This document shows positions 1 through 64,000 of a stretch of 64,000 bases of DNA, piece after piece. The notes beneath the pieces are model-generated. The model saw only the letters and a list, made by a program, of their open reading frames with translations. It did not search any database and had not been told where the DNA came from. Source of the stretch: Gemmatimonadales bacterium (GTDB lineage: Bacteria; Gemmatimonadota; Gemmatimonadetes; Gemmatimonadales; GWC2-71-9). The position numbers and the translations under genes were made by a program. The stretch's first letter is position 1. The number at the start of each line of letters is the position of its first letter. Location: positions 983 to 64,982 of the forward strand of contig DATEGE010000005.1 in the NCBI GenBank assembly GCA_035280265.1. The letters are read 5' to 3'.

Positions 1-573
1 CGCGGTCCCCCAGAGACTGGCGCGAATGCCGACGAACTCGATGAGGAAGAACCCCGCCAGGGCGGTCCCCAGCACCGCGCCGAGGCTATTGAGCCCGTAC
101 AGCAGCGCGAGCGACCGCTGCAGCGCGCTGCGGTCCGCGCCCATGAACGCGCGGGTGAGCACTGGAAGCGTGCCGCCCATGAGAGTCGTGGGTACGAGCA
201 GCACCAACGCGGCGAGCCCGAACCGTAATGCCACACTGGGCGCGCCGCCGAGCCCGAGCGCTCCGACGAGGCCGATGTAGAGGCGGTGCGCCAGCCCGAG
301 TACCGCCGGCGAGATCAACCCGAAGGCGCCGATCGCGATCTCGAGGACGCCGTAGAGGGTGGCGGGCCGCGGATGCCGATCCGCCTTCCGGCCGAACAGC
401 CACGCGCCCAGGCCCAGACCGCCCATGTACGCGGCCACGACGGTCGCGACCGACTGAATCGTGGAGCCGAACGCCTGGTACAGGACCCGGACCCAGAGGA
501 GCTCGTAGACGAGCCCGGTTACACCTGACAAAAAGAAGAGCAGAGCGTACGCGCGGGCGGCGCTAGAACGCAT
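1..573 (-). CDS. Polytopic membrane protein, 5' part only (gene runs off the window). The N-terminus resembles the fused MFS/spermidine-synthase-like family.
   Basis: My own minus-strand translation from ATG 573-571 ([61 protein letters not shown]...) stays open to position 1. It has several hydrophobic helices and G/C-rich third positions. It is missing from the ORF track only because it is open at the window edge. The family call is from memory of the LLFFLSG..YE..W motif. Confidence 0.55.
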
Positions 574-2719
574 GCAGGTCGCGCATCGCCTGCGAGAGAT
601 CCTCCACTTGTGGCAGTATGAAATCCTCGAGCCTGGGGGCGTAGCCGACGAACGTATCAGTCGACGCCACGCGCTTCACCGGCGCATCCAACCACGGGAA
701 GCACGCGTCGGCGACGCGGGCCGCGATCTCGGCGCCGTATCCCCACGACAGGGCGTCTTCGTAGGCGACCAGCACCTTGTTCGTCTTCGTCACCGACGCC
801 GCGATGGTCTCCCAGTCCACCGGGGACAGACAGCGCAGGTCGATGATCTCCACGCTCACGCCATCGCGCTCCTCGAGCTCCTTCGCCGCGAGCAACGCAC
901 GCTGCACTACGGCTCCGTAGGTGACGACCGTGAGATGCCGCCCCTCGCGCACGATCTTCGCCTTGCCGAACGGGATCATGAAGTTCGGCCCTGGGTTCGG
1001 CGCCTTGTTGTAGGTCTGACGGTAGAGGTGCTTGTGCTCGAGGAAGAGCACCGGGTCATCGCACCGGATCGCGGTCCGCAGCAGACCATTGGCGTCGAGC
1101 GCCGTGCTGGGACAGACCACCCGCAACCCAGGGATGGCCGTGAACACCACGGCGCCGGTCTGGGAATGGTAGATCGAGCCGCCCTTCAGGTAACCGCCGT
1201 AGGTCACGCGCACTACGACTGGCGCGCTGAAGGCGTTACTCGAGCGCCACCGCAGGGTGGCCAGCTCGTTGCGGAGCTGGTGATACGCCGGCCAAATGTA
1301 ATCGAAGAATTGAATCTCGACCACGGGCTTCAGCCCGCGGGTCGCGAGCCCGACCGCGCGGCCAACGATGTTCGCTTCGGCGAGCGGCGAGTTGTACACC
1401 CGATCACTCCCGAACTGGCGTTGCAGCCCCCAGGTGACCTTGAAGACGCCGCCCTTTCCCTTCACCTGTTCCAGGTACTGCTGCCGGCTGACATCCGCCA
1501 CATCCTCCCCGAACACGACGATGCGGGGATCGCGCGCCATTTCGTCCTTCAGGCACGCGTTCAGCAGGTCGACCATCGTGGTCGGGTCGCCACCGAACTG
1601 GGGATCGTCCTCGGTGTCGAATTGCTCGGACGTGGGGTCGACGTCGGGCGAGTAGACGTAGAGCAGCGCACTCTCGGGCGGAGGCTGAGGCGACGCCAGC
1701 GCCATGTCGGTGGCGAGGCTCACTTCCTCGTCCACCTCGCGCTTCAGGGCCTCGAGCTCTGCCTCGGTCGCGACGCCGTCGGACACCAGCTTCTTGGGGA
1801 ACCGCAAGAGGCAGTCGTGACGCGCCTCCTCCTCCCGCTCCCTGGGCGGCTTGTAGAGCACTTCATCGTCGGACAGCGAGTGCGAGTACGGCCGGGTCAC
1901 GTGCGCATGCACGAGGGCGGGACCCTTGCGCTGCCGCACGTATTCCGAGGCGCGCAGCAGCGCGTCGTACGACGCGACCGGGTCGCAGCCGTCCACTTCC
2001 TCGACGAGGAGGCCCGGGAAGTTTCGGACGAGCTTCGACACCGAACCACCCGCCGTCTGAACCTCGACGGGGACCGAGATCGCGTAGCCGTTGTCCTCGA
2101 TGAGGAAGAGGATCGGGAGCTTCAGGTTGCTGGCACTGTTCATCGCCTCCCAGAACTCTCCCTCGCTCGTGGTGCCATCCCCGGCGGAGACGTACACGAG
2201 CTCGTCGCCCTTGATCGGCTTGTCGGTGATAGCGTCGTTGCGGTCGTAGCGGAGCCATGCCTCCGCCGCGCCAACAGCCTGGAGCAGCTGGGTGCCGGTG
2301 GGACTCGATTGGCTGACGATGTTGAGCGCGCGGTTGCCCCAGTGCGAAGGCATCTGGCGACCGCCCGAGTTGGGATCTTCCGCCGCGCCCACGGCCGAGA
2401 GCAGCATCTCGGTGGGCGTCATCCCGAGCGAGAGGCAGAGGGCGCGGTCCCGATAGTAGGGATAGAACCAATCATACGAGGGGCGGAGGACCTTCCCGGC
2501 GGCGACGAGGACGGCCTCGTGCCCGGCGCCCGAGATCTGGAAGAAGATCCTGTTCTGCCGCTTGAGCTGGATTTCCTTGTCGTCGATGCGCCGCGAGAGC
2601 AGCATCAGACGGTACATGTCGACCAGGTCCGCCTTGGATAGCGTCTTGGCGGCCCGGGTCCGGAGCGGCATGCGCGTCGCCATGGCACAAAGATAGCCAA
2701 CTCCCATATTCCCTTCCAT
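563..2719 (-). CDS. Fused E1 alpha/beta component of a TPP-dependent 2-oxoacid (branched-chain type) dehydrogenase
   Basis: 718-aa ORF. The N-half ([10 protein letters not shown]...[17 protein letters not shown]) matches the E1 alpha TPP-binding region. The C-half ([37 protein letters not shown]) matches E1 beta. The start is ambiguous (ATG 2719, 2707 or 2683). It overlaps the next gene by 11 nt. Confidence 0.85.
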
Positions 2720-3197
2720 GAACGAAGCGGCGAAGATGGTCCTGAAGCAGTTTCCCTACGGTCTGTACGCGGTGACGGTGAAGCACGAAGGAGAAGAGCA
2801 CGCCATGACGGCGTCGTGGGTCACGCAGACGTCGATCGACCCGCCGATGGTGGCCGTCGCGGTGGAGAACACGTCGAGGACCGTCGAAATGACGCGGGAC
2901 GCGCGGCATTTCGCCGTCAACCTCCTGCAGGAAGGCCAGCGTGAGCTCGCGGGGAAATTGGGCCGGGGGCGGGCGGAAACGCCAAGCAAGCTCAAGGGAA
3001 TCAGGACCAAGCCGGCGCCCGCGTCGGGTGCACCGGTGCTCCCCGAAGCGCTAGGCTGGCTGGACTGTCGAGTGGTGGTGACACTGCCGAGCGGTGACCA
3101 CACACTCATCCTGGGTGAAGTGATCGCCGCTGGTGTAGAGCACGCCGGAGCCAAGCCTCTCACGTTGGAGATGGCAGGGCTTCAGTACCCCGGCTAG
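2718..3197 (+). CDS. Flavin reductase-like FMN-binding domain protein
   Basis: 159-aa [41 protein letters not shown] matches the flavin reductase domain. An alternative start is ATG 2736. Its stop overlaps the convergent stop of the next gene. Confidence 0.8.
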
Positions 3198-4843
3198 CGG
3201 CGATAGACGACTTTCCCACCTACGATCGTAAGCTGCACCCGCACCCGGTCGAGTGAATCGGGCGGCACTGCGAAGAGATTGCGGTCGAGCACCACGACAT
3301 CCGCCTCGTGGCCGGTGGCGAGCGTGCCACGGCTCGCTTCATCGAACGTCGCGTAAGCGTTCCCGGCCGTATACGCTCGCAGGGCCTCCTCCACCGAGAT
3401 CTTCTGCTCCGGCACCCAGCCGTCGGGGTTCTTCCCGTCCAACGTGCGGCGCGTGACCGCCGCGTACACGCCGAGAATCGGGTCGAGCGGCGCGACCGTC
3501 CAGTCCGACCCGAACGCGAGCTTGGCGCCGGTGTCGAGCAGGGTGCGGAAGGCGTATGTCGTCTTTATGCGCGTCGGCCCGATGCGCCGCTCCACCCAGC
3601 GGCCATCGTCGATCGCGTGATACGGCTGCATCGATGCGATCACGCCGAGCTTCCCGAACAGGGGGACGTCCTGGGGTCGCAAGTGCTGAGCGTGTTCGAC
3701 CCGGAACCGACGATCGCGCGGTCCGTGTGCCCGCGCAACGCTGTCGTAGATGGAGAGGAGGATGGCGTTGGCGCGGTCGCCGATCGCGTGGACCGCCACC
3801 TGCAGTCGTACCGAGTCCGCGGCGCCGATCCAGCGGCGCATGTCCGCCTCGGGATGCTGCAACAGCCCGAAATAGCCCGCCGAATCGCTGTAGGCATCGG
3901 AGAAATACGCTGTGCGTGATCCTGCGGAGCCGTCCATGAAACCCTTCAGGCCGCCGATCTTGACCCAGTCGTCGCCCTGCCCGGACCGGGCGACCGTGTC
4001 CGCCACGGCGTGCCATGATTCGAGAGGGAGATAGACGGCGACGCGTATGGCAAGGCGCCCCGCGCGCTCGAGGCGGCGGTAGCTCGCGAGGTCCGCCCAG
4101 GACGCGGACATGTGCGCGGTGCCGGTGACGCCCAGCGAAGCGGCGGTCGCGAGCGCGCGGACGAGCGCAGAATCGCGCTGCTCCGGGGACGGGTCCGGTA
4201 TCGCCCGGCCGATCACGTCGAGCGCCCGATCTTTGAAGATTCCGGTTGGCTCGCCAGTTTTCGCATCGCGCAGGATTTCTCCTCCCGAAGGCGTGGGCGT
4301 CTCCCGCGTGACGCCCGCGGCCTTGAGCGCCAGGGCGTTGGCGAGCGCTTCGTGGCCGTCCAGGCGATTCACGAATACGGGGTTGTTGCGCGTGACCGAA
4401 TCGATCCACTCGTGATGCGGCAGCGGCTGGCCGGGCCACAGCGTGTGGTCCCAGTCACCACCAAGGATCCAGTCGCCGGGCTTGAGCGTGGCCGCGAACG
4501 CCTTCAGGCGTCGGATGAACTCGGCGGGCGTGGCGCTGGTCCGGAGATCGACCGAGGCGAGCTGGAAGCCGCCGTCCACGAAGTGCGTGTGGCCGTCGGT
4601 GAATCCAGGCATCACGAGTCCGCCGTGCGCCTGGATGGTCACGGTTCGCGACCCGACGTAGCGAGCCAGCGTCGTCTCATCATCGACCGCGAGGATCTTG
4701 CCGCGCGCCAGCGCCACGGCTCCCAGGCGGGGCGCCCCGCTCGAGAGGCCCGTCCACACCACTCCGCCCGAGACGATGATGTCGGCCTTCGGTGCACAGC
4801 CGACGATCAGGCAGAGAACTCCCAGACACAGACACCGGGCCAT
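3194..4843 (-). CDS. Amidohydrolase-family metal-dependent hydrolase, probable lipoprotein
   Basis: 549-aa ORF. It carries the PGFTDGHTHF metal-binding motif and an Amidohydro_3-like layout (HAIGD, EHAQH, GSDW). The N-terminus MARCLCLGVLCLIVGC has a lipobox-like LIVGC. Confidence 0.8.
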   Translation of the reverse strand: MARCLCLGVLCLIVGCAPKADIIVSGGVVWTGLSSGAPRLGAVALARGKILAVDDETTLARYVGSRTVTIQAHGGLVMPGFTDGHTHFVDGGFQLASVDLRTSATPAEFIRRLKAFAATLKPGDWILGGDWDHTLWPGQPLPHHEWIDSVTRNNPVFVNRLDGHEALANALALKAAGVTRETPTPSGGEILRDAKTGEPTGIFKDRALDVIGRAIPDPSPEQRDSALVRALATAASLGVTGTAHMSASWADLASYRRLERAGRLAIRVAVYLPLESWHAVADTVARSGQGDDWVKIGGLKGFMDGSAGSRTAYFSDAYSDSAGYFGLLQHPEADMRRWIGAADSVRLQVAVHAIGDRANAILLSIYDSVARAHGPRDRRFRVEHAQHLRPQDVPLFGKLGVIASMQPYHAIDDGRWVERRIGPTRIKTTYAFRTLLDTGAKLAFGSDWTVAPLDPILGVYAAVTRRTLDGKNPDGWVPEQKISVEEALRAYTAGNAYATFDEASRGTLATGHEADVVVLDRNLFAVPPDSLDRVRVQLTIVGGKVVYRR

Positions 4844-4852
4844 TCGATCCTC

Positions 4853-5122
4853 TCAGCGAAGCTTGGTAATGCGATGGATGGTTTCGAGCGCCGTCACCGG
4901 ATCGGTGGCAGTGGCCTTGCCCGACATCGGTCCGGTGGCTGCCGGCCACGAGGCGACGGCATCGCGGATGTCGAGCAGCACCTCGAGTAACAACTGCTCG
5001 CGCTGATAGGCGGCGTCGAGGTCCGCCATACGCGCCTGGTCGTTCGCTACCTTGGCGCGCTGGTAGGCCTCTCGGTAGATGGCTTCGAGATTTGCGAAGA
5101 TGCGGTCGCGGGGACGGGGCAT
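4853..5122 (-). CDS. Hypothetical small protein (89 aa)
   Basis: Read from ATG 5122 (MPRPRDRIFANLEAIYREAYQRAKVANDQARMADLD...). Third positions are G/C-rich. The longer track ORF (to 5350) runs through the repeat array and is unlikely. No family recognised. Confidence 0.45.
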   Translation of the reverse strand: MPRPRDRIFANLEAIYREAYQRAKVANDQARMADLDAAYQREQLLLEVLLDIRDAVASWPAATGPMSGKATATDPVTALETIHRITKLR

Positions 5123-5138
5123 GGAGAGAAAATATAGA

Positions 5139-5223
5139 GGCGACGGATGAGAATGCGACTGATGATAAGGCGACGACGATGAGCGACGGATGAAGGGCGC
5201 GACGGACGAAGCGGCGATGATGG
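5139..5223. repeat. Tandem array of about six 13-15-bp units, consensus GGCGACGGATGAnnA
   Basis: Read directly: ggcgacggatgagaa tgcgactgatgataa ggcgacgacgatgag cgacggatgaagg gcgcgacggacgaa gcggcgatgatgg. It is the inverted counterpart of the array at 5683-5757. Confidence 0.85.
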
Positions 5224-5297
5224 CAATGCGTGCAATTCGGGTGCGACCGGCGACGAAACGATAAAGGTTGCCAATAACGGCCCCGTTAGGTTGCCAA

Positions 5298-5667
5298 ATG
5301 GTCAAGTGCGAACGGCTACATGCCTGGCGCATGGCCCACGAGTTCGCCAAAGCGGTATATCGCGTCTACCCAAGCGTTTCCGAAGAGCGAGCTGTACGGG
5401 ATCGTCTCACAGATGCGGCGGGCTTCGCTCTCCGTTCCCACTAACATTGTCGAGGGCACAGCCAAGCGGGGGCCGGGTGAGTGCCGCCGCTTCCTCGATA
5501 CCGCCTGGGGCTCGCTTGCAGAGATGTGGTACGTGCTTCTGTTCCGCGCGGAGATGGAACTCCTAACGCCGGAGCAGCGACGGGACCTAGAGCGACTTCG
5601 CTCCAGAACTGCCAAGCTGTTGTGGGGTCTGTACCGAACGGTGGCAGCGCGCGCTAGGAGCTCGTAG
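5298..5667 (+). pseudogene. Four-helix-bundle protein gene (23S rRNA intervening-sequence protein / Avd-like family) interrupted by a +1 frameshift
   Basis: The frame of ATG 5298 gives MVKCERLHAWRMAHEFAKAVYRV and stops after 50 codons. The conserved core QAFPKSELYGIVSQMRRASLSVPTNIVEGTAKRG...FLDTAWGSLAEM continues in track ORF 5320-5667. Removing one T near 5367 joins them into one 122-aa ORF. Confidence 0.7.
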
Positions 5668-5682
5668 CTGCCGAGCGCCTTA

Positions 5683-5757
5683 CCATCCCTCGCCTTGTCA
5701 TCCCCCGCCTCGTCATCCCCCGCCTCATCATCCCTCGCCTCATCATCCGTCGCCTTC
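5683..5757. repeat. Tandem array of five 15-bp units, consensus TCATCCCyCGCCTCr (reverse complement of the 5139-5223 motif)
   Basis: Read directly: ccatccctcgccttg tcatcccccgcctcg tcatcccccgcctca tcatccctcgcctca tcatccgtcgccttc. The last unit overlaps the final codons and stop of the DUF1015 gene. Confidence 0.9.
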
Positions 5758-7011
5758 TACCCTCCGCAGCACCAGCCCGCTGGGCACCTTCGGGACGAAG
5801 TACGTCGACTTGGGCGGCATCACGTCGCCCGCGTCCGCCACCGCGAACACCTCCGCGACTTTGGTGGGATTGAGGAGCACGGCGGCCGCCGCCCGGCCGC
5901 CCCGCACCGCGTCGAACGCCGCTCGGGGATCGGGGGTGTAGGCGAGCGATGGCGTGGCGGGCCCCGCCCCGAGGATGTGCTGCACGACCAGCGCCTCGAT
6001 GCGCGCCACGTCGAGCGCGCGAACCGCCGCGCTGCGACCCAGCTCCGGCACCGCGTCGAGCGACACCGTTGGCTTGAGCACCAGCGTGACATCGTACGCG
6101 TCGGGGAACGCGACGATGCACGCCGTGCGCTCGCGCCCTAGCTCGGCCAGACGCTCGACGCGATCCATGCACGGTGCCACGCGGCCGACGTCGAACCACT
6201 CACGCCATGCCGCGACGAGCTTGGTTGGGTCGCGGCCCGCCCCGAACACGATCCGATGCGTGGGAAGGATGGTCAGGCCAGGATCTCCCGCCGGGACGAT
6301 GAACGCGAGCACGCGGTCGGCCGCGGGATGCTCCTGGGCATACGCCACCGCAGTCTCGTAGCGGTGATGGCCGTCGGCGATGTACAGCTGGTCCCGGCCG
6401 GCCAGCCGGGCCAGCTCGACCGCTGGCTCGCCGGAGACTGCCCACTGGCGGATGCCGACGCCGTCGAACTCGGCACGCGCAGCGGGCACCGCGGACGCCT
6501 GCCGCACCAGGGCGCGCGCCAGCGCACCATCGCCATCGGGGGCGAGCAGGAAGATGGATTCGAGGTTCGCGCCCGTGGCGCGCAGCAACGCCAGCCGATC
6601 GGCCTTGGGAGCGGCGTGCGTCCGTTCGTGCGGCCGTACGCGCCGCGACGAAAATGGCTCCGCCCGTAGGGCCGCCAGCATGCCGAGGCGCGTGCGCCGC
6701 TCGCCGGTGGGGAGCTGATAGTCTTGCGCCACCACGTATACCGACTCTCCGGGATCGCGCCGCAACACGCCCGCGGCTCGCCACGCCGCGAGTAGAGCGG
6801 CGGCATGGGCGTAGCGATCCTCGTTGGCTCCCCCCCTCCCCCTCGGTGGCGCTTCCGGCAACATCAGATTCACGATATTGTGGGGATCACGCGCTGCGAG
6901 TCGCGCACGGTCCTCCGGGGAAACGACGTCGTACGGAGGAGCGATGAGCGCGCTCAGGCGATCCGTCGCGGCATACCGCTCGCCCTGAAACGGTGCCACC
7001 AGGGGCGGCAT
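5743..7011 (-). CDS. DUF1015 family protein
   Basis: Start chosen at ATG 7011 (MPPLVAPFQGERYAATDRLSALIAPPYDVVSPEDR), which matches the usual DUF1015 N-terminus. The track ORF extends to 7173, but that would overlap the divergent MazG-like gene. Confidence 0.75.
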   Translation of the reverse strand: MPPLVAPFQGERYAATDRLSALIAPPYDVVSPEDRARLAARDPHNIVNLMLPEAPPRGRGGANEDRYAHAAALLAAWRAAGVLRRDPGESVYVVAQDYQLPTGERRTRLGMLAALRAEPFSSRRVRPHERTHAAPKADRLALLRATGANLESIFLLAPDGDGALARALVRQASAVPAARAEFDGVGIRQWAVSGEPAVELARLAGRDQLYIADGHHRYETAVAYAQEHPAADRVLAFIVPAGDPGLTILPTHRIVFGAGRDPTKLVAAWREWFDVGRVAPCMDRVERLAELGRERTACIVAFPDAYDVTLVLKPTVSLDAVPELGRSAAVRALDVARIEALVVQHILGAGPATPSLAYTPDPRAAFDAVRGGRAAAAVLLNPTKVAEVFAVADAGDVMPPKSTYFVPKVPSGLVLRRVEGDG

Positions 7012-7041
7012 CTCGGCGTTCACGTTGGCTTGGAGCCTCCC

Positions 7042-7362
7042 GTGCCTCTGCGCGAAGCCCAGCAGACGGTCGATCGCTGGATCGGCCAATATAGAGAAGG
7101 GTATTTCCCGCCGCTCACGAACCTCGCACGGCTCACGGAGGAGGTCGGTGAGCTGGCGCGCGAGCTGAACCACAGGTTCGGCGAAAAGACCAAGAAGCCG
7201 GAGGAAGCGGAAGGCTCCGTAGCCATGGAACTCGCCGACATCCTGTTCGTGGTCATCTGCCTCGCGAACTCACAGGGGATCGACCTCGATCGGGCGTTCG
7301 CCGACATGATGCAGAAGGTCACGTCCCGCGACGCCGATCGCTGGACCAGGAAGGCACGCTGA
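7042..7362 (+). CDS. MazG-like nucleotide pyrophosphohydrolase (small single-domain type)
   Basis: GTG 7042 is preceded by GGAG 6 nt upstream. MPLREAQQTVDRWIGQYREGYFPPLTNLARLTEEVGELARELNHRFGEK matches the YpjD/MazG-like family. The track ORF start (6805) is over-extended. Confidence 0.75.
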   Translation: MPLREAQQTVDRWIGQYREGYFPPLTNLARLTEEVGELARELNHRFGEKTKKPEEAEGSVAMELADILFVVICLANSQGIDLDRAFADMMQKVTSRDADRWTRKAR

Positions 7363-8248
7363 CCTCGTCGTAGAGGCGCTGGTAGGATACGAGACGGTCG
7401 GGATCGAACGCACCCTGCGCCGCCGCTTGGCGCAACGCGCACTCGGGCTCCGCCAGATGCCGGCAGTTGTCGAACCGGCACTGATCGAGAAAGCGCCGGA
7501 ACTCCGGAAAACACACCGCCAGGAGCTCGGGGTCGATGCCCCACGTGCCCACCTCGCGCAGGCCCGGCGTGTCCACCACGTAGCCGCCTGTCACGAGCGG
7601 CACGAGCAACGCCGCTCGCGTCGTGTGCTTGCCTGTGTCCCATTTCGCGCTGATCTCCCCGATCCCGAGTTGCAGCCCCGGGTCGAGGGCGTTCAAGAGG
7701 CTCGATTTGCCGACCCCCGATGCGCCCGCGAGCACCGAGGCGCGGCCACGCAGCAGGTCGCGGAGTGCCACCAACCCTTCCGGCTGCCGCACCGACGTGG
7801 CGAGCACCTGGTAACCGGCGGGGCCATAACGGCCCAGCAGCGCAGCGAGCGCGCTGCGGTCGAGGTCGAGGTCGATCTTGTTGAGGACCACGACCGCGGG
7901 GATGCGGTTCGCCGCCGCGATGACCAGGAACCGGTCCAGCATGCGGGGATTCAGGTCGGGACTTCGGGCCGACCCCACCACGACGACCTGATCGACGTTC
8001 GCGGCGATCGGCTGCGCGCGTGGGCGCGCGCCTGCGGCGCGACGCGCGAGCAGGCTGGCACGACGTCGTAGGCCGGAGATGGTGGCGTGTCCGTCGGCGT
8101 GCAGCTCCAGCTCCACGACGTCTCCGGCCACCACGCGGTCATCGTCCCGTTGCTTCAGCCTGCCACGCAGCACAGCCGTCACCGTCCCCGTGTCGGTGTG
8201 GACGCGATAGGTCGCGCCGGTCCGCGCCAGCACGACTCCCGTGGTCAC
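7319..8248 (-). CDS. rsgA: Ribosome small-subunit-dependent GTPase A
   Basis: GTG 8248 is preceded by GAAGGAGGG. Motifs: VVLNKIDL, LAGASGVGKSSLLNAL, GKHTTRAALLVPL and the C-terminal zinc knuckle CRFDNCRHLAEPEC. A GTGA overlap joins it to the upstream gene stop. Confidence 0.9.
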   Translation of the reverse strand: MTTGVVLARTGATYRVHTDTGTVTAVLRGRLKQRDDDRVVAGDVVELELHADGHATISGLRRRASLLARRAAGARPRAQPIAANVDQVVVVGSARSPDLNPRMLDRFLVIAAANRIPAVVVLNKIDLDLDRSALAALLGRYGPAGYQVLATSVRQPEGLVALRDLLRGRASVLAGASGVGKSSLLNALDPGLQLGIGEISAKWDTGKHTTRAALLVPLVTGGYVVDTPGLREVGTWGIDPELLAVCFPEFRRFLDQCRFDNCRHLAEPECALRQAAAQGAFDPDRLVSYQRLYDEVSVPSWSSDRRRGT

Positions 8249-8577
8249 CCGCTGCCCTCCTTCACCGGGCGCGCCGCGGCGCGTTCGATGCAGCCGTCGA
8301 GGTGCAACTTCACCTCGGCGAGCGTCAAGGCCAGGAGCGGCGCCAGGGCCTCGGCGGGGGTTGCGCCCCATCCCAGGTAATCTGTCTCGAGGTGACCGAC
8401 CGGGCGGTCGCCGGCACTGGACCAGCGGATGAACAGCAGGGCGGCGCCGTAGCGCCCGCGCGCGTCCGGGGCGTCGTCCACGAACGTTCCGACGGAGTAG
8501 GACTGGCCGTCACTCCCGGCGAACGCCGGCGCGCGCTCGTGCACCCGTTGGTAGCCGCCGAGCGTCCCGTCGGTCAA
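8245..8577 (-). CDS. Hypothetical protein (about 110 aa)
   Basis: Third positions are G/C-rich. A candidate TTG 8577 forms a TTGA overlap with the proline dehydrogenase stop, and its own stop forms a GTGA overlap with the rsgA start. Sequence ...GTLGGYQRVHERAPAFAGSDGQSYSVGTFVDD...LFIRWSSAGDRPVGHLETDYLGWG. The start is uncertain and no family was recognised. Confidence 0.5.
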   Translation of the reverse strand: MTDGTLGGYQRVHERAPAFAGSDGQSYSVGTFVDDAPDARGRYGAALLFIRWSSAGDRPVGHLETDYLGWGATPAEALAPLLALTLAEVKLHLDGCIERAAARPVKEGSG

Positions 8578-9506
8578 CTCCGCCGTAGTGACTCCCGCAG
8601 CACATTGCCGAGCAGAAAGGCGACGTTGGCGGGTCGCTCCGCCAGCCGCCGCATCAGGTAGGGATACCATTGGGTGCCGAAGGGAACGTAGACGCGCACG
8701 TTGTAGCCGTCGCGGCGCAGGGCGAGCTGGAGATCGCGCCGCACGCCGTACAACATTTGAAACTCGAAGCGCGCGGGTTGGATGCCTTTGTCGCGCGCGA
8801 ATGCCTTGGCGTGGGCGATGATGCGCGCGTCGTGCGTCGCGATCGCCGGGTATTGGCCCTTGAGCATGAGCCGCTCCATGCACCGCACGTAAGTGAGATC
8901 GACGTCTCGCTTGTCCGGGAAGGCGATCGCGGCGGGCTCCTGGTACGCGCCCTTGCAGAGTCGGACCCGCGCGCCCAATGCGATCATCTGGTCCACGTCC
9001 GGCTCGGTGCGCCTGAGATACGACTGGAGCACCACGCCGACGTTGTTGCCAAACTCGGGATACAAGCTGCGCTTGAAGAGCTGCAGCGTCCGCTCGGTAT
9101 ACGTGGACTGCTCCATATCGATCCGCACGAACGATCCGTGCGTCGTCGCCCGGCCGACGATGGCGCGCAGGTTGTCGACGCACAGACGCTCCTCGATATC
9201 GAGGCCCATCTGCGTGAGCTTGACCGACACGTTGGCGTCGGCGCCGAAGGGCGCGATCCGATCCAACGTTTCGAGATACGCGTCGCGCGCGGCGTGCGCC
9301 TCCGCCGCGGTGCGCACCGACTCGCCGAGCAGATCGAGGCTGGCGTTGAGCCCGGCGGCGTGCAAGTCGCGGAGCGCCGCCACTCCCGCCTCCACGGTCT
9401 CCCCCGCCACGAAGCGCGCGGCGAAACGGCGAGCGAGCCCGTTGCCGCGGATGAATCGAAAGATTCGGGGCTGCTCGCTGAGCCACAACAGACCGGTGCG
9501 GAGCAA
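8574..9506 (-). CDS. Proline dehydrogenase (monofunctional PutA-like)
   Basis: 310-aa ORF. RFVAGETVEAGVAALRDLHAAGLNASLDLLGE, VSVKLTQMGL and FEFQMLYGVRRDLQ are typical of the proline dehydrogenase family. Confidence 0.85.
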   Translation of the reverse strand: MLRTGLLWLSEQPRIFRFIRGNGLARRFAARFVAGETVEAGVAALRDLHAAGLNASLDLLGESVRTAAEAHAARDAYLETLDRIAPFGADANVSVKLTQMGLDIEERLCVDNLRAIVGRATTHGSFVRIDMEQSTYTERTLQLFKRSLYPEFGNNVGVVLQSYLRRTEPDVDQMIALGARVRLCKGAYQEPAAIAFPDKRDVDLTYVRCMERLMLKGQYPAIATHDARIIAHAKAFARDKGIQPARFEFQMLYGVRRDLQLALRRDGYNVRVYVPFGTQWYPYLMRRLAERPANVAFLLGNVLRESLRRS

Positions 9507-9533
9507 ATGGGGGTAGGGGTTGGGGCGCAGGAG

Positions 9534-11660
9534 CTAGGGGTAGAACTTCGCGTCGCGTCGCGCCTGGTCGCGCAATGCGTCGCTCGGGGCGAAGCGGGCA
9601 CCGTAGCGCTCGGCGAGTCGCTCGAGCTCGCCGACGATGCGAGGGGCGCCGAGGTCGTCGGCGTGGCGAAGGGGACCGCCTCGGAACGGGGGGAATCCGA
9701 AGCCAAAGATGGCACCGACATCGCCGTCGCGGGGTGACCGCACGATGCCCTCGCATACGGCGCGGACCGCCTCGTTCAGCATCACGAGCACCAAGCGCTG
9801 GATGATCTCCGCCGGGCGCGGGCCGCCGTTCGGGTGGGTGCCGATCAGCTCGTACACGGCCGGATCGACGCCTCCCTTCTTGCCTCCCGAGTACTTGTAG
9901 AACCCCTTCCCTGCCTTGCGTCCCAACCGCCCGCTCTTCACCATCCCGGCGAATTCGGCGACGGGCGCGAAGCGCTCGCCGAACGCCTGGTGCATCACGC
10001 CCACCACCTTCTCCCCGACGTCCATCCCCACCTCGTCCAGCAGCGTGATCGGACCGACGGGGAACCCGAATTCCACCATCAAGCGATCGATCTCCTCGAT
10101 CGCGACACCCTCGAGGAGCAGGTGGCCCGCCTCGTTCATGTAGGGGGTGAGAATCCGGTTGATCCAGAAGCCCGGGCTGTCGCGCACCACGATGGCGGTC
10201 TTACCCATCCGGCGCCCGAAGGCGACGGCGGTGCTCACAACGGCCGGGGCGGTGCGCTCGGATGGGATCACTTCGAGCAGCGGCATGCGGGCCACCGGTG
10301 AGAAGAAGTGCATGCCGATCACCTGCTCCGGACGATCGGCGGCCTCGGCGATGCGGTGAATCGGAATGGTCGACGTGTTCGACGCGAACACCGCATCGTC
10401 CGCGCTCGCGGCCTCGACTTCGCGCAGCACCTGCTGCTTCACCTGCAGGTCCTCGAACACGGCTTCGATCACGAGCTCGGCGCGCCCGAAGCCGGTGTAG
10501 CCGTCACCGCCCGAGAGGAGGGCGACGAGGCGGGCGTGCTCATATTTCGTGATGCGTCGCCGCTTGAGGCGGTCGTCGAGGATCTCCCGCGCCGTGGCGA
10601 GCCCTTTCGCGACGCGCGGGAGGTCCGCGTCCTTCATGCGGACGTCCACCCCCGCCTGTGCGATCGCGGTGCCGGCAATCCCCGACCCCATGAATCCGGC
10701 GCCCACGACCCCGAGCCGATGCACGACGACGGGCGCGGGCGGGTTGGGGAACCCGAAATCCTTCTTGAGCGCGGTGGTCGCGAAGAAGATCTGCACCAGC
10801 TTGCGCGACACGTCAGTGACGGCCAGCTGTCCGAACAACTGCGCCTCGCGCTTCAACCCTTCGGTCATCCCGTGCTTCAGGCCATGCTCGACCGCCTCGA
10901 GCGCGGCGGGCGGCGCGGGGTAGTTGCCGCGCGTCTGCTCGAGCACGCGCTTCCTCGCCGCCCGAAACACCAGCCGCCGGCCGAGCGGGTTGCCGTCGAG
11001 CAGCCATCCGGTGAAGCCGCCGGGTCGCTTGCGCCGGGGACGCCAGCCGCCGGCCATGCGCTGCGCTGCGGCGATGGTGATGTCTTTGAGGATGGCGGGG
11101 TGCACCAGCTCGTCCACGATGCCGAGTCGGAACACCTTCTCCGCCCGCTCCACCTTGCCCGCCAGGATGATATCGAGCGCCGCCCGCACGCCGATGAGCC
11201 GGGGAAGGCGCTGGCAGCCGCCCGCGCCCGGCAAGATGCCGAGCTGGACCTCGGGCAGCCCCAGCTGGGTCTTGGCGTGGTTGGACGCGACCCGGTAACG
11301 GCAGGCGAGCGCGAACTCGAGCCCGCCGCCGAGACACGCGCCGTGTATCCCAACGGCGACCGGCTTGGGGAAGCGCGCCACGCGGTCGAGCAACTCCTGG
11401 CCTTCGGCGGAGAGCCGCTCCGCCTCGGCGGCGGTGGTGAGCTTGACGAACTCCTCGATGTCCGCGCCCGCGATGAAGCTGTCGGGCTTTCCCGAGAAGA
11501 ACGCCACGGCTCGCACGGCGGGGTCACGCTCCAACGCCTCGAATGTCGCGAGCACGTCCTGCTTGACGGCGGCGGAGATCTTGTTGACCGGCTCGCCCTG
11601 GAGATCGAACGTGACGACGGCGATGCCCGGCTCGGCGAGCTCCCACGTGAGCGCGATCAA
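9534..11660 (-). CDS. Multifunctional enoyl-CoA hydratase / 3-hydroxyacyl-CoA dehydrogenase (FadJ/FadB-like)
   Basis: TTG 11660 forms a TTGA overlap with the thiolase stop, giving [21 protein letters not shown] crotonase region ([24 protein letters not shown]) is followed by an NAD-binding region ([14 protein letters not shown]). The track ORF upstream part (to 11996) is Arg/Pro-rich and unlikely. Confidence 0.85.
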
Positions 11661-12916
11661 CGGCGCTCCAGCACCATGGCGAGGCCCATCCCACCCTGCG
11701 CGCAAATCGACACCAGGCCGAACTGCACGTCGCGGCGGACCATCTCGTTGGCGAGCGTGGTCACCAGGCGAGCGCCGGTGGCGCCGAACGGGTGACCAAT
11801 AGCGATGGATCCGCCCATCACATTGATCTTCGCTTCGTCGATCTCCCAGCCCTTCGCCGCCCATCCTTGCAGGTTCGACAGCACCTGGGCTGCGAACGCC
11901 TCGTGGATCTCGATCAGGCCGAGGTCCCGCCATTCGAGCCCGGCGCGCTCGAGCGCCTTGGGGACGGCGAAGATGGGCGCCTGGAGGAGCTGCCACCCGG
12001 GGTCAACCGCGGCCACGGCATACGAGCGGACGAACGCGAGGGGTGAATACCCGAGGGCACGCGCGGCGGGCTCGCTCATGAGCAGGACCGCGGCGGCTCC
12101 GTCTGTGAGTGGCGACGAGTTCGCCGCAGTCACGCTCCCGTAGCGACGATCGAACACCGGCTTGAGCTTGGCCATCTGCGCGAGCGAGGTATCGCGCCGG
12201 ATGCCGTTGTCCTGGGTGAGCACCGGATCCGACGTGTGCGGGGGAAACCAGGGCACGATCTCGGCCGTGATGCGACCGTCCTCGGTTCCGCGAGCGGCGA
12301 ATACGTGGCTGCGGAGCGCCCAACGGTCCTGCGCTTCACGCGTGATGTGGTTCTCCTTGGCCATCTTCTCCGCCGACTGCCCCATCGACTCGCCGGTCGA
12401 CGGCTCGGCAATGGCGGGGGACACCGGCACGAGATCGCGCGGCCTGATGCGGCTGAAGGTCTTGAGCCGGGCGCCGAGCGACTTGGCCTTGCTCGCCTCG
12501 ACCAGGATGTCGGCGAGGCGCCGGGAGGCGAGAATCGGAATGTCGGACAGCGACTCGACGCCACCGGCGAGGATGACCTCGGCTCCACCGAGCACGATCT
12601 CGTCGTGGGCATTGGCAACGGCCTGCCCCGAGGACGCGCACGCGCGGTTCAGCGAGTAGGCGGGGATCTCTTTGGGAAACTGCGGCAGGAGGCTGACTTC
12701 GCGGGCGACGTTCGGCACGAGGGCCGACGAGACGACCTGACCGAAGATCACGGCGTTGACGGCAGCGCCGTCCAGGTTCGCCCGCTCAAGCAGCTCACGC
12801 GCTACGAATCGCGCCAAGTCCACGGCGCGGGCGTCCTTGAGCGCCGTCCCGGCCCGGCAGAACGGCGTGCGGCAGCCGGCCACGACTGCAACGCGCCGCC
12901 CATTCCCACCCGGCAT
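11657..12916 (-). CDS. Acetyl-CoA C-acyltransferase (thiolase, FadA/FadI-like)
   Basis: 419-aa ORF. It has the active-site context SLNRACASSGQAV and the C-terminal GGSIAIGHPFGATGARL and CAQGGMG motifs. Confidence 0.9.
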   Translation of the reverse strand: MPGGNGRRVAVVAGCRTPFCRAGTALKDARAVDLARFVARELLERANLDGAAVNAVIFGQVVSSALVPNVAREVSLLPQFPKEIPAYSLNRACASSGQAVANAHDEIVLGGAEVILAGGVESLSDIPILASRRLADILVEASKAKSLGARLKTFSRIRPRDLVPVSPAIAEPSTGESMGQSAEKMAKENHITREAQDRWALRSHVFAARGTEDGRITAEIVPWFPPHTSDPVLTQDNGIRRDTSLAQMAKLKPVFDRRYGSVTAANSSPLTDGAAAVLLMSEPAARALGYSPLAFVRSYAVAAVDPGWQLLQAPIFAVPKALERAGLEWRDLGLIEIHEAFAAQVLSNLQGWAAKGWEIDEAKINVMGGSIAIGHPFGATGARLVTTLANEMVRRDVQFGLVSICAQGGMGLAMVLERR

Positions 12917-13040
12917 TACATTCCCCTCCCGTCAGTCAAGCTCGAAACCTACTACGAGGCTGGCCGTCGGGCCAAGCCGGAGAACGCCGACGAGCGACAC
13001 GCCCTTTTCGCATCGCACGCGCGCCGAGGCGCTCGAGTCG

Positions 13041-14669
13041 ATGTCGGCCGAGCCGGTAGACCTGCTCGTCATCGGGGGCGGGATCACCGGCGCCGGCATC
13101 GCGCGCGAGGCGGCCCTTCGCGGCTTTCGCACCGCGGTGGTCGACCAGGGCGATCTCGCCCGCGGCACGTCGTCGGTCTCCTCGCGACTCATCCATGGTG
13201 GGATCCGCTACCTCGAGCAGGGCGACTTGCGGCTCGTGCTCGAGGCGAGCCGCGAGCGGCGCGTCTTGCTCCGCATCGCACCGCACCTCGTTCATCCGTT
13301 GCCGTTCGTGTTTCCGGTGTACCGCGGCGCGCGCGTGCCGGCGTGGAAGGTCCGAGCCGGCATGTGGCTGTACGACCTGCTCGCCGCATTTCGCAACGTG
13401 AAGACGCACCGCTGGCTGAGCGCGAAAGCCACGCGACGCCTCGAGCCCGCGTTGCGCGAGAAGGAGCTGCAAGGCTCGGCGCTGTACTACGACGCCCAGA
13501 CCGACGACGCACGCCTCGTCATCGCGACCATGCGGAGTGCCGCGCGGGCCGGCGCGCTGGTGGCGACTTATGCGGAAGTCACGGCACTCCTCAAGCCGGA
13601 CGGCCTCACCCGCGGGGCGACACTGCGGGACATGCTGACGGGCCGACACCACACCGTCCGCGCGCTCGTGGTCGTCAACGCCACAGGACCGTGGGTGGAC
13701 CAGATGCGTCGGCTCGACGAACCCGGGGCGCCACCGCTGCTGCGGCTCACCAAGGGGGCCCACATCGCCGTGGCGCGCCAGCGAGTGGGGAACACGCGTG
13801 CGGCCACGTTGCTGTCGCCGCTCGACGGCCGGGTGATGTTCGTGATACCGTGGGGCGACCTCAGCTACATCGGGACGACCGACACTGACGAGGATGCGTC
13901 GCCGGACGAAGTGCGTGCGACGGCGCGCGATGTGATTTACCTGTTGCGTTCGGTCAACGCGTTCTTCCCGCAGGCGCGACTTTCCCCACGCGACGTGATC
14001 GCGACATGGGCGGGCATGCGACCGCTGCTCCGGCCGACGCGCGCCGTCACGCCATCCGAGGCATCGCGCGAGCACCGCGTGGTCGAGAGCGCGAGCGGGC
14101 TGATCACGATCGCCGGCGGCAAACTCACGACCTACCGCGTGATGGCGCGGGACGTCGTGGACCGGGTCGCGGCGCGACTGCGCGCGCTCGACGGTCGTCC
14201 ACGCGCACCCCGGGCCGCGACCGATCGACTGCCGCTTCCGGGCGGCGAGACCGCCGACCTCGAGGGACTCGTGAAGGCCGCCCTCGAGCGGGGGACATCC
14301 GAGACGACCGCGCGCCACCTCGTGGGCGCCTACGGAAGCGAGGCGGCCGCGGTGCTCAACCTGGTGGACCGGGATCGGGCGCTCGGCGGGCGGATCGTGG
14401 CCGGTCGGCCCGAGCTCTGGGCCGAGGTTGTGCATGCGATGGAGCGCGAGCTCGCCATCCGGCTCGACGACGTGCTGGTGCGGCGGCTGCATCTCTTCTA
14501 CGTGACCCGCGACCAGGGCGTCGCGGCGTCGAGCGCCGTCGCCGACCGGCTGGCGGAGGCGCTCGGCTGGGACGGAGCGCGCCGCGCGACGGAAGTGGCG
14601 GAATACCTGAGACTGGTACAGCGATCCCGCGCCTTCTCCAAGGACGTGGCGAGGCTCGGGAAACGCTGA
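13041..14669 (+). CDS. glpD: FAD-dependent glycerol-3-phosphate dehydrogenase
   Basis: ATG 13041 gives MSAEPVDLLVIGGGITGAGIAREAALRG...GTSSVSSRLIHGGIRYLE. The track ORF start (12756) overlaps the divergent thiolase and is over-extended. Confidence 0.85.
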   Translation: MSAEPVDLLVIGGGITGAGIAREAALRGFRTAVVDQGDLARGTSSVSSRLIHGGIRYLEQGDLRLVLEASRERRVLLRIAPHLVHPLPFVFPVYRGARVPAWKVRAGMWLYDLLAAFRNVKTHRWLSAKATRRLEPALREKELQGSALYYDAQTDDARLVIATMRSAARAGALVATYAEVTALLKPDGLTRGATLRDMLTGRHHTVRALVVVNATGPWVDQMRRLDEPGAPPLLRLTKGAHIAVARQRVGNTRAATLLSPLDGRVMFVIPWGDLSYIGTTDTDEDASPDEVRATARDVIYLLRSVNAFFPQARLSPRDVIATWAGMRPLLRPTRAVTPSEASREHRVVESASGLITIAGGKLTTYRVMARDVVDRVAARLRALDGRPRAPRAATDRLPLPGGETADLEGLVKAALERGTSETTARHLVGAYGSEAAAVLNLVDRDRALGGRIVAGRPELWAEVVHAMERELAIRLDDVLVRRLHLFYVTRDQGVAASSAVADRLAEALGWDGARRATEVAEYLRLVQRSRAFSKDVARLGKR

Positions 14670-14685
14670 TACTATCTCCCTCCCG

Positions 14686-15543
14686 ATGCGCGCCCTCCCC
14701 ACCCTGGCTCTGCTGGCCACCGCCGTTCCAGGACTCGCATGTCGTCGCCCAGCGACGACTCCAACGATTACCGCGTGGACGCTCCAGGGGCCCGGCGACT
14801 CACTGATTCCCGAAGGGCCGCTGGGCAGCGCGATTCGCCGGGGCCGGGCCCTGCTGACGGCCACGCGTGAGAGCCTCCCGAGTCACGTCGGCAACAGACT
14901 GCGCTGCGTCAGTTGCCACCTCGATGGCGGGCGCCGCCAGAGCGGCTCGTGGGTAGGCGTGTACGCGCGGTACCCGCAATACCGCCCTCGCAGCGCCACC
15001 GTGGAGACGATCGAGTACCGCGTGAACGACTGCTTCCGCCGTAGCATGAACGGCCTGGCCCTGGCAACCGACGGACCCGACATGCGCGACATCGTCGCGT
15101 ACTTGTGGTTTCTCTCGCGGGACGTCCCGATCGCACCGGTGGCGCCGTCCAACCGCCTCGCGAAGTGGGCGGCGTTGCAGTCCGATACCGCGGCGGGCGC
15201 GCGAGTATACGGCAGCGTATGCGCCAAATGCCACGGGGCGGACGGCGCGGGGACGGCGCTGGCGCCGCCGCTCTGGGGGCCGGAATCCTACAATCTTGGT
15301 GCGGGCATGGCGCGCGTCTTCACCTCGGCGGCGTTCATCCGCGACAACATGCCGTTCGAGCAGCCTGGGACGCTCACCGACCAGCAGGCGCTCGACGCCG
15401 CCGCGTACGTGAACGCCCACTCGCGCCCGGATTTTCCCGACAAGCTGCACGACTGGCCCAACGGCGGCGCGCCGCCGGACGTCGCGTACCCGACGCTCGC
15501 CGCGCAACGCAAACAGCGTCCCAGTGAAGACCACAGCCGTTAA
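14686..15543 (+). CDS. Dihaem c-type cytochrome, TsdA/SoxA-like (possible thiosulfate dehydrogenase)
   Basis: It has two CxxCH motifs (CVSCH aa 74-78, CAKCH aa 179-183). A conserved Cys lies in RVNDCFRRSMNG (aa 116) and NMPF is at aa 221-224. These fit the His/Cys and His/Met ligation pattern I remember for TsdA. An N-terminal signal peptide is present. Confidence 0.6.
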   Translation: MRALPTLALLATAVPGLACRRPATTPTITAWTLQGPGDSLIPEGPLGSAIRRGRALLTATRESLPSHVGNRLRCVSCHLDGGRRQSGSWVGVYARYPQYRPRSATVETIEYRVNDCFRRSMNGLALATDGPDMRDIVAYLWFLSRDVPIAPVAPSNRLAKWAALQSDTAAGARVYGSVCAKCHGADGAGTALAPPLWGPESYNLGAGMARVFTSAAFIRDNMPFEQPGTLTDQQALDAAAYVNAHSRPDFPDKLHDWPNGGAPPDVAYPTLAAQRKQRPSEDHSR

Positions 15544-15557
15544 CCACAGGAGGATGT

Positions 15558-16253
15558 ATGTCGGACGTTTCGAGTCTCATGACCCATCGCCGCGGATTCC
15601 TCGGTCGTCTCGCCGCCGGCGCCACCGCCTTGGGCCTGGGCGGACTGATCGCACCCAGCGAAGTGACGGCCCACGCCACACGAGGCCCGGCCGAGGCATC
15701 CGCCAACCCGGAGTTCGAAGCCTGGCTGAACAGGATCACGGGTAAGCACAAGATGATCTACGACGTGCCCGAGCCGAACGACGGCTTCGCGTTCGCGTGG
15801 GCGCGGGTGTTCTTGAACACGACCAACGAGACCTACGGCACCACCGACGCCGACAACAGCGTGGTGGTGGTGCTGCGCCACGCCGGGATCCCATACGCCA
15901 TGGACAGCGCGATGTGGGCCAAGTACAAGTTCGGCCAGACATTCAAGATCACCGATCCAGCCACCAAGGGCCCCGCCGTCCGGCACCCGCTCATTCACCT
16001 GAAGCCGGGCGATGCTCCCATCGCTGGGATGGGTGTGGACGAGCTGCTGGCGAAAGGAGTCCTGGTGGGCGTCTGCAATATCGCGCTGACGATATACAGC
16101 GCGAACATGGCTAAAGAGATGGGGGCGCAGGCCGAGAGCATCAAGAAGGAGTGGGTGGCAAGTCTCCTGCCGGGCGTCCAGGTGGTGCCCTCCGGCGTGA
16201 TCGCGGTGAACCGGTCCCAGGAGAAGGGCTGCGCGTACTGCTTCGCCGGCTAG
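15558..16253 (+). CDS. Tat-exported periplasmic protein, tentatively DsrE/DsrF-like fold
   Basis: The SD AGGAGGA precedes the ATG. It has a twin-arginine signal MTHRRGFLGRLAAGATALGLGG. The C-terminal segment GVLVGVCNIALTIYSANMAKEMG is reminiscent of DsrE-type proteins. The function is uncertain. Confidence 0.55.
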   Translation: MSDVSSLMTHRRGFLGRLAAGATALGLGGLIAPSEVTAHATRGPAEASANPEFEAWLNRITGKHKMIYDVPEPNDGFAFAWARVFLNTTNETYGTTDADNSVVVVLRHAGIPYAMDSAMWAKYKFGQTFKITDPATKGPAVRHPLIHLKPGDAPIAGMGVDELLAKGVLVGVCNIALTIYSANMAKEMGAQAESIKKEWVASLLPGVQVVPSGVIAVNRSQEKGCAYCFAG

Positions 16254-16262
16254 ACCCTTGTC

Positions 16263-17672
16263 CTAGATCGGTCGCTTGACCCGCGCCCGCGGCCGTGGCC
16301 TCCCGTGCGGCCGCGGGTCGTCTTCGGATTGAATCTGGTCGAGCGCCCATTGAGCGGCGTCCTGAACGTCGCCGGAGTCGTCCGAAAGGGCCGCCTTGAG
16401 CGGCTCGACCGCGCGGGGGCTTTCGAGTTGGCCCAGCGCCCATGCTGCGGCGATGCGGACTTCCGGCTCGCGGTCCTTGAGCGCAGCCGCCAGGGGATCC
16501 ACCGCGGCTTCGTCCTCGAGCTGGCCGAGCGCCCACGCAGCGAGCTGCCGTGACTCCGAATCCGGGGCCTTGAGCGCAGCGGCGAGCACGTCGAGCGCGC
16601 TCCGGTCCTCGATGACCCCCAGCGCCCAGATCGCGGCGTGCTTCAGATCGGGCGAGTCACCCTGTAGCAAAGCCCCGAGACCTCGGACGGCACGCGGGCT
16701 CGCGATTTGCCCAAGGGCGTGGACCGCGGCCAGCTGCACGTCGTGGTCGCCATCGCGCAGCGCCGATAGCAGCAGCTCGGTCGCATCCTTGTCCGCGATT
16801 TGTCCCAGGGCCCACGCGGCGGCACGGCGCACCCGGGGCGACTGATCCTTGAGGGCCTCCCCCAACGCGGGCACCGCGCCGCCGCTCTCGAGCTGACCCA
16901 GCGCCCACGCCGCCATCTCCCGCACTTCGGGCGAGCGGTCTCGCAACGCCTGGCTGAGAGGCGCGATCGCGCGGGAACTCTGCGCTTCCCCCAACGCCCA
17001 GGCCGCGGCCCGGCGCACCGGCGCGGAGTCGTCCGCCAGAGCTTGCGCCAGCGGACCGACCGAGCTCGAATCCGCCAGCTCCCCGAGACCGCGGGCTGCC
17101 ATCGCCCGGACGCTCGCATTCCTGTCTCGGAGCGCGTCCTGCAGGGGCCGCCGCGCGTGGCGATCGTCCAGCTCGCCGAGGCCAAGGGCACCCGTTTCGC
17201 GCAGGCCGGGGCTCGCGTCGCGAAGCAGCGCGACGAAGGCGTCGTAGATCCCTGGCGAGCGCGCCCTGCCGAGCACGCGCGCGGCGATATTGCGGACGCA
17301 GCGGTTGTCGTCACGGAGCGCCGCGCGGAACGCTCCGAGCGCGGCTGCGCCGTCGCGCCGTCTCCCGCCGGCGTAAGCGTGAACCCGCATATGCGGCGCG
17401 CGGAAGCCCCCGTGCATCATCATCGGCATCGGCATCGGGGTGGGCATCGGCATCGGCATTGGCATGGGGAGCAGTCTCGTATCCCAGGGGAAGCCCCACG
17501 CGTTGCTGATCGTCTGACCGGCCAGCTCGCAGACGGTGGAATCGGAAGTCTGGAGGAGCGCCAGGACCCGGGCGACGGCGGCCGAGTCCTTGGGAGCCTG
17601 GGGGTCATCGGGAACCTGCTGCGCAGCGAGCCCTGTCGCCGCGAGGACCAGGAAAGCCGACCAGCGGGGCAT
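16263..17672 (-). CDS. Secreted HEAT-repeat (PBS-lyase-type) protein with an internal Met-Pro tract
   Basis: 469-aa ORF with a signal peptide (MPRWSAFLVLAATGLAAQQ). It holds about eleven repeats of the VRxAAAWALGxLxxxxAVxPLxxALxD type, plus PMPMPMPMPTPMPMPMMMHGG near the N-terminus. Confidence 0.85.
   Translation of the reverse strand: MPRWSAFLVLAATGLAAQQVPDDPQAPKDSAAVARVLALLQTSDSTVCELAGQTISNAWGFPWDTRLLPMPMPMPMPTPMPMPMMMHGGFRAPHMRVHAYAGGRRRDGAAALGAFRAALRDDNRCVRNIAARVLGRARSPGIYDAFVALLRDASPGLRETGALGLGELDDRHARRPLQDALRDRNASVRAMAARGLGELADSSSVGPLAQALADDSAPVRRAAAWALGEAQSSRAIAPLSQALRDRSPEVREMAAWALGQLESGGAVPALGEALKDQSPRVRRAAAWALGQIADKDATELLLSALRDGDHDVQLAAVHALGQIASPRAVRGLGALLQGDSPDLKHAAIWALGVIEDRSALDVLAAALKAPDSESRQLAAWALGQLEDEAAVDPLAAALKDREPEVRIAAAWALGQLESPRAVEPLKAALSDDSGDVQDAAQWALDQIQSEDDPRPHGRPRPRARVKRPI
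17415..17467. repeat. Hexanucleotide tandem repeat (CGGCAT)n encoding (Met-Pro)n
   Basis: Read directly: catcatcat cggcat cggcat cggggt gggcat cggcat cggcat tggcat. It is in frame within the HEAT-repeat gene. Confidence 0.85.
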
Positions 17673-17769
17673 ATGGACCTCGGTGGAAGCGGGATGGGGG
17701 AGAGGACGTTACGAGATAGGACGCGCAGGTGGGGTGGAAAGGTTGCAGGTGCGCGCCCGGGGGGGGCGG

Positions 17770-19617
17770 TTAGTGCGCCGGTTCCCGCAGCTCATGCAGC
17801 GTATTGGTCGCGGGATTGCGCAGCATCTGCACAATCCCCCGGGGCCAGCGGATCAATATGCTGTCGACCTCGCGCCGGTCCCCGAGACCGAAATGCACCA
17901 CGCGACTGGACTGGGCCAGGTAGCCGCCCGCCGGGTTGACCTGCCGGACCATCACCTTGCTCCCGGCCCAGAGCCGAACCAGCGCGCCGATCGCATCCCG
18001 GTTGCTGTTGGTTCCCGTCAGTCGAAACTCCACGTAGTTCCGGCGGGGAAACCGGCTCGCGAAAAAGTACGGGCGGCCGTTGAAGTTGTTGGTCACGATC
18101 TCGAGCCGTCCGTCGCCGTCGAAATCGGCTACGACGGCACTGCGCGAGCTCCGCGCAGCCGCTTTGCCACCGACCGTTTCTTCCAGGTAGATGCCACCTG
18201 TTGGTGGCTCGATGCCAAGAGCGGCAGCCTGGTCGCGGAACGTGCCGTCCCCGTTGTTCATCATCAAATGGTTGGGCCAGTAGTAGAAGGGATAGCCCAT
18301 CCCCGAAGTGATGAACACGTCCTCGTTGCCGTCGTTGTCGAAGTCACCGGCGGCCACACCCCAGGGCCAAAGCGTCTCCAACCCGGCGGGGAGGGCAGTC
18401 TCGGTGAACTTCCCCTGACCGAGATTGTGGTACAGCGCGTTGCCGAACAGCAGGGCGTCATAGTCCTCGCCCATCTTCGCGAACAATGCTCGTGCGGTCG
18501 TCGCGAAGCCGGGGGCTGCCTCGTCGACCGTCGGGCCCAGCGGTGACTGGAACCGCTGGTGTTGTGTCCGTCTCGCCGTTTCGAGTGAGCGGTGCTCTGC
18601 ATCGAGCCCCATCCACATGTCCGAGTGCATGTCCACCACGAATAGATCGAGCCGTCCGTCGCCGTCATAGTCGAACACTTTGCAGCCGATCGCCCCATAC
18701 GACGTCCGGCCGAGGGTCTGCGCGGTGACGTCGGTGAAGGTGCCGTGGCCGCTGTTGTGATACAGCTGACCCCGGCCGAACATGCTGGGAACGAACAGGT
18801 CCAGGAACCCGTCCTCGTCGTAGTCGAACACAGCGACGTCACCGGCCCAGCCGCGGCCTCGGAGACCGGCGCGGTCGGTCACATCGGTGAACGTTCCGTC
18901 GCCATTGTTGTGGTACAGCACGTTGAACTCCTTGGGCGTGGTGATCGTGCTGCCGAGGTCGGCCTTGCCCTCGAAGGCCCCCGTCGCGGAGTCGAACGTG
19001 TCGGTGGTCCAGCGGCCGGTATTGGTGAGAAACAGATCCAGGTAGCCGTCGTTGTCGTAGTCGAAGAACACCGCGGTTTGCGAATGGCCGACATGGCTCA
19101 GCCCCGCTGCCGCGGTGACGTCCTCGAAGGTGCCGTCGCCCCTATTATGGAACAGCACGTTGCCGCCACGGGTCGTGGTCACGTACAGGTCTTCCCAGCC
19201 GTCGTTGTCGTAGTCCGCGAACGTGGCCGCGACGGAGACCCGGCCGCGGAGGGCCACGCCTGCCTTCGCGGTGACGTCGACGAACGTCCCATCTCCCATG
19301 TTGTGGTACAGGGCGTTGCCGCCCTGCTGGTTGAGAAAGTAGATGTCCTCGCGGCCGTCGTTATCGTAATCGCCGACCGCCAGCCCCGAGCCGTGATCGT
19401 ACAGGTTGATGTGGAACTGCTCGCCTTGCTCCCTCGGGAGGTCATGCATCCGGAAGGTGATCCCGGCTTCCCGAGCGCGCTCCTGAAAGCCCGTCCCCCT
19501 GGAGTGCTCGCAGCCGGCGATCAACCCGGCCACGACCACCGCGACGGCTAGTCTGGCCGCGGGCGACCTGATCTCGTCAGACACGTTCATCCTTAGTTCG
19601 ACCGTTTTTCTGAGCAC
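17770..19617 (-). CDS. CRTAC1/ASPIC-UnbV family FG-GAP (VCBS) repeat protein, probable lipoprotein
   Basis: It has repeated DYDNDGxxDLxV and LYHNxGDGTFxDVT motifs. The C-terminal segment AIGALVRLWAGSKVMVRQVNPAGGYLAQSSRVVHFGLG is UnbV/ASPIC-like. A lipobox LIAGC is present. An alternative start is ATG 19590. Confidence 0.8.
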   Translation of the reverse strand: MLRKTVELRMNVSDEIRSPAARLAVAVVVAGLIAGCEHSRGTGFQERAREAGITFRMHDLPREQGEQFHINLYDHGSGLAVGDYDNDGREDIYFLNQQGGNALYHNMGDGTFVDVTAKAGVALRGRVSVAATFADYDNDGWEDLYVTTTRGGNVLFHNRGDGTFEDVTAAAGLSHVGHSQTAVFFDYDNDGYLDLFLTNTGRWTTDTFDSATGAFEGKADLGSTITTPKEFNVLYHNNGDGTFTDVTDRAGLRGRGWAGDVAVFDYDEDGFLDLFVPSMFGRGQLYHNSGHGTFTDVTAQTLGRTSYGAIGCKVFDYDGDGRLDLFVVDMHSDMWMGLDAEHRSLETARRTQHQRFQSPLGPTVDEAAPGFATTARALFAKMGEDYDALLFGNALYHNLGQGKFTETALPAGLETLWPWGVAAGDFDNDGNEDVFITSGMGYPFYYWPNHLMMNNGDGTFRDQAAALGIEPPTGGIYLEETVGGKAAARSSRSAVVADFDGDGRLEIVTNNFNGRPYFFASRFPRRNYVEFRLTGTNSNRDAIGALVRLWAGSKVMVRQVNPAGGYLAQSSRVVHFGLGDRREVDSILIRWPRGIVQMLRNPATNTLHELREPAH

Positions 19618-19658
19618 GCTCCCAATCTACTGCGCGACGCCCTCGCGGGCCCGCTGCT

Positions 19659-20660
19659 TCACTTCCACCCGCGCAGGCTGCGAATGTAGTCGCCCAGGAC
19701 CAGGAATTTCTCGAACACCGGCACGCCCTTCCGCTTGCGCCCGAATTCCGCGAACAGCTCCCGCAACCGCCCCCGCCGCGCGATGTAGAACCGGAACGTC
19801 TCGGCGAAGTCCTCCTGTGGATGGGTGGCGGCGTACGCGGTCACGTAGTTAGGGAGCGTGGTGGTCACGCCCCGGCGCTCGAAGTCCACCCATTTGGAAT
19901 CGGCGACGCGATAGGCCTTTCGTACCTCACCGAACGCCCGCCGGAACCGTCCGGTGCGCGTGAACGACCAGTTGTGATAAAGGAAGGAGTGGCCCAGCTC
20001 GTGTAGGATCAGCCCGGTCAGCATGTTCCACGAGATCTCGTCGCGGCGCCGCCGCTTGCTGGTCACATAGCGTCGCTCGATCTCGATGATCTTGGGCGTC
20101 TTGTGCGTCACCCCCGACACGCCCGGGCGCAGCAGCACGCGGTAGTTCCAGTCCTTCAAGCGGCCCACGACCAGCAGCTGGCGCACGCGGCGGAGCGCCT
20201 GGCGGATCAGGTCTCGCCCGGTCGCGTCCTTCCCACACCACGGGCAAACCTCCATCCAGTCGTTCACACCCTTGTTGCAGTGGGGGCAGATGTTCTGAAA
20301 CTCTTGATAGCGCCATTTCTGGGGACGGCCGCACCAGGGGCAGAACCGCATCGGGTACATCACGCCTCCGCCGCACCCCCAGCCGCAGCGACGGTGATAC
20401 TTGAATCCCTTGGGCGCCTTCAGCGGCTCCGGGCTCGAGTCGCGGTCGGCGATGTCGCGGCCGCACCAGGGGCAGAATGCGAAGCTGTCCGACACCACCC
20501 AGCGGCAGTAATGACACTCCGCTCCCGTCTGTTTGGTCGTGTCGGACCACACCAGCCGGCGGCCGCAGTTGGAGCAGAACGCCCAGAACCGCTCCAGTTC
20601 CGCAGCGCACGTGGGGCAGCGCAGCTCCGGTGTAGGGATTTCCCGCCTACGCCGGGCCAC
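19659..20660 (-). CDS. Protein with four tandem zinc ribbons and a C-terminal putative zinc metallopeptidase domain
   Basis: The start is GTG 20660. The four zinc-ribbon units are CPTC..CSNCG, CHYC..CPWCG, CGWGC..CPWCG and CPHC..CPWCG. They are followed by HELGH and HPQEDFAETF, as in the putative zinc-binding metallopeptidase family. Confidence 0.75.
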   Translation of the reverse strand: MARRRREIPTPELRCPTCAAELERFWAFCSNCGRRLVWSDTTKQTGAECHYCRWVVSDSFAFCPWCGRDIADRDSSPEPLKAPKGFKYHRRCGWGCGGGVMYPMRFCPWCGRPQKWRYQEFQNICPHCNKGVNDWMEVCPWCGKDATGRDLIRQALRRVRQLLVVGRLKDWNYRVLLRPGVSGVTHKTPKIIEIERRYVTSKRRRRDEISWNMLTGLILHELGHSFLYHNWSFTRTGRFRRAFGEVRKAYRVADSKWVDFERRGVTTTLPNYVTAYAATHPQEDFAETFRFYIARRGRLRELFAEFGRKRKGVPVFEKFLVLGDYIRSLRGWK

Positions 20661-21651
20661 GCGCTAGCGCCTCCTCCACGATCCGCTCGATGAAGTCCTC
20701 GTAGCCCAGCCCCGCCTTCTCCGCCGCGTCGGCCATCTCGTTCTCGTAGGCGAGGAACGGATTGGGATTTACCTCGAGGACGTATACTTCGTCGTCGTGC
20801 GTCAGCCGCAGATCGACTCGCCCGTAGTCCTGGAGCCAGAGGGCGTGAAACGCCGTGGTGCACGCGTCGGCGATCTTCGCGGTGACGGGGTCCGAGAGCC
20901 CTTTCGCAAACACGTTCTTGATCTTCTTGCGCTTGCGGTACTCTTCGTCCCATTTGGCCTTGTAGGTGGCGATGCGGTGATCGCCCTCCGTTTCCCCGAA
21001 CGTCAGCTCCACGATCGGCAGCACCTGCAGGGCACCGTTCCCGATCAGCCCGACGTACAATTCACGTCCCTCGATCAGCTCCTCCACGATCGCGGCCTGG
21101 CCGAACTTTTCGTGAATGAATTTCACCCGCGCCCCCAGGTCTTCATCCTCCCCGACCACCGAGGCTTGCGAGATTCCCACCGATGCATCCTCGAGGAGCG
21201 GCTTGACGATGAGCGGGAAGCGCAGCTCCGACGGGCGTACCGGCTTTTCGCCGGGACGAAACTCCGCGAAGGCGGGGACCCGGATCCCGTGGTGCGCCAG
21301 GATCTTCTTGGCGAGCGACTTGTTCCGCGCCACCAGCAGCCCCGTCGGCGAGGAGCCCGTGTACAGGTAGCCATGCATTTCGAGCACGGTGGCGAGGGCG
21401 TACTCGTGCCTGGCGTGACCGCGGAACGATTCACAGCTGTTGAACACCAGCTTGGGCTGAAACGCAGCGAGCCGCTCCAGTACGGGTGCTAACTGCTCGG
21501 CGACGCCGACCATCAGGAGGTCGTGTCCTTTCGCGAGCAGTGCCCGGGCCACGTCGTACTCGGCCTCCTCGACCTTCGCGGCGACTTCCTTCTTGTAATC
21601 GGCGTCCTCCCAGTCGGGATGGAGCGTGTCGAAGACGACGGCGATCTTCAC
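20647..21651 (-). CDS. ATP-grasp ligase of the D-alanine--D-alanine ligase-like family (probably not the housekeeping Ddl)
   Basis: GTG 21651 is preceded by GGAGGGG. The ATP-grasp core is present (FPLIVKPLLEDASVGI, AIVEELIEGRELYVGLIG, VLEVNPNP). The N-terminus lacks the GGxSxE-type signature I associate with true Ddl. It overlaps the downstream gene by 14 nt. Confidence 0.75.
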   Translation of the reverse strand: MKIAVVFDTLHPDWEDADYKKEVAAKVEEAEYDVARALLAKGHDLLMVGVAEQLAPVLERLAAFQPKLVFNSCESFRGHARHEYALATVLEMHGYLYTGSSPTGLLVARNKSLAKKILAHHGIRVPAFAEFRPGEKPVRPSELRFPLIVKPLLEDASVGISQASVVGEDEDLGARVKFIHEKFGQAAIVEELIEGRELYVGLIGNGALQVLPIVELTFGETEGDHRIATYKAKWDEEYRKRKKIKNVFAKGLSDPVTAKIADACTTAFHALWLQDYGRVDLRLTHDDEVYVLEVNPNPFLAYENEMADAAEKAGLGYEDFIERIVEEALARGPA

Positions 21652-21671
21652 CGCCCTGCCCCTCCACCCCC

Positions 21672-21773
21672 AACGCGGAACGCGGAGCGCGGAACGCGGA
21701 ACTGATGAAGGAGGTCGCGTGCCGAGAGACGCACGCTCTGCTGTTCCGCGTTCCGCATTCCGACTTCCGCGTT
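21672..21773. repeat. Long imperfect hairpin whose arms are inverted arrays of 7-bp tandem repeats (GCGGAAC)
   Basis: The left arm is 21672-21702 (aacgcggaacgcggagcgcggaacgcggaac). The right arm is 21743-21773 (gttccgcgttccgcattccgacttccgcgtt). By my alignment 27 of 31 positions are complementary. The 40-nt loop contains a small palindrome gcgtgc-n8-gcacgc (21717-21736). Confidence 0.85.
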
Positions 21774-23212
21774 CATCCTTTGACCCGCTGCATATCCCGC
21801 CCCACCGTCGTGAGTGCAATGAGGATCACCAGCCCTCCCACCGCCCCCGCTGTGGGGAGCAACAGCATGGCAGGCCGCAAGCCGAACCGGTCGGACAGAT
21901 AGCCGATGAGCGGCGGAGCGATCGCATCGCCCGCGAGGTGGGAGTACAGGACGAAGGCGCCGAGCACCGACGCCCGCACGGCGGGCGGGACGACGTCCAG
22001 GATCACCGCCGACAGCGGCCCGTTGTACCAGGAATAGAGGAAGAACGTCGTGAACAGCAGGGGAACGAACAGCCGCAACTCGTCAATGAGGAGCAGCGCC
22101 GCGCACACCGGCCCGCCCAGCACGAAGCCCGCGCCCGACACGACGACCCGCCCACCGCTCCAGCGCGCCAGCAGCCAGTCCCCGGTGCGCCCACCGAACA
22201 ACGCGCCCAGGGCGCCGCCCGCGAGCCCCCACACGCCAAAGTGGCGTCCGACCGTTGCGACTGGCAGGCCGTGCGTGCGCTCCAGAAAACTCGGCGCCCA
22301 GGCGATCAGGCCATTGACCGCGAAGGTAACGAGCGCCCCGCCGACGAACATCCAGATCAAGGTGGGCGTGCGCAGGACGGTGCCGGCCGCCACCAGGAAG
22401 TCGCTGAGCGCGCTGGCGGCCACCTCCCCGGCTTCGCTGGTGCCCCGCACGGCCACGGGGACCAGCCGGACGACCGTCCAGACGATGCCGACGCTCACAC
22501 ACGCGGCGAACACGGCTGTGTCGACGCCCGGCGGCAGGCCCTGAAACAGATCGAGCGCGCCGCTGACCACGGCCCCGGCGACCGTCAACCAGATCAGCGG
22601 CGCGCCGAGCACTAAGGCTTGCCGCAGCCGCAGGCGTCCCCGATCGAGCCAGCTTTCCACCGACGCCCGGATCGTGGGCGGCGGTCGGCGGCGGGGCTCG
22701 CGTAACCGGGACGCGAGGAGCGCCAGCACGAAGCCCGGAGCGCCCAGCGCGACGAACGCCGCCCGCCAGCCGTAGCGCTGGGCGAGCACCCCGCCCAACC
22801 AGATGCCGAGCACGCCGCCGAACGCCATCCCCACGGAGTAGATGCCGATCGCGAACGCACGACGTTTGCCCGGGAAGAATTCCGCGATGAGGGCCTGGGC
22901 CGCGGGGCCGTAGCCCGCCTCCCCGACGCCGACCAGCGCACGGCAAAACATCAGGTGCCAGAAGCGCTGCACCGTCGCCCCGAGCGCCGTGAACACACTC
23001 CACAGCCCGACGCCCGCGGCGATCACGGCGCGGCGCGATTTCAGGTCCCCGAGCACGCCGAGGGGAAGGGCGGCGAGCGACAAGACGATCACGTACGCAG
23101 AGCCCAGCCACCCGAGCTGCTGATCGGACAGCGTGAGCTGGCGCTTGATCGGCTCGAACAGAGCGAAGACGACGTTGCGGTCCGTGTAATTGAGGAGGTT
23201 GATCAGCGTCAA
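21773..23212 (-). CDS. MFS transporter (Spinster-like type)
   Basis: 479-aa ORF from TTG 23212 (LINLLNYTDRNVVFALFEPIKRQL..., about 12 hydrophobic segments). That start would truncate the first helix. The in-frame upstream sequence reads ...SRAYAAYALGLL with no ATG/GTG/TTG. A CTG at 23317 lies behind an AGGAGG and is a candidate true start. Confidence 0.8.
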   Translation of the reverse strand: MTLINLLNYTDRNVVFALFEPIKRQLTLSDQQLGWLGSAYVIVLSLAALPLGVLGDLKSRRAVIAAGVGLWSVFTALGATVQRFWHLMFCRALVGVGEAGYGPAAQALIAEFFPGKRRAFAIGIYSVGMAFGGVLGIWLGGVLAQRYGWRAAFVALGAPGFVLALLASRLREPRRRPPPTIRASVESWLDRGRLRLRQALVLGAPLIWLTVAGAVVSGALDLFQGLPPGVDTAVFAACVSVGIVWTVVRLVPVAVRGTSEAGEVAASALSDFLVAAGTVLRTPTLIWMFVGGALVTFAVNGLIAWAPSFLERTHGLPVATVGRHFGVWGLAGGALGALFGGRTGDWLLARWSGGRVVVSGAGFVLGGPVCAALLLIDELRLFVPLLFTTFFLYSWYNGPLSAVILDVVPPAVRASVLGAFVLYSHLAGDAIAPPLIGYLSDRFGLRPAMLLLPTAGAVGGLVILIALTTVGRDMQRVKG

Positions 23213-23267
23213 CAGGCCCAGAGCGTAGGCAGCGTACGCTCTGGATGTACCAGCGAGCTCGTCGACC

Positions 23268-24407
23268 TTAGGGCCGCCGTCCGACAGTCGTCGCCTCCGC
23301 GCGCGCGTCGCGCTCAGCCTTCGCCTCCTGATACGCGGCGGTGAGCTGCCGCATCATCTCGTCACGCCGGTCGTACAGACGTTTGAGCCGCCGCTTGGTT
23401 CGCTTGGCGAGGGCGTACGCAGCGAGAATCGGGAAGCCGACGGTGTTGTCGAGGTAGCACACGACCGTCCCCGGGAGCTGGTCGGGGTCCACCTTTCCCC
23501 AGCTCACGGCTTCCGCGGGCGTGGCGCCCGACAGTCCGCCCGTGTCGGGGCGGGCATCGGTGAGTTGGAGATAATAGTCGTGGCCCTTTTCGCTGATCCC
23601 CAGGACTTCCTGAATCTGCGGCTCGGTCTGGAGCACGAAGTTCTTCGGACTGCCTCCGCCGATGATCAAGACGCCGCTCTTCCCGGCGTGCGTCTTGGCA
23701 TCGAACACGATGGCCGACGTCTCGTTCACGTCGGCGCTGGGATCGAAGCGCAGGCGCGACCCCGTGAGCGCTTGTTCGGCGACGTTCATGCCGATGGAGG
23801 AGTCTCCCGGTGACGAGGTATAGATCGGTACGGCGCACTGATGCGCCACCCCCAGCACCGACTTGCGAGAGATGCCGAGGGTCCGTTCGCGCTCCAGGAT
23901 ATAGCCGCCGAGGAGGTAGTGGTACTCCGCGGTGCTCATCGACCGCTGGAACTCCGCGCTCGCCGACACCTGCCGGATGTAGGCGTCAGTGGAGAGCAGC
24001 ACCTCGTAATCGAAGAAGATGTCGTAGATGCGGACGACGCCTTCCTGGCGCAGCTCCACATCGTCCGCGAACGGTGTCCCGCGATGCATCGCGAGTCCCA
24101 GCCCGAAGTGGGCGTCGTGGTAGAGGTTGGCGCCGGTGGAGACGATCCAATCGATGAACCCCGCCTCGAGGAGCGGAATGATCGTGGACATGCCCAGGCC
24201 CGCGGGCGTCATGGCGCCGGTGAGACTCATGCCTACGGTGACGTCGTCTGCGAGCATCCGCTCGCTGAACAGGCGGCAGCCCTCAGCGAGGCGGCCCGCG
24301 TTGTAGGCGAGAAACGCGTTGTCCACCAGCTCCGGCACGGTCTCTCGCCCGGTGACGGGCTTTGGGTCGATGCGCTGACCGCGCAGGAAGTCCTTGCGAG
24401 TGCTCAT
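23268..24407 (-). CDS. Deoxyhypusine synthase-like protein
   Basis: 379-aa [43 protein letters not shown] and GGGSPKNF match the deoxyhypusine synthase family. Confidence 0.8.
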
Positions 24408-24414
24408 GGGGGCC

Positions 24415-25161
24415 TCAGTCGCGGTTATCCTCCAGCGGATACCCCTGGGTGCGCCGCTCGCGCGCCTGGCGCACGAGCGCGACGGCTTCGCGCGGACTGT
24501 CCGTGACAGTGAAGAGCGCCAGATCGGTCGCGGCGATCTTGCCCTCGCCAGCCACGCGATCCCGCAGCCAATCCGCTAACCCGCGCCAGTAGGGCTCGCC
24601 GAACAGGATCACGGGGAAGTGCTTGACCTTCCCGGTCTGAATCAGCGTCAGGGCTTCGAACAGCTCGTCCATGGTGCCGTAGCCGCCGGGGAAGACGATG
24701 AACGCCGTGGAGTACTTCACGAACATCGTCTTGCGGACGAAGAAGTAGCGGAAGTTGATCGCGCGCTCGACGAAGGGGTTCAGCCCCTGCTCGAACGGGA
24801 GCTCGATGTTGCAGCCGATCGAGAGTCCGTTGCCCTCCTGGCAGCCGCGGTTCGCCGCTTCCATGATTCCGGGGCCGCCGCCCGTGATGATGGGAAACCC
24901 TTCCCGCGCCAATAACCGCGCGGTCTCCACGGCCTTCTCGTAGTAGGGGTCTTCGGGCGTGGTCCGTGCCGAGCCGAACACGGTGACCGCGTTGTACACG
25001 TCCGAGAGAGTATCGAATCCTTCGACGAACTCCCCCATGATGCGCAACACGCGCCAAGAGTCTGTCCGGGTGAACGCCCGCCGCTCCCGCGGGACCTGAG
25101 CGAGGAGCTGTTCGTCCTCAGTGACCGGCGGGCGTGGCGAGCCGCTGTAGCGCTGAGACAT
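24415..25161 (-). CDS. LOG family protein (TIGR00730-type, nucleotide 5'-monophosphate nucleosidase / cytokinin riboside 5'-monophosphate phosphoribohydrolase-like)
   Basis: [31 protein letters not shown] and [15 protein letters not shown] are the family signatures. The start is ATG 25161 (AGGA 5 nt upstream) or ATG 25167. The track start (25317) is over-extended. Confidence 0.85.
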
Positions 25162-26299
25162 GGTCATCCTGCACGTTATAGAAGAAGGGAGAGAGGCGAA
25201 CGTGGCCGGGCCGGGCGTCCGCGATGATGCCGGCGTCGGCGAGATGGCGCACCGACCCTGCCGGGTCGGCCACGGGCAGGAGCACGATCGCCGAGCGCTC
25301 GGCGAGGCGCGACGCAACCTTGGGCCGGAAGCCGAGTTCCCGCGCCCGACCGATCAGATCCTCAGTGAGCTCCGCGCTGACCCGCCGGATCACCGGGACA
25401 CCGATTTCCTCGATGTAATCGAGTCCCCCCAGCTGGGCGTACACCGCCGCGAGGGATGGAGTGCCGAGTTCGAAGCGGCGCGCGTCGTCATGAAGCTCCA
25501 GGGTGCGCGGGTCGAACGCGAACTGGTCGCGGTGCCCGAACCAGCCGGCGATGGTGGGCGTCAGCCGTCGCGCCAACTCCGCACGGACGTACAGGAACAC
25601 GATCCCCGATCCCCCGAGCAGCCATTTGAGGCCGCCGGCCGTGAGGAAGTCCACGTCGGCCGCCCGCACGTCCACGGGGATTTGCCCCACCGCCTGGTAG
25701 GCGTCGATCAGGCAAAGCGCGCCCTTGGCGTGAGCGGCGGCGGCGACGGACCGGATGTCCTGGATCGCTCCGCTCGTGAAGTACACGTGCGACGTCGCTA
25801 CGAGGGCGGTACGCTCGTCCACCGCCCGCACGATCGCCTCGACCGGCACGGACACCTGGTCGGGGCTCTCGACCACCACCAGCTCCACGCCGCGCGGCCG
25901 CTTGGCGAGCCATTGGTAGGCGACCGTCGGGAAGTCGAGTGATGTGATCACGACTCGTGGGCGCGCGCGATAATCCAGCGCCTCGGCCACGGCAGAGATC
26001 GCCACGGAAATGCTCGGCGCGAGCGCGATGTCATCCGCCGCGGCGTGAATCAGCCGGGCGTAGCGCTGCCGCAGCTCGCCTAACGCCGCCCACCACACGT
26101 CGTACCACGCGGCCGCTCCCCGAGCTTGCCACATGTCGAGGAACTGCGCGACGCGTGCGCGGGTGCGCTCGCCGAGCGCTCCCAGCGAACAGGTGTTAAG
26201 GTAGACGCGGCCCCGGAAGATGGGAAATTCATCGCGGTATCGGGCGAGCGCGTGACCTCCGGCGCGCGTGGCGGCTTCGCGGCCGCTGGCAAGCGTCAT
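25118..26299 (-). CDS. Class V aminotransferase-fold PLP-dependent enzyme
   Basis: 393-aa ORF. It has FPIFRGRVYLNTCSLG at the N-terminus and a probable PLP-lysine context in FLTAGGLKWLLGG. The substrate is unknown. Confidence 0.75.
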   Translation of the reverse strand: MTLASGREAATRAGGHALARYRDEFPIFRGRVYLNTCSLGALGERTRARVAQFLDMWQARGAAAWYDVWWAALGELRQRYARLIHAAADDIALAPSISVAISAVAEALDYRARPRVVITSLDFPTVAYQWLAKRPRGVELVVVESPDQVSVPVEAIVRAVDERTALVATSHVYFTSGAIQDIRSVAAAAHAKGALCLIDAYQAVGQIPVDVRAADVDFLTAGGLKWLLGGSGIVFLYVRAELARRLTPTIAGWFGHRDQFAFDPRTLELHDDARRFELGTPSLAAVYAQLGGLDYIEEIGVPVIRRVSAELTEDLIGRARELGFRPKVASRLAERSAIVLLPVADPAGSVRHLADAGIIADARPGHVRLSPFFYNVQDDHVSALQRLATPAGH

Positions 26300-26360
26300 A
26301 GGCGGTCAATATACAGGAGGAAAAGCGCGCCGGGCACGCCTCGCGAGTACATTCAAGCTC

Positions 26361-26627
26361 ATGCAAGCGTCTGGTGGCTGGGCGGCCCTCGCCACGCGCC
26401 TCGCCCTGCGGGCAGCGGTGAACCCGCGCCTCGCCCTCGATCTCGTCCGTCTCGCGTGGAGCTTCCGGGCCCGCGGCTGGTACCGCCGTCTGCCATTCCT
26501 GCCGCTGCCTCCGCGCGAGTACCTGCGCTGGCGGATGTTTACTGCGTACGGCGACGAGCAGGCAGTGCCACCGCTCGTGGACGTCGTGCGGTTCGCGAGA
26601 TGGCGTCGCGAGACGATGCATTTATGA
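26361..26627 (+). CDS. Hypothetical small protein (88 aa)
   Basis: ATG 26361. MQASGGWAALATRLALRAAVNPRLALDLVRLAWSFRARGWYRRLPFLPLPPREYLRWRMFTAYGD. Third positions are G/C-rich. Its stop forms an ATGA overlap with the queG start. Confidence 0.55.
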   Translation: MQASGGWAALATRLALRAAVNPRLALDLVRLAWSFRARGWYRRLPFLPLPPREYLRWRMFTAYGDEQAVPPLVDVVRFARWRRETMHL

Positions 26628-27607
26628 AAGGCGTCCAGCAAAACCGTCGCGCGGAGACGTCGCGCAGAACCGTCGCGGTAAAGCGTCGAGCGATTGAGCT
26701 GGGTTTCGCTGCGGTGGGAGTGGCAAGCCTCGAGCCGAGCGCGCACGCAACCGAGCTCGATCGCTGGTTAGCCGCCGGATACGCCGGCTCGATGACTTAC
26801 CTGCACCGCCAGGCGGCGAAACGAAAGAACCCGGCCCGCATCATGCCCAACGCGCGCGTCGCGGTGGTCACCCTGACCAATTATTTCCACGGGACGACTG
26901 ATCCCGGGCGCGAGCCCGGGGGTCGCGGCAAGGTCGCGCAGTACGCGTGGGCATCGGACTATCACCGCGTGCTGGGGAGCCGGCTCGAGCGGCTCGCGAC
27001 GGCGATCCGAGAGATCGTTCCAGGTGCAACGGCGCGCTGCTATGTCGATGCCGGGCCGGTCCCGGAGCGGGAGCTGGCACAGCACGCCGGGCTCGGCTGG
27101 ATCGGGAAGAACATGATGCTGATAGATCCGGAACGCGGATCGTTCACCTTCATCGGCGTGGTCCTCACGGACGCCGCGCTGGTCCCCGATCTGCCGTTCG
27201 AAGCCGATCGCTGTGGCACCTGCCGCGCGTGCCTCGACGCCTGCCCCACCGATGCGTTCGTCGCCCCGCATATGCTCGATGCACGACGCTGCATCTCGTA
27301 CCTGACGATCGAGCACCGGGGCGCGTTCAATGAGGCCGAGCGCAGGCTGGTGGGCGAGTGGCTGTTCGGATGCGACGTGTGTCAGGACGTGTGTCCGTGG
27401 AACCAGAAGTTCGCGCGCCCCACGGCCGACGCCGACCTGGCCGTGCGTCACGAGATCGCCGCTCCCGATCTCGACCAGCTGCTCGAGATCGAGCGCGAGG
27501 CATTCGATCGCCGTTTTGGCGACACTGCGTTCGAGCGTCCCGGCGTCGCGGGCATGCGACGGAACGCCGCGGCCGTGCTCACGAATAGCGGTCCGGCCGG
27601 CCCGTGA
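26624..27607 (+). CDS. queG: Epoxyqueuosine reductase
   Basis: ATG 26624 (MKGVQQNRR...). Motifs: GYAGSMTYLHR, WASDYHRVLGSRL, GLGWIGKNMMLI, the ferredoxin-type clusters CGTCRACLDACPT and CDVCQDVCPWN, and RRCISYLTIEHRG. Confidence 0.9.
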   Translation: MKGVQQNRRAETSRRTVAVKRRAIELGFAAVGVASLEPSAHATELDRWLAAGYAGSMTYLHRQAAKRKNPARIMPNARVAVVTLTNYFHGTTDPGREPGGRGKVAQYAWASDYHRVLGSRLERLATAIREIVPGATARCYVDAGPVPERELAQHAGLGWIGKNMMLIDPERGSFTFIGVVLTDAALVPDLPFEADRCGTCRACLDACPTDAFVAPHMLDARRCISYLTIEHRGAFNEAERRLVGEWLFGCDVCQDVCPWNQKFARPTADADLAVRHEIAAPDLDQLLEIEREAFDRRFGDTAFERPGVAGMRRNAAAVLTNSGPAGP

Positions 27608-27888
27608 CCGAGGCCCACGCGTCACAGCAGCTGCAGGCGACCGCCATTCAGCACCGTCTCAGCGATGGCCTCGCGGCGATCGATCCCCATCACCGTTTGC
27701 GCGGGCGCCCCGTGGTGTACCGCGTGATCGACGGGACGACGCTCGAGATCACCTACCGCGATGTGCCCGGGATCGCCGAAGCGGAGGTGCTGGGTGTGAA
27801 GCGGCTGATCGGAGCGGACTGCTTCTGCACGGTCGCCCCGCAGACGGCGGAGACCGTGATCGTGCGGTTCGTCGTGTCTCTCAGGTAG
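27604..27888 (+). CDS. Hypothetical small protein (94 aa)
   Basis: GTG 27604 forms a GTGA overlap with the queG stop. Third positions are G/C-rich. No family recognised. Confidence 0.45.
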   Translation: MTEAHASQQLQATAIQHRLSDGLAAIDPHHRLRGRPVVYRVIDGTTLEITYRDVPGIAEAEVLGVKRLIGADCFCTVAPQTAETVIVRFVVSLR

Positions 27889-28759
27889 CCGTCAAGCGGA
27901 TCAGCGTCAGCTCGGGGGGGTTGCGCCAGCGCGGGATCCACGCGCTTCCCACTCCGGCGGAAACGTACAGCCACGTCTGCCCCACCCGCTTCAATCCATG
28001 CAGATACTTCCGCCCGAACTGTGAAGGAACAGTGACCGGTCCGATGACCGGCAGGTGGGCCTGGCCGTTGTGGGTATGCCCCGACAACATCGCGTCCACG
28101 CGCAGGCCCGCCGGCAGGTACTCGATCAAGTCGGGGTTGTGAGACACGAGCACGCGAGGAACGTCTTCCGGCACGCGGGCGAAGGCCTCATCCGGCCGAA
28201 CGGCGCCGTGCGTGAAGTCGTCGACGCCGCCTACGGCGAGCACCGCGCTGCCGCGTCGGATCACACGGTGCTGATTGACGAGCACGGCCGCCCCACCCCG
28301 CTCCACCGCGGCGGCGACAGCGTCCGGCTCTATCCAATGGTCGTGATTTCCGAGCACCGCCACCACACCGTCCGGCGCGCGGAACCGCCCGACCACGGTC
28401 TCCAACCCCTCGAGGTCGCTCCGGGCGTGACTTACGAAGTCACCGCCCAGCACCACGAGGTCCGGTGCGAGCGCGGTAGCCCGGTCCGCGACGCGCGCCA
28501 GCCACCGAGCCGGGACGGCGGGACCGTGATGCAGGTCCGTGACCAGCGCGATCCTGTACCCGACCAGTGCGGCGCCAAGCCCCTGAAGCGGCAGCGTCAC
28601 CTCAGGCGTTTCGAGCGGGACGACGTCCCAGCGGTGCAGCCGTGCGGCCAACCGCTCCGCCAGCCACCCCAGCCGCATCTCGAAGAATCGCTCGAACAGC
28701 GGGAGCCGCCGTTCCCGCGCGGGCGGACGGCGGCGCGGGTGGAGCAGCGGCCCGATCAC
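27881..28759 (-). CDS. Metallophosphoesterase (calcineurin-like)
   Basis: Motifs: IALVTDLHHG, VVLGGDFVSH, LGNHDHW and SGHTHNGQ. Its GTG start forms a GTGA overlap with the upstream stop. Confidence 0.85.
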   Translation of the reverse strand: MIGPLLHPRRRPPARERRLPLFERFFEMRLGWLAERLAARLHRWDVVPLETPEVTLPLQGLGAALVGYRIALVTDLHHGPAVPARWLARVADRATALAPDLVVLGGDFVSHARSDLEGLETVVGRFRAPDGVVAVLGNHDHWIEPDAVAAAVERGGAAVLVNQHRVIRRGSAVLAVGGVDDFTHGAVRPDEAFARVPEDVPRVLVSHNPDLIEYLPAGLRVDAMLSGHTHNGQAHLPVIGPVTVPSQFGRKYLHGLKRVGQTWLYVSAGVGSAWIPRWRNPPELTLIRLTAT

Positions 28760-30246
28760 TTCGCGGCGACGCGCGACACTACGTCGTACACGAAGTGCAC
28801 GCCGAACGTGAGGTTGTCGAGGCTCACGCGCTCATCGTTACCGTGCACGCCGCGCGACTCCGCCTGGTTGAGGGCGAACGGCGACAACCCGTAGCTCACG
28901 ATGCCCAAGCGCCGGAAATAGTGACTGTCGGTGAAGCCGGCGAGCGGGGTGGTGGTGACGACCGTGTTGGGGGTCCGCTCATGAGCCACGGACACGATTG
29001 CTCGGAACAGCTCCGTGTCGGTCGGGCTTTCCGTCGCGGGCCAGTTCGGCCCCTCGGGCGTGATCGCGACGGCCGAGTCTCCCACGACGCGCACCAAGTC
29101 CGCCAGGAACGCTTGCGGGTCCTGTCCGGGCAGGAGCCGCACGTCGAGCGCCGCGCGCGCCACCGGCGGGATTACGTTCGTCTTGTCGCTGCCCTGCAGG
29201 CCAGTGATGGAAATGGTGTTGCGCAGCAGCGCGTTGTACGTGAGGTCGCCCGTGAGGGCGCGCGCCCCCGCCGTGTCTCGCAGCGCCATGCGCACGTCCG
29301 CGAGCCAGGCGCGCCGTACGGGATCGGGCTCGATCGTGGAGAGGTCGCGCAGATAGCGCTCCACCGCCGGTGTCACGATCAACGGCGTCTGATACGAGGC
29401 GATCCGGTTCAAGGCCCGGATCAAGCGGTGAACCGGATTGTCCGGGGTCGGGCGGGAGCCGTGACCCGCGGTCCCGCGTGCCGTCACGTCCAGCCAGAAC
29501 GGCGACTTTTCCGTCGTCCCCACGCCGTAATACTCGATCCGGCCATTCGCATCGGCCCGGATCGTGCCGCCTTCGTTCAGCAAGAATTCGGCGTTCTCCA
29601 GCAGTTCCGGGTGGTTCTGCGCGAACCACCCGGCCCCGACGCCACCCCCGATCTCCTCATCCGCAGTCGCGAGGAAGATCACGTCGCGCTTGAGCGCGAC
29701 CCGAGCGCGCTTGAGCGTGAGCAGCGTCATGAGCTGCGTGATGGCCTCCCCCTTCATGTCGAGGGCGCCGCGTCCCCAGATGTACCCGTCCCGCTCCACG
29801 CCGCTGAACGGGTCGACCGTCCAGTACTCGGGACTCGCCAGCACGACATCCATATGGTTGAGCAGAATGAGGGGCCGGCCGCTGCCGTCACCCTGGAGGC
29901 GAGCGTACAGGTTCGCCTTCCCAGGCTTGGGCTCGAACAGCTGCGACGCGATCCCGTCGCGCGCCAGCACCGCCTGGAGCCACGTCGCTGCCTTCAGCTC
30001 GTTGCCGGGGGGATTCGTGGTGTTAATCGCGATGTACTGCGACAAGAGCGCCGCCGCCTCATGGCCGACGTTGCGCCATTGAGCGTCGGTGCGCGGCACC
30101 TCCGGCTCGAATTGCCGGGGGGGCAGCATCACGGATTGCGAGGAAGGGCCGAACAGGCCGGGCTGTGCGGGGGGCGCTGCGGCGCGAGGGGAGTGCGCAC
30201 AGGAAACCGCGAAGAGCAACGCCAGGGGCGGGCAGGTCCAACGCAC
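28756..30246 (-). CDS. M20/M25/M40 family peptidase, secreted or lipoprotein
   Basis: GTG 30246 is preceded by GGAGGA. The signal is VRWTCPPLALLFAVSC. Motifs: LLNHMDVV, GRGALDMKG and ATADEEIGG. The track ORF upstream part (to 30498) is unlikely. Confidence 0.85.
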   Translation of the reverse strand: MRWTCPPLALLFAVSCAHSPRAAAPPAQPGLFGPSSQSVMLPPRQFEPEVPRTDAQWRNVGHEAAALLSQYIAINTTNPPGNELKAATWLQAVLARDGIASQLFEPKPGKANLYARLQGDGSGRPLILLNHMDVVLASPEYWTVDPFSGVERDGYIWGRGALDMKGEAITQLMTLLTLKRARVALKRDVIFLATADEEIGGGVGAGWFAQNHPELLENAEFLLNEGGTIRADANGRIEYYGVGTTEKSPFWLDVTARGTAGHGSRPTPDNPVHRLIRALNRIASYQTPLIVTPAVERYLRDLSTIEPDPVRRAWLADVRMALRDTAGARALTGDLTYNALLRNTISITGLQGSDKTNVIPPVARAALDVRLLPGQDPQAFLADLVRVVGDSAVAITPEGPNWPATESPTDTELFRAIVSVAHERTPNTVVTTTPLAGFTDSHYFRRLGIVSYGLSPFALNQAESRGVHGNDERVSLDNLTFGVHFVYDVVSRVAAK

Positions 30247-30313
30247 GAGTCCTCCGGACGGAAGCGGGGACTCGCAAGCTATCGGGGGGCCCGCCGTAGA
30301 GCGAGCCCCGGCG

Positions 30314-31717
30314 TCAATGCACGGTGATCGTCGCCTGCCCAGTCTTTCCTTGGCTCGTCGCGAATATGGTAGCGGTTCCGGGGGCGCGACCGAGCGCACG
30401 ATCACCACTGCAGGCGCCGCAGGGGTACACAAAGACCACCGTGCTGTCGGAGGAAGACCACGATGCGTTGGCGCCGAGATCGTGCCCGGCCGAATCACGT
30501 ATCACCGCTTGGAGGAAAACGCCGCTGTCTCCCACCGCTACCGTCGCGCTCTCGGGCACGATGGTCACTTTGGCAACCGTGCCGAGGATCACGACGTGGA
30601 CGGCAAGCGAGTCCGTCACGCCGCGACTCGTCGCGTAGATCGTGGCCACGCCGACCTGGCGCCCCGTGACCATAGCCTCAACGGTGTCAGTCGGCGCGGT
30701 GACCACCGCCACGTCCGTGTCACTGCTCGTCCAAGTGATTTTCGAATTGGGAGCAAAATTGCCGCTCGAATCCCAGACTGCAGCATACAGCCAGATGGTC
30801 CCTCCCACACCGACTTGGGTCTGCCCACTGATGTGGATGGAGGCGTGTCCGCCGCCGGCTCGAGGGAGCGACGCCGATAGGGTCGTTGTTCCCCCCGCCG
30901 ACACCTGCACGTGCGGCGTGACCACAGTGGCCAGCCACGGCATGAAGGGCTCCTCGATCTTCACGAAGTATTGACCAGGGGGCAGAAACGCGACCTTGTA
31001 ATCCCCTGAGGAATCGCTACGCCCCGTGGCCTCGAGGTAGCCGATGCTGTCGGGCCGGCCCGGATATGTTGCGAACACCGAGACCTGCGCGTTCGGGACG
31101 GGACCCCCTGAGCTTTGCGTCACCGTCCCGGCGATCGCGCCTGCGGCCGCCGAATTGATCGCCCGCAGGTTGGGAGTGAAATCGAACGCATAGTCGCCGG
31201 AATAATTGAACAGGAAGCTGCGCCCGATATCGAAGTCGAGCACGATGTCCGCGCCGGTCGTGGCCACGTCGACCGGATACTCGACGAACGCGTAGATCGT
31301 TGACCAGCCGTGCCAGTTCACGTGCGCCGGTGTTTGGGCAGCGTCGTTCCAGTTGATCGAGGACTGGGTGGTGTCGATGGTCATCCGGACCGCGTGGTAT
31401 TGACCCGCCGGCATTTCCCCCTGTCCCAGGAGGGCCGTTGTGCCCTGCTGCAGGGCGAGGAGGTCGAAGGCCTTCCGGGGCTCCGTGATCAGCACCCAGG
31501 GCCCGCTCCCGCTCGTGTCCTGGTTGGCGCTGGCTTCGATCCGCACGACGTAGATGGACACGCTGTGGAGTGAATCGTATGGGAAGGGAGCGTCGGTGAG
31601 CCGTACTGTGATGATGGGCTGCACCTTGGGGTACGCCGGCATCGTGTCGTCCTGGTAGCAGCCCACCGCGTACAGCGCGACCGCCAAGAACCCGATGAAT
31701 GCGGCACGTGTCGACAT
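30314..31717 (-). CDS. Lipoprotein with a DUF4382-like N-domain, a carboxypeptidase-regulatory-like domain and two Big_2 Ig-like domains
   Basis: ATG 31717 (MSTRAAFIGFLAVALYAVGC lipobox). LTDAPFPYDSLHSVSIYVVRIE...AGQYHAVRMTI is DUF4382-like. AIAGTVTQSSGGPVPNAQVSVF...DYKVAFLPPGQYFVKI is CarboxypepD_reg-like. The C-terminal repeats (VATIYATSRGVTDSLAVHV, TATIFATSQGKTGQATITV) are Big_2-like. Confidence 0.7.
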   Translation of the reverse strand: MSTRAAFIGFLAVALYAVGCYQDDTMPAYPKVQPIITVRLTDAPFPYDSLHSVSIYVVRIEASANQDTSGSGPWVLITEPRKAFDLLALQQGTTALLGQGEMPAGQYHAVRMTIDTTQSSINWNDAAQTPAHVNWHGWSTIYAFVEYPVDVATTGADIVLDFDIGRSFLFNYSGDYAFDFTPNLRAINSAAAGAIAGTVTQSSGGPVPNAQVSVFATYPGRPDSIGYLEATGRSDSSGDYKVAFLPPGQYFVKIEEPFMPWLATVVTPHVQVSAGGTTTLSASLPRAGGGHASIHISGQTQVGVGGTIWLYAAVWDSSGNFAPNSKITWTSSDTDVAVVTAPTDTVEAMVTGRQVGVATIYATSRGVTDSLAVHVVILGTVAKVTIVPESATVAVGDSGVFLQAVIRDSAGHDLGANASWSSSDSTVVFVYPCGACSGDRALGRAPGTATIFATSQGKTGQATITVH

Positions 31718-31833
31718 GGACCGCTCCGGCGTAGAAGACTTGCGTGGCGTTTTCCTGAGAGATACCTCTGCGGTGGTCACCGCGTCACACGCACCGCGCC
31801 GGGGCATGCGGATGTGACGCCCGGAGGGCCCGC

Positions 31834-32391
31834 ATGGGTATACGGAAGGTGGGGACGAGCGACGCCGAGGTGGTGCGCCGTGTGCTGGCCGGCGACACCG
31901 GCGCCTACGCCGCGCTCGTCGCGCGGTACCGCGACCGGCTGGCCCGCTATGCCGTGCATATGCTCGGCGATCTCGAGGACGCCGAGGAGGCGCTCCAGGA
32001 CGCCTTCGTCCGGGCGTATCGCTCGCTGCAGCGCTGCGACGATCCGGCGCGATTCGGGGCGTGGCTGTACGGGATTCTGGTCAACCGGTGCCGCACGACT
32101 GGCGCACGCGCGGCGCGGCGTGGGCGTATGTTCGTGCGGGACCACGCCGCGATCAGCAACGTCGTCCACCCCGGCGCCACGGACCAGAACGACGGCGAGG
32201 ACGCGGTGCGGTGGGCACTGACTCGTCTCGCACCCGAGTACCGTGAGGCCTTCCTCCTGAAGCACGTCGAAGACCTGGAGTACGGGGAGATGTCGCGGCT
32301 CACGGGTGCTGGCATATCGGCGTTGAAGATGCGCGTGAAGCGGGCCCGCGAGCAGTTGCAGGTGCTCCTCAGGGAGGCAGAGCGTGTTTGA
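31834..32391 (+). CDS. ECF-type RNA polymerase sigma-70 factor
   Basis: 185-aa ORF. Region 2 is YRDRLARYAVHMLGDLEDAEEALQDAFVRAY. Region 4 is EYREAFLLKHVEDLEYGEMSRLTGAGISALKMRVKRAREQL. Confidence 0.9.
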   Translation: MGIRKVGTSDAEVVRRVLAGDTGAYAALVARYRDRLARYAVHMLGDLEDAEEALQDAFVRAYRSLQRCDDPARFGAWLYGILVNRCRTTGARAARRGRMFVRDHAAISNVVHPGATDQNDGEDAVRWALTRLAPEYREAFLLKHVEDLEYGEMSRLTGAGISALKMRVKRAREQLQVLLREAERV

Positions 32392-32911
32392 GCCGCAGGA
32401 AGACATGATCGAGCGCGTCGTGGCGCAGCTCCGGCGTGCCGTGCCGGTCGATCCGGCGCTGGACACGCGCGTGATGCAGCAGATCGCGCGTCTGCCGGCG
32501 CACCAAGGGACGGGGGTTGTGCGCGCCGCTTGGCGCTGGCTCACGCGGCCACACCAGTTCGCCGTCTCGCCGCTCGGCGGGCTGGCCATCGCCGCGTTCC
32601 TCGTGCTGCTCGCGGTCATCCTGCCGCGTCGGCGAGGAGCCTCCGGGTTCGAGTTTGCGGTGGTCGCGCCCCACGCCGGCACCGTGGCGCTCGTAGGAGA
32701 CTTCAACGACTGGGACGTCACCCGCACTCCCATGCGGCGCGTGGTCCAGGCGGGTGCCGTGTGGACCGCGGTGGTGCCCCTCTCGCCCGGACGCTATCGC
32801 TACGCCTTCCTGGTGGACGGGGCGATGTGGCTCCCCGACCCAGCAGCACCCCCTGCTCGCGACGAAGAATTCGGTGGGCCCAGTTCCGTCGTGACCATCG
32901 GAGGCACATGA
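32384..32911 (+). CDS. Probable anti-sigma factor: single-pass membrane protein with an extracytoplasmic E-set/CBM48-like (glycogen-binding-type) domain
   Basis: GTG 32384 overlaps the sigma stop by 8 nt. The TM segment is LGGLAIAAFLVLLAVIL. The C-terminal VALVGDFNDWDVTRTPMRR...WTAVVPLSPGRYRYAFLVDGAMWLPDP matches the AMPK-beta/isoamylase N-terminal-type domain. The anti-sigma role is inferred from position. Confidence 0.65.
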   Translation: MFEPQEDMIERVVAQLRRAVPVDPALDTRVMQQIARLPAHQGTGVVRAAWRWLTRPHQFAVSPLGGLAIAAFLVLLAVILPRRRGASGFEFAVVAPHAGTVALVGDFNDWDVTRTPMRRVVQAGAVWTAVVPLSPGRYRYAFLVDGAMWLPDPAAPPARDEEFGGPSSVVTIGGT

Positions 32912-33522
32912 GAATCGACTTGGTGCTCGTCGCGACAGTCCTCGCGACGACGGCCGCCGCACAAGACCCCCGGCTCGAGCGGCTGGACCCCGGCATTCGC
33001 CCGATGGTGATGGCACTCGTGGATTCGGCGCAGTTGACCGGCCTCCCCACGGAGCCATTGGTTCAGCGCGCGCTGGAGGGCGCGACCAAACGAGCCGCGG
33101 GAGACGTGATCGTCGCCGCAGTGCGGCATTTCGCCGCCGATCTGAGCCAGGCCCGTGAGGCGCTGGGCCCCGGCGCTTCGCCCGCCGAGCTCACGGCCGG
33201 AGCCGCTGCCCTGCGCGGCGGCGCGCATCCGGAGATTCTGAGCGACCTGCGGCGCGCGCGGCGACGGTCGCTCATCGTACCGCTCGCCGTGCTCACCGAC
33301 CTCGTTGCCAGTGGAGTGCCCGTCGATAGCGCCGGGGCAGCCGTCGTCGCCCTCGCGAACCGGGCCAGCGACGGGGACCTCGTCGAATTTCGGCGCGCCG
33401 TCGAGCGCGACATCGCGTTCGGTGCGCCTCCAGCCGCCGCGGCCGCGGCCGCAGCCGCGGCGATGCCGGCGAGCGTGCAGGTGAACGCGGGGGCTCGTCA
33501 ACAGCGCCCCGGCCGCCCCTAG
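32908..33522 (+). CDS. Secreted hypothetical protein with a poly-Ala tract
   Basis: ATG 32908 forms an ATGA overlap with the upstream stop. The signal peptide is MRIDLVLVATVLATTAAAQ. APPAAAAAAAAAAMPA lies near the C-terminus. The track start (32530) is over-extended. Confidence 0.6.
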   Translation: MRIDLVLVATVLATTAAAQDPRLERLDPGIRPMVMALVDSAQLTGLPTEPLVQRALEGATKRAAGDVIVAAVRHFAADLSQAREALGPGASPAELTAGAAALRGGAHPEILSDLRRARRRSLIVPLAVLTDLVASGVPVDSAGAAVVALANRASDGDLVEFRRAVERDIAFGAPPAAAAAAAAAAMPASVQVNAGARQQRPGRP

Positions 33523-33525
33523 TTC

Positions 33526-34680
33526 GTGCGGCCAGCGAGGGCCGCGAGACGTGCTTGGGCCGCCTCCATTACGGCGGCTTCCTCTCTGGTCTACACGCGC
33601 CCGGCGATCGCCCAGACGACGGGAACCGTCGACATCTCCATTTCCACCGTGCGCTATGACGGTTTCCTCGCCTCGGGCGCCGCGTCGCTGACGCCGGCGC
33701 TGCGGTGGGCGCGACCTGCCGCTACCGTCAGTGCCCGCGGCACGTACCTCCGCTTCGAAAGCGGTCACCGCAGTCTGCAAGGACTCGTGACCGCTTCGCT
33801 TTTTACGCCGCCCAGCGTAGCGCTCCCCCACTGGCGTGGCGAGCTGTTTCTGTCCGCCGGTGGCAGCAGCTACGCCGACTTCGCCAGCTTTTGGCACGCA
33901 ACCGGGGAAGCGCGACTCCACTATGCGACCGACGATCGCGGTGCCTGGGTCGGCGGCACCGTGGGACGAACGTCCTACGGCATCGCACCGCGCCCGATAA
34001 TGGCCGTAACCATCGCGGTGTGGGCGCGAAGGGAGGTCGCGACCGTCACCCTGGCCGCGACTCGGTGGTCGGTCGGTGACACGGTCTACAGCGACGTGGT
34101 GTCGTCCGCGCACGCGAGCCGTGGCCGCCTCGAGCTCAACGGCGGGCTCGGCGCGCGCGCGTCGAGCCACGGCGGTGGTCACGGGGTGTACGGCGAGGGG
34201 AGTGGGACGCTCACGATCGGCGCGAGGACCGCGCTGTTTGCTGCAGCCGGCCGTTACCCGACCGATCCCGTGAGCGGCAGTGTTGCCGGACGCTACGCGA
34301 GCGCCGGCGTGCGGTTGTGGACGGCGACGACCCGCGCTCCTGTCTTGCGGGACGCGCCGATGAGTCGACAGCCCGTCGCCGCTGACGGCGACGTACCCTC
34401 CGTCGCGCGCCTCGAGCTCCGGCCGGCGCGGCACGGCGTGCGACTCGTCGTGCATGCGGCCGGCGCATCACGCGTGGATCTCGCCGGTGACTTCACTGAC
34501 TGGCAACCGGTGGCGCTGCGGCAGTCCGGCGACGACGCCTGGGAGGCCGTTCTACCGATCGCGAGTGGTGTTCACCGACTCAACATTCGCATCGACGACC
34601 AGAAGTGGACCGCGCCGGCAGGAACCACCCGCCTCACCGATGAATTCGGCGGCGAGGTCGGGATCGTGACGATTCCGTAG
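33526..34680 (+). CDS. Secreted beta-rich protein with a C-terminal E-set/CBM48-like domain
   Basis: 384-aa ORF. The N-terminal signal is AWAASITAASSLVYTRPAIAQ. The C-terminus VDLAGDFTDWQPVALRQSGDDAWEAVLPIASGVHRLNIRIDDQKWTAP is paralogous to the domain in 32384-32911. Confidence 0.6.
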   Translation: MRPARAARRAWAASITAASSLVYTRPAIAQTTGTVDISISTVRYDGFLASGAASLTPALRWARPAATVSARGTYLRFESGHRSLQGLVTASLFTPPSVALPHWRGELFLSAGGSSYADFASFWHATGEARLHYATDDRGAWVGGTVGRTSYGIAPRPIMAVTIAVWARREVATVTLAATRWSVGDTVYSDVVSSAHASRGRLELNGGLGARASSHGGGHGVYGEGSGTLTIGARTALFAAAGRYPTDPVSGSVAGRYASAGVRLWTATTRAPVLRDAPMSRQPVAADGDVPSVARLELRPARHGVRLVVHAAGASRVDLAGDFTDWQPVALRQSGDDAWEAVLPIASGVHRLNIRIDDQKWTAPAGTTRLTDEFGGEVGIVTIP

Positions 34681-34697
34681 GTTTGGCGCGGCGGCGG

Positions 34698-35462
34698 TCA
34701 CAAGCCGGTAGGATGGTCCAAGAACGTCCAAGGGAGATGGAACCGCGCGTTCACGTGCTCCGCCAACGCCTTCACACCCACCGTTTCGGTCGCGTAGTGG
34801 CCGGCATAGAACACGTTCAGGCCGAGCTCCTCGGCGTCGAAGAAGGTGTGATGTGGCCCCTCACCGGTGATGAAGGAATCGAGCCCGGCGGCCGCGGCCT
34901 GGGCAATCATCGAGCCAGCTGCCCCGGTGACGATGCCCACGCGCCTCGCTCGCTCCGGGCCGAACGACATCACGCGCGGCGCCGCGCCCAGCAGCTCCGC
35001 AAGTCGTCGCTCCAGCGCGACTCGCGAAGTGTCGACCTCTCCCCACACGCCGATGGGGACGCCGTACTGCTCGCCGAATGGACCTCGGATGGAAACGCCC
35101 AGCTGCCGGGCGAGCACCGCGTTGTTGCCCACGTCGGGATGTAGATCGAGCGGCAGGTGGGCGCTGTAGACCGCGATGTTGGCCGATACCAGCGTCGCAA
35201 CCCGACCGTAGTCGCGCCCGGTCAGCGGGCGCTGCCCTCCCCAAAAGAGACCGTGATGGACGAGCAAGAGGTCAGCGCCTTGCTCCGCCGCCATGCGCGC
35301 AGTGGCCCGGCACAGATCCACGGCGGCGGCTACGCGGCTCACTGTCCCCGCGTTGGAAAGTTGGAGGCCGTTCAGGGCATGCGACGCGTCCGGGACGTCA
35401 CTGACCCGCAGGTAGCCGTCCAAGTAAGCCACCACCTCGACGAGCGTGAAGGGCGTTGTCAC
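34698..35462 (-). CDS. Nif3-like dinuclear metal centre protein (YbgI/GTP cyclohydrolase 1 type 2 homologue)
   Basis: 254-aa ORF from GTG 35462. Motifs: NGLQLSN, ADLLLVHHGLFWGG, GHYATE. Confidence 0.85.
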   Translation of the reverse strand: MTTPFTLVEVVAYLDGYLRVSDVPDASHALNGLQLSNAGTVSRVAAAVDLCRATARMAAEQGADLLLVHHGLFWGGQRPLTGRDYGRVATLVSANIAVYSAHLPLDLHPDVGNNAVLARQLGVSIRGPFGEQYGVPIGVWGEVDTSRVALERRLAELLGAAPRVMSFGPERARRVGIVTGAAGSMIAQAAAAGLDSFITGEGPHHTFFDAEELGLNVFYAGHYATETVGVKALAEHVNARFHLPWTFLDHPTGL

Positions 35463-35554
35463 AAGCGCCAGTAAGCATATTATCTCACCAGATTATCGAC
35501 AGTGATGCGAGATTCCCACATCGGATGGACTGATAACTCTATCTATAGCAGCGA

Positions 35555-35591
35555 GATACGAAATCCACACGGCGAACGGCGGCCGTGTGGA
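35555..35591 (-). terminator. Candidate intrinsic terminator after the bactofilin gene
   Basis: On the minus strand: tccacacggc-cgccgttc-gccgtgtgga (perfect 10-bp stem, 8-nt loop; stem 35564-35573 / 35582-35591). It is followed by tttcgtatc. It begins 12 nt after the bactofilin stop. Confidence 0.6.
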
Positions 35592-35602
35592 AATCCCGGA
35601 CT

Positions 35603-36019
35603 TCAGTAGGCACGCTGCGCCGGTGCCTTTTCGACGGGCACGCTCTCGGCCTCGACCTCGGCCTCGCCCATCCGCACTACGCCGTTGATCTCGCCGCCTT
35701 CCTGTACCAGCAAGCGCTTCGCCACAACGTCGCCATGGACCACGCTGGTGGACTGGATCTCGATGCGTTCGTCGGCGCGAATACTGCCGCGCACCTCCCC
35801 GCCGATGATCGCCTCGCGCGAAATCACATCGCCCTCGACTTCGCCGCCTTTGCCGACGAGTACCTGCCGGGCCGCCCGGACGGTGCCGACGACGGTGCCT
35901 TCGATCTTCACTACGCCATCGGCGGTGATGTCGCCCACGACGCGCATTCCGGTGCCGATGATGGAAAGTCCGGCCTCCGACTCCAGGCCCCCCTGTCCTT
36001 TTTCGACGAACATCGCCAT
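35603..36019 (-). CDS. Bactofilin (polymer-forming cytoskeletal protein)
   Basis: 138-aa ORF. The SD AGGAGAA lies inside the end of the upstream gene. The beta-helical repeat pattern GDITADGVVKIEGTVVGTVRAARQVLVGKGGEVEGDVISREAIIGGEVRGSI is characteristic. Confidence 0.9.
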   Translation of the reverse strand: MAMFVEKGQGGLESEAGLSIIGTGMRVVGDITADGVVKIEGTVVGTVRAARQVLVGKGGEVEGDVISREAIIGGEVRGSIRADERIEIQSTSVVHGDVVAKRLLVQEGGEINGVVRMGEAEVEAESVPVEKAPAQRAY

Positions 36020-36020
36020 G

Positions 36021-36821
36021 TCAGTTCTCCTGTTTCACGACCGTGAGGGGATCGAGCGACTTGCCCTCGCGGCGGATTTCGAAATGGAGATGCGGTGCGG
36101 TCGATCGACCCGAATTACCGGAGAGCGCGATCACCTGCCCCGCCTGCACCGAATCGCCGTCGCGTACCAGGATGCGCGAAGCGTGGCCATACATGGTCTC
36201 ATACCCGCTCGCGTGCCGCAAGAGCACGAACAGTCCATAGGAAGGGTCGGTTCCGGCCGCCTCGACCATGCCACCGCCCGCAGCGCGCACCGGCGTCCCT
36301 GCGGGGACCGCGATGTCAATGCCGGGATGGGATTCGGCGGGGTCTCCCGGGCGGACCTGGCCGCGCGTCACGAAGCCATGCACGTCGAGCGGCCAGTGCG
36401 AAGGCTCCGAGGGACCCGGCTCGTATCGCAGCGGCGCGGACGGAGGCCGGCTGCGCACCGCGATCGCACGCATCAAGTCGGTCGGGGCGGCAGTGGCCTT
36501 TTCGCGAGGAGCTCGGACGCCGAGGATCGAGCGCAGCTCTTGATAGTTCGCCTCGGCGCGATTCAGCGCGGCGGCGAGCTGCTGCACCCTCCCGTTCTCC
36601 TCCTCGAGCCGTGCCACCTCGCGCTCCAATCCGGGGACGCGGGCCGCTGCCCGCGTGATCGGCCCGGCGAACGCGAAGAACAAGACGACGAGCAGCGCGA
36701 TCACGAGCGCGGTCCACTTCCCTGCCTCGAGCGCCCACACCGGCACGCGATATTGTCGCGAGGCGAGATCTCCGTCAGTATGGACGACGATGGTGACGCG
36801 ACGGTCCTTGCGTGGTTTCAT
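36021..36821 (-). CDS. Bitopic M23 (LytM-domain) metallopeptidase with a coiled-coil linker
   Basis: The cytoplasmic N-terminus is MKPRKDRRVTIVVHTDGD. The TM segment is WTALVIALLVVLFFAF. The coiled coil is LEREVARLEEENGRVQQLAAAL. M23 motifs: HPGIDIAVPAGTPV, GNSGRSTAPHLHFEI. An ATGA overlap joins it to the parB stop. Confidence 0.9.
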   Translation of the reverse strand: MKPRKDRRVTIVVHTDGDLASRQYRVPVWALEAGKWTALVIALLVVLFFAFAGPITRAAARVPGLEREVARLEEENGRVQQLAAALNRAEANYQELRSILGVRAPREKATAAPTDLMRAIAVRSRPPSAPLRYEPGPSEPSHWPLDVHGFVTRGQVRPGDPAESHPGIDIAVPAGTPVRAAGGGMVEAAGTDPSYGLFVLLRHASGYETMYGHASRILVRDGDSVQAGQVIALSGNSGRSTAPHLHFEIRREGKSLDPLTVVKQEN

Positions 36822-37711
36822 CCGTCGAACGGCGTGCCCAGGATCAGCTCGAGGAGGCGCGCGAGGTCGTCGTTCGAGTAGAAGTTGACGTGGATCTGCC
36901 CCTTCCCTTTGGCGCGCAGTGACACCCGCACGTCCGTACCGAGGCGCCGGCGCAGCGCGTCCTCGATGCGTCGCACCTCGGGCGCCTGCCCCATGCCCTT
37001 TTTCAGACGCGGGCGGCGGACCGGGGCGCGGCCGCCGCGCACCCGGTCTTCCACGTCGCGCACAGAGAGGCCCAGGTCCACCGCTTCGGTGGCCAGCGAA
37101 GTCACGAGCCGGGCGTCCTCGAGCGCGAGCAGCGCGCGCGCGTGCCCCACCGAGAGGCGGGCCTCATGCAGCAGCGCCAGCACGGCGGACGGCAGCTTGA
37201 GCAGGCGCAGCGCGTTGGCGACGGTGGAGCGGTCGCGCCCGACGGCGTCGGCGACGTCTTGCTGGGTGAGGCTGAATTCAGCGATCAGGCGCTCGTACCC
37301 ACGCGCCTCGTCCACCGGCGAGAGGTCGTCGCGCTGCAGATTCTCGACCAGTGCGAGCGTCAACACCGTCCGATCGTCCACCTCGCGCTTCACGGCGGGG
37401 ATCCTCTCCCAGCCGAGCGCCTGGCACGCGCGGAGCCGCCGTTCGCCCGCGATCAGCTCGAAGCCGCCATTGACGCCGGACACCGGGCGCACCACGACCG
37501 GCTGAAGCAGGCCCGCCTTACGGATCGACGCCTGGAGCTCCTCGAGCGCAGCGGCGTCGACGTCGCGGCGCGGCTGGTACGGGTTCGGACGGATGTCCGA
37601 GATCGCCAACTCTACGAGACTACCTTCGCGCTCGGCCTCTTCGCGGGTCGGACCCAGCAGCGCTTCGAGACCCCGACCGAGACGACGGCGACCTGCGATG
37701 GTTTCGGTCAT
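36818..37711 (-). CDS. parB: Chromosome partitioning protein ParB (Spo0J)
   Basis: Motifs: GRGLEALL, IRPNPYQPRRD, LLQPVVVRP, ELIAGERRLRA. An ATGA overlap joins it to parA. Confidence 0.95.
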   Translation of the reverse strand: MTETIAGRRRLGRGLEALLGPTREEAEREGSLVELAISDIRPNPYQPRRDVDAAALEELQASIRKAGLLQPVVVRPVSGVNGGFELIAGERRLRACQALGWERIPAVKREVDDRTVLTLALVENLQRDDLSPVDEARGYERLIAEFSLTQQDVADAVGRDRSTVANALRLLKLPSAVLALLHEARLSVGHARALLALEDARLVTSLATEAVDLGLSVRDVEDRVRGGRAPVRRPRLKKGMGQAPEVRRIEDALRRRLGTDVRVSLRAKGKGQIHVNFYSNDDLARLLELILGTPFDG

Positions 37712-38541
37712 GCGGTCATCTCCGGCAGCGGTTCAGCGGTGGGCGGGGCGGGGGAGGGAGCAGTCGCGGCGTCGTGCTCGACCCGGCGGATCAGCTCCTG
37801 CGCCACCGCGAGATAACTTTTCGCCCCCACCGACTGCACGTCGTACAACAGGATCGGCTTTCCGAAGCTCGGCGCCTCGGCAAGCCGCACGTTGCGGGGG
37901 ATCGAGATGCCGAACATCTGCGAGCCGAAATACTCTTTCGCCTCGTCGGCCACCTGCTTGGACAAGTTGAGCCGCGCGTCGTACATGGTGAGCAGCACAC
38001 CGTCGATGGCGAGCGCCGGGTTGAAGTTGCGCTGCACGAGCTTGACGGTGTTCAGCAGCTGGGAAAGGCCCTCGAGGGCGTAATACTCGCACTGAATCGG
38101 AATGAGCAGGCTGTCCGCGGCGGTCAGCATGTTGAGGGTCAGCAGACCGAGCGACGGCGGGCAGTCGATCACGACGTACTGATACTGCTCACGGATGTCG
38201 CGCAGCGCGCGGCGCATCATGGTCTCGCGCCCTTGCTCGTTCACGAGCTCGAGCTCGGCACCCACGAGGTCTTGCGTCGCGACGACGACGTCGAGATACG
38301 GGAAGTGCACGTGCGTGAAGCGGGCGTCCGTGAGCGGACGGCCGTCGAGGAGTGCGTCGTACAGGGAGTAGCGAATGCGATCGCGCTCGATTCCGACACC
38401 GCTGGTCGAGTTGGCTTGAGGGTCCGCGTCGACGAGCAGGGTCTTGCGCTCGGCGGTGGCGAGGGAAGCGGCGATGTTGACCGCTGTGGTGGTCTTGCCG
38501 ACACCACCCTTTTGATTGGCGACAGCGATGACGCGCGACAT
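37708..38541 (-). CDS. parA: Chromosome partitioning ATPase ParA (Soj)
   Basis: MSRVIAVANQKGGVGKTTTAVNIAASLA is the deviant Walker A. The protein is 277 aa with a Pro/Ala-rich C-terminal tail. Confidence 0.95.
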   Translation of the reverse strand: MSRVIAVANQKGGVGKTTTAVNIAASLATAERKTLLVDADPQANSTSGVGIERDRIRYSLYDALLDGRPLTDARFTHVHFPYLDVVVATQDLVGAELELVNEQGRETMMRRALRDIREQYQYVVIDCPPSLGLLTLNMLTAADSLLIPIQCEYYALEGLSQLLNTVKLVQRNFNPALAIDGVLLTMYDARLNLSKQVADEAKEYFGSQMFGISIPRNVRLAEAPSFGKPILLYDVQSVGAKSYLAVAQELIRRVEHDAATAPSPAPPTAEPLPEMTA

Positions 38542-38629
38542 GCCTATAAGATATTATATATCAATGTGTTATGTTGTGGTGTTGTTTGAGGCTTGAATAT
38601 AGGGATTGGTACACCGTGCGTAAAGAGCG

Positions 38630-38645
38630 AGTTTCACGTGAAACC
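38630..38645. promoter_or_regulatory. parS centromere-like site 1
   Basis: aGTTTCACGTGAAACc. The 14-bp palindromic core is identical to the canonical tGTTTCACGTGAAACa. Confidence 0.9.
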
Positions 38646-38653
38646 AGGGCGAG

Positions 38654-38669
38654 AGTTTCACGTGAAACA
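38654..38669. promoter_or_regulatory. parS centromere-like site 2
   Basis: aGTTTCACGTGAAACa, a second perfect core 24 bp from the first. It lies between the mnmG stop and the parA start. Confidence 0.9.
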
Positions 38670-38686
38670 CCACGGTTCCGACGAGG

Positions 38687-40555
38687 TCAGGCGACCCGCC
38701 GTCGCCAGCGCATCGCCTCGACCACCAGGTTGTGGAGATCGCTGGGCGACACACCGGGGATGCGGGCCGCCTGAGCGAGCGAGGTCGGTCGAACGCGATC
38801 GAGCTTCTCGCGCGCCTCCGTCGCGAGACTCTTGAGGTCGGGGTAGGGCAGGTCGACGGGCAGCGCGAACGACGCGAGCTCCCCGAGACGCTTCGCGGCT
38901 TCGCGCTCCCGCGCCAGATAGCCTTCATAGCGCAGTTCGATAGCCGCGCTCGCCACCGCGTCGTCTTCGGCGGCCACGTCCGCCCCTGCCGCGTCGAGCA
39001 GCGCTCGCAGTGAGACGCCCGGTCTGCGTGCCACATTCGCCACCCGCTCCGGCTGATCCAACTGTGTGCCGCTCGAGGCGAGGGGCCCTGCGGCGGCGCG
39101 CGGGGTGATAGTGGTCGACCGCGCCAGCGCCAGAACATCCTCTTCTTGCGCAAAGCGCCGCTCGGCCACACGACGCTCGGCTTCCGACAGCAGTCCCAAC
39201 CGCTCGGCGAGCGGCGCCATTCGGCGGAGCGCATTGTCCTGCCGCAGGAGCAGCCGGAATTCGGAGCGCGAGGTGAACAATCGGTAAGGCTCGTCCACGC
39301 CGCGTGTCACGAGATCGTCCACCAGCACGCCGATGTAGGCGTCGTCGCGCCCCAAGATCACAGGCTCCGCGCCCCGGATTCGCCGCACTGCGTTGATGCC
39401 CGCCACCACACCCTGGCCGGCTGCTTCTTCGTACCCCGTCGTTCCGTTGATTTGGCCGGCGAAGAACAGGTGCTCGAGCGGCTTCGTCTCGAGCCACGGC
39501 GTGAGCTGGATGGGCGGGTAGTAGTCGTACTCGATGGCGTAGCCCGGTCGGGTCATCCGCGCACCCTCGAGCCCCGGTACCGCGCGCAGGAACTCGAGCT
39601 GCACGGCGACGGGCAGTGAGGTGGAGAGCCCGTTCACGTACAACTCGTGCGTGTCCAGCCCCTCGGGCTCGAGGAACACCTGGTGCCGCTTGGCGTCGGG
39701 GAACTTCACGATCTTGTCTTCGACCGACGGACAATAGCGCGGGCCCCGTCCGCTGATAGCGCCGCCGTACAGCGCCGACTCCCGGAGGTGGGCGCGGATG
39801 ATGTCCTTCACTTCTTCCCCGGCCCAGGTGATCCAGCACGGGACCTGTCGCGGCAGCTCGGCGCGCTGGTAAAAGGAGAACCGGTAATCGGCACCGTCGC
39901 CGTCTTGGCGCTCCACGCGCGACCAATCGACCGTTCGCCCGTCCACGCGCGGGGGAGTGCCGGTCTTAAAGCGTGACACCGTAAGTCCTAGTGATTCAAT
40001 ATGTTCTGCAACATCGACCGCGGGCTGATCGCCCGCCCGACCGGCGGGAATCTGTGTATCAGTGCCGAGGTGAATGCGGCCGCGCAAGAAGGTGCCGGCG
40101 GTGAGCACCACCGCCTGGGCTCGGAAGCTCCGCCCGTCGGCGGTCACGACGCCGGCGACCCGCGCTCCCTCGAGAATGAGCCGGGTGACCATGCCTTGAG
40201 TCAGCTCGATCTCCCGAAACCCTTCGAGCAGGGAGCGCACCGCGCGGCGGTACAGCGTGCGATCGCACTGGGCTCGCGGCGCCCACACGGCGGGGCCCTT
40301 GGAGCGATTCAGCATCCGGAACTGGATGGTCGCGCGATCGGTCGCCCGTCCCATGATGCCGCCGAGCGCGTCGATCTCGCGCACCACGGTGCCCTTCGCG
40401 ATGCCGCCGATGGCCGGATTGCAAGACATCTGGCCGATCGTGTCGAGGTTGGAGGTGAGTAGCAGGACCCTCGCACCCAGGCGGGCCGCCATCACGGATG
40501 CTTCGGTACCGGCGTGCCCGGCGCCGACGACGATCACGTCGTAGTCGATGCTCAT
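38687..40555 (-). CDS. mnmG: tRNA uridine 5-carboxymethylaminomethyl modification enzyme MnmG (GidA)
   Basis: 622-aa ORF. MSIDYDVIVVGAGHAGTEASVMAARLG...GQMSCNPAIGGIAKG, with family-wide similarity throughout. Confidence 0.95.
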   Translation of the reverse strand: MSIDYDVIVVGAGHAGTEASVMAARLGARVLLLTSNLDTIGQMSCNPAIGGIAKGTVVREIDALGGIMGRATDRATIQFRMLNRSKGPAVWAPRAQCDRTLYRRAVRSLLEGFREIELTQGMVTRLILEGARVAGVVTADGRSFRAQAVVLTAGTFLRGRIHLGTDTQIPAGRAGDQPAVDVAEHIESLGLTVSRFKTGTPPRVDGRTVDWSRVERQDGDGADYRFSFYQRAELPRQVPCWITWAGEEVKDIIRAHLRESALYGGAISGRGPRYCPSVEDKIVKFPDAKRHQVFLEPEGLDTHELYVNGLSTSLPVAVQLEFLRAVPGLEGARMTRPGYAIEYDYYPPIQLTPWLETKPLEHLFFAGQINGTTGYEEAAGQGVVAGINAVRRIRGAEPVILGRDDAYIGVLVDDLVTRGVDEPYRLFTSRSEFRLLLRQDNALRRMAPLAERLGLLSEAERRVAERRFAQEEDVLALARSTTITPRAAAGPLASSGTQLDQPERVANVARRPGVSLRALLDAAGADVAAEDDAVASAAIELRYEGYLAREREAAKRLGELASFALPVDLPYPDLKSLATEAREKLDRVRPTSLAQAARIPGVSPSDLHNLVVEAMRWRRRVA

Positions 40556-40561
40556 GAGGCA

Positions 40562-40591
40562 ATTATAGGGGGTGTGGGATACAGACGTCGA
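40562..40591 (-). promoter_or_regulatory. Candidate promoter giving a leaderless mnmG mRNA
   Basis: On the minus strand TATAAT (40567-40562) lies only 6 nt upstream of the mnmG ATG. TCGACG/CGACGT lies 17-18 nt further upstream. There is no Shine-Dalgarno. Confidence 0.3.
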
Positions 40592-40612
40592 GGTAGACGC
40601 CGAGGGTGCCGT

Positions 40613-40632
40613 GACGCCGAGTGGATGTGAGG
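40613..40632. repeat. Inverted-repeat arm (left) flanking the four-helix-bundle gene
   Basis: GACGCCGAGTGGATGTGAGG is the perfect reverse complement of 41093-41112. It ends 2 nt from the gene stop codon. Confidence 0.9.
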
Positions 40633-40634
40633 AC

Positions 40635-41012
40635 TTAGGGCAGAGGAACCCTCGACGCGGCGCCGCTTATCTTCCGCAACAGTCCGTACAAGGTACGCCC
40701 TGTTTCGGTCACCAGCGCTTCGAGCCTCCCGAAGTCAGCGGGCTGGATGTATCCAAGCTCACGCGCCATTTCGACTATCGTTTCAACCTCGGCTAAGGAG
40801 CCGCGGGCAGTGTCGAGGAAGCGACGGTATTCTCGTGAACCGTGTCGAGTGTTGCCTTCTGCGATGTTCAGAGGCACGCTGTAACAGGCACGTCGCAACT
40901 GGTCGGCTAGAGCATGCTGTTCGTAATCAGGGAAGCCGCGAGAGGTTCGGACGCACTCAATGGCGAGCCGCTGTGCATGCTGCCAAGCCTTTAGGGTCTT
41001 GTAGTGGGCCAC
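40635..41012 (-). CDS. Four-helix-bundle protein (23S rRNA intervening-sequence protein / Avd-like family), intact
   Basis: GTG 41012, 125 aa. YKTLKAWQHAQRLAIECVRTSRGFPDYEQHALADQLRRACYSVPLNIAEGNTRHGSREYRRFLDTARGSLAEVET is typical of the family. It uses many A/T-ending codons, unlike neighbouring genes. Confidence 0.85.
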   Translation of the reverse strand: MAHYKTLKAWQHAQRLAIECVRTSRGFPDYEQHALADQLRRACYSVPLNIAEGNTRHGSREYRRFLDTARGSLAEVETIVEMARELGYIQPADFGRLEALVTETGRTLYGLLRKISGAASRVPLP

Positions 41013-41092
41013 GGAAGAACAGTGTCATCGAGTGGAGCACAGAGCGGTATCGAAAGATTGCCGGCGGTGCCTTTCCTATGCTTGCCCTCACC

Positions 41093-41112
41093 CCTCACAT
41101 CCACTCGGCGTC
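41093..41112. repeat. Inverted-repeat arm (right) flanking the four-helix-bundle gene
   Basis: CCTCACATCCACTCGGCGTC is the perfect reverse complement of 40613-40632. It lies 80 nt upstream of the gene start and 29 nt after the ABC permease stop. Confidence 0.9.
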
Positions 41113-41140
41113 TACAGCGGCTTGGCGTCTGCCTCACCGT

Positions 41141-42403
41141 CTAGGCTCTTACCCAACGCACGATTTCCTTGATGCTTGGTCGCTTGCCCGTCATCAGTAT
41201 CCCCACCCGATATATCCGCGCCGCCACCCACGTGACCACAACCGTCCCGACGACGAGGAGTGCTAACGAACTCGTCACGTCCATCCACGTGAGGTTGCCC
41301 GCGGCCCAGCGCGCCGGCGTGGCGATCGGTGCGGTGAAGGGTACGAGCGACAGGGTCACCGACAGGTGCGACTCCGGGTTCGCCAGCGTGGCGAATGAGC
41401 TGAAGAACGCGATCATGATGAGCACGGTCACCGGCGCCTGACTCTGCCGCGCCTCCTGCTCGGTCGAGGACATAGCCGCGACAGCCGCGAACATGGCGGA
41501 GTACAGGAAGAATCCTCCCAGGAAGAACGCCACGAAGACGAGCGCCGTGGCGAGCGACAGGTGGGGGACCTGGAACACCTGACCCATGTCGCGGCCCTGG
41601 TCGGGCATGCTGCTCAGCAGCGCCGCGCGCCGACCCAGCAGAAAGCGCCCTGCCACGCCCCAAATGAGAAACTGCACCAGTGAAACGGCGCCAACGCCAA
41701 GCACTTTCCCGAACAGCAGCTGGAACGGCCGGATCGAGCTCACCAGCACTTCCACGATCCGAGAGGTCTTCTCGTCGATCACCGAGCCCATCACCTGCAC
41801 GCCGTACAGCAGTAGGGCGATGTAGAGCGTGACCATCATGAAATAGGCCAGCGCGAACGACTGCCCGGCACTCTCACCAGTGGCGCGGCCGTGCGAGATC
41901 TTATTCGTTCGTAATGCCACCCGCACCTGCGCGTGCGCCACCACACCCGGATCCACGCCGGCCCGCTCGAGCCGCGCGTTCTCGACCAGACGGCCCAGGG
42001 CCTGCCGCAGCTCGCCGATGTCGTCGAGGGACGAGACGTTCGAGGCACGGTATTCGACTCCCCCCGCCTCGAGCAGCGAGTCCGACACGAGGAGGAAGCC
42101 GTCCAGGCGACGGGCCTCCACCTCGCTTTGCAACGAATCCTCCACTCCCACCCTCGCCGAGATCCGCGCTACCACGGCGAACCCCGGGAGCGCGTCGACG
42201 CGCGCGGCGACGGTCTCGCCGAAGGACGTCGTGGTTCGATCCACCACCACGATCCGCTTCACTCCGCTGCGCTGCATCATCAGCAGGGGAGCGAAGAATA
42301 CCGCCGCGAAGAAAACGGGACCGAGCAAGGCCATGACCCAGAACGAGCGCCGTCGCACGCGCTCGATGAACTCGCGACGGATCACGGCCCAGATTTTCCT
42401 CAC
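41141..42403 (-). CDS. ABC-2 type transporter permease (NatB-like)
   Basis: 420-aa ORF. The N-terminus is MRKIWAVIRREFIERVRRRSFWVMALLGPVFFAAVFFAPLL. A large extracytoplasmic loop is followed by five C-terminal helices. An ATGA-type overlap joins it to the ATPase gene. Confidence 0.8.
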   Translation of the reverse strand: MRKIWAVIRREFIERVRRRSFWVMALLGPVFFAAVFFAPLLMMQRSGVKRIVVVDRTTTSFGETVAARVDALPGFAVVARISARVGVEDSLQSEVEARRLDGFLLVSDSLLEAGGVEYRASNVSSLDDIGELRQALGRLVENARLERAGVDPGVVAHAQVRVALRTNKISHGRATGESAGQSFALAYFMMVTLYIALLLYGVQVMGSVIDEKTSRIVEVLVSSIRPFQLLFGKVLGVGAVSLVQFLIWGVAGRFLLGRRAALLSSMPDQGRDMGQVFQVPHLSLATALVFVAFFLGGFFLYSAMFAAVAAMSSTEQEARQSQAPVTVLIMIAFFSSFATLANPESHLSVTLSLVPFTAPIATPARWAAGNLTWMDVTSSLALLVVGTVVVTWVAARIYRVGILMTGKRPSIKEIVRWVRA

Positions 42404-43392
42404 GGGGACGGTTCCCCATCCGGCCGCGCGGTGGCCTCCTCCGAGCCGACGAGATCGATGAAAATTTTGTGCAGTGAGGGTTCCTGCAGCTCGAACCTAG
42501 CGAGCCGCACCCCCGCTGCGACCAGCTCGCGCAGGACCTGCTGTGCATCCGCGCCGGGCGCGAGCTCGAGCTCGGCGTACTGACCGTAGTAGTCGACCTT
42601 GGTAACCAGTCGTGGATCGCCGAACAGCCGTGCCGCGGCTCCCGCGCCGCCTCCCGCGTCGCCGTCGAACCCGATGACCAAGTGGTGCCCCCCACGAGTC
42701 CGCTTGATGTCGGCGAGCGGGCCGTCCACGAGCTTCCGTCCCCGCGCGATGATCACCAGCTGATCGCACAGCTTCTCCGCCTGCTCCATGATGTGCGTCG
42801 AGAACACGATCGTCTTGCCGCGCCGGTGCAGGTCGACCACCACGTCCTTCAAAGCCTGCGCATTGACGGGATCGAGCCCCGAGAACGGCTCGTCCAGGAT
42901 CACGAGGTCGGGGTCGTGCAGCACGGTGGAGATGAACTGCACTTTCTGCTGCATCCCCTTGGACAACTCCTCGATGCGCCGCATCCGCCAGTCCGCGAGG
43001 CCGAGTCGCTCGAGCCACTCACGGGCTCGCCCTCGCGCCCCCCGCCGGGTGACCCCTTTCATCTCGCCGAGGAACACCAGGACGTCCAGCACGCGCATCT
43101 TGCGATACAGGCCGCGCTCCTCCGGCAGGTAGCCGACCCGCGCCGAGTGCAGGCGACCACGCGCCCCGTCTCCGAACAGGCGCACGGTCCCGCTGTCCGG
43201 CTGCAGGATATCCATGATCATGCGGATGGTGGTCGTCTTGCCGGCGCCATTCGGACCGAGCAGCCCGTACACCGCTCCGGGAGGCACGGCGAGGGAGAGG
43301 TCATCGACGGCGGTGTGGCCGGCAAACTGCTTGCTCACCTGGTCGAGGACCAGGATCGGGGCGGGGTCGGCGGCGGGGGCGGGGGACGTCAT
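42400..43392 (-). CDS. ABC transporter ATP-binding protein (NatA-like, with C-terminal accessory domain)
   Basis: Walker A is GLLGPNGAGKTTT. The signature is LSKGMQQKV. Walker B is LVILDEPFSGLD. Confidence 0.9.
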   Translation of the reverse strand: MTSPAPAADPAPILVLDQVSKQFAGHTAVDDLSLAVPPGAVYGLLGPNGAGKTTTIRMIMDILQPDSGTVRLFGDGARGRLHSARVGYLPEERGLYRKMRVLDVLVFLGEMKGVTRRGARGRAREWLERLGLADWRMRRIEELSKGMQQKVQFISTVLHDPDLVILDEPFSGLDPVNAQALKDVVVDLHRRGKTIVFSTHIMEQAEKLCDQLVIIARGRKLVDGPLADIKRTRGGHHLVIGFDGDAGGGAGAAARLFGDPRLVTKVDYYGQYAELELAPGADAQQVLRELVAAGVRLARFELQEPSLHKIFIDLVGSEEATARPDGEPSP

Positions 43393-43416
43393 GCGGGCGA
43401 GGCTAATGTAGCCTCG

Positions 43417-43860
43417 TCACACGCGGACCGCGTCAGTGAGGGCGTTCCAGGGAAGCAGCGCGCACTTGATGCGAACAGGGAACTTCGAGACGCCCGCGAG
43501 GGCGCGCAGCTCGCCCAGCGTCTTGTCTCGCGCCGCGGCTTCGTCGCCCTGCATCATGGTGCTCATGCGTTCGGCGAGGGCGAGCGCCTGCGGTACGGTC
43601 TGATTCTTCAGGAGCTGCGTCATCATCGACGCCGACGCCTGGCTGATGGAGCAGCCACGACCGATGAAGGCGACTTCCTTGATGAGGTCGCCGTCCACGC
43701 GAAGCTGCAGGTCGATCTCGTCGCCGCACAACGGATTGTTCAACGACACGGAGTGAGTGGCGTGCGACAGCGTCCCCTTGTTGCGGGGGCGGCGGTAGTG
43801 ATCGAGGATCAGCTCTTGGTAGAGAGCACTGAGCTTAGGCTCGGGCGGGGACGTATCCAA
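43417..43860 (-). CDS. sufU: SUF system Fe-S cluster assembly scaffold SufU (NifU-like N-terminal type)
   Basis: TTG 43860 is preceded by GGGAG 6 nt upstream. MDTSPPEPKLSALYQELILDHYRRPRNKG...NPLCGDEI...GRGCSISQASASMM...KCALLPW. It overlaps sufS by 26 nt. The track start (44013) is over-extended. Confidence 0.85.
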   Translation of the reverse strand: MDTSPPEPKLSALYQELILDHYRRPRNKGTLSHATHSVSLNNPLCGDEIDLQLRVDGDLIKEVAFIGRGCSISQASASMMTQLLKNQTVPQALALAERMSTMMQGDEAAARDKTLGELRALAGVSKFPVRIKCALLPWNALTDAVRV

Positions 43861-45079
43861 ACAGGGCTCCCGCCTTGACGAGTGAGCCGGCGAGCGCCTC
43901 GACGTCGGCGAGGTCGTTGTACACGTAGAACGACGCGCGCGCCGTGGCCGCGACGTTGAGCCGTCGCATGAGTGGCTGCGCGCAGTGGTGGCCGGCGCGA
44001 ATGCAGATACCATCCTGGTCGAGGATTGTCGAAATGTCGTGCGGGTGAATGTCGCCGTAGCTGAACGACACGACGCCGGCGCGATGGCCTCCCCCGCTGG
44101 GACCGTACACCGTCACGCCCTCGATCTGGGTGAGCCGCTCGATCGCGGCGGCCGCGAGCGCCCGCTCGTGCTCGGCGATCCGCTCGAGGCCGAGCGCCTC
44201 GAGGTAGGTGATCGCTGCGGCGAGGCCAACCGCCCCCTCCACGTTCGGCGTGCCGGCCTCGAACTTGTGAGGGATCGCGTTGTAGGTGGAGTGGTCGTCC
44301 CACACCCGCGAGATCATCTCGCCACCGCCGTGGTACGGCGGCATCGCCTCGAGCAGCGCGGGCTTCGCCACCAGCGCTCCCGAACCCATCGGTCCGAGCA
44401 TCTTGTGCCCGGAAAGAGCGTAGAAGTCGCAGTCGAGCGTCTGGAGGTCTACCTTCAGGTGCGGGGTCGACTGAGCGCCGTCCACCACGACCACGGCGCC
44501 CACGGCGTGCGCCAGCCTGGCGAGTTGGGCCGCTGGATTCACCGTGCCGAGGGCGTTCGACACGTACGGGAAGGCGACGATCTTCGGTCGCGCCTCGAGC
44601 GCCCGGCCGAAGTCGGAGAGATCGATTCGGCCGTCCTCGGTGATCTCCACCATGCGCAGCGTGGCGCCCTTTTCCTGACACAGGATCTGCCACGGCACCA
44701 GGTTCGAGTGGTGATCCATGGCCGTGACCACGATGTGGTCGCCCTCCTTCACGGCCGTGCGGCCGTAGGCGCCGGCGACGAGGTTGATGGCTTCGGTGGT
44801 GCCGCGCGTGAACACGACGCCTTCCGGCCCCCACGCATTTACGAACGCTCCGATCTTCCGCCGCGCCGCTTCATACGCCTCGGTGGCGCGGATGGCGAGG
44901 TCGTACGCGCCGCGATGCACGTTGGCGTTGCTGGTCCGGTAGTAGTCGAGGATGGCGTCCAGTACCGCCTGGGGCTTCTGGGTCGTGGCGGCGTTGTCGA
45001 GGTAGACGAGCCGGCGCCCCTTCTCACGACGCTGGAGCAGCGGGAAATCGGCGCGAATGTGGGCGGCGTCGAGCATCAC
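43835..45079 (-). CDS. sufS: Cysteine desulfurase SufS
   Basis: 414-aa ORF. Motifs: VYLDNAATTQKP, NVHRGAY, FYALSGHKMLGPMGSG (PLP lysine) and RAGHHCAQPL (active-site Cys). Confidence 0.9.
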   Translation of the reverse strand: MMLDAAHIRADFPLLQRREKGRRLVYLDNAATTQKPQAVLDAILDYYRTSNANVHRGAYDLAIRATEAYEAARRKIGAFVNAWGPEGVVFTRGTTEAINLVAGAYGRTAVKEGDHIVVTAMDHHSNLVPWQILCQEKGATLRMVEITEDGRIDLSDFGRALEARPKIVAFPYVSNALGTVNPAAQLARLAHAVGAVVVVDGAQSTPHLKVDLQTLDCDFYALSGHKMLGPMGSGALVAKPALLEAMPPYHGGGEMISRVWDDHSTYNAIPHKFEAGTPNVEGAVGLAAAITYLEALGLERIAEHERALAAAAIERLTQIEGVTVYGPSGGGHRAGVVSFSYGDIHPHDISTILDQDGICIRAGHHCAQPLMRRLNVAATARASFYVYNDLADVEALAGSLVKAGALFGYVPARA

Positions 45080-46400
45080 GAGAGTCGCTCGCGTACCAGC
45101 CGGTCGAGCCGATCACGCACCCCGGGGTGCCGCATGCGCCCCAGGATCTCGGCGCCGAACCCGTAGGTGAGAATGCTGCGCGCCGCCTCCGGGGAGAGAC
45201 CGCGGCTCCGCAGGTAGTACAGCTGCGTCTCATCGATCGGGCCGACGGTCGAGCCGTGCGTGCACTTCACGTCATCCGCGTAGATCTCGAGCTGGGGCTG
45301 GCTGTCGGCGCGCGCTTCGGTGGAGAGCACCAGGTTGTTGTTGGTTTGCTTCGAGTCGGTGCGCTGCGCGCCCGGCCGAACGATGATCCGCCCGTTGAAC
45401 ACGCCGTGTGCCCGCTCGGCGAGCACGCCGTTGAAGAACTCGTGGCTCGCGCAGTGCGGCTGCGCGTGCTCGATCACCGTGTGGTGATCGGCGTGTTGCG
45501 CGCCCGACAGCAGGTACAGCCCGTTGAGGATCAGCTCGGCGCCCGGGCCATCGAGCACGGTGACGATGTCATGGCGGGCAAGCGCTGCACCCAGCGCGAT
45601 GACGTGCAGACCCAGGTAACTGTCGCGCTCCTGTCGCGAATGTGTCGTTGCGACTTGGAAGCCCTTCGCTCCCTCGCGCTGCACGCGGTACAGCTCGGCC
45701 CTCGCCCCCTCGCCCGTCACGATCTCAGTAACCGCGTTGGTCCAGTACACCCCCGTCGCGATCCCGGTAAAGGTCTCGACGATGGTGGCTTGGGCCCCCC
45801 GCTCCAGCACGATCAGGCTGCGCGGATGGGAAACGACCGGGCCGCCGGAAACGGCTTTGCCGGTCGAGAGGAAGAGCAGCTCGACCGGCCGATCGAGCGC
45901 CACGTTCGCAGGCACATGCACAAACGCACCGTCCACGAGGAACGCCGTGTTGAGCGCGGAAAACGCACTCTCGCGCCAACGCGCGTGACGGCCGAGGTGC
46001 GACTGAACGAGCTCGCGTCCGGCATCCGTCTGGAGCGCGGCGGCGAGACTGCCGGCGCGAACCCCGTCCCGCAGAGTCGCGGCGGTCGAGAGCTCGGGGA
46101 CGTGGCGACCATCGACGAAGACGACGCGATGGCCAGCCCCGAGGTTGAGGCGCTCGATCTCACGGGGACCGGGGAGGGGGAGCGCCGCACGGAGAGCGTG
46201 CGCGAGCGTGAATCCGCCCTCGGCGATCGGCGTGACGCTCGTGAAGCGCCACTCCTCCTGCTTCGTCGTGGGGAACCCCAACTCGGCGAAGCGGGCGATC
46301 GCACCCTCGCGCAGCTCCTTGAGCCACGCCGGTGCTCCCGCGGCGCCGTTCGATGCGAACGCGCGGAAATCGGCGAGGTACGGCTCGCGCGGGTCAGTCA

Positions 46401-46404
<4 letters not shown>
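45076..46404 (-). CDS. sufD: Fe-S cluster assembly protein SufD
   Basis: 442-aa ORF. It sits between sufC and sufS. The C-terminal SKQTNNNLVLSTEARADSQPQLEIYADDVKCTHGSTVG is typical. Confidence 0.85.
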
Positions 46405-47164
<760 letters not shown>

Positions 47165-47168
<4 letters not shown>

Positions 47169-48598
47169 CCGACACTCCCTTCGAGACTGATGCCGAGCAG
47201 CCGCTGCGCCTCGACCGCAAACTCCATCGGCAGCTCTTTGAAGACTTCCTTGCAGAAGCCGTTGACGATCATCGAGACCGCGTCCTCCGCCGACAGCCCG
47301 CGCTGCTTCGCGTAGAAGATCTGATCCTCGCCGATCTTCGACGTCGATGCCTCATGCTCCATGATGGCGGTGCTGTTGCGCACGTCGATGTACGGGAACG
47401 TGTGCGCCCCGCAGCGGTCGCCGATCAGCATCGAGTCGCATTGCGAATAATTGCGCGCGTGCTCGGCGCCCTTCAGAATCTTCACCAGCCCGCGATAGGT
47501 GTTCTGGCCGCGACCCGCCGAGATGCCCTTCGAGACGATGGTGGAGCGGGTGTTCTTGCCCATGTGGATCATCTTGGTGCCCGTGTCCGCCTGCTGGCGG
47601 TGGTTGGTCACGGCCACCGAATAGAATTCGCCGATCGAATCGTCGCCCTGTAAGATGCAGCCGGGATACTTCCACGTGATCGCCGAGCCGGTTTCCACCT
47701 GGGTCCAGGAGATCTTGGAGCCGCGACCGCGACAGGCGCCGCGCTTGGTCACGAAGTTATAGATCCCGCCGCGGCCCGCTTCGTCGCCCGGATACCAGTT
47801 CTGAATCGTCGAGTACTTGATGGTCGCGTGATCCAGCGCCACCAGCTCCACCACCGCCGCATGGAGCTGGTTCTCGTCGCGCACCGGCGCCGAGCAGCCC
47901 TCGAGGTAGCTGACGTAGCTCTTCTCATCCGCGATGATCAGGGTTCGCTCGAACTGCCCAGTGGACTCCGCGTTGATGCGGAAATAGGTGGACAGCTCGA
48001 GCGGGCAGCGCACGCCCTCGGGCACGTACACGAAGGAGCCGTCGGTGAACACGGCCGAGTTCAGCGCGGCGAAGAAGTTGTCGTTGTAGGGGACGACGGA
48101 GCCGAGGTATTCCCGCACCAGCTCGGGGTACTCGCGGATCGCCTCCGAGATGGCGCAAAAGATCACCCCGTGCTTCTTGAGCTCCTCGCGGAACGTCGTC
48201 GCTACGGAGACCGAGTCGAACACCGCATCCACGGCGACACCCGCGAGCCGCTTCCGCTCTTCGATCGGGATCCCGAGCTTCTCGAACGTCTCGAGCAGCT
48301 TCGGGTCGACCTGCTCGAGGCTGTCCAGCTTGGGCCGCCGTTTGGGGGCCGCGTAATAGGAGATCGCCTGGTAGTCCACGGGGCCATACTGCACGTTGGC
48401 CCAGTGGGGCTCGGGCATCTTCTGCCAGTTGTGATACGCCCGCAGCCGCCAGTCCAGCATCCACTCCGGCTCGCCCTTCTTTTCTGAAATGAGCCGGATG
48501 ACGTCGTCGCTCAAGCCGGGAGGCACGACCTCCGACTCGATATCGGTGACAAAGCCGTACTTGTACGGCTGCAGGACTTGGGCTTCGATGTCGCTCAT
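47165..48598 (-). CDS. sufB: Fe-S cluster assembly protein SufB
   Basis: 477-aa ORF. Motifs: [10 protein letters not shown] and the C-terminal [21 protein letters not shown]...[15 protein letters not shown]. Confidence 0.95.
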
Positions 48599-48743
48599 TG
48601 AGGCTCCAGAAGTCCTTTGCTAGTCGCGAGTTGCACGTGATTGATCATGCGCGACAGCGAATCCTAAGGCTTTTACTCGGGATTGTCAACGCGAGCAGCA
48701 GCGCGAGTTGCACCACGCCGCCAAACCCCCAAATTGGCGGCCC

Positions 48744-49289
48744 ATGGCCGTACGACGCATTCGCCAACTGGGCGATCCGATCCTGCGGGTCCGCTGCGAG
48801 CGGGTCCAGAACCCCAAGTCCGCCGCGACCCGACTGGTCGCGGACGACCTCCGGGACTCGCTCGCCATCGCCAAAAAGAAGTACAAGATGGGGCGGGCGC
48901 TCGCGGCACCGCAGATCGGAGCCCCGGTCCGGATCGTGTTCGTGCAAATGGACAAGCAGCGCTGGACGATGATCAATCCGGAGATCACGGATGTGGGCCC
49001 GGAGGACTTCACGGTGTGGGATGATTGCTTCTCGTTCCCCAACCTGTTGGTTCGCGTGACGCGAGCGTACGAGGTGACGGTCAGCTATACCGACTTGAAG
49101 GGCAAGCAGCGCAGCATGGACGTCAAAGGCCCGATGGCCGAGCTGCTGCAGCACGAGATCGACCACCTGGACGGCATCCTGGCGGTGGACCGCCCGAGCG
49201 GCGTGGATCCGTTTGCGCTGCGATCCGAGTGGGAGAAGCTGCACAAGCCGGAGGAGCGTTACGGTCCCCCCAAGCCGCGGGAGGTGTAA
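48744..49289 (+). CDS. def: Peptide deformylase with a divergent motif 2
   Basis: ATG 48744 (MAVRRIRQLGDPILR). Motif 1 is GRALAAPQIG and motif 3 is QHEIDHLDG. Motif 2 reads DDCFSFP where EGCLS is usual. Confidence 0.8.
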   Translation: MAVRRIRQLGDPILRVRCERVQNPKSAATRLVADDLRDSLAIAKKKYKMGRALAAPQIGAPVRIVFVQMDKQRWTMINPEITDVGPEDFTVWDDCFSFPNLLVRVTRAYEVTVSYTDLKGKQRSMDVKGPMAELLQHEIDHLDGILAVDRPSGVDPFALRSEWEKLHKPEERYGPPKPREV

Positions 49290-49310
49290 GGGAGCGCACC
49301 GCCGCTATAG

Positions 49311-50726
<1,416 letters not shown>

Positions 50727-50745
50727 GGTGCGGATAGCAGACCGT

Positions 50746-53250
50746 TCACGGACCGCGCTTGACGAAAAACTCGTAGGATGTCGTGCCGAGGCCGTAGCCG
50801 TAGATACGCGCGCGAATTATGAACCGCCCACTCGCCGGTACCGTGAACGAACCCACCGGGTAGAACGAGCTGCCGAAGACGGCGGTGTTGCTCCCCACCA
50901 GCGACGTGCCAGGTGCCGGATCGATTGCCTCCAGGACTATAGCGCTGTCGACAGAAGAAGTGACTGTGAGTCGATCGTACAGAGTGAGCTGCTCGCCCGG
51001 TGTCCCTGACGAGGTGAACTCATCGATGTCGCCGCCAGGGAAAATCGCTTCCCCTCGCACCGTGTCACCAACCGTGTACACCGCAGGGACGGTCTCGGGA
51101 GCGCGTTTGACGGGGACGACCTTGAACCAGTACGGACCAATTGGACCCGTGACGCGTAAGCCGACCACGCCTGTTGGAGGGAGAGCTAAGAGGCCGATGT
51201 CCTCTCGGGGCAGCGAGTCCTGCGTGGTCGTATCGTAGACCACCAGCCGCATCCCGTCCTGGGCGAAAACTGCGAACTCGGCCCCCGGCGTGCCCGTGAG
51301 CACGAACTCGTCCATGTCGTCCGGGTAGTCGATGCGCTCAGAACCGACGGAGTCTCCAAGGGCGACCTGGCGGGCGGCGGTTTCAGGTCTTGCGTCGAAC
51401 GGCAGGATGGCGAACCGGTACGGGCCGACCTCGGTGATGGAGTGCCCCTGTTGCCCCGGATAGATCGACACGCGGTACCAGCCGTCCGCGGCGATATCCA
51501 GCCGCGATGTACGAGTGCTGTCGAGCGATGACGAAGCCGTGGGTATGACCAGGCCGCGGAGCTGGATCGATCCATCTGGGGGTTGGATGCTCAGAGCGAA
51601 GTAGCCGTTGCCCGCGACGCCCAAGCCTTGCAGCTGGGCCACGACGTGCTGCCCCTTCCGCGCGTAGAAGACAAAGTTGTCCCAATCACCCGGCACATCG
51701 AGGGACTCCCCGGTCACCGTGTCGCCCAGCACCAGGGTGTCGCGCGTGTGTTCCGGCCTGCTCGAGATCACGTACGTGTGCACTCGATACGGACCCTTGT
51801 AGCCCGAACTGCCCCCGTTGGCGCACACGTTGAGCCGGTGGGTTCCAGACGCAATCGGGAACGTGCCAGTGCTCAAGACGAGCGGCGAGCCAGGCGGGGC
51901 CCCCTCGCAAAACTCTGCGTCCAGCTCGGCCAAGGGCCCGTTGCTCGGGCTGCCCGCGGGATCCCGCCAGGTGAAAATGTTGGCGAGACCACTCTCCGGG
52001 ACGGTCAGGGTGTACTCGTCGATGTCTCCCAAGACGTCGATCGATTCCGCGACGCTGTCGCCGAGTGTCAGGGTCGGTGGCGCTCGCTCGGGGCGGCGAT
52101 CGATGGGATAGACCTGAAAGCGATACGGCCCACGATCGCCGGCGGAGTCGGGGGACACGCCGCTCACGCGGACGGTGTAGGTCCCCGATGTGGGCAGCGC
52201 GAACCGCCCCGTTGCATGATCGCTCATGCTGGTGTCCGTCCCCACGCTCGCCACCACCAGGCCGTTGACCGTCAGCAGCAGCTCGTCCTTGGAGTCGCCG
52301 CTCATCGCCTGGAAGAAAACATTCAGCAGCTGGCCCGCCGCTCCCGTAAAATGGAACTCGTCGATGTCGCCGATCGGGGAAATCCTCTCACGCACCGTGT
52401 CCCCGATTGCAATCGTACTCGATCCCACCTCCGGCCCGGAACTCCACGGCACAACCGCCAAACGGTAAGGGCCATCGTAGTTATGCTTACTCACGTCGTC
52501 ACGTTGCGAGCTGACCGTGAGTCGATAATCCCTCGTGGCCGGTAGCACGATCAGGCCGCTCGTTTGACCATCGAGTGTTGAGTCGCCCCCCGCACTCCTG
52601 ACCACCCCCAGACGAAAGCCTGCAACCGAGTCGAGGACGGCTCGGATTATCCCAGAATTCGCAGGGCCTTCCGCTTGAAGAGTCAGAACCACTGTCTGAC
52701 CCGCCTGGCCTGCGAAGGTAAACTGGTCCAGGTCTGCAATCGTCTCTAAGATTTCGCTCTTCACCGTGTCCCCCTCGTTCATTCTCGGGGACACGGACTC
52801 CGGTGATGGGTTCACACGCTGGATGAGGAATTTGAACGAGCCCTCGCGGAGGAAGAGCTTGTCGACGAAAATCTCCATCTTACTGGCGACGTGGGCGTGA
52901 AATGCCTCGGTCCCATCCTTGAGCAGTGGAAGACCGGGGCGACTCACCACCCTGCCCAGCGGGGTCGTGAACCCGGTGTAGCCGACGCGCAACTCGAACG
53001 CTCCTGGGGCATTGGTCGGCGCCTGCTGGAAGAAGACCGCGTAATAGACGTCTGCCGGCGTCTCGAAGACATAGACGAGGGTATCGGAGGACAGGCCGAT
53101 CTGCCCAGAGACCGTGTCGCCCACGGCAACCCGAATCGCCTTTCGGTTGTCCGGGCCAATCACGTCGCTGCATGCCTGCCACACGGTCCAGGCAAACGCC
53201 CCCGCGAGGGCGGAACGGAAGACGGTTGGCCTGGTGAACCGGAAAGCCAT
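50746..53250 (-). CDS. Large secreted protein built from seven tandem PPC-like (pre-peptidase C-terminal-type) modules
   Basis: 834-aa ORF with signal MAFRFTRPTVFRSALAGAFAWTVWQAC. Seven modules of roughly 105-115 aa each carry GD[TS]V...GD[IM]DE[FY]... and end in GPYRFxVxPxxxRPE. The domain assignment is tentative. Confidence 0.7.
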   Translation of the reverse strand: MAFRFTRPTVFRSALAGAFAWTVWQACSDVIGPDNRKAIRVAVGDTVSGQIGLSSDTLVYVFETPADVYYAVFFQQAPTNAPGAFELRVGYTGFTTPLGRVVSRPGLPLLKDGTEAFHAHVASKMEIFVDKLFLREGSFKFLIQRVNPSPESVSPRMNEGDTVKSEILETIADLDQFTFAGQAGQTVVLTLQAEGPANSGIIRAVLDSVAGFRLGVVRSAGGDSTLDGQTSGLIVLPATRDYRLTVSSQRDDVSKHNYDGPYRLAVVPWSSGPEVGSSTIAIGDTVRERISPIGDIDEFHFTGAAGQLLNVFFQAMSGDSKDELLLTVNGLVVASVGTDTSMSDHATGRFALPTSGTYTVRVSGVSPDSAGDRGPYRFQVYPIDRRPERAPPTLTLGDSVAESIDVLGDIDEYTLTVPESGLANIFTWRDPAGSPSNGPLAELDAEFCEGAPPGSPLVLSTGTFPIASGTHRLNVCANGGSSGYKGPYRVHTYVISSRPEHTRDTLVLGDTVTGESLDVPGDWDNFVFYARKGQHVVAQLQGLGVAGNGYFALSIQPPDGSIQLRGLVIPTASSSLDSTRTSRLDIAADGWYRVSIYPGQQGHSITEVGPYRFAILPFDARPETAARQVALGDSVGSERIDYPDDMDEFVLTGTPGAEFAVFAQDGMRLVVYDTTTQDSLPREDIGLLALPPTGVVGLRVTGPIGPYWFKVVPVKRAPETVPAVYTVGDTVRGEAIFPGGDIDEFTSSGTPGEQLTLYDRLTVTSSVDSAIVLEAIDPAPGTSLVGSNTAVFGSSFYPVGSFTVPASGRFIIRARIYGYGLGTTSYEFFVKRGP

Positions 53251-53418
53251 GAAGAGGCACCCAGTAACTTGGTTCTAGAAACTGCTGCGTCCCGCTGCAG
53301 TTCGATAGCCCGTTTGACGGCAACATGTTGCGTCTGCGCAACATGGCCCCGAACGGCGAGAAACGGCCGCAGATTTGCTTGACACCCGCCGACCGCCCAA
53401 GCCAGCATTCGGCCACTG

Positions 53419-55884
53419 ATGGCCTCGTCCATCGTTCTGAAATTCGGCGGCACTTCGGTCGGTGACGCGGCCGCCTTCGAGCGCGTCGAGCGCATCGTTC
53501 GCTCCCACGGCGGGCCCCGCCCGGTGGTCGTGGTCTCCGCCATGAGCGGGATGACGGACGCGCTGCTCGCCGCCCTGAACGCCGCCGCCGCCGCCGGACC
53601 CGTCAATGCGCTCAACGGCCTGCGTCCCCTGCTCGAGCGACCCCGCGCGGTAGCCCGGCGGCTGCTCGCTTCCGACGCCGCTACAAACTTCCAGACCTAC
53701 CTCGACGGCACCGAGCGCGCCCTCACGGAGGTGCTGGAACGGATCGAACGGACCCCCGTCGCACGCCCCGCGCTGTACGACGAGGGCGTGGCATTCGGCG
53801 AGCAGCTCGCCGCCACGCTCCTCACCGCCGTGCTCGCCGCGCGCGGCCTCCCCGCCCGGTACGTGGATGCGCGCCGCTGCGTCGTGACGGACGAGACTCA
53901 CGGCGCCGCCGTTCCGCTGCAGCCCGACACCGAGCGGCGCACCCGTGATGAGCTGGGCCCGGTGCTCGAGCGCGGGATGGTCCCGGTCCTGGGGGGCTAC
54001 ATCGCCGCGACGCGGAGCGGGGTCACCGCCACGCTCGGCCGCGGCGGATCCGACTACTCCGCCGCGCTCGTCGGGGCCGCGCTCGGCGCCGCGGAGATCC
54101 AGATCTGGACCGACGTGAGCGGCGTGCTCACCGCCGATCCGCGTATCGTAAAGGGCGCCCGGACCATTCCGCGCCTTTCGTACGCGGAGGCCGCCGAGCT
54201 CGCTTACTTCGGGGCGAAGGTCCTGCATCCGCGCACGATCCAGCCGGCGCTCGACCGGCGCATCCCGGTGCGCATCTGTAACTCGCACGCCCCCGACGAC
54301 CCTGGTACGCTGGTGACCGCCGAGGCGGACATCTGGCCCGAGACGGTGAAGGCAATCGCGCACAAGCGGGGGGTCACGATCGTGCAAGTCACGTCCGCGC
54401 GCATGCTCGGCGCCTACGGGTTCCTGCGCTCCTTGTTCGAGGTGTTCGACCGGCACCGGACGGCGGTGGACGTCGTCGCCACCTCGGAGGTCAGCGTGTC
54501 GCTCTCCGTGGAGGAGGGCGCAACGCTGCCGCCGATTCTCGAAGAGCTGCGGCGGCTGGGCGAGGTGCGGGTGGAGCCGCACCGGGCCATCGTGTGCGTG
54601 GTGGGCGAGGGGCTGCGCCGCACACCCGGGATCGCGGCGCGCCTGTTCGATACGATCCGCGACATCAACGTGCTGCTCATCTCACAGGGCGCGTCGCAAG
54701 TGAATCTCACTTTCGTTGTGGAAGAGGCGCAGGTCGCCGAGGCCGTGGCGCGGCTCCACGCCGCCCTGCTGGAGCGCGAAGGGGCGTCGGCCCCGGTGGC
54801 CGCGGCGGGGCCCGTGGCCCGGCCACGGGCTGGCGCCGTCCCCGACGTGTTCACGCTGGCGCGCCGCCTGATCGACATTCCATCCGTCTCCGGAGACGAG
54901 GCCGGCATGGCCCGCTTCCTCGCGGGCTACTTGGGCGACCTCGGCTACCGCGTGGCGCTGACGGACGCCGTCCCCGGCCGGCCCAACCTGCTCGCCACCA
55001 CAGGTGCTCCCCCCCGCGTTGTGCTCTGCACTCACCTCGATACGGTGCCTCCCTTCATTGGGTCACAGGAAGAAGGAGACGCGATCGCCGGGCGCGGGGC
55101 GTGTGACTCCAAGGGCATCCTCGCTGCCCAGATAGCCGCCGCCGAGCGCCTGCGGGGGGAAGGCATTGCCGAGCTGGGCTTGCTGTTCGTGGTGGACGAG
55201 GAGATGGGCAGCCTCGGCGCCCGCGCCGCGAACGCGCACCCACGCGCGCGCGAGTGCCGCTACGTGATCGTGGGCGAGCCCACGGACAATAAGCTGGCCG
55301 TGGGCTGCAAAGGGTCGCTGCGCGTGGCGCTCTGCACCGAAGGCACGGGCGGCCATTCGGCCTACCCCGAGCGCGGCACATCGGCCATCGACGCCTTGCT
55401 CGATGTCCTCACCGACGTGCGCGCGTGCAGTTGGCCGCGCGATGGGTTCTTCGGAGACACCACCGTCAACATCGGCATCATCGGTGGCGGCACGCGGACC
55501 AACCTGCTCGCCACGGAGGCCCGCGCCGATCTGCATTTCCGATTGGTCGGCGACGCCGCCGTCGTGGAGCAGATGCTCGCGCGCACCGTGGCCGGGAGGG
55601 CCCGGGTCGAGTCCTTGAGCCTCACGCCCCCGGTCCGACTGTTGGGCATGCCAGGGTTCGAGCCGTGCGTCGTGGGGTTCACGACCGACACCGCCCATCT
55701 CGGGCACTGGGGGACGCCGCTGCTGCTCGGACCGGGATCGATCCTCGACGCCCACACGGCACACGAGCGTATCGCGAAGGCCGAGCTCGCCCGCGGCGTG
55801 GACTTGTACGTCCAGCTGGTTCGCTCGCTCCTCGCCGAGCCGGCCGCGGGCCAGCGGGGCGCGCTGGCGGGAGTGCGGGCGTGA
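53419..55884 (+). CDS. lysC: Fusion protein: aspartate kinase (N-terminal about 470 aa, with ACT domains) joined to an M20 ArgE/DapE-type deacylase (C-terminal about 350 aa)
   Basis: The N-terminal part has MASSIVLKFGGTSVGD, VVVVSAMSGMTDALL, LGRGGSDYSAALVGAAL and ACT-like VCVVGEGLRRTPGIAARLF. The C-terminal part has CTHLDTVPP, GRGACDSKG, LFVVDEEMGS, VGEPT and GGHSAYPERG. Confidence 0.8.
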   Translation: MASSIVLKFGGTSVGDAAAFERVERIVRSHGGPRPVVVVSAMSGMTDALLAALNAAAAAGPVNALNGLRPLLERPRAVARRLLASDAATNFQTYLDGTERALTEVLERIERTPVARPALYDEGVAFGEQLAATLLTAVLAARGLPARYVDARRCVVTDETHGAAVPLQPDTERRTRDELGPVLERGMVPVLGGYIAATRSGVTATLGRGGSDYSAALVGAALGAAEIQIWTDVSGVLTADPRIVKGARTIPRLSYAEAAELAYFGAKVLHPRTIQPALDRRIPVRICNSHAPDDPGTLVTAEADIWPETVKAIAHKRGVTIVQVTSARMLGAYGFLRSLFEVFDRHRTAVDVVATSEVSVSLSVEEGATLPPILEELRRLGEVRVEPHRAIVCVVGEGLRRTPGIAARLFDTIRDINVLLISQGASQVNLTFVVEEAQVAEAVARLHAALLEREGASAPVAAAGPVARPRAGAVPDVFTLARRLIDIPSVSGDEAGMARFLAGYLGDLGYRVALTDAVPGRPNLLATTGAPPRVVLCTHLDTVPPFIGSQEEGDAIAGRGACDSKGILAAQIAAAERLRGEGIAELGLLFVVDEEMGSLGARAANAHPRARECRYVIVGEPTDNKLAVGCKGSLRVALCTEGTGGHSAYPERGTSAIDALLDVLTDVRACSWPRDGFFGDTTVNIGIIGGGTRTNLLATEARADLHFRLVGDAAVVEQMLARTVAGRARVESLSLTPPVRLLGMPGFEPCVVGFTTDTAHLGHWGTPLLLGPGSILDAHTAHERIAKAELARGVDLYVQLVRSLLAEPAAGQRGALAGVRA

Positions 55885-56582
55885 GACTCGCGCTATTTGG
55901 ACGGGGCGGCATGGGGCGCGTCGTGGCCGAGCGGGCCACGGCCGCGGGGCTCGAGGTCGGAACGGTATTCACGTCGGCCGACGCCGGCCGCAACGGCGAT
56001 CAACTGGCCGCCCTGCTGCGCGGCCACGACGTGGCAATCGACTTCTCGACCGCCGAAGCGGTGCTTCGCGACGCCACGGCGTGCGCGCGGGCCGGCGTGC
56101 CGCTGGTCGAGGGGACCACGGGTTGGCGTGATCGCGAAGCGGAAGTGCGCGCGGCGGTGGAGCAGGGCGGGAGTGCCCTGGTGTACGGCCCGAATTTCTC
56201 CATCGGTGCGAACCTGTTCTATCGCCTCGCGACGCGCGCGGCGGAACTGTTCCGCGCATTCGGGGACTACGAGCCGTTCATCGAAGAGGCACACCACGCG
56301 ACGAAGCGCGACGCCCCTTCGGGAACCGCCCTGCGGTTGCGCGACCTCGTCGCCCCCGGCCGAGCGATCTCCGTCGCGAGCACCCGCGCGGGGCATATTC
56401 CCGGTACCCATCGCGTGGGGTTCGACTCAGTCGCTGATCAGATCGTGCTCGAGCACGCCGCCCGCTCACGCGACGGCTTTGCGGCCGGGGCGCTCGTCGC
56501 GGCACACTGGATCATGGGACGCAGGGGAGTGTTTACGTTCGACGAGGTGATGGACGACATGCTCGCGACCGTCAGGCGCTGA
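55881..56582 (+). CDS. dapB: 4-hydroxy-tetrahydrodipicolinate reductase
   Basis: GTG 55881 forms a GTGA overlap with the upstream stop. MRLALFGRGGMGRVV...DFSTAEAV...VEGTTGW...SIGANLF...EAHHATKRDAPSGTAL. The track start (55425) is over-extended. Confidence 0.85.
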   Translation: MRLALFGRGGMGRVVAERATAAGLEVGTVFTSADAGRNGDQLAALLRGHDVAIDFSTAEAVLRDATACARAGVPLVEGTTGWRDREAEVRAAVEQGGSALVYGPNFSIGANLFYRLATRAAELFRAFGDYEPFIEEAHHATKRDAPSGTALRLRDLVAPGRAISVASTRAGHIPGTHRVGFDSVADQIVLEHAARSRDGFAAGALVAAHWIMGRRGVFTFDEVMDDMLATVRR

Positions 56583-56603
56583 GCAGGAACGAGGAGCACG
56601 CAG

Positions 56604-57521
56604 ATGCGCGTGGACTGGCTACGCGGCGGCGCGACCGCGCTCGTCACCCCCTTCGCGGCTGACGGATCGGTGGACGATGTGCGCCTGGGGGCGCTGGTCG
56701 AGCGCCAGATCTCGGGCGGCATCCGCGTGCTCGTGCCTTGTGGCACCACCGGCGAGAGCGCCACCCTCACCGCGGAGGAGCAGCGCCGCGTGATCGCGCT
56801 GACGATCGACGCGGCGCGGGGCCGGGCGCGAGTCCTCGCCGGCGCTGGCGGCAACGCGACCGCCGCCGCGGTGGAGCGTGCGCAGGCCGCGCGTGCGGCG
56901 GGCGCGGACGGCGTCCTGGTCGTCGCGCCCTACTACAACAAACCCACCCAGGCGGGGTTGATCGCGCATTTCCGCGCGGTCGCCGCCGCCGTGCCCGGCC
57001 TTCCGGTAGTCCTTTACAACGTTCCTGGACGCACCGGCTCGAACATCGACGCTCCCACGGTGCTCGCCCTGGCGCGGGAGACGGAAAACATCGTCGCCGT
57101 GAAGGAGGCGTCCGGGAACTTCTCGCAGATCATGGCGCTGCTGCGCGAACGACCGGAGGGATTCCGCGTGCTGTCGGGCGACGATGCCCTCACCCTGCCA
57201 CTCATGGTGCTCGGCGCGGACGGCATCGTATCGGTGGTCTCGAACGAGGTACCGGATCTCCTATCCCGCCTCGCCGACGCGGCGCTCGCGGGCCGCTGGG
57301 AGGACGCCCGCACGCTGCACAACCGACTGCTGCCGCTGATGGAGGCCAACTTCATCGAATCGAACCCCGGTCCCGTCAAGGCCGCGCTGGCGCTGATGGG
57401 CCTCCTCGAAGAGCGCTTTCGGCTCCCCCTCGTCCCGGTCCAGGAGAAAACGCGAGCACGTCTCCGCGACGTGCTCCAGGAACTCGGAGTCCTCGGTCGC
57501 GCCGCGCATGTCGCTGCGTGA
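56604..57521 (+). CDS. dapA: 4-hydroxy-tetrahydrodipicolinate synthase
   Basis: The SD GAGGAG is present. Motifs: [35 protein letters not shown] and VAVKEASGN. Confidence 0.9.
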
Positions 57522-58341
57522 GCGAATCGAAGGGCTCGCCGCGGCGCAACGCTCTACATACGACGACGCCGACCGCGCGCTGTTCACCGAATTCCGCGCT
57601 GCGCTGACGAAGGGCGCGGTGCGCGCCGCCGAGCGGACCGCTGGTGGCGAGTGGCGCGCGAACGCATGGGTGAAGCAGGGAATACTGCTCGGGTTCCGCA
57701 TGGGTGTGCTGACCGACATGTCGGTCGACACTACGCTGCGCTTCTTCGACAAGGACACCTATCCGGTGCGGCCTACCGCCCTCGCCGATAGCGTCCGCAT
57801 CGTGCCGGGAGGCTCGAGCATTCGCGACGGGAGCTACATGGCTCCTGGTGTGGTCTGCATGCCCCCGATGTATGTGAACGTCGGCGCATACGTGGACGAG
57901 GGGACCCTGATCGATAGCCATGCGCTCGTCGGCTCGTGCGCGCAGATCGGGAAACGCGTCCACCTGTCCGCTGCCGCGCAGGTGGGTGGGGTGCTCGAGC
58001 CGGTCGGCGCCGTCCCGGTCGTCATCGAAGATGACGTGCTCGTGGGCGGTGGCAGCGGAATCTACGAGGGGACCGTGGTGCGCGAGCACGCCGTGCTCGC
58101 GGCGGGGACGATCCTCACCGGCTCGACGCCGCTGTACGACCTGGTCCGCAACCAGGTGTACCGCCGGGCGAGCGGCCGACCCCTCGAGGTGCCGGCCGGC
58201 GCGGTCGTAGTACCGGGAGCACGTGCACTGCGTGAGGGCACGGGGGCGGAATGGGGACTCTCGCTGTACGCCCCGGTGATCGTGAAATACCGCGACGACC
58301 GTACCGACCTGGCGACCCAGCTGGAAGAGTACCTGCGGTGA
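57508..58341 (+). CDS. dapD: 2,3,4,5-tetrahydropyridine-2,6-dicarboxylate N-succinyltransferase
   Basis: It overlaps dapA by 14 nt. Motifs: [11 protein letters not shown] and the hexapeptide-repeat region [43 protein letters not shown]. Confidence 0.85.
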
Positions 58342-58384
58342 TCTCCCAGTCCTCTAGGTGTGTCGCGATGCTGCCCGCTTACTG

Positions 58385-59056
58385 TCACTCCTCCCAGAGC
58401 GCGAACGCCCGTACTGGAAAGCTGCCGACGCCCTTCACCCTCGGCGGGACGGCATAGAACCGAAACCCGTCGTCCGGAATCTCTGCGAGCCGACACAGAT
58501 GCTCGACGATCGGGATGCCCGCGCCAAGGAGGAGGGAGTGCACAGGGCGAGTCCCGTCCTCGGCGTCATCGATGTTGAGCGAATCGATGCCGACGAGCGC
58601 CGCGCCGGCTGCGATGAGGGAGTCCGCCGCCGCGCGCGTGAGGAACGGATGGCCGCTACCGTACCGCTCCGTGCGCCAATGGCGGTCCCACCCGGTGTGT
58701 ACGAGCACCGCTTTCCGACGCAGATCACGACTCTCGAATAGCGAGGCATCGAGCGCGCGTGCGCTGCGCCCACTCGCGCGCGTGACGCAGCCCTCGAGAT
58801 CGGCCAGCGCCTCCAGACGATACGCAGCGATATCCGACCCGTCGTGATATCGGTGGAACGGGGCGTCGACGTACGTGCCGGTGTTCGCCAGCAGCTCGAT
58901 TTTGCCGATTTGGAAGGTGGTGCCGGGAGCGTAGCGGGTCGTGGACGCGGCCCGCGACAACCAGTCGCTGATCGCCGGGACCGGGAGGCCGGGATAGGTC
59001 ACCATGCCGTGCTCGATCTCGTGACTGAGGTCGACCAGGTGGCGCTGCGATTTCAT
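58385..59056 (-). CDS. Cyclase-family protein (kynurenine formamidase-like fold) with a divergent metal motif
   Basis: ATG 59056 forms an ATGA overlap with the upstream stop. The protein is 223 aa. NTGTYVDAPFH stands where the family usually has HxGTHxDAPxH. The track start (59290) is over-extended. Confidence 0.65.
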   Translation of the reverse strand: MKSQRHLVDLSHEIEHGMVTYPGLPVPAISDWLSRAASTTRYAPGTTFQIGKIELLANTGTYVDAPFHRYHDGSDIAAYRLEALADLEGCVTRASGRSARALDASLFESRDLRRKAVLVHTGWDRHWRTERYGSGHPFLTRAAADSLIAAGAALVGIDSLNIDDAEDGTRPVHSLLLGAGIPIVEHLCRLAEIPDDGFRFYAVPPRVKGVGSFPVRAFALWEE

Positions 59057-59898
59057 CGGGCGGTCGCCGGGGACCGTCGCGCCGGATCTTGACGATAGAA
59101 CCGCTGCAGCTCCCGGTACAGGTCCGGGTGATCGCGCTCGAGTTGGACCGGCTTCTCGAAGAACGCTTCGGTTGCGACCGCGAAGAACTCGGCTTCGTCC
59201 GTCGCCCCGTACGCGTCGAGCGTCGACCGCCGGCCGTGAGCCACGTCGCGTCGCAACCGCTCGTACTCGGTCGCGAGCACGCCACCCCACGTCCGTAACG
59301 CGCTTCGCGGCAGGACGGGCGCGCCGTCCGCCACGCCGTCTTCGGTGTCCAGCTGATGCGCGAACTCGTGCAGCACCACGTTCTCGCCATCGGCGAGACC
59401 TTGGGTTCCACGGATGACGTCCTCCCAGGAGATCACGACCACGCCGTCACTCAGCGATTCACCCTCGAGCGGAACGGGGGGCGACACGATCTCGCCGGAG
59501 TGGGGGGACCGGGCGAACTTTGGGATGAATCCGCGCGGATACACGAGTACGGTCCGGAGCGTGGGATAACACGGCCCCTCCAGGTGGAGCAGCAGCAGGC
59601 ACGCTTGGGCGGCGATCGTGACCTTCATTTCCTCGGTGACGACCAACCCACCGCTCCCCTCGAAGTGTTTCTCCCGCACAAACAGCTGCGCCAGTCGCAG
59701 CAGTCCCTCGCGTTCTTCGGCGGTCAGCCCTCGGGCGAGCGGGACGTCACGCTCCAAGATGCCGCGCCACCCGGGCGGGAACGGCTCGGTCGGCAGCCGG
59801 AGCCGTGGCGCCGGGAGGCGGCGCAGAACGGCCGAAACGCCGAGGTATCCCGTCGCCATCAGCACGAAAGCCACCACCACGACCGCGAGCAGCTCCAC
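59053..59898 (-). CDS. M90 (MtfA-like) zinc metallopeptidase with an N-terminal membrane anchor
   Basis: GTG 59898 immediately follows the upstream TAA. The TM segment is MELLAVVVVAFVLMATGYLGVSAVL. Motifs: HEFAHQLD and EAEFFAVATEAFFEKP. Confidence 0.8.
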   Translation of the reverse strand: MELLAVVVVAFVLMATGYLGVSAVLRRLPAPRLRLPTEPFPPGWRGILERDVPLARGLTAEEREGLLRLAQLFVREKHFEGSGGLVVTEEMKVTIAAQACLLLLHLEGPCYPTLRTVLVYPRGFIPKFARSPHSGEIVSPPVPLEGESLSDGVVVISWEDVIRGTQGLADGENVVLHEFAHQLDTEDGVADGAPVLPRSALRTWGGVLATEYERLRRDVAHGRRSTLDAYGATDEAEFFAVATEAFFEKPVQLERDHPDLYRELQRFYRQDPARRSPATAR

Positions 59899-61374
59899 TT
59901 AGTCCCACCAACAATAGAGGCGTTGCGACTCGACGAGCTCTTTCGCGAGCGCGTCCACGTTTCCCGTCCCTTGCTCCACGATGTCGGGACAGAACGTGTA
60001 GAACCACTTGGCCAACCTCGCCGGGTCACGAATCACTCCCGTGAACCGACCTTCCACCCAGTCGAAGTCGATGCCCGTGAGAATAAACGGCTGCTCGCGC
60101 TGCACCGCCCGGAGCCAGGCGACAATGCTGTCCGAGCCGATACCGTAGTTCGCACCGTTCGTGCCCATCAGCCGGAGGATCTCGTACGGATCAGGGCGGG
60201 GAAATAACGCGACCCGGTCAGCGCGACCTTGAATTCCGAAGTGCTGCTCCGCCCGGAAGAGATAGAAGCCCTTCTCGAGGAACCGGGACTGCACCGCGTC
60301 GACCAGCGCTTCCGACCGGTTCGACGGCACGCCCACCGCGAATCCTTCCGTTACCGTCGAGTCGCCGAGCGAATCACGGCCGGCGAGCGGCGTGGCAGTC
60401 GAGCCGGCTAACTGCTCCAACGCCCGCACCGCGCCGGCAAAGTCGTTGGGCACGGTGAAGTCGGCGGGGAGCGCCACCGTTGAGCGAGTAAGCGTGCTGA
60501 GACGACGCACGAGGCCCGAGCCCAAGCGGGTGACGATCAACACCGCGACGGCGAGCGCGGCGATCCAGGCGACCGACATCTTGCTGCGCGGCTGTGCGAT
60601 CGGATGAGGGTCGCGGCCCTCCATGCCGAGCTCGCGCAGCAGCGCCGCGCCGCGGCGGCGCAGCCGCGCCATGCGGATGGCGCGGAACGGCGGCAGCAGC
60701 CGCCACGTCATTTTCCACGCCCCTACAAAGGTGGGACGGAACGTCTCCGTGGCGTCGTCCCGACGCCACGTTCTCACTGCGACTTGCTCGGTCAGCTCCC
60801 GGACCATCGCCTGGGACAGGAAGCGGGCGGGCTCCTCTTGGTGATCGAAGGGGATCGTCGTCGCGGCGCCGAAATACCGCTGGAGGTACGCCCGCTTGAT
60901 CCGGCACAACCGGGCGGGGTCGCGGACGTCGGGGAGCTGCAGCACGATCCGCTGCGGTGTCGGAGTGAAGACACCCAGGCGCGGGCTGTTGTTCACTGTC
61001 ATGCTCCGCCCATCGCGGAACTTGGTTGGCAACTCCACGTAGCTGGTGACGAGGCGCGCCGGGGGGGCGGCGGAGAACGCCGTGACTGCAAGCGCCAGCT
61101 CCCCCGTGTCGGGGCGCTCCAACATGGTGGCGCGCATGCTGACGTGTTTGACCTGCCCACCCTGAAACAAGTCCGCCACGACACGGAATCCTTCGCCGGC
61201 GAGCGCGTCGCACATCTGGCGCAGCGTCTGCGCCACGTCCGGCGGCACCACGTGGCGCCCGGGGACAAGCGGCTCGAACGCTGGCCGCGCCCCGACCCGC
61301 TGCGTGAGCCACACGACGATGGGGCCGAGCCAGTAAGGCGCGAGCAAGATGGCAAGCCACACGAGGTAGACCAC
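59899..61374 (-). CDS. Membrane protein with a C-terminal DUF4253 domain
   Basis: 491-aa ORF. The N-terminal helix is MVYLVWLAILLAPYWLGPIVVWL and there is a second TM (VAWIAALAVAVLIV). The C-terminus ...GIDFDWVEGRF...FCPDIVEQGTG...LYCWWD matches my memory of DUF4253. Confidence 0.65.
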   Translation of the reverse strand: MVYLVWLAILLAPYWLGPIVVWLTQRVGARPAFEPLVPGRHVVPPDVAQTLRQMCDALAGEGFRVVADLFQGGQVKHVSMRATMLERPDTGELALAVTAFSAAPPARLVTSYVELPTKFRDGRSMTVNNSPRLGVFTPTPQRIVLQLPDVRDPARLCRIKRAYLQRYFGAATTIPFDHQEEPARFLSQAMVRELTEQVAVRTWRRDDATETFRPTFVGAWKMTWRLLPPFRAIRMARLRRRGAALLRELGMEGRDPHPIAQPRSKMSVAWIAALAVAVLIVTRLGSGLVRRLSTLTRSTVALPADFTVPNDFAGAVRALEQLAGSTATPLAGRDSLGDSTVTEGFAVGVPSNRSEALVDAVQSRFLEKGFYLFRAEQHFGIQGRADRVALFPRPDPYEILRLMGTNGANYGIGSDSIVAWLRAVQREQPFILTGIDFDWVEGRFTGVIRDPARLAKWFYTFCPDIVEQGTGNVDALAKELVESQRLYCWWD

Positions 61375-61383
61375 CCGGCCTCC

Positions 61384-61794
61384 TCAGGACGAGACGGGTT
61401 GCGCCGGCGGCAAGACACGCATCAGGGCTTTCAGCAGCTGCCCATCCGGAGAGCCCCCCTCGGGTGCGTCGGCGAGAACGACGCTGAAGCGCCGCCGGAG
61501 GAGCGGGTCCCGCATGGCGTGCGCGGCGAACTGCAGCGTGAGAGGAATGAACCAGCGCGCCTGCCGGGCGCCCGCGCCGGCACGTGCAACCGCGGCGTAC
61601 TGCTCGAACAGGGCGAGCAGGAAGGCGCTCTTCGAGGGAAACTGTCCGTAGATCGCCCCCTTCGTGAAGCCCGCCGCTTGAGCCACCTCATCGAGCGTTG
61701 CCAGCTCAATGCCGCGCTCCGCGATGACGGCGAGCCCGGCCTGGAGGAGCATGGCCCGTGTCTCGGCCATCCGCCGCTGGCGAACGATACCCAT
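61384..61794 (-). CDS. TetR/AcrR family transcriptional regulator
   Basis: 136-aa ORF. The HTH is ATLDEVAQAAGFTKGAIYGQFPSKSAFLLALFE. It is short for the family. Confidence 0.85.
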   Translation of the reverse strand: MGIVRQRRMAETRAMLLQAGLAVIAERGIELATLDEVAQAAGFTKGAIYGQFPSKSAFLLALFEQYAAVARAGAGARQARWFIPLTLQFAAHAMRDPLLRRRFSVVLADAPEGGSPDGQLLKALMRVLPPAQPVSS

Positions 61795-61839
61795 GGGAAT
61801 CTACGATACTCACTGGAATTCCAACCAGCAACCTAAAGC

Positions 61840-61860
61840 ATCCGAACCGTGAGTTCGGAT
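61840..61860. promoter_or_regulatory. Candidate TetR operator palindrome
   Basis: ATCCGAAC-cgtga-GTTCGGAT has perfect 8-bp arms. It is nested inside a wider symmetric pair GATACTC (61805-61811) / GAGTATC (61867-61873). It lies in the divergent intergenic region. Confidence 0.45.
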
Positions 61861-61991
61861 ACCAACGAGTATCCTAATTGACCATGTAACGACGCCGTCG
61901 TGCTCCGCGTGTCGGCTCCATTTGCAACGCACCGCTGCAGTTCCAAACATTGGGGCCCCGCGCCCGCTCTGTCCCGCTAGAGGAGGACGTT

Positions 61992-62738
61992 GTGACTGAG
62001 ACCGGTCTTCAGTTCGATCACGCCGAGCATCCTGCTCCGGCGAGCGGCGCGGTCTGCGGGTTCTGCAAGCAGTCGATCGCGACGACGTACTTCGAGATCA
62101 ACGGCCAGGTCGCCTGCTCGCGCTGCCGTAGCCAGGTCATGGCAGCGTGGAACCGTGGATCCCCGGCCAAGCGCTTCGCGAAGGCATTCGGCTTGGGCGC
62201 GGCTGCGGCGGCCCTCGGCGCCGCGGTCTATTACGCGTTCGTCTCGATTTCGAACATCGACTGGAGTCTCGTGACGGTCGCCATCGGCGTGTTCGTCGGT
62301 AGCGCGGTGCGCAAGGGATCGAACGGCCGGGGGGGCTGGCGCTACCAGCTGCTGGCGATGTTCCTCACGTACAGCGCCGTCGTCGCGACGGATTCGTCGT
62401 TGATCGCGCGGGAGTTCACGAAGGAGTTCCGGGCCCGCGCCGATTCGGTCCGAGCGACCGCAGGTCCGAGCGCCGCGCTCGCGGGCGTAGGAGCCGCGAC
62501 CACCGCCTCCGACAGCACTCTCAAGACGAAACGTGACCGCCCCGGGGCCTTGGTGGCGGTGATCGGGCTCGTCGTGCTCTTGGGGCTGGCATACGCTGCC
62601 CCGATCGCGATCGGGGTCGCAAGCCCACTTCATCTGTTGATCGCCGGCCTGGGGCTGTACGCCGCCTGGAAAGTCAATCGCGGCGGCGCGCTGCGTGTCA
62701 CGGGACCCTACCAAGCGGTAGCTCCTAGCGCCGCCTAG
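61992..62738 (+). CDS. Membrane protein with an N-terminal zinc ribbon
   Basis: GTG 61992 is preceded by AGAGGAGGA. CGFCKQ...CSRCRS is followed by several hydrophobic helices. No family recognised. The track start (61950) is probably over-extended. Confidence 0.6.
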   Translation: MTETGLQFDHAEHPAPASGAVCGFCKQSIATTYFEINGQVACSRCRSQVMAAWNRGSPAKRFAKAFGLGAAAAALGAAVYYAFVSISNIDWSLVTVAIGVFVGSAVRKGSNGRGGWRYQLLAMFLTYSAVVATDSSLIAREFTKEFRARADSVRATAGPSAALAGVGAATTASDSTLKTKRDRPGALVAVIGLVVLLGLAYAAPIAIGVASPLHLLIAGLGLYAAWKVNRGGALRVTGPYQAVAPSAA

Positions 62739-62742
62739 CGCC

Positions 62743-63777
62743 ATGAGCGACGTCGGGGCGGAGCAGATCGAGGTCTGTCCGCAATGCGGCACCCACGTCG
62801 CGCCCGCGCTGCTCGCCTGCCCTTCCTGTCATCGCCTCGTCCATGCCGACGAGCTGAAGCGCTTGGCTTCCGAGGCCGAGCGGGCGACGCAGGCGAACGA
62901 CCCGAGCGCCGCGCTGGCCGCCTGGCGAGAGGCGCTCGAGCTCCTACCTCCGGGTTCGAGGCAGTACCAAACAGTCTCCGCGCGCATCGCCGAGTTGAGC
63001 CGCTTGGTGGAGCGCACGCCCGCTCCTGGAAAGCCCGCCTCTCGCCTGGGCAAAGGCGCCGCTGGTCTTGGTGCGCTCGGCGCGCTGCTCGCCAAGTTCA
63101 AGTTCGCCATCGTTTTCTTGCTTACCAAAGCCAAACTCTTGCTGCTCGGTTTGACGAAGGCGGGAACGCTCGTGAGCATGCTGCTCTCGGCGGGCGTTTA
63201 CTGGACGATGTGGGGATGGAAGTTCGCGCTCGGCGTCGTGCTCTCCATCTATATCCACGAGATGGGGCACGTGCAGGCGTTGCAGCGCTACGGCATCAAG
63301 GCCACGGCGCCGATGTTCATCCCCGGCTTCGGCGCGGTGATCCGCCTCAAGCAGTACCCGGCCAACCCGCGAGAAGACGCGCGCGTCGGGCTCGCCGGTC
63401 CGATGTGGGGTATGAGCGCCGCGCTCGTGGCCTACGCGATCTATCGTGCGACCCACCTCGGTATCTGGGGAGCGATCGCGCACTTCGGCGCGTGGGTGAA
63501 CCTGTTCAACCTCGTGCCGGTGTGGCAGCTCGACGGCAGCCGGGGGTTTCGCGCGCTGACGCGTCTCGAGCGCTGGCTTGCGGTGGCCGTGGTCGCCGCG
63601 GCGTGGCTGGTGGCGCCGGAGGGGTTGCTCCTGCTGGTGGGCGTCGTCGCGGCCGCCCGCGCCGCCGTCGGCCCCGCGGCGAGCGAGCGCGACCAGACCG
63701 CGCTGCTCCAATACTGCTTCCTCATCGCGGTCCTCTCGCTCCTGTCGCGGATCGCCGCGCCCGTGATCGCGCGGTGA
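62743..63777 (+). CDS. M50 (site-2 protease family) membrane metalloprotease with an N-terminal zinc ribbon
   Basis: The zinc ribbon is CPQCG...CPSCH. Motifs: IYIHEMGHVQA (HExxH) and NLFNLVPVWQLDGSRG (the NxxPxxxLDG motif). Confidence 0.8.
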   Translation: MSDVGAEQIEVCPQCGTHVAPALLACPSCHRLVHADELKRLASEAERATQANDPSAALAAWREALELLPPGSRQYQTVSARIAELSRLVERTPAPGKPASRLGKGAAGLGALGALLAKFKFAIVFLLTKAKLLLLGLTKAGTLVSMLLSAGVYWTMWGWKFALGVVLSIYIHEMGHVQALQRYGIKATAPMFIPGFGAVIRLKQYPANPREDARVGLAGPMWGMSAALVAYAIYRATHLGIWGAIAHFGAWVNLFNLVPVWQLDGSRGFRALTRLERWLAVAVVAAAWLVAPEGLLLLVGVVAAARAAVGPAASERDQTALLQYCFLIAVLSLLSRIAAPVIAR

Positions 63778-63801
63778 TCGTCTCCACGCGCGGACTTGAC
63801 T

Positions 63802-63826
63802 GGGGGGTTACCCCCTCTATGTTTTC
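63802..63826 (+). terminator. Weak candidate intrinsic terminator after the M50 gene
   Basis: ggggg-gtta-ccccc is followed by tctatgttttc. The stem is short, so confidence is low. Confidence 0.35.
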
Positions 63827-63864
63827 GATTCGGCCCGTGCGCGACGCATATTTTGGGGAGTCTC

Positions 63865-64000
63865 GATGACGTACATCATCGCAGAGCCGTGCATCAACGT
63901 GAAAGACCGCTCCTGCGTGGATGTCTGTCCGGTGGACTGCATCTACGAAGGGGAGGACATGCTGTATATCCACCCCGACGAGTGCATCGACTGCGGCGCG
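63865..64000 (+). CDS. Ferredoxin (FdxA-like, 4Fe-4S/3Fe-4S type), 5' part only
   Basis: My own translation from ATG 63865 (GGGGAG 5 nt upstream): [45 protein letters not shown]. It is open at the window end. Confidence 0.85.

Follow-up and report, generated by a model that had tools for sequence, protein, structure and literature searches.

In Gemmatimonadales, an aspartate kinase and an M20 deacylase are carried by a single polypeptide, the product of a real and conserved gene which would constitute a new variant among bifunctional aspartokinases. In the 64,000-nt stretch of Gemmatimonadales bacterium DNA analysed here (the window), this gene is one 821-aa open reading frame with an ATG start (53419..55884, + strand), joining a kinase with its ACT domains to the deacylase through a linker exactly as the first-pass annotation had claimed. 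We consider it likely that the product is a bifunctional lysine-pathway enzyme, a LysC-DapE candidate whose M20 half is a putative desuccinylase. The current annotation does not register the fusion (the identical protein in NCBI is named 'lysine-sensitive aspartokinase 3 [Gemmatimonadales bacterium]'), and we found no mention of a kinase-M20 fusion in the literature searched.

Four Pfam domains are recognised in the reading frame: AA_kinase (aa 5-288), ACT_9 (392-449), Peptidase_M20 (536-802) and M20_dimer (629-713). The kinase half, delimited by its match to the NCBIfam model NF006570, covers aa 1-453 (53419..54777, +), its ACT regulatory region starting at about aa 300 and ending at aa 453. 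It is followed by an Ala/Pro/Gly-rich inter-domain linker, placed at aa 454-474 (54778..54840, +) from the DNA and an alignment of 16 fusions, and by the M20 half, aa 475-806 (54841..55836, +; PF01546, PF07687), in which the dimerisation or lid domain is inserted at aa 629-713 (55303..55557, +; PF07687). The Ala/Pro-rich linker noted at the outset is thus where it had been placed; the kinase itself ends near aa 453 and not near aa 470 as then proposed. The M20 motifs that had been quoted are all present in the translation, namely CTHLDTVPP (537-545), GRGACDSKG (558-566), DEEMGS (593-598) and GEPT (619-622).

Could the fusion be an artefact of assembly or sequencing, in which a stop codon or a frameshift between neighbouring lysC and M20 genes was missed? 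The window DNA comes from a metagenome-assembled genome, and in unfused relatives the two genes do adjoin, only 14-36 nt apart. Against this, more than 100 Gemmatimonadales fusion clusters, defined at 90% identity and drawn from independent assemblies in NCBI, JGI, ENA and Logan, keep a single ORF at 52-100% identity, with the four Pfam domains common to all. Moreover, in the 16-fusion alignment the linker alone differs from protein to protein in its length as well as its sequence, and no stop codon interrupts it, while both halves are conserved; in the full-length structure model, aa 452-466, in the linker region, have pLDDT values under 50. Open-frame checks found the junction continuous in four relatives (L001, L003, L004 and L005). 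Because more than 100 independent clusters keep a single ORF, with linkers that differ but contain no stops, the fusion is not an assembly error: the hidden stop or frameshift against which the first-pass annotation had cautioned is excluded, and we regard the artefact reading as effectively refuted.

The fusion gene heads a dap cluster on the + strand. Its TGA stop (55882-55884) overlaps the GTG start of dapB (55881-55883) in a GTGA sequence, as had been noticed initially, and this 4-nt overlap recurs in the relatives L001 and L004. Each of the three following genes exceeds its own curated NCBIfam cut-off: dapB (4-hydroxy-tetrahydrodipicolinate reductase, 233 aa, 55881..56582; TIGR00036, 131 bits for a cut-off of 122), dapA (4-hydroxy-tetrahydrodipicolinate synthase, 305 aa, 56604..57521; TIGR00674, 327 bits for 206) and dapD (tetrahydrodipicolinate N-succinyltransferase, 277 aa, 57508..58341; NF008808, 298.5 bits for 204), the last two overlapping by 14 nt. 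The acetyltransferase model TIGR03532 gives the window dapD only 93 bits, below its cut-off of 232, in agreement with the earlier assignment of this gene to the succinylase branch. The hydrolase of that branch is the only such function that these dap operons lack.

The search of relatives for fused or split genes, proposed with the first annotation, separates two states. In Gemmatimonadales the genes are fused, and the order fusion-dapB-dapA-dapD is found in L001 and L002, is extended by asd in L004, and by an aminotransferase gene and asd in L003, which also carries a separate gene for an aspartate kinase-homoserine dehydrogenase (AK-HSD) 8 kb away. In Pyrinomonadaceae, including the cultured Pyrinomonas methylaliphatogenes K22, the genes lysC, M20, dapB, dapA, dapD (dapC) and asd follow one another in the same order, with lysC and the M20 gene as separate ORFs (14 nt apart in K22); L093 is a further unfused example. 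The Gemmatimonadales fusion would have arisen by loss of the stop codon and of the short spacer between adjacent lysC and M20 genes.

Gemmatimonadales is not the only group with such a protein. In Longimicrobiales, fusions of a ThrA-type kinase to an M20 deacylase head operons of the form fusion-asd-dapB-dapA-dapD. Their kinase shares 52-60% identity with that of AK-HSD and only 36-39% with the window kinase, and in the M20 tree they grouped with the Gemmatimonadales fusions in none of 200 bootstraps; this is a separate fusion. A third architecture in the phylum, of about 615 aa, combines an ACT-less kinase with M20 and heads dapB-dapA-dapD-asd. Within this one phylum, kinase-M20 fusions have at least two independent origins, and possibly three. 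The lysC-M20 adjacency seen in Pyrinomonadaceae cannot account for the Longimicrobiales fusion, and on a more speculative view this recurrence suggests that physical coupling itself is selected.

The N-terminal half is, as judged from its sequence, a LysC-type aspartate kinase, probably inhibited by lysine. It passes the cut-off of the lysine-sensitive aspartokinase 3 model NF006570, by a narrow margin (457.5 bits for 455), in a match that spans aa 3-453 of the protein and positions 3-451 of the 452 in the model. Two kinase motifs, KFGGTS and GRGGSD, are invariant in the 16 fusions. E. coli LysC (aspartokinase III) aligns with the kinase half over its full length at 36% identity, and differs from the fusion by the 370-aa C-terminal extension of the latter. 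In this alignment E. coli LysC M318, G323, F324, L325, V339, D340, T344, S345, E346 and V347 are identical in the kinase half; positions 318-325 and 338-347, in the ACT region, are lysine-binding or feedback-resistance sites according to the AK III structure and feedback-resistant mutants. A search for a lysine riboswitch upstream of the fusion gene found none.

The M20 half is more difficult to assign. With NCBIfam profiles it reaches no curated DapE, ArgE or LysK cut-off, and the models of these three types score equally well: the DapE models give 117.6 bits for a cut-off of 304.2 (TIGR01900), 97.4 for 284 (PRK13009) and 76.1 for 361.8 (TIGR01246), and the ArgE models 111.5 for 297.7 (TIGR01892) and 107 for 460 (PRK05111). 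The top single score, 122 bits, belongs to the ArgE subfamily model PRK07522, and identity to E. coli DapE and ArgE is 26-28% (27-28% for DapE). The half is in fact a member of a separate subfamily that had no name before and whose proteins are about 340 aa long. The earlier concern that it might fall with ArgE is therefore answered on both sides: it is not placed with canonical ArgE, its scores being below cut-off and arg-gene context being absent in the gene-called loci, nor does it belong with canonical DapE.

Its catalytic apparatus is intact. Neither the metal ligands H539, D563, E595, E620 and H779, nor the catalytic general-base E594, nor the trans-acting His varies among the 16 fusions or among 47 family members. 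It is thus very unlikely that the M20 half has no catalytic activity and serves the kinase only as a module for dimerisation or regulation, a role that would fit the lid as a dimerisation module and for which we see nothing more specific; besides, the architecture of about 615 aa has dropped the ACT domains yet retains an intact M20.

The AF2 model of the M20 half (pLDDT 95.2) has its best TM-score, 0.85, with 5VO3, a DapE structure in the closed state with product bound; the TM-scores with ArgE and LysK structures are 0.78-0.81. In closed DapE the substrate is contacted by Arg178, Arg258, Gly324 and Thr325, and by His194, Tyr197 and Asn245 from the other subunit (PMC10809365, PMC4012986). The equivalents of the H. 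influenzae residues H194, Y197, N245, R258 and T325 are conserved as H646, Y649, N695, R708 and T755; the Arg178 position is occupied by Cys or Ser here, with Lys631 at the following position. Most of these contact residues are also found in ArgE, and only the Tyr separates the two enzymes, E. coli ArgE having an Asp at the Tyr649 position; the Tyr is also present in a clade of M20 proteins fused to formimidoylglutamate deiminase (HutF).

Compared with canonical DapE (that of H. influenzae, N. meningitidis, A. baumannii and E. coli, and the actinobacterial TIGR01900 type), the M20 half has the same two-domain fold with its lid, the same di-zinc ligands and catalytic Glu, the trans His/Tyr pair, equivalents of Arg258, Asn245 and Thr325, and a dapD nearby. 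It differs in being about 30 residues shorter, in lacking both a loop, about 9 residues long, that follows the first His ligand and an insert towards the C-terminal end of the catalytic domain, in not keeping Arg178, and in forming its own clade with the HutF-fused sister. With ArgE and LysK ([LysW]-lysine hydrolase) it shares the M20 subfamily fold and similar, though uniformly sub-threshold, profile scores; it differs from them by the absence of arg or lysW context and, at the Tyr649 position, from the Asp of ArgE.

Genomic context ties the family to the DAP pathway. Among 80 genome loci of the M20 family, from Acidobacteriota, Gemmatimonadota and other phyla and including Blastocatellia, Terriglobia, Vicinamibacterales, Gemmatimonadota, Rhodothermales, Lentisphaeria and Udaeobacter, DAP-pathway genes adjoin the M20 gene in 67 (dapB, dapA or dapD in 63), and 13 have no dap neighbour. 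The proposal that the fused domain is a desuccinylase candidate gains support from these neighbourhoods and from the DapE-type acyl-pocket Tyr absent in ArgE. It is unlikely, as judged from 64 kb of this genome and 10-kb flanks of relatives, that the M20 half has its role outside the DAP branch, as an ArgE-like enzyme or one releasing aspartate for the kinase, and that the desuccinylase step falls to a canonical dapE at another place in the genome. The leading PRK07522 score, the JGI label 'acetylornithine deacetylase' given to relatives and the fact that fusions more often join consecutive steps would suit such a role. Yet no arg gene lies beside the M20 gene in any gene-called locus, and the M20 gene stays with dapB-dapA-dapD even where no kinase gene adjoins (L042, L048, L062, L066, L071 and L072); the family Tyr in place of the ArgE Asp also speaks against it, as does the fact that the window has just one further M20 gene (28756-30498), which encodes a 580-aa PRK09133/PRK07906-type protein below all DapE cut-offs.

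A DAP-pathway deacylase of another acyl preference, either an N-acetyl-LL-DAP deacetylase or a broad N-acyl-amino-acid deacylase, seems to us somewhat less improbable, although still well behind the desuccinylase. The HutF-fused clade is a well-supported sister clade (195 of 200 bootstraps), and the HutF fusion implies N-formylglutamate as the substrate there; the substrate is therefore not fixed by family membership alone, and the family is not uniformly DapE. Furthermore, L056 (Eubacteriales) and L059 (Aminicenantales) pair an M20 family member with an aminotransferase gene and with a gene matching only the DapD hexapeptide-repeat core, which we read as nearer the DapH acetyltransferase type, and the profiles alone, as seen above, do not discriminate among the three deacylases. 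In the window, however, dapD is recognised by the succinyltransferase and not by the acetyltransferase model, and both the Tyr and the Arg by which DapE holds the carboxylate of succinate are kept. For the M20 half of the fusion we thus infer a desuccinylase specificity.

The closest parallels of the whole protein are the AK-HSD enzymes (ThrA, MetL; NF006959, NF007003) and the Xanthomonadaceae LysC-LysA (NF006515). In all of them, as here, an N-terminal kinase with ACT domains is joined to a downstream enzyme specific to one branch of the aspartate family, the gene stands first in a biosynthetic operon, and the genome encodes a second kinase isozyme (here in L003). The Xanthomonadaceae LysC-LysA likewise couples the first step to a non-consecutive late step of lysine synthesis (PMC1885841). 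What distinguishes the fusion is its partner, an M20 deacylase instead of a dehydrogenase or a PLP-dependent decarboxylase, and its occurrence in Gemmatimonadota, where the kinase-M20 architecture arose more than once. It stays below both bifunctional equivalogs, which match its kinase part only (329 bits for 726 with the AK-HSD model NF006959, 297 for 802 with the AK-LysA model NF006515).

In the reaction scheme that we favour, the N-terminal kinase would carry out the pathway's first step, the formation of aspartyl phosphate, and the C-terminal di-zinc deacylase would most probably hydrolyse N-succinyl-LL-diaminopimelate, the DapE step. A second aspartate kinase, the ThrA-like AK-HSD, would serve threonine and methionine synthesis. 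Substrate channelling between the two halves is unlikely, because the kinase and DapE steps are not consecutive.

In conclusion, the kinase-M20 fusion is conserved and recurrent, both of its domains are intact and its operon context holds. As to the selective reason, we infer that the likely gain is to have a kinase isozyme dedicated to lysine and a late enzyme specific to the branch made in a fixed 1:1 ratio and kept together in the cell, a benefit that is likely comparable to that of the AK-homoserine dehydrogenases and of the Xanthomonas AK-LysA. A more speculative and rather doubtful idea is that of a lysine-responsive assembly, in which dimerisation through the ACT domains and through the M20 lid would build a tetramer or a polymer, so that lysine bound at the ACT domains would gate both the entry of the pathway and the late DapE step, or DapE occupancy would feed back on the kinase. 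If true, either form of gating would put DAP/lysine flux under a two-point control of a new kind.

The kinase-M20 fusion is encoded by a single ORF of 821 aa with an ATG start (53419-55884, + strand), as the first-pass annotation had described it, and every motif quoted there is found in its translation. Pfam places an AA_kinase domain at aa 5-288, ACT_9 at aa 392-449, Peptidase_M20 at aa 536-802 and the M20 dimerisation domain at aa 629-713. The two proposed parts are thus present, with the kinase ending at about aa 453 instead of the 470 or so suggested earlier; aa 454-474 form the linker, and the M20 part begins at aa 475 and ends at about aa 806. The GC3 of the ORF (0.89) is on par with that of the adjoining genes, and its codon-position GC is consistent with a real gene. 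As also anticipated, its TGA stop (55882-55884) and the dapB start codon, a GTG at 55881, overlap, and dapB is followed on the same strand by dapA (56604-57521) and dapD (57508-58341), these last two overlapping by 14 nt. Each of the three genes scores above its curated NCBIfam cut-off, and dapD passes the succinyltransferase model (298 versus a cut-off of 204) and fails the acetyltransferase one (93 versus 232). Neither a lysine riboswitch nor any other RNA leader was found upstream of the fusion with Rfam (E≤1, 48-60 kb), and promoter and terminator scans returned nothing useful.

The fusion is genuine. A stop codon or frameshift missed at the junction, which the first-pass annotation had raised as the way in which two genes could pass for one, is ruled out by more than 100 independent clusters (90% identity level) in which these four domains make up a single protein of about 800-830 aa, and by the single continuous frame found through the fusion in the DNA of four relatives. 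These clusters come from NCBI, JGI, ENA and Logan assemblies, with identities to the window protein down to 52%, and NCBI lists the identical protein under the name 'lysine-sensitive aspartokinase 3 [Gemmatimonadales bacterium]'. Across 16 aligned fusions both halves are well conserved, and the stretch in between differs in length as well as sequence, which fits a linker.

Separate genes exist as well. In Pyrinomonadaceae the order is lysC, M20, dapB, dapA, dapD (dapC), asd, the same as in the window, with lysC and the M20 gene as two ORFs whose products are 54-62% (aspartate kinase, AK) and 50-66% (M20) identical to the window halves. In the cultured Pyrinomonas methylaliphatogenes K22, the TAA stop of lysC lies at 7965 and the ATG of the M20 gene at 7980, leaving a gap of 14 nt, and another unfused pair, at locus L093, is 36 nt apart. 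The Gemmatimonadales fusion is accounted for by loss of the stop codon and spacer between such neighbouring lysC and M20 genes.

The kinase half aligns end to end with the lysine-sensitive AK III equivalog, which it passes only marginally (457.5 versus a cut-off of 455), and shares 36% identity with E. coli LysC. The alignment shows it to be identical to the E. coli protein at all of positions 318, 323-325, 339-340 and 344-347, which we take to be the lysine-site and feedback-resistance positions of AK III. Moreover, relative L003 carries a separate ThrA-like AK-homoserine dehydrogenase (AK-HSD) gene 8 kb from its fusion, so the fused kinase looks like a lysine-dedicated isozyme.

The M20 half is more difficult to name. 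It falls below every curated equivalog cut-off, its top scores of about 112-122 bits being to ArgE, DapE (Gram-positive type), LysK and generic ArgE/DapE models with cut-offs of 163-412, and its identity is 27% with E. coli DapE and 26% with E. coli ArgE. A search of 1.84 billion representative proteins places it in a large family of short M20 proteins of about 335-350 aa, of whose standalone members none of the 10 representatives tested reaches a curated cut-off. An AF2 model of this half (pLDDT 95.2) gave its best TM-scores, 0.84-0.85 (rmsd about 2.8-3.0 Å), with the closed, product-bound DapE structures 5VO3 and 8F8O, and 0.78-0.81 with ArgE and LysK structures. Since the range of 0.78-0.85 covers all three enzymes, the fold alone does not decide function and Foldseek does not tell them apart. 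The five zinc ligands and the catalytic Glu are all invariant. Known contacts in HiDapE are Arg178, Arg258, Gly324 and Thr325, with His194, Tyr197 and Asn245 from the other subunit (PMC10809365, PMC4012986). Arg258, Thr325, His194, Tyr197 and Asn245 correspond to Arg708, Thr755, His646, Tyr649 and Asn695 of the fusion, and Arg178 to Cys630, with Lys631 one position on. At the Tyr that binds the succinate carboxylate in DapE, E. coli ArgE has Asp.

The strongest evidence for the role of the M20 half is its genomic context. Close relatives share the order fusion-dapB-dapA-dapD, to which L004 adds asd and L003 an aminotransferase gene and then asd; the L003 operon thus holds all succinylase-branch functions bar the hydrolase, unless the M20 half supplies it. 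We scanned 185,579 species genomes with an M20-family profile, kept the best 80 loci, and placed AK, DapB, DapA, DapD, DapC and aspartate-semialdehyde dehydrogenase in them by tblastn. In 67 of these best 80 loci the M20 gene adjoins one or more DAP-pathway genes, and dapB, dapA or dapD is present in 63 of the 80. Their sources include Pyrinomonadaceae and other Blastocatellia, Terriglobia, Vicinamibacterales, Gemmatimonadota, Rhodothermales, Lentisphaeria, Udaeobacter and others, and the gene orders vary (M20-dapB-dapA-dapD; asd-AK-dapB-dapA-dapD-M20; M20-asd-AK-dapB-dapA-dapD). Furthermore, the M20 gene remains with dap genes also where no kinase gene adjoins it, which argues against a purely kinase-tied role. 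Exact-sequence cluster look-ups with Pyrinomonas, L016 and L064 proteins gave no match.

Apparent DapD-M20 fusions in three of these loci (L058, L068 and L070) were rejected, as the extended reading frames that suggested them are artefacts of high GC in a different frame, and the two genes overlap by merely 4 nt. At L056 (Eubacteriales) and L059 (Aminicenantales), the M20-family gene is flanked by an aminotransferase gene and by one whose similarity to DapD is confined to the hexapeptide-repeat core (residues 97-208, 40-44% identity). We read the latter as probably nearer the DapH acetyltransferase type, and the substrate of these two M20 members may be N-acetyl-LL-DAP instead of the succinyl form.

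Membership of the family does not by itself specify a substrate. Six representatives of about 725-846 aa (P0131, P0163, P0222, P0235, P0254 and P0265) join an Amidohydro_1 domain to the M20 domain, and NCBIfam scans of two of them match this N-terminal domain to formimidoylglutamate deiminase (HutF), just short of the cut-off (348.7 versus 362). The HutF-fused M20 domains, 36-45% identical to that of the window, form the sister clade of the dap-linked family in 195 of 200 bootstraps, and the two clades differ consistently at positions 630, 633, 648, 755 and 772. By pathway logic, these proteins probably hydrolyse N-formylglutamate and could stand in for HutG (N-formylglutamate deformylase) in histidine degradation. 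The family of about 340 aa therefore comprises N-acyl-amino-acid deacylases of more than one specificity, and a DapE call for the window protein needs more than family membership. The desuccinylase role first proposed for the M20 half is backed by the dap context and the active-site residues and by none of the curated equivalogs, that for DapE included; on this basis we regard it as probable.

Kinase and M20 domains were joined more than once. A second fusion family (about 830 aa, about 80 clusters) is assigned to Longimicrobiales or Gemmatimonadota in the source records. Its kinase carries two ACT_9 domains and shares 52-60% identity with the kinase part of Longimicrobiales AK-HSD but only 36-39% with the window kinase; the fusion is the first gene of [fusion]-asd-dapB-dapA-dapD operons. 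A third architecture, about 615 aa long and with at least 60 clusters in Gemmatimonadales (P0382-P0440; L016:2155-4047; L092:10001-11851), combines an ACT-less AA_kinase of a different aspartokinase subtype (TIGR00656, 140 bits) with an M20 domain 58% identical to that of the window; it likewise heads dapB-dapA-dapD-asd and is named 'M20/M25/M40 family metallo-hydrolase' (NCBI) or 'acetylornithine deacetylase' (JGI). In a distance-based neighbour-joining tree of M20 domains (two outgroups, 200 bootstraps), the Gemmatimonadales fusions group in 170 and the Longimicrobiales fusions in 200 replicates, and the two together in none. The linkage has at least two origins. The M20 domain of the 615-aa form is sister to the 820-aa fusions (177/200), so this form may be a derivative of them or the product of its own event.

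The second of these AK-M20 fusions is seen at L089, L090 and L091 (Longimicrobiales / Gemmatimonadota), where the kinase is nearest to AK-HSD kinases from the same search, one of them named Longimicrobiales. This proximity suggests a duplicated ThrA-type kinase that swapped one partner domain for another.

In the bifunctional protein, the kinase half would phosphorylate aspartate and is probably lysine-inhibited via its ACT domains. The M20 half would dimerise through its lid domain and strip succinate from N-succinyl-LL-DAP supplied through DapD and an aminotransferase. Substrate channelling between the halves is unlikely, as the two steps lie five reactions apart. The fusion probably sets stoichiometry and co-localisation of the lysine-branch kinase isozyme with a branch-specific enzyme, an argument also made for ThrA, MetL and the Xanthomonas AK-diaminopimelate decarboxylase (LysC-LysA) fusion (PMC1885841). 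An oligomer larger than a dimer is plausible, both halves being dimerisation-competent. The full-length AF2 model (pLDDT 71, pTM 0.45), whose inter-domain geometry is untrustworthy, was used for linker disorder only.

Other features of the window deserve mention. The only Rfam match in 48-60 kb is a TPP riboswitch (RF00059, 49314-49411, +; 63.4 bits versus a gathering score of 54.3), which overlaps the 5' end of the longest thiC ORF (49362-50726). Translation of thiC probably begins instead at an ATG near 49401, within the 3' end of the aptamer match, giving about 441 aa, as compared with 442 aa in L001. Between thiC and the fusion lies an ORF of 834 aa (50746-53250, −), apparently repetitive internally and weakly similar to PPC (pre-peptidase C-terminal), where L001 (88% identical) has merely a 119-nt spacer; the GC around it is 0.60-0.65 versus 0.69-0.75 in the lysine operon, and it looks like an insertion specific to this genome. 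A second M20-family gene (28756-30498, −; 580 aa, about 130 of them in an N-terminal extension) is not a DapE/ArgE equivalog, its best matches being the 'hypothetical protein' M20 subfamilies PRK09133 (305 versus 349) and PRK07906 (298 versus 382). A same-strand run at 20647-25317 (−) encodes ATP-grasp (D-Ala-D-Ala ligase C-terminal type), MFS transporter, deoxyhypusine-synthase-like and LOG/'lysine decarboxylase'-family proteins and ends beside a class-V aminotransferase gene (25118-26299); the run may form a small cluster for polyamines or modified amines.

Among known systems, the bifunctional aspartokinases and canonical DapE come nearest. The fusion passes the LysC equivalog but fails those for DapE, ArgE, AK-HSD and AK-LysA. 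Full-text literature searches turned up neither a kinase-M20 fusion nor the DapE-like family of about 340 aa. Databases do carry the fusion sequences, under incomplete names: pipelines label the fusions just 'aspartate kinase', and the M20 family 'M20/M25/M40 family metallo-hydrolase' or 'acetylornithine deacetylase'.

In conclusion, the fusion adds a third partner enzyme for bifunctional aspartokinases, besides homoserine dehydrogenase and LysA, in a poorly studied phylum. DapE is an antibiotic target, and its known diversity is mostly from Proteobacteria. As a Rosetta-stone link, and together with the operon context of the best loci, the fusion points to a probable DapE role for the family of about 340 aa, an assignment that would close the DapE gap in succinylase-pathway reconstructions of Acidobacteriota, Gemmatimonadota and others. 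The repeated fusions offer a natural setting in which to ask why a pathway's first step should be joined to a late one. The main practical value lies in predicting, with good support, the function of a large unannotated M20 family, and in the recurrence of this first-step/late-step fusion.
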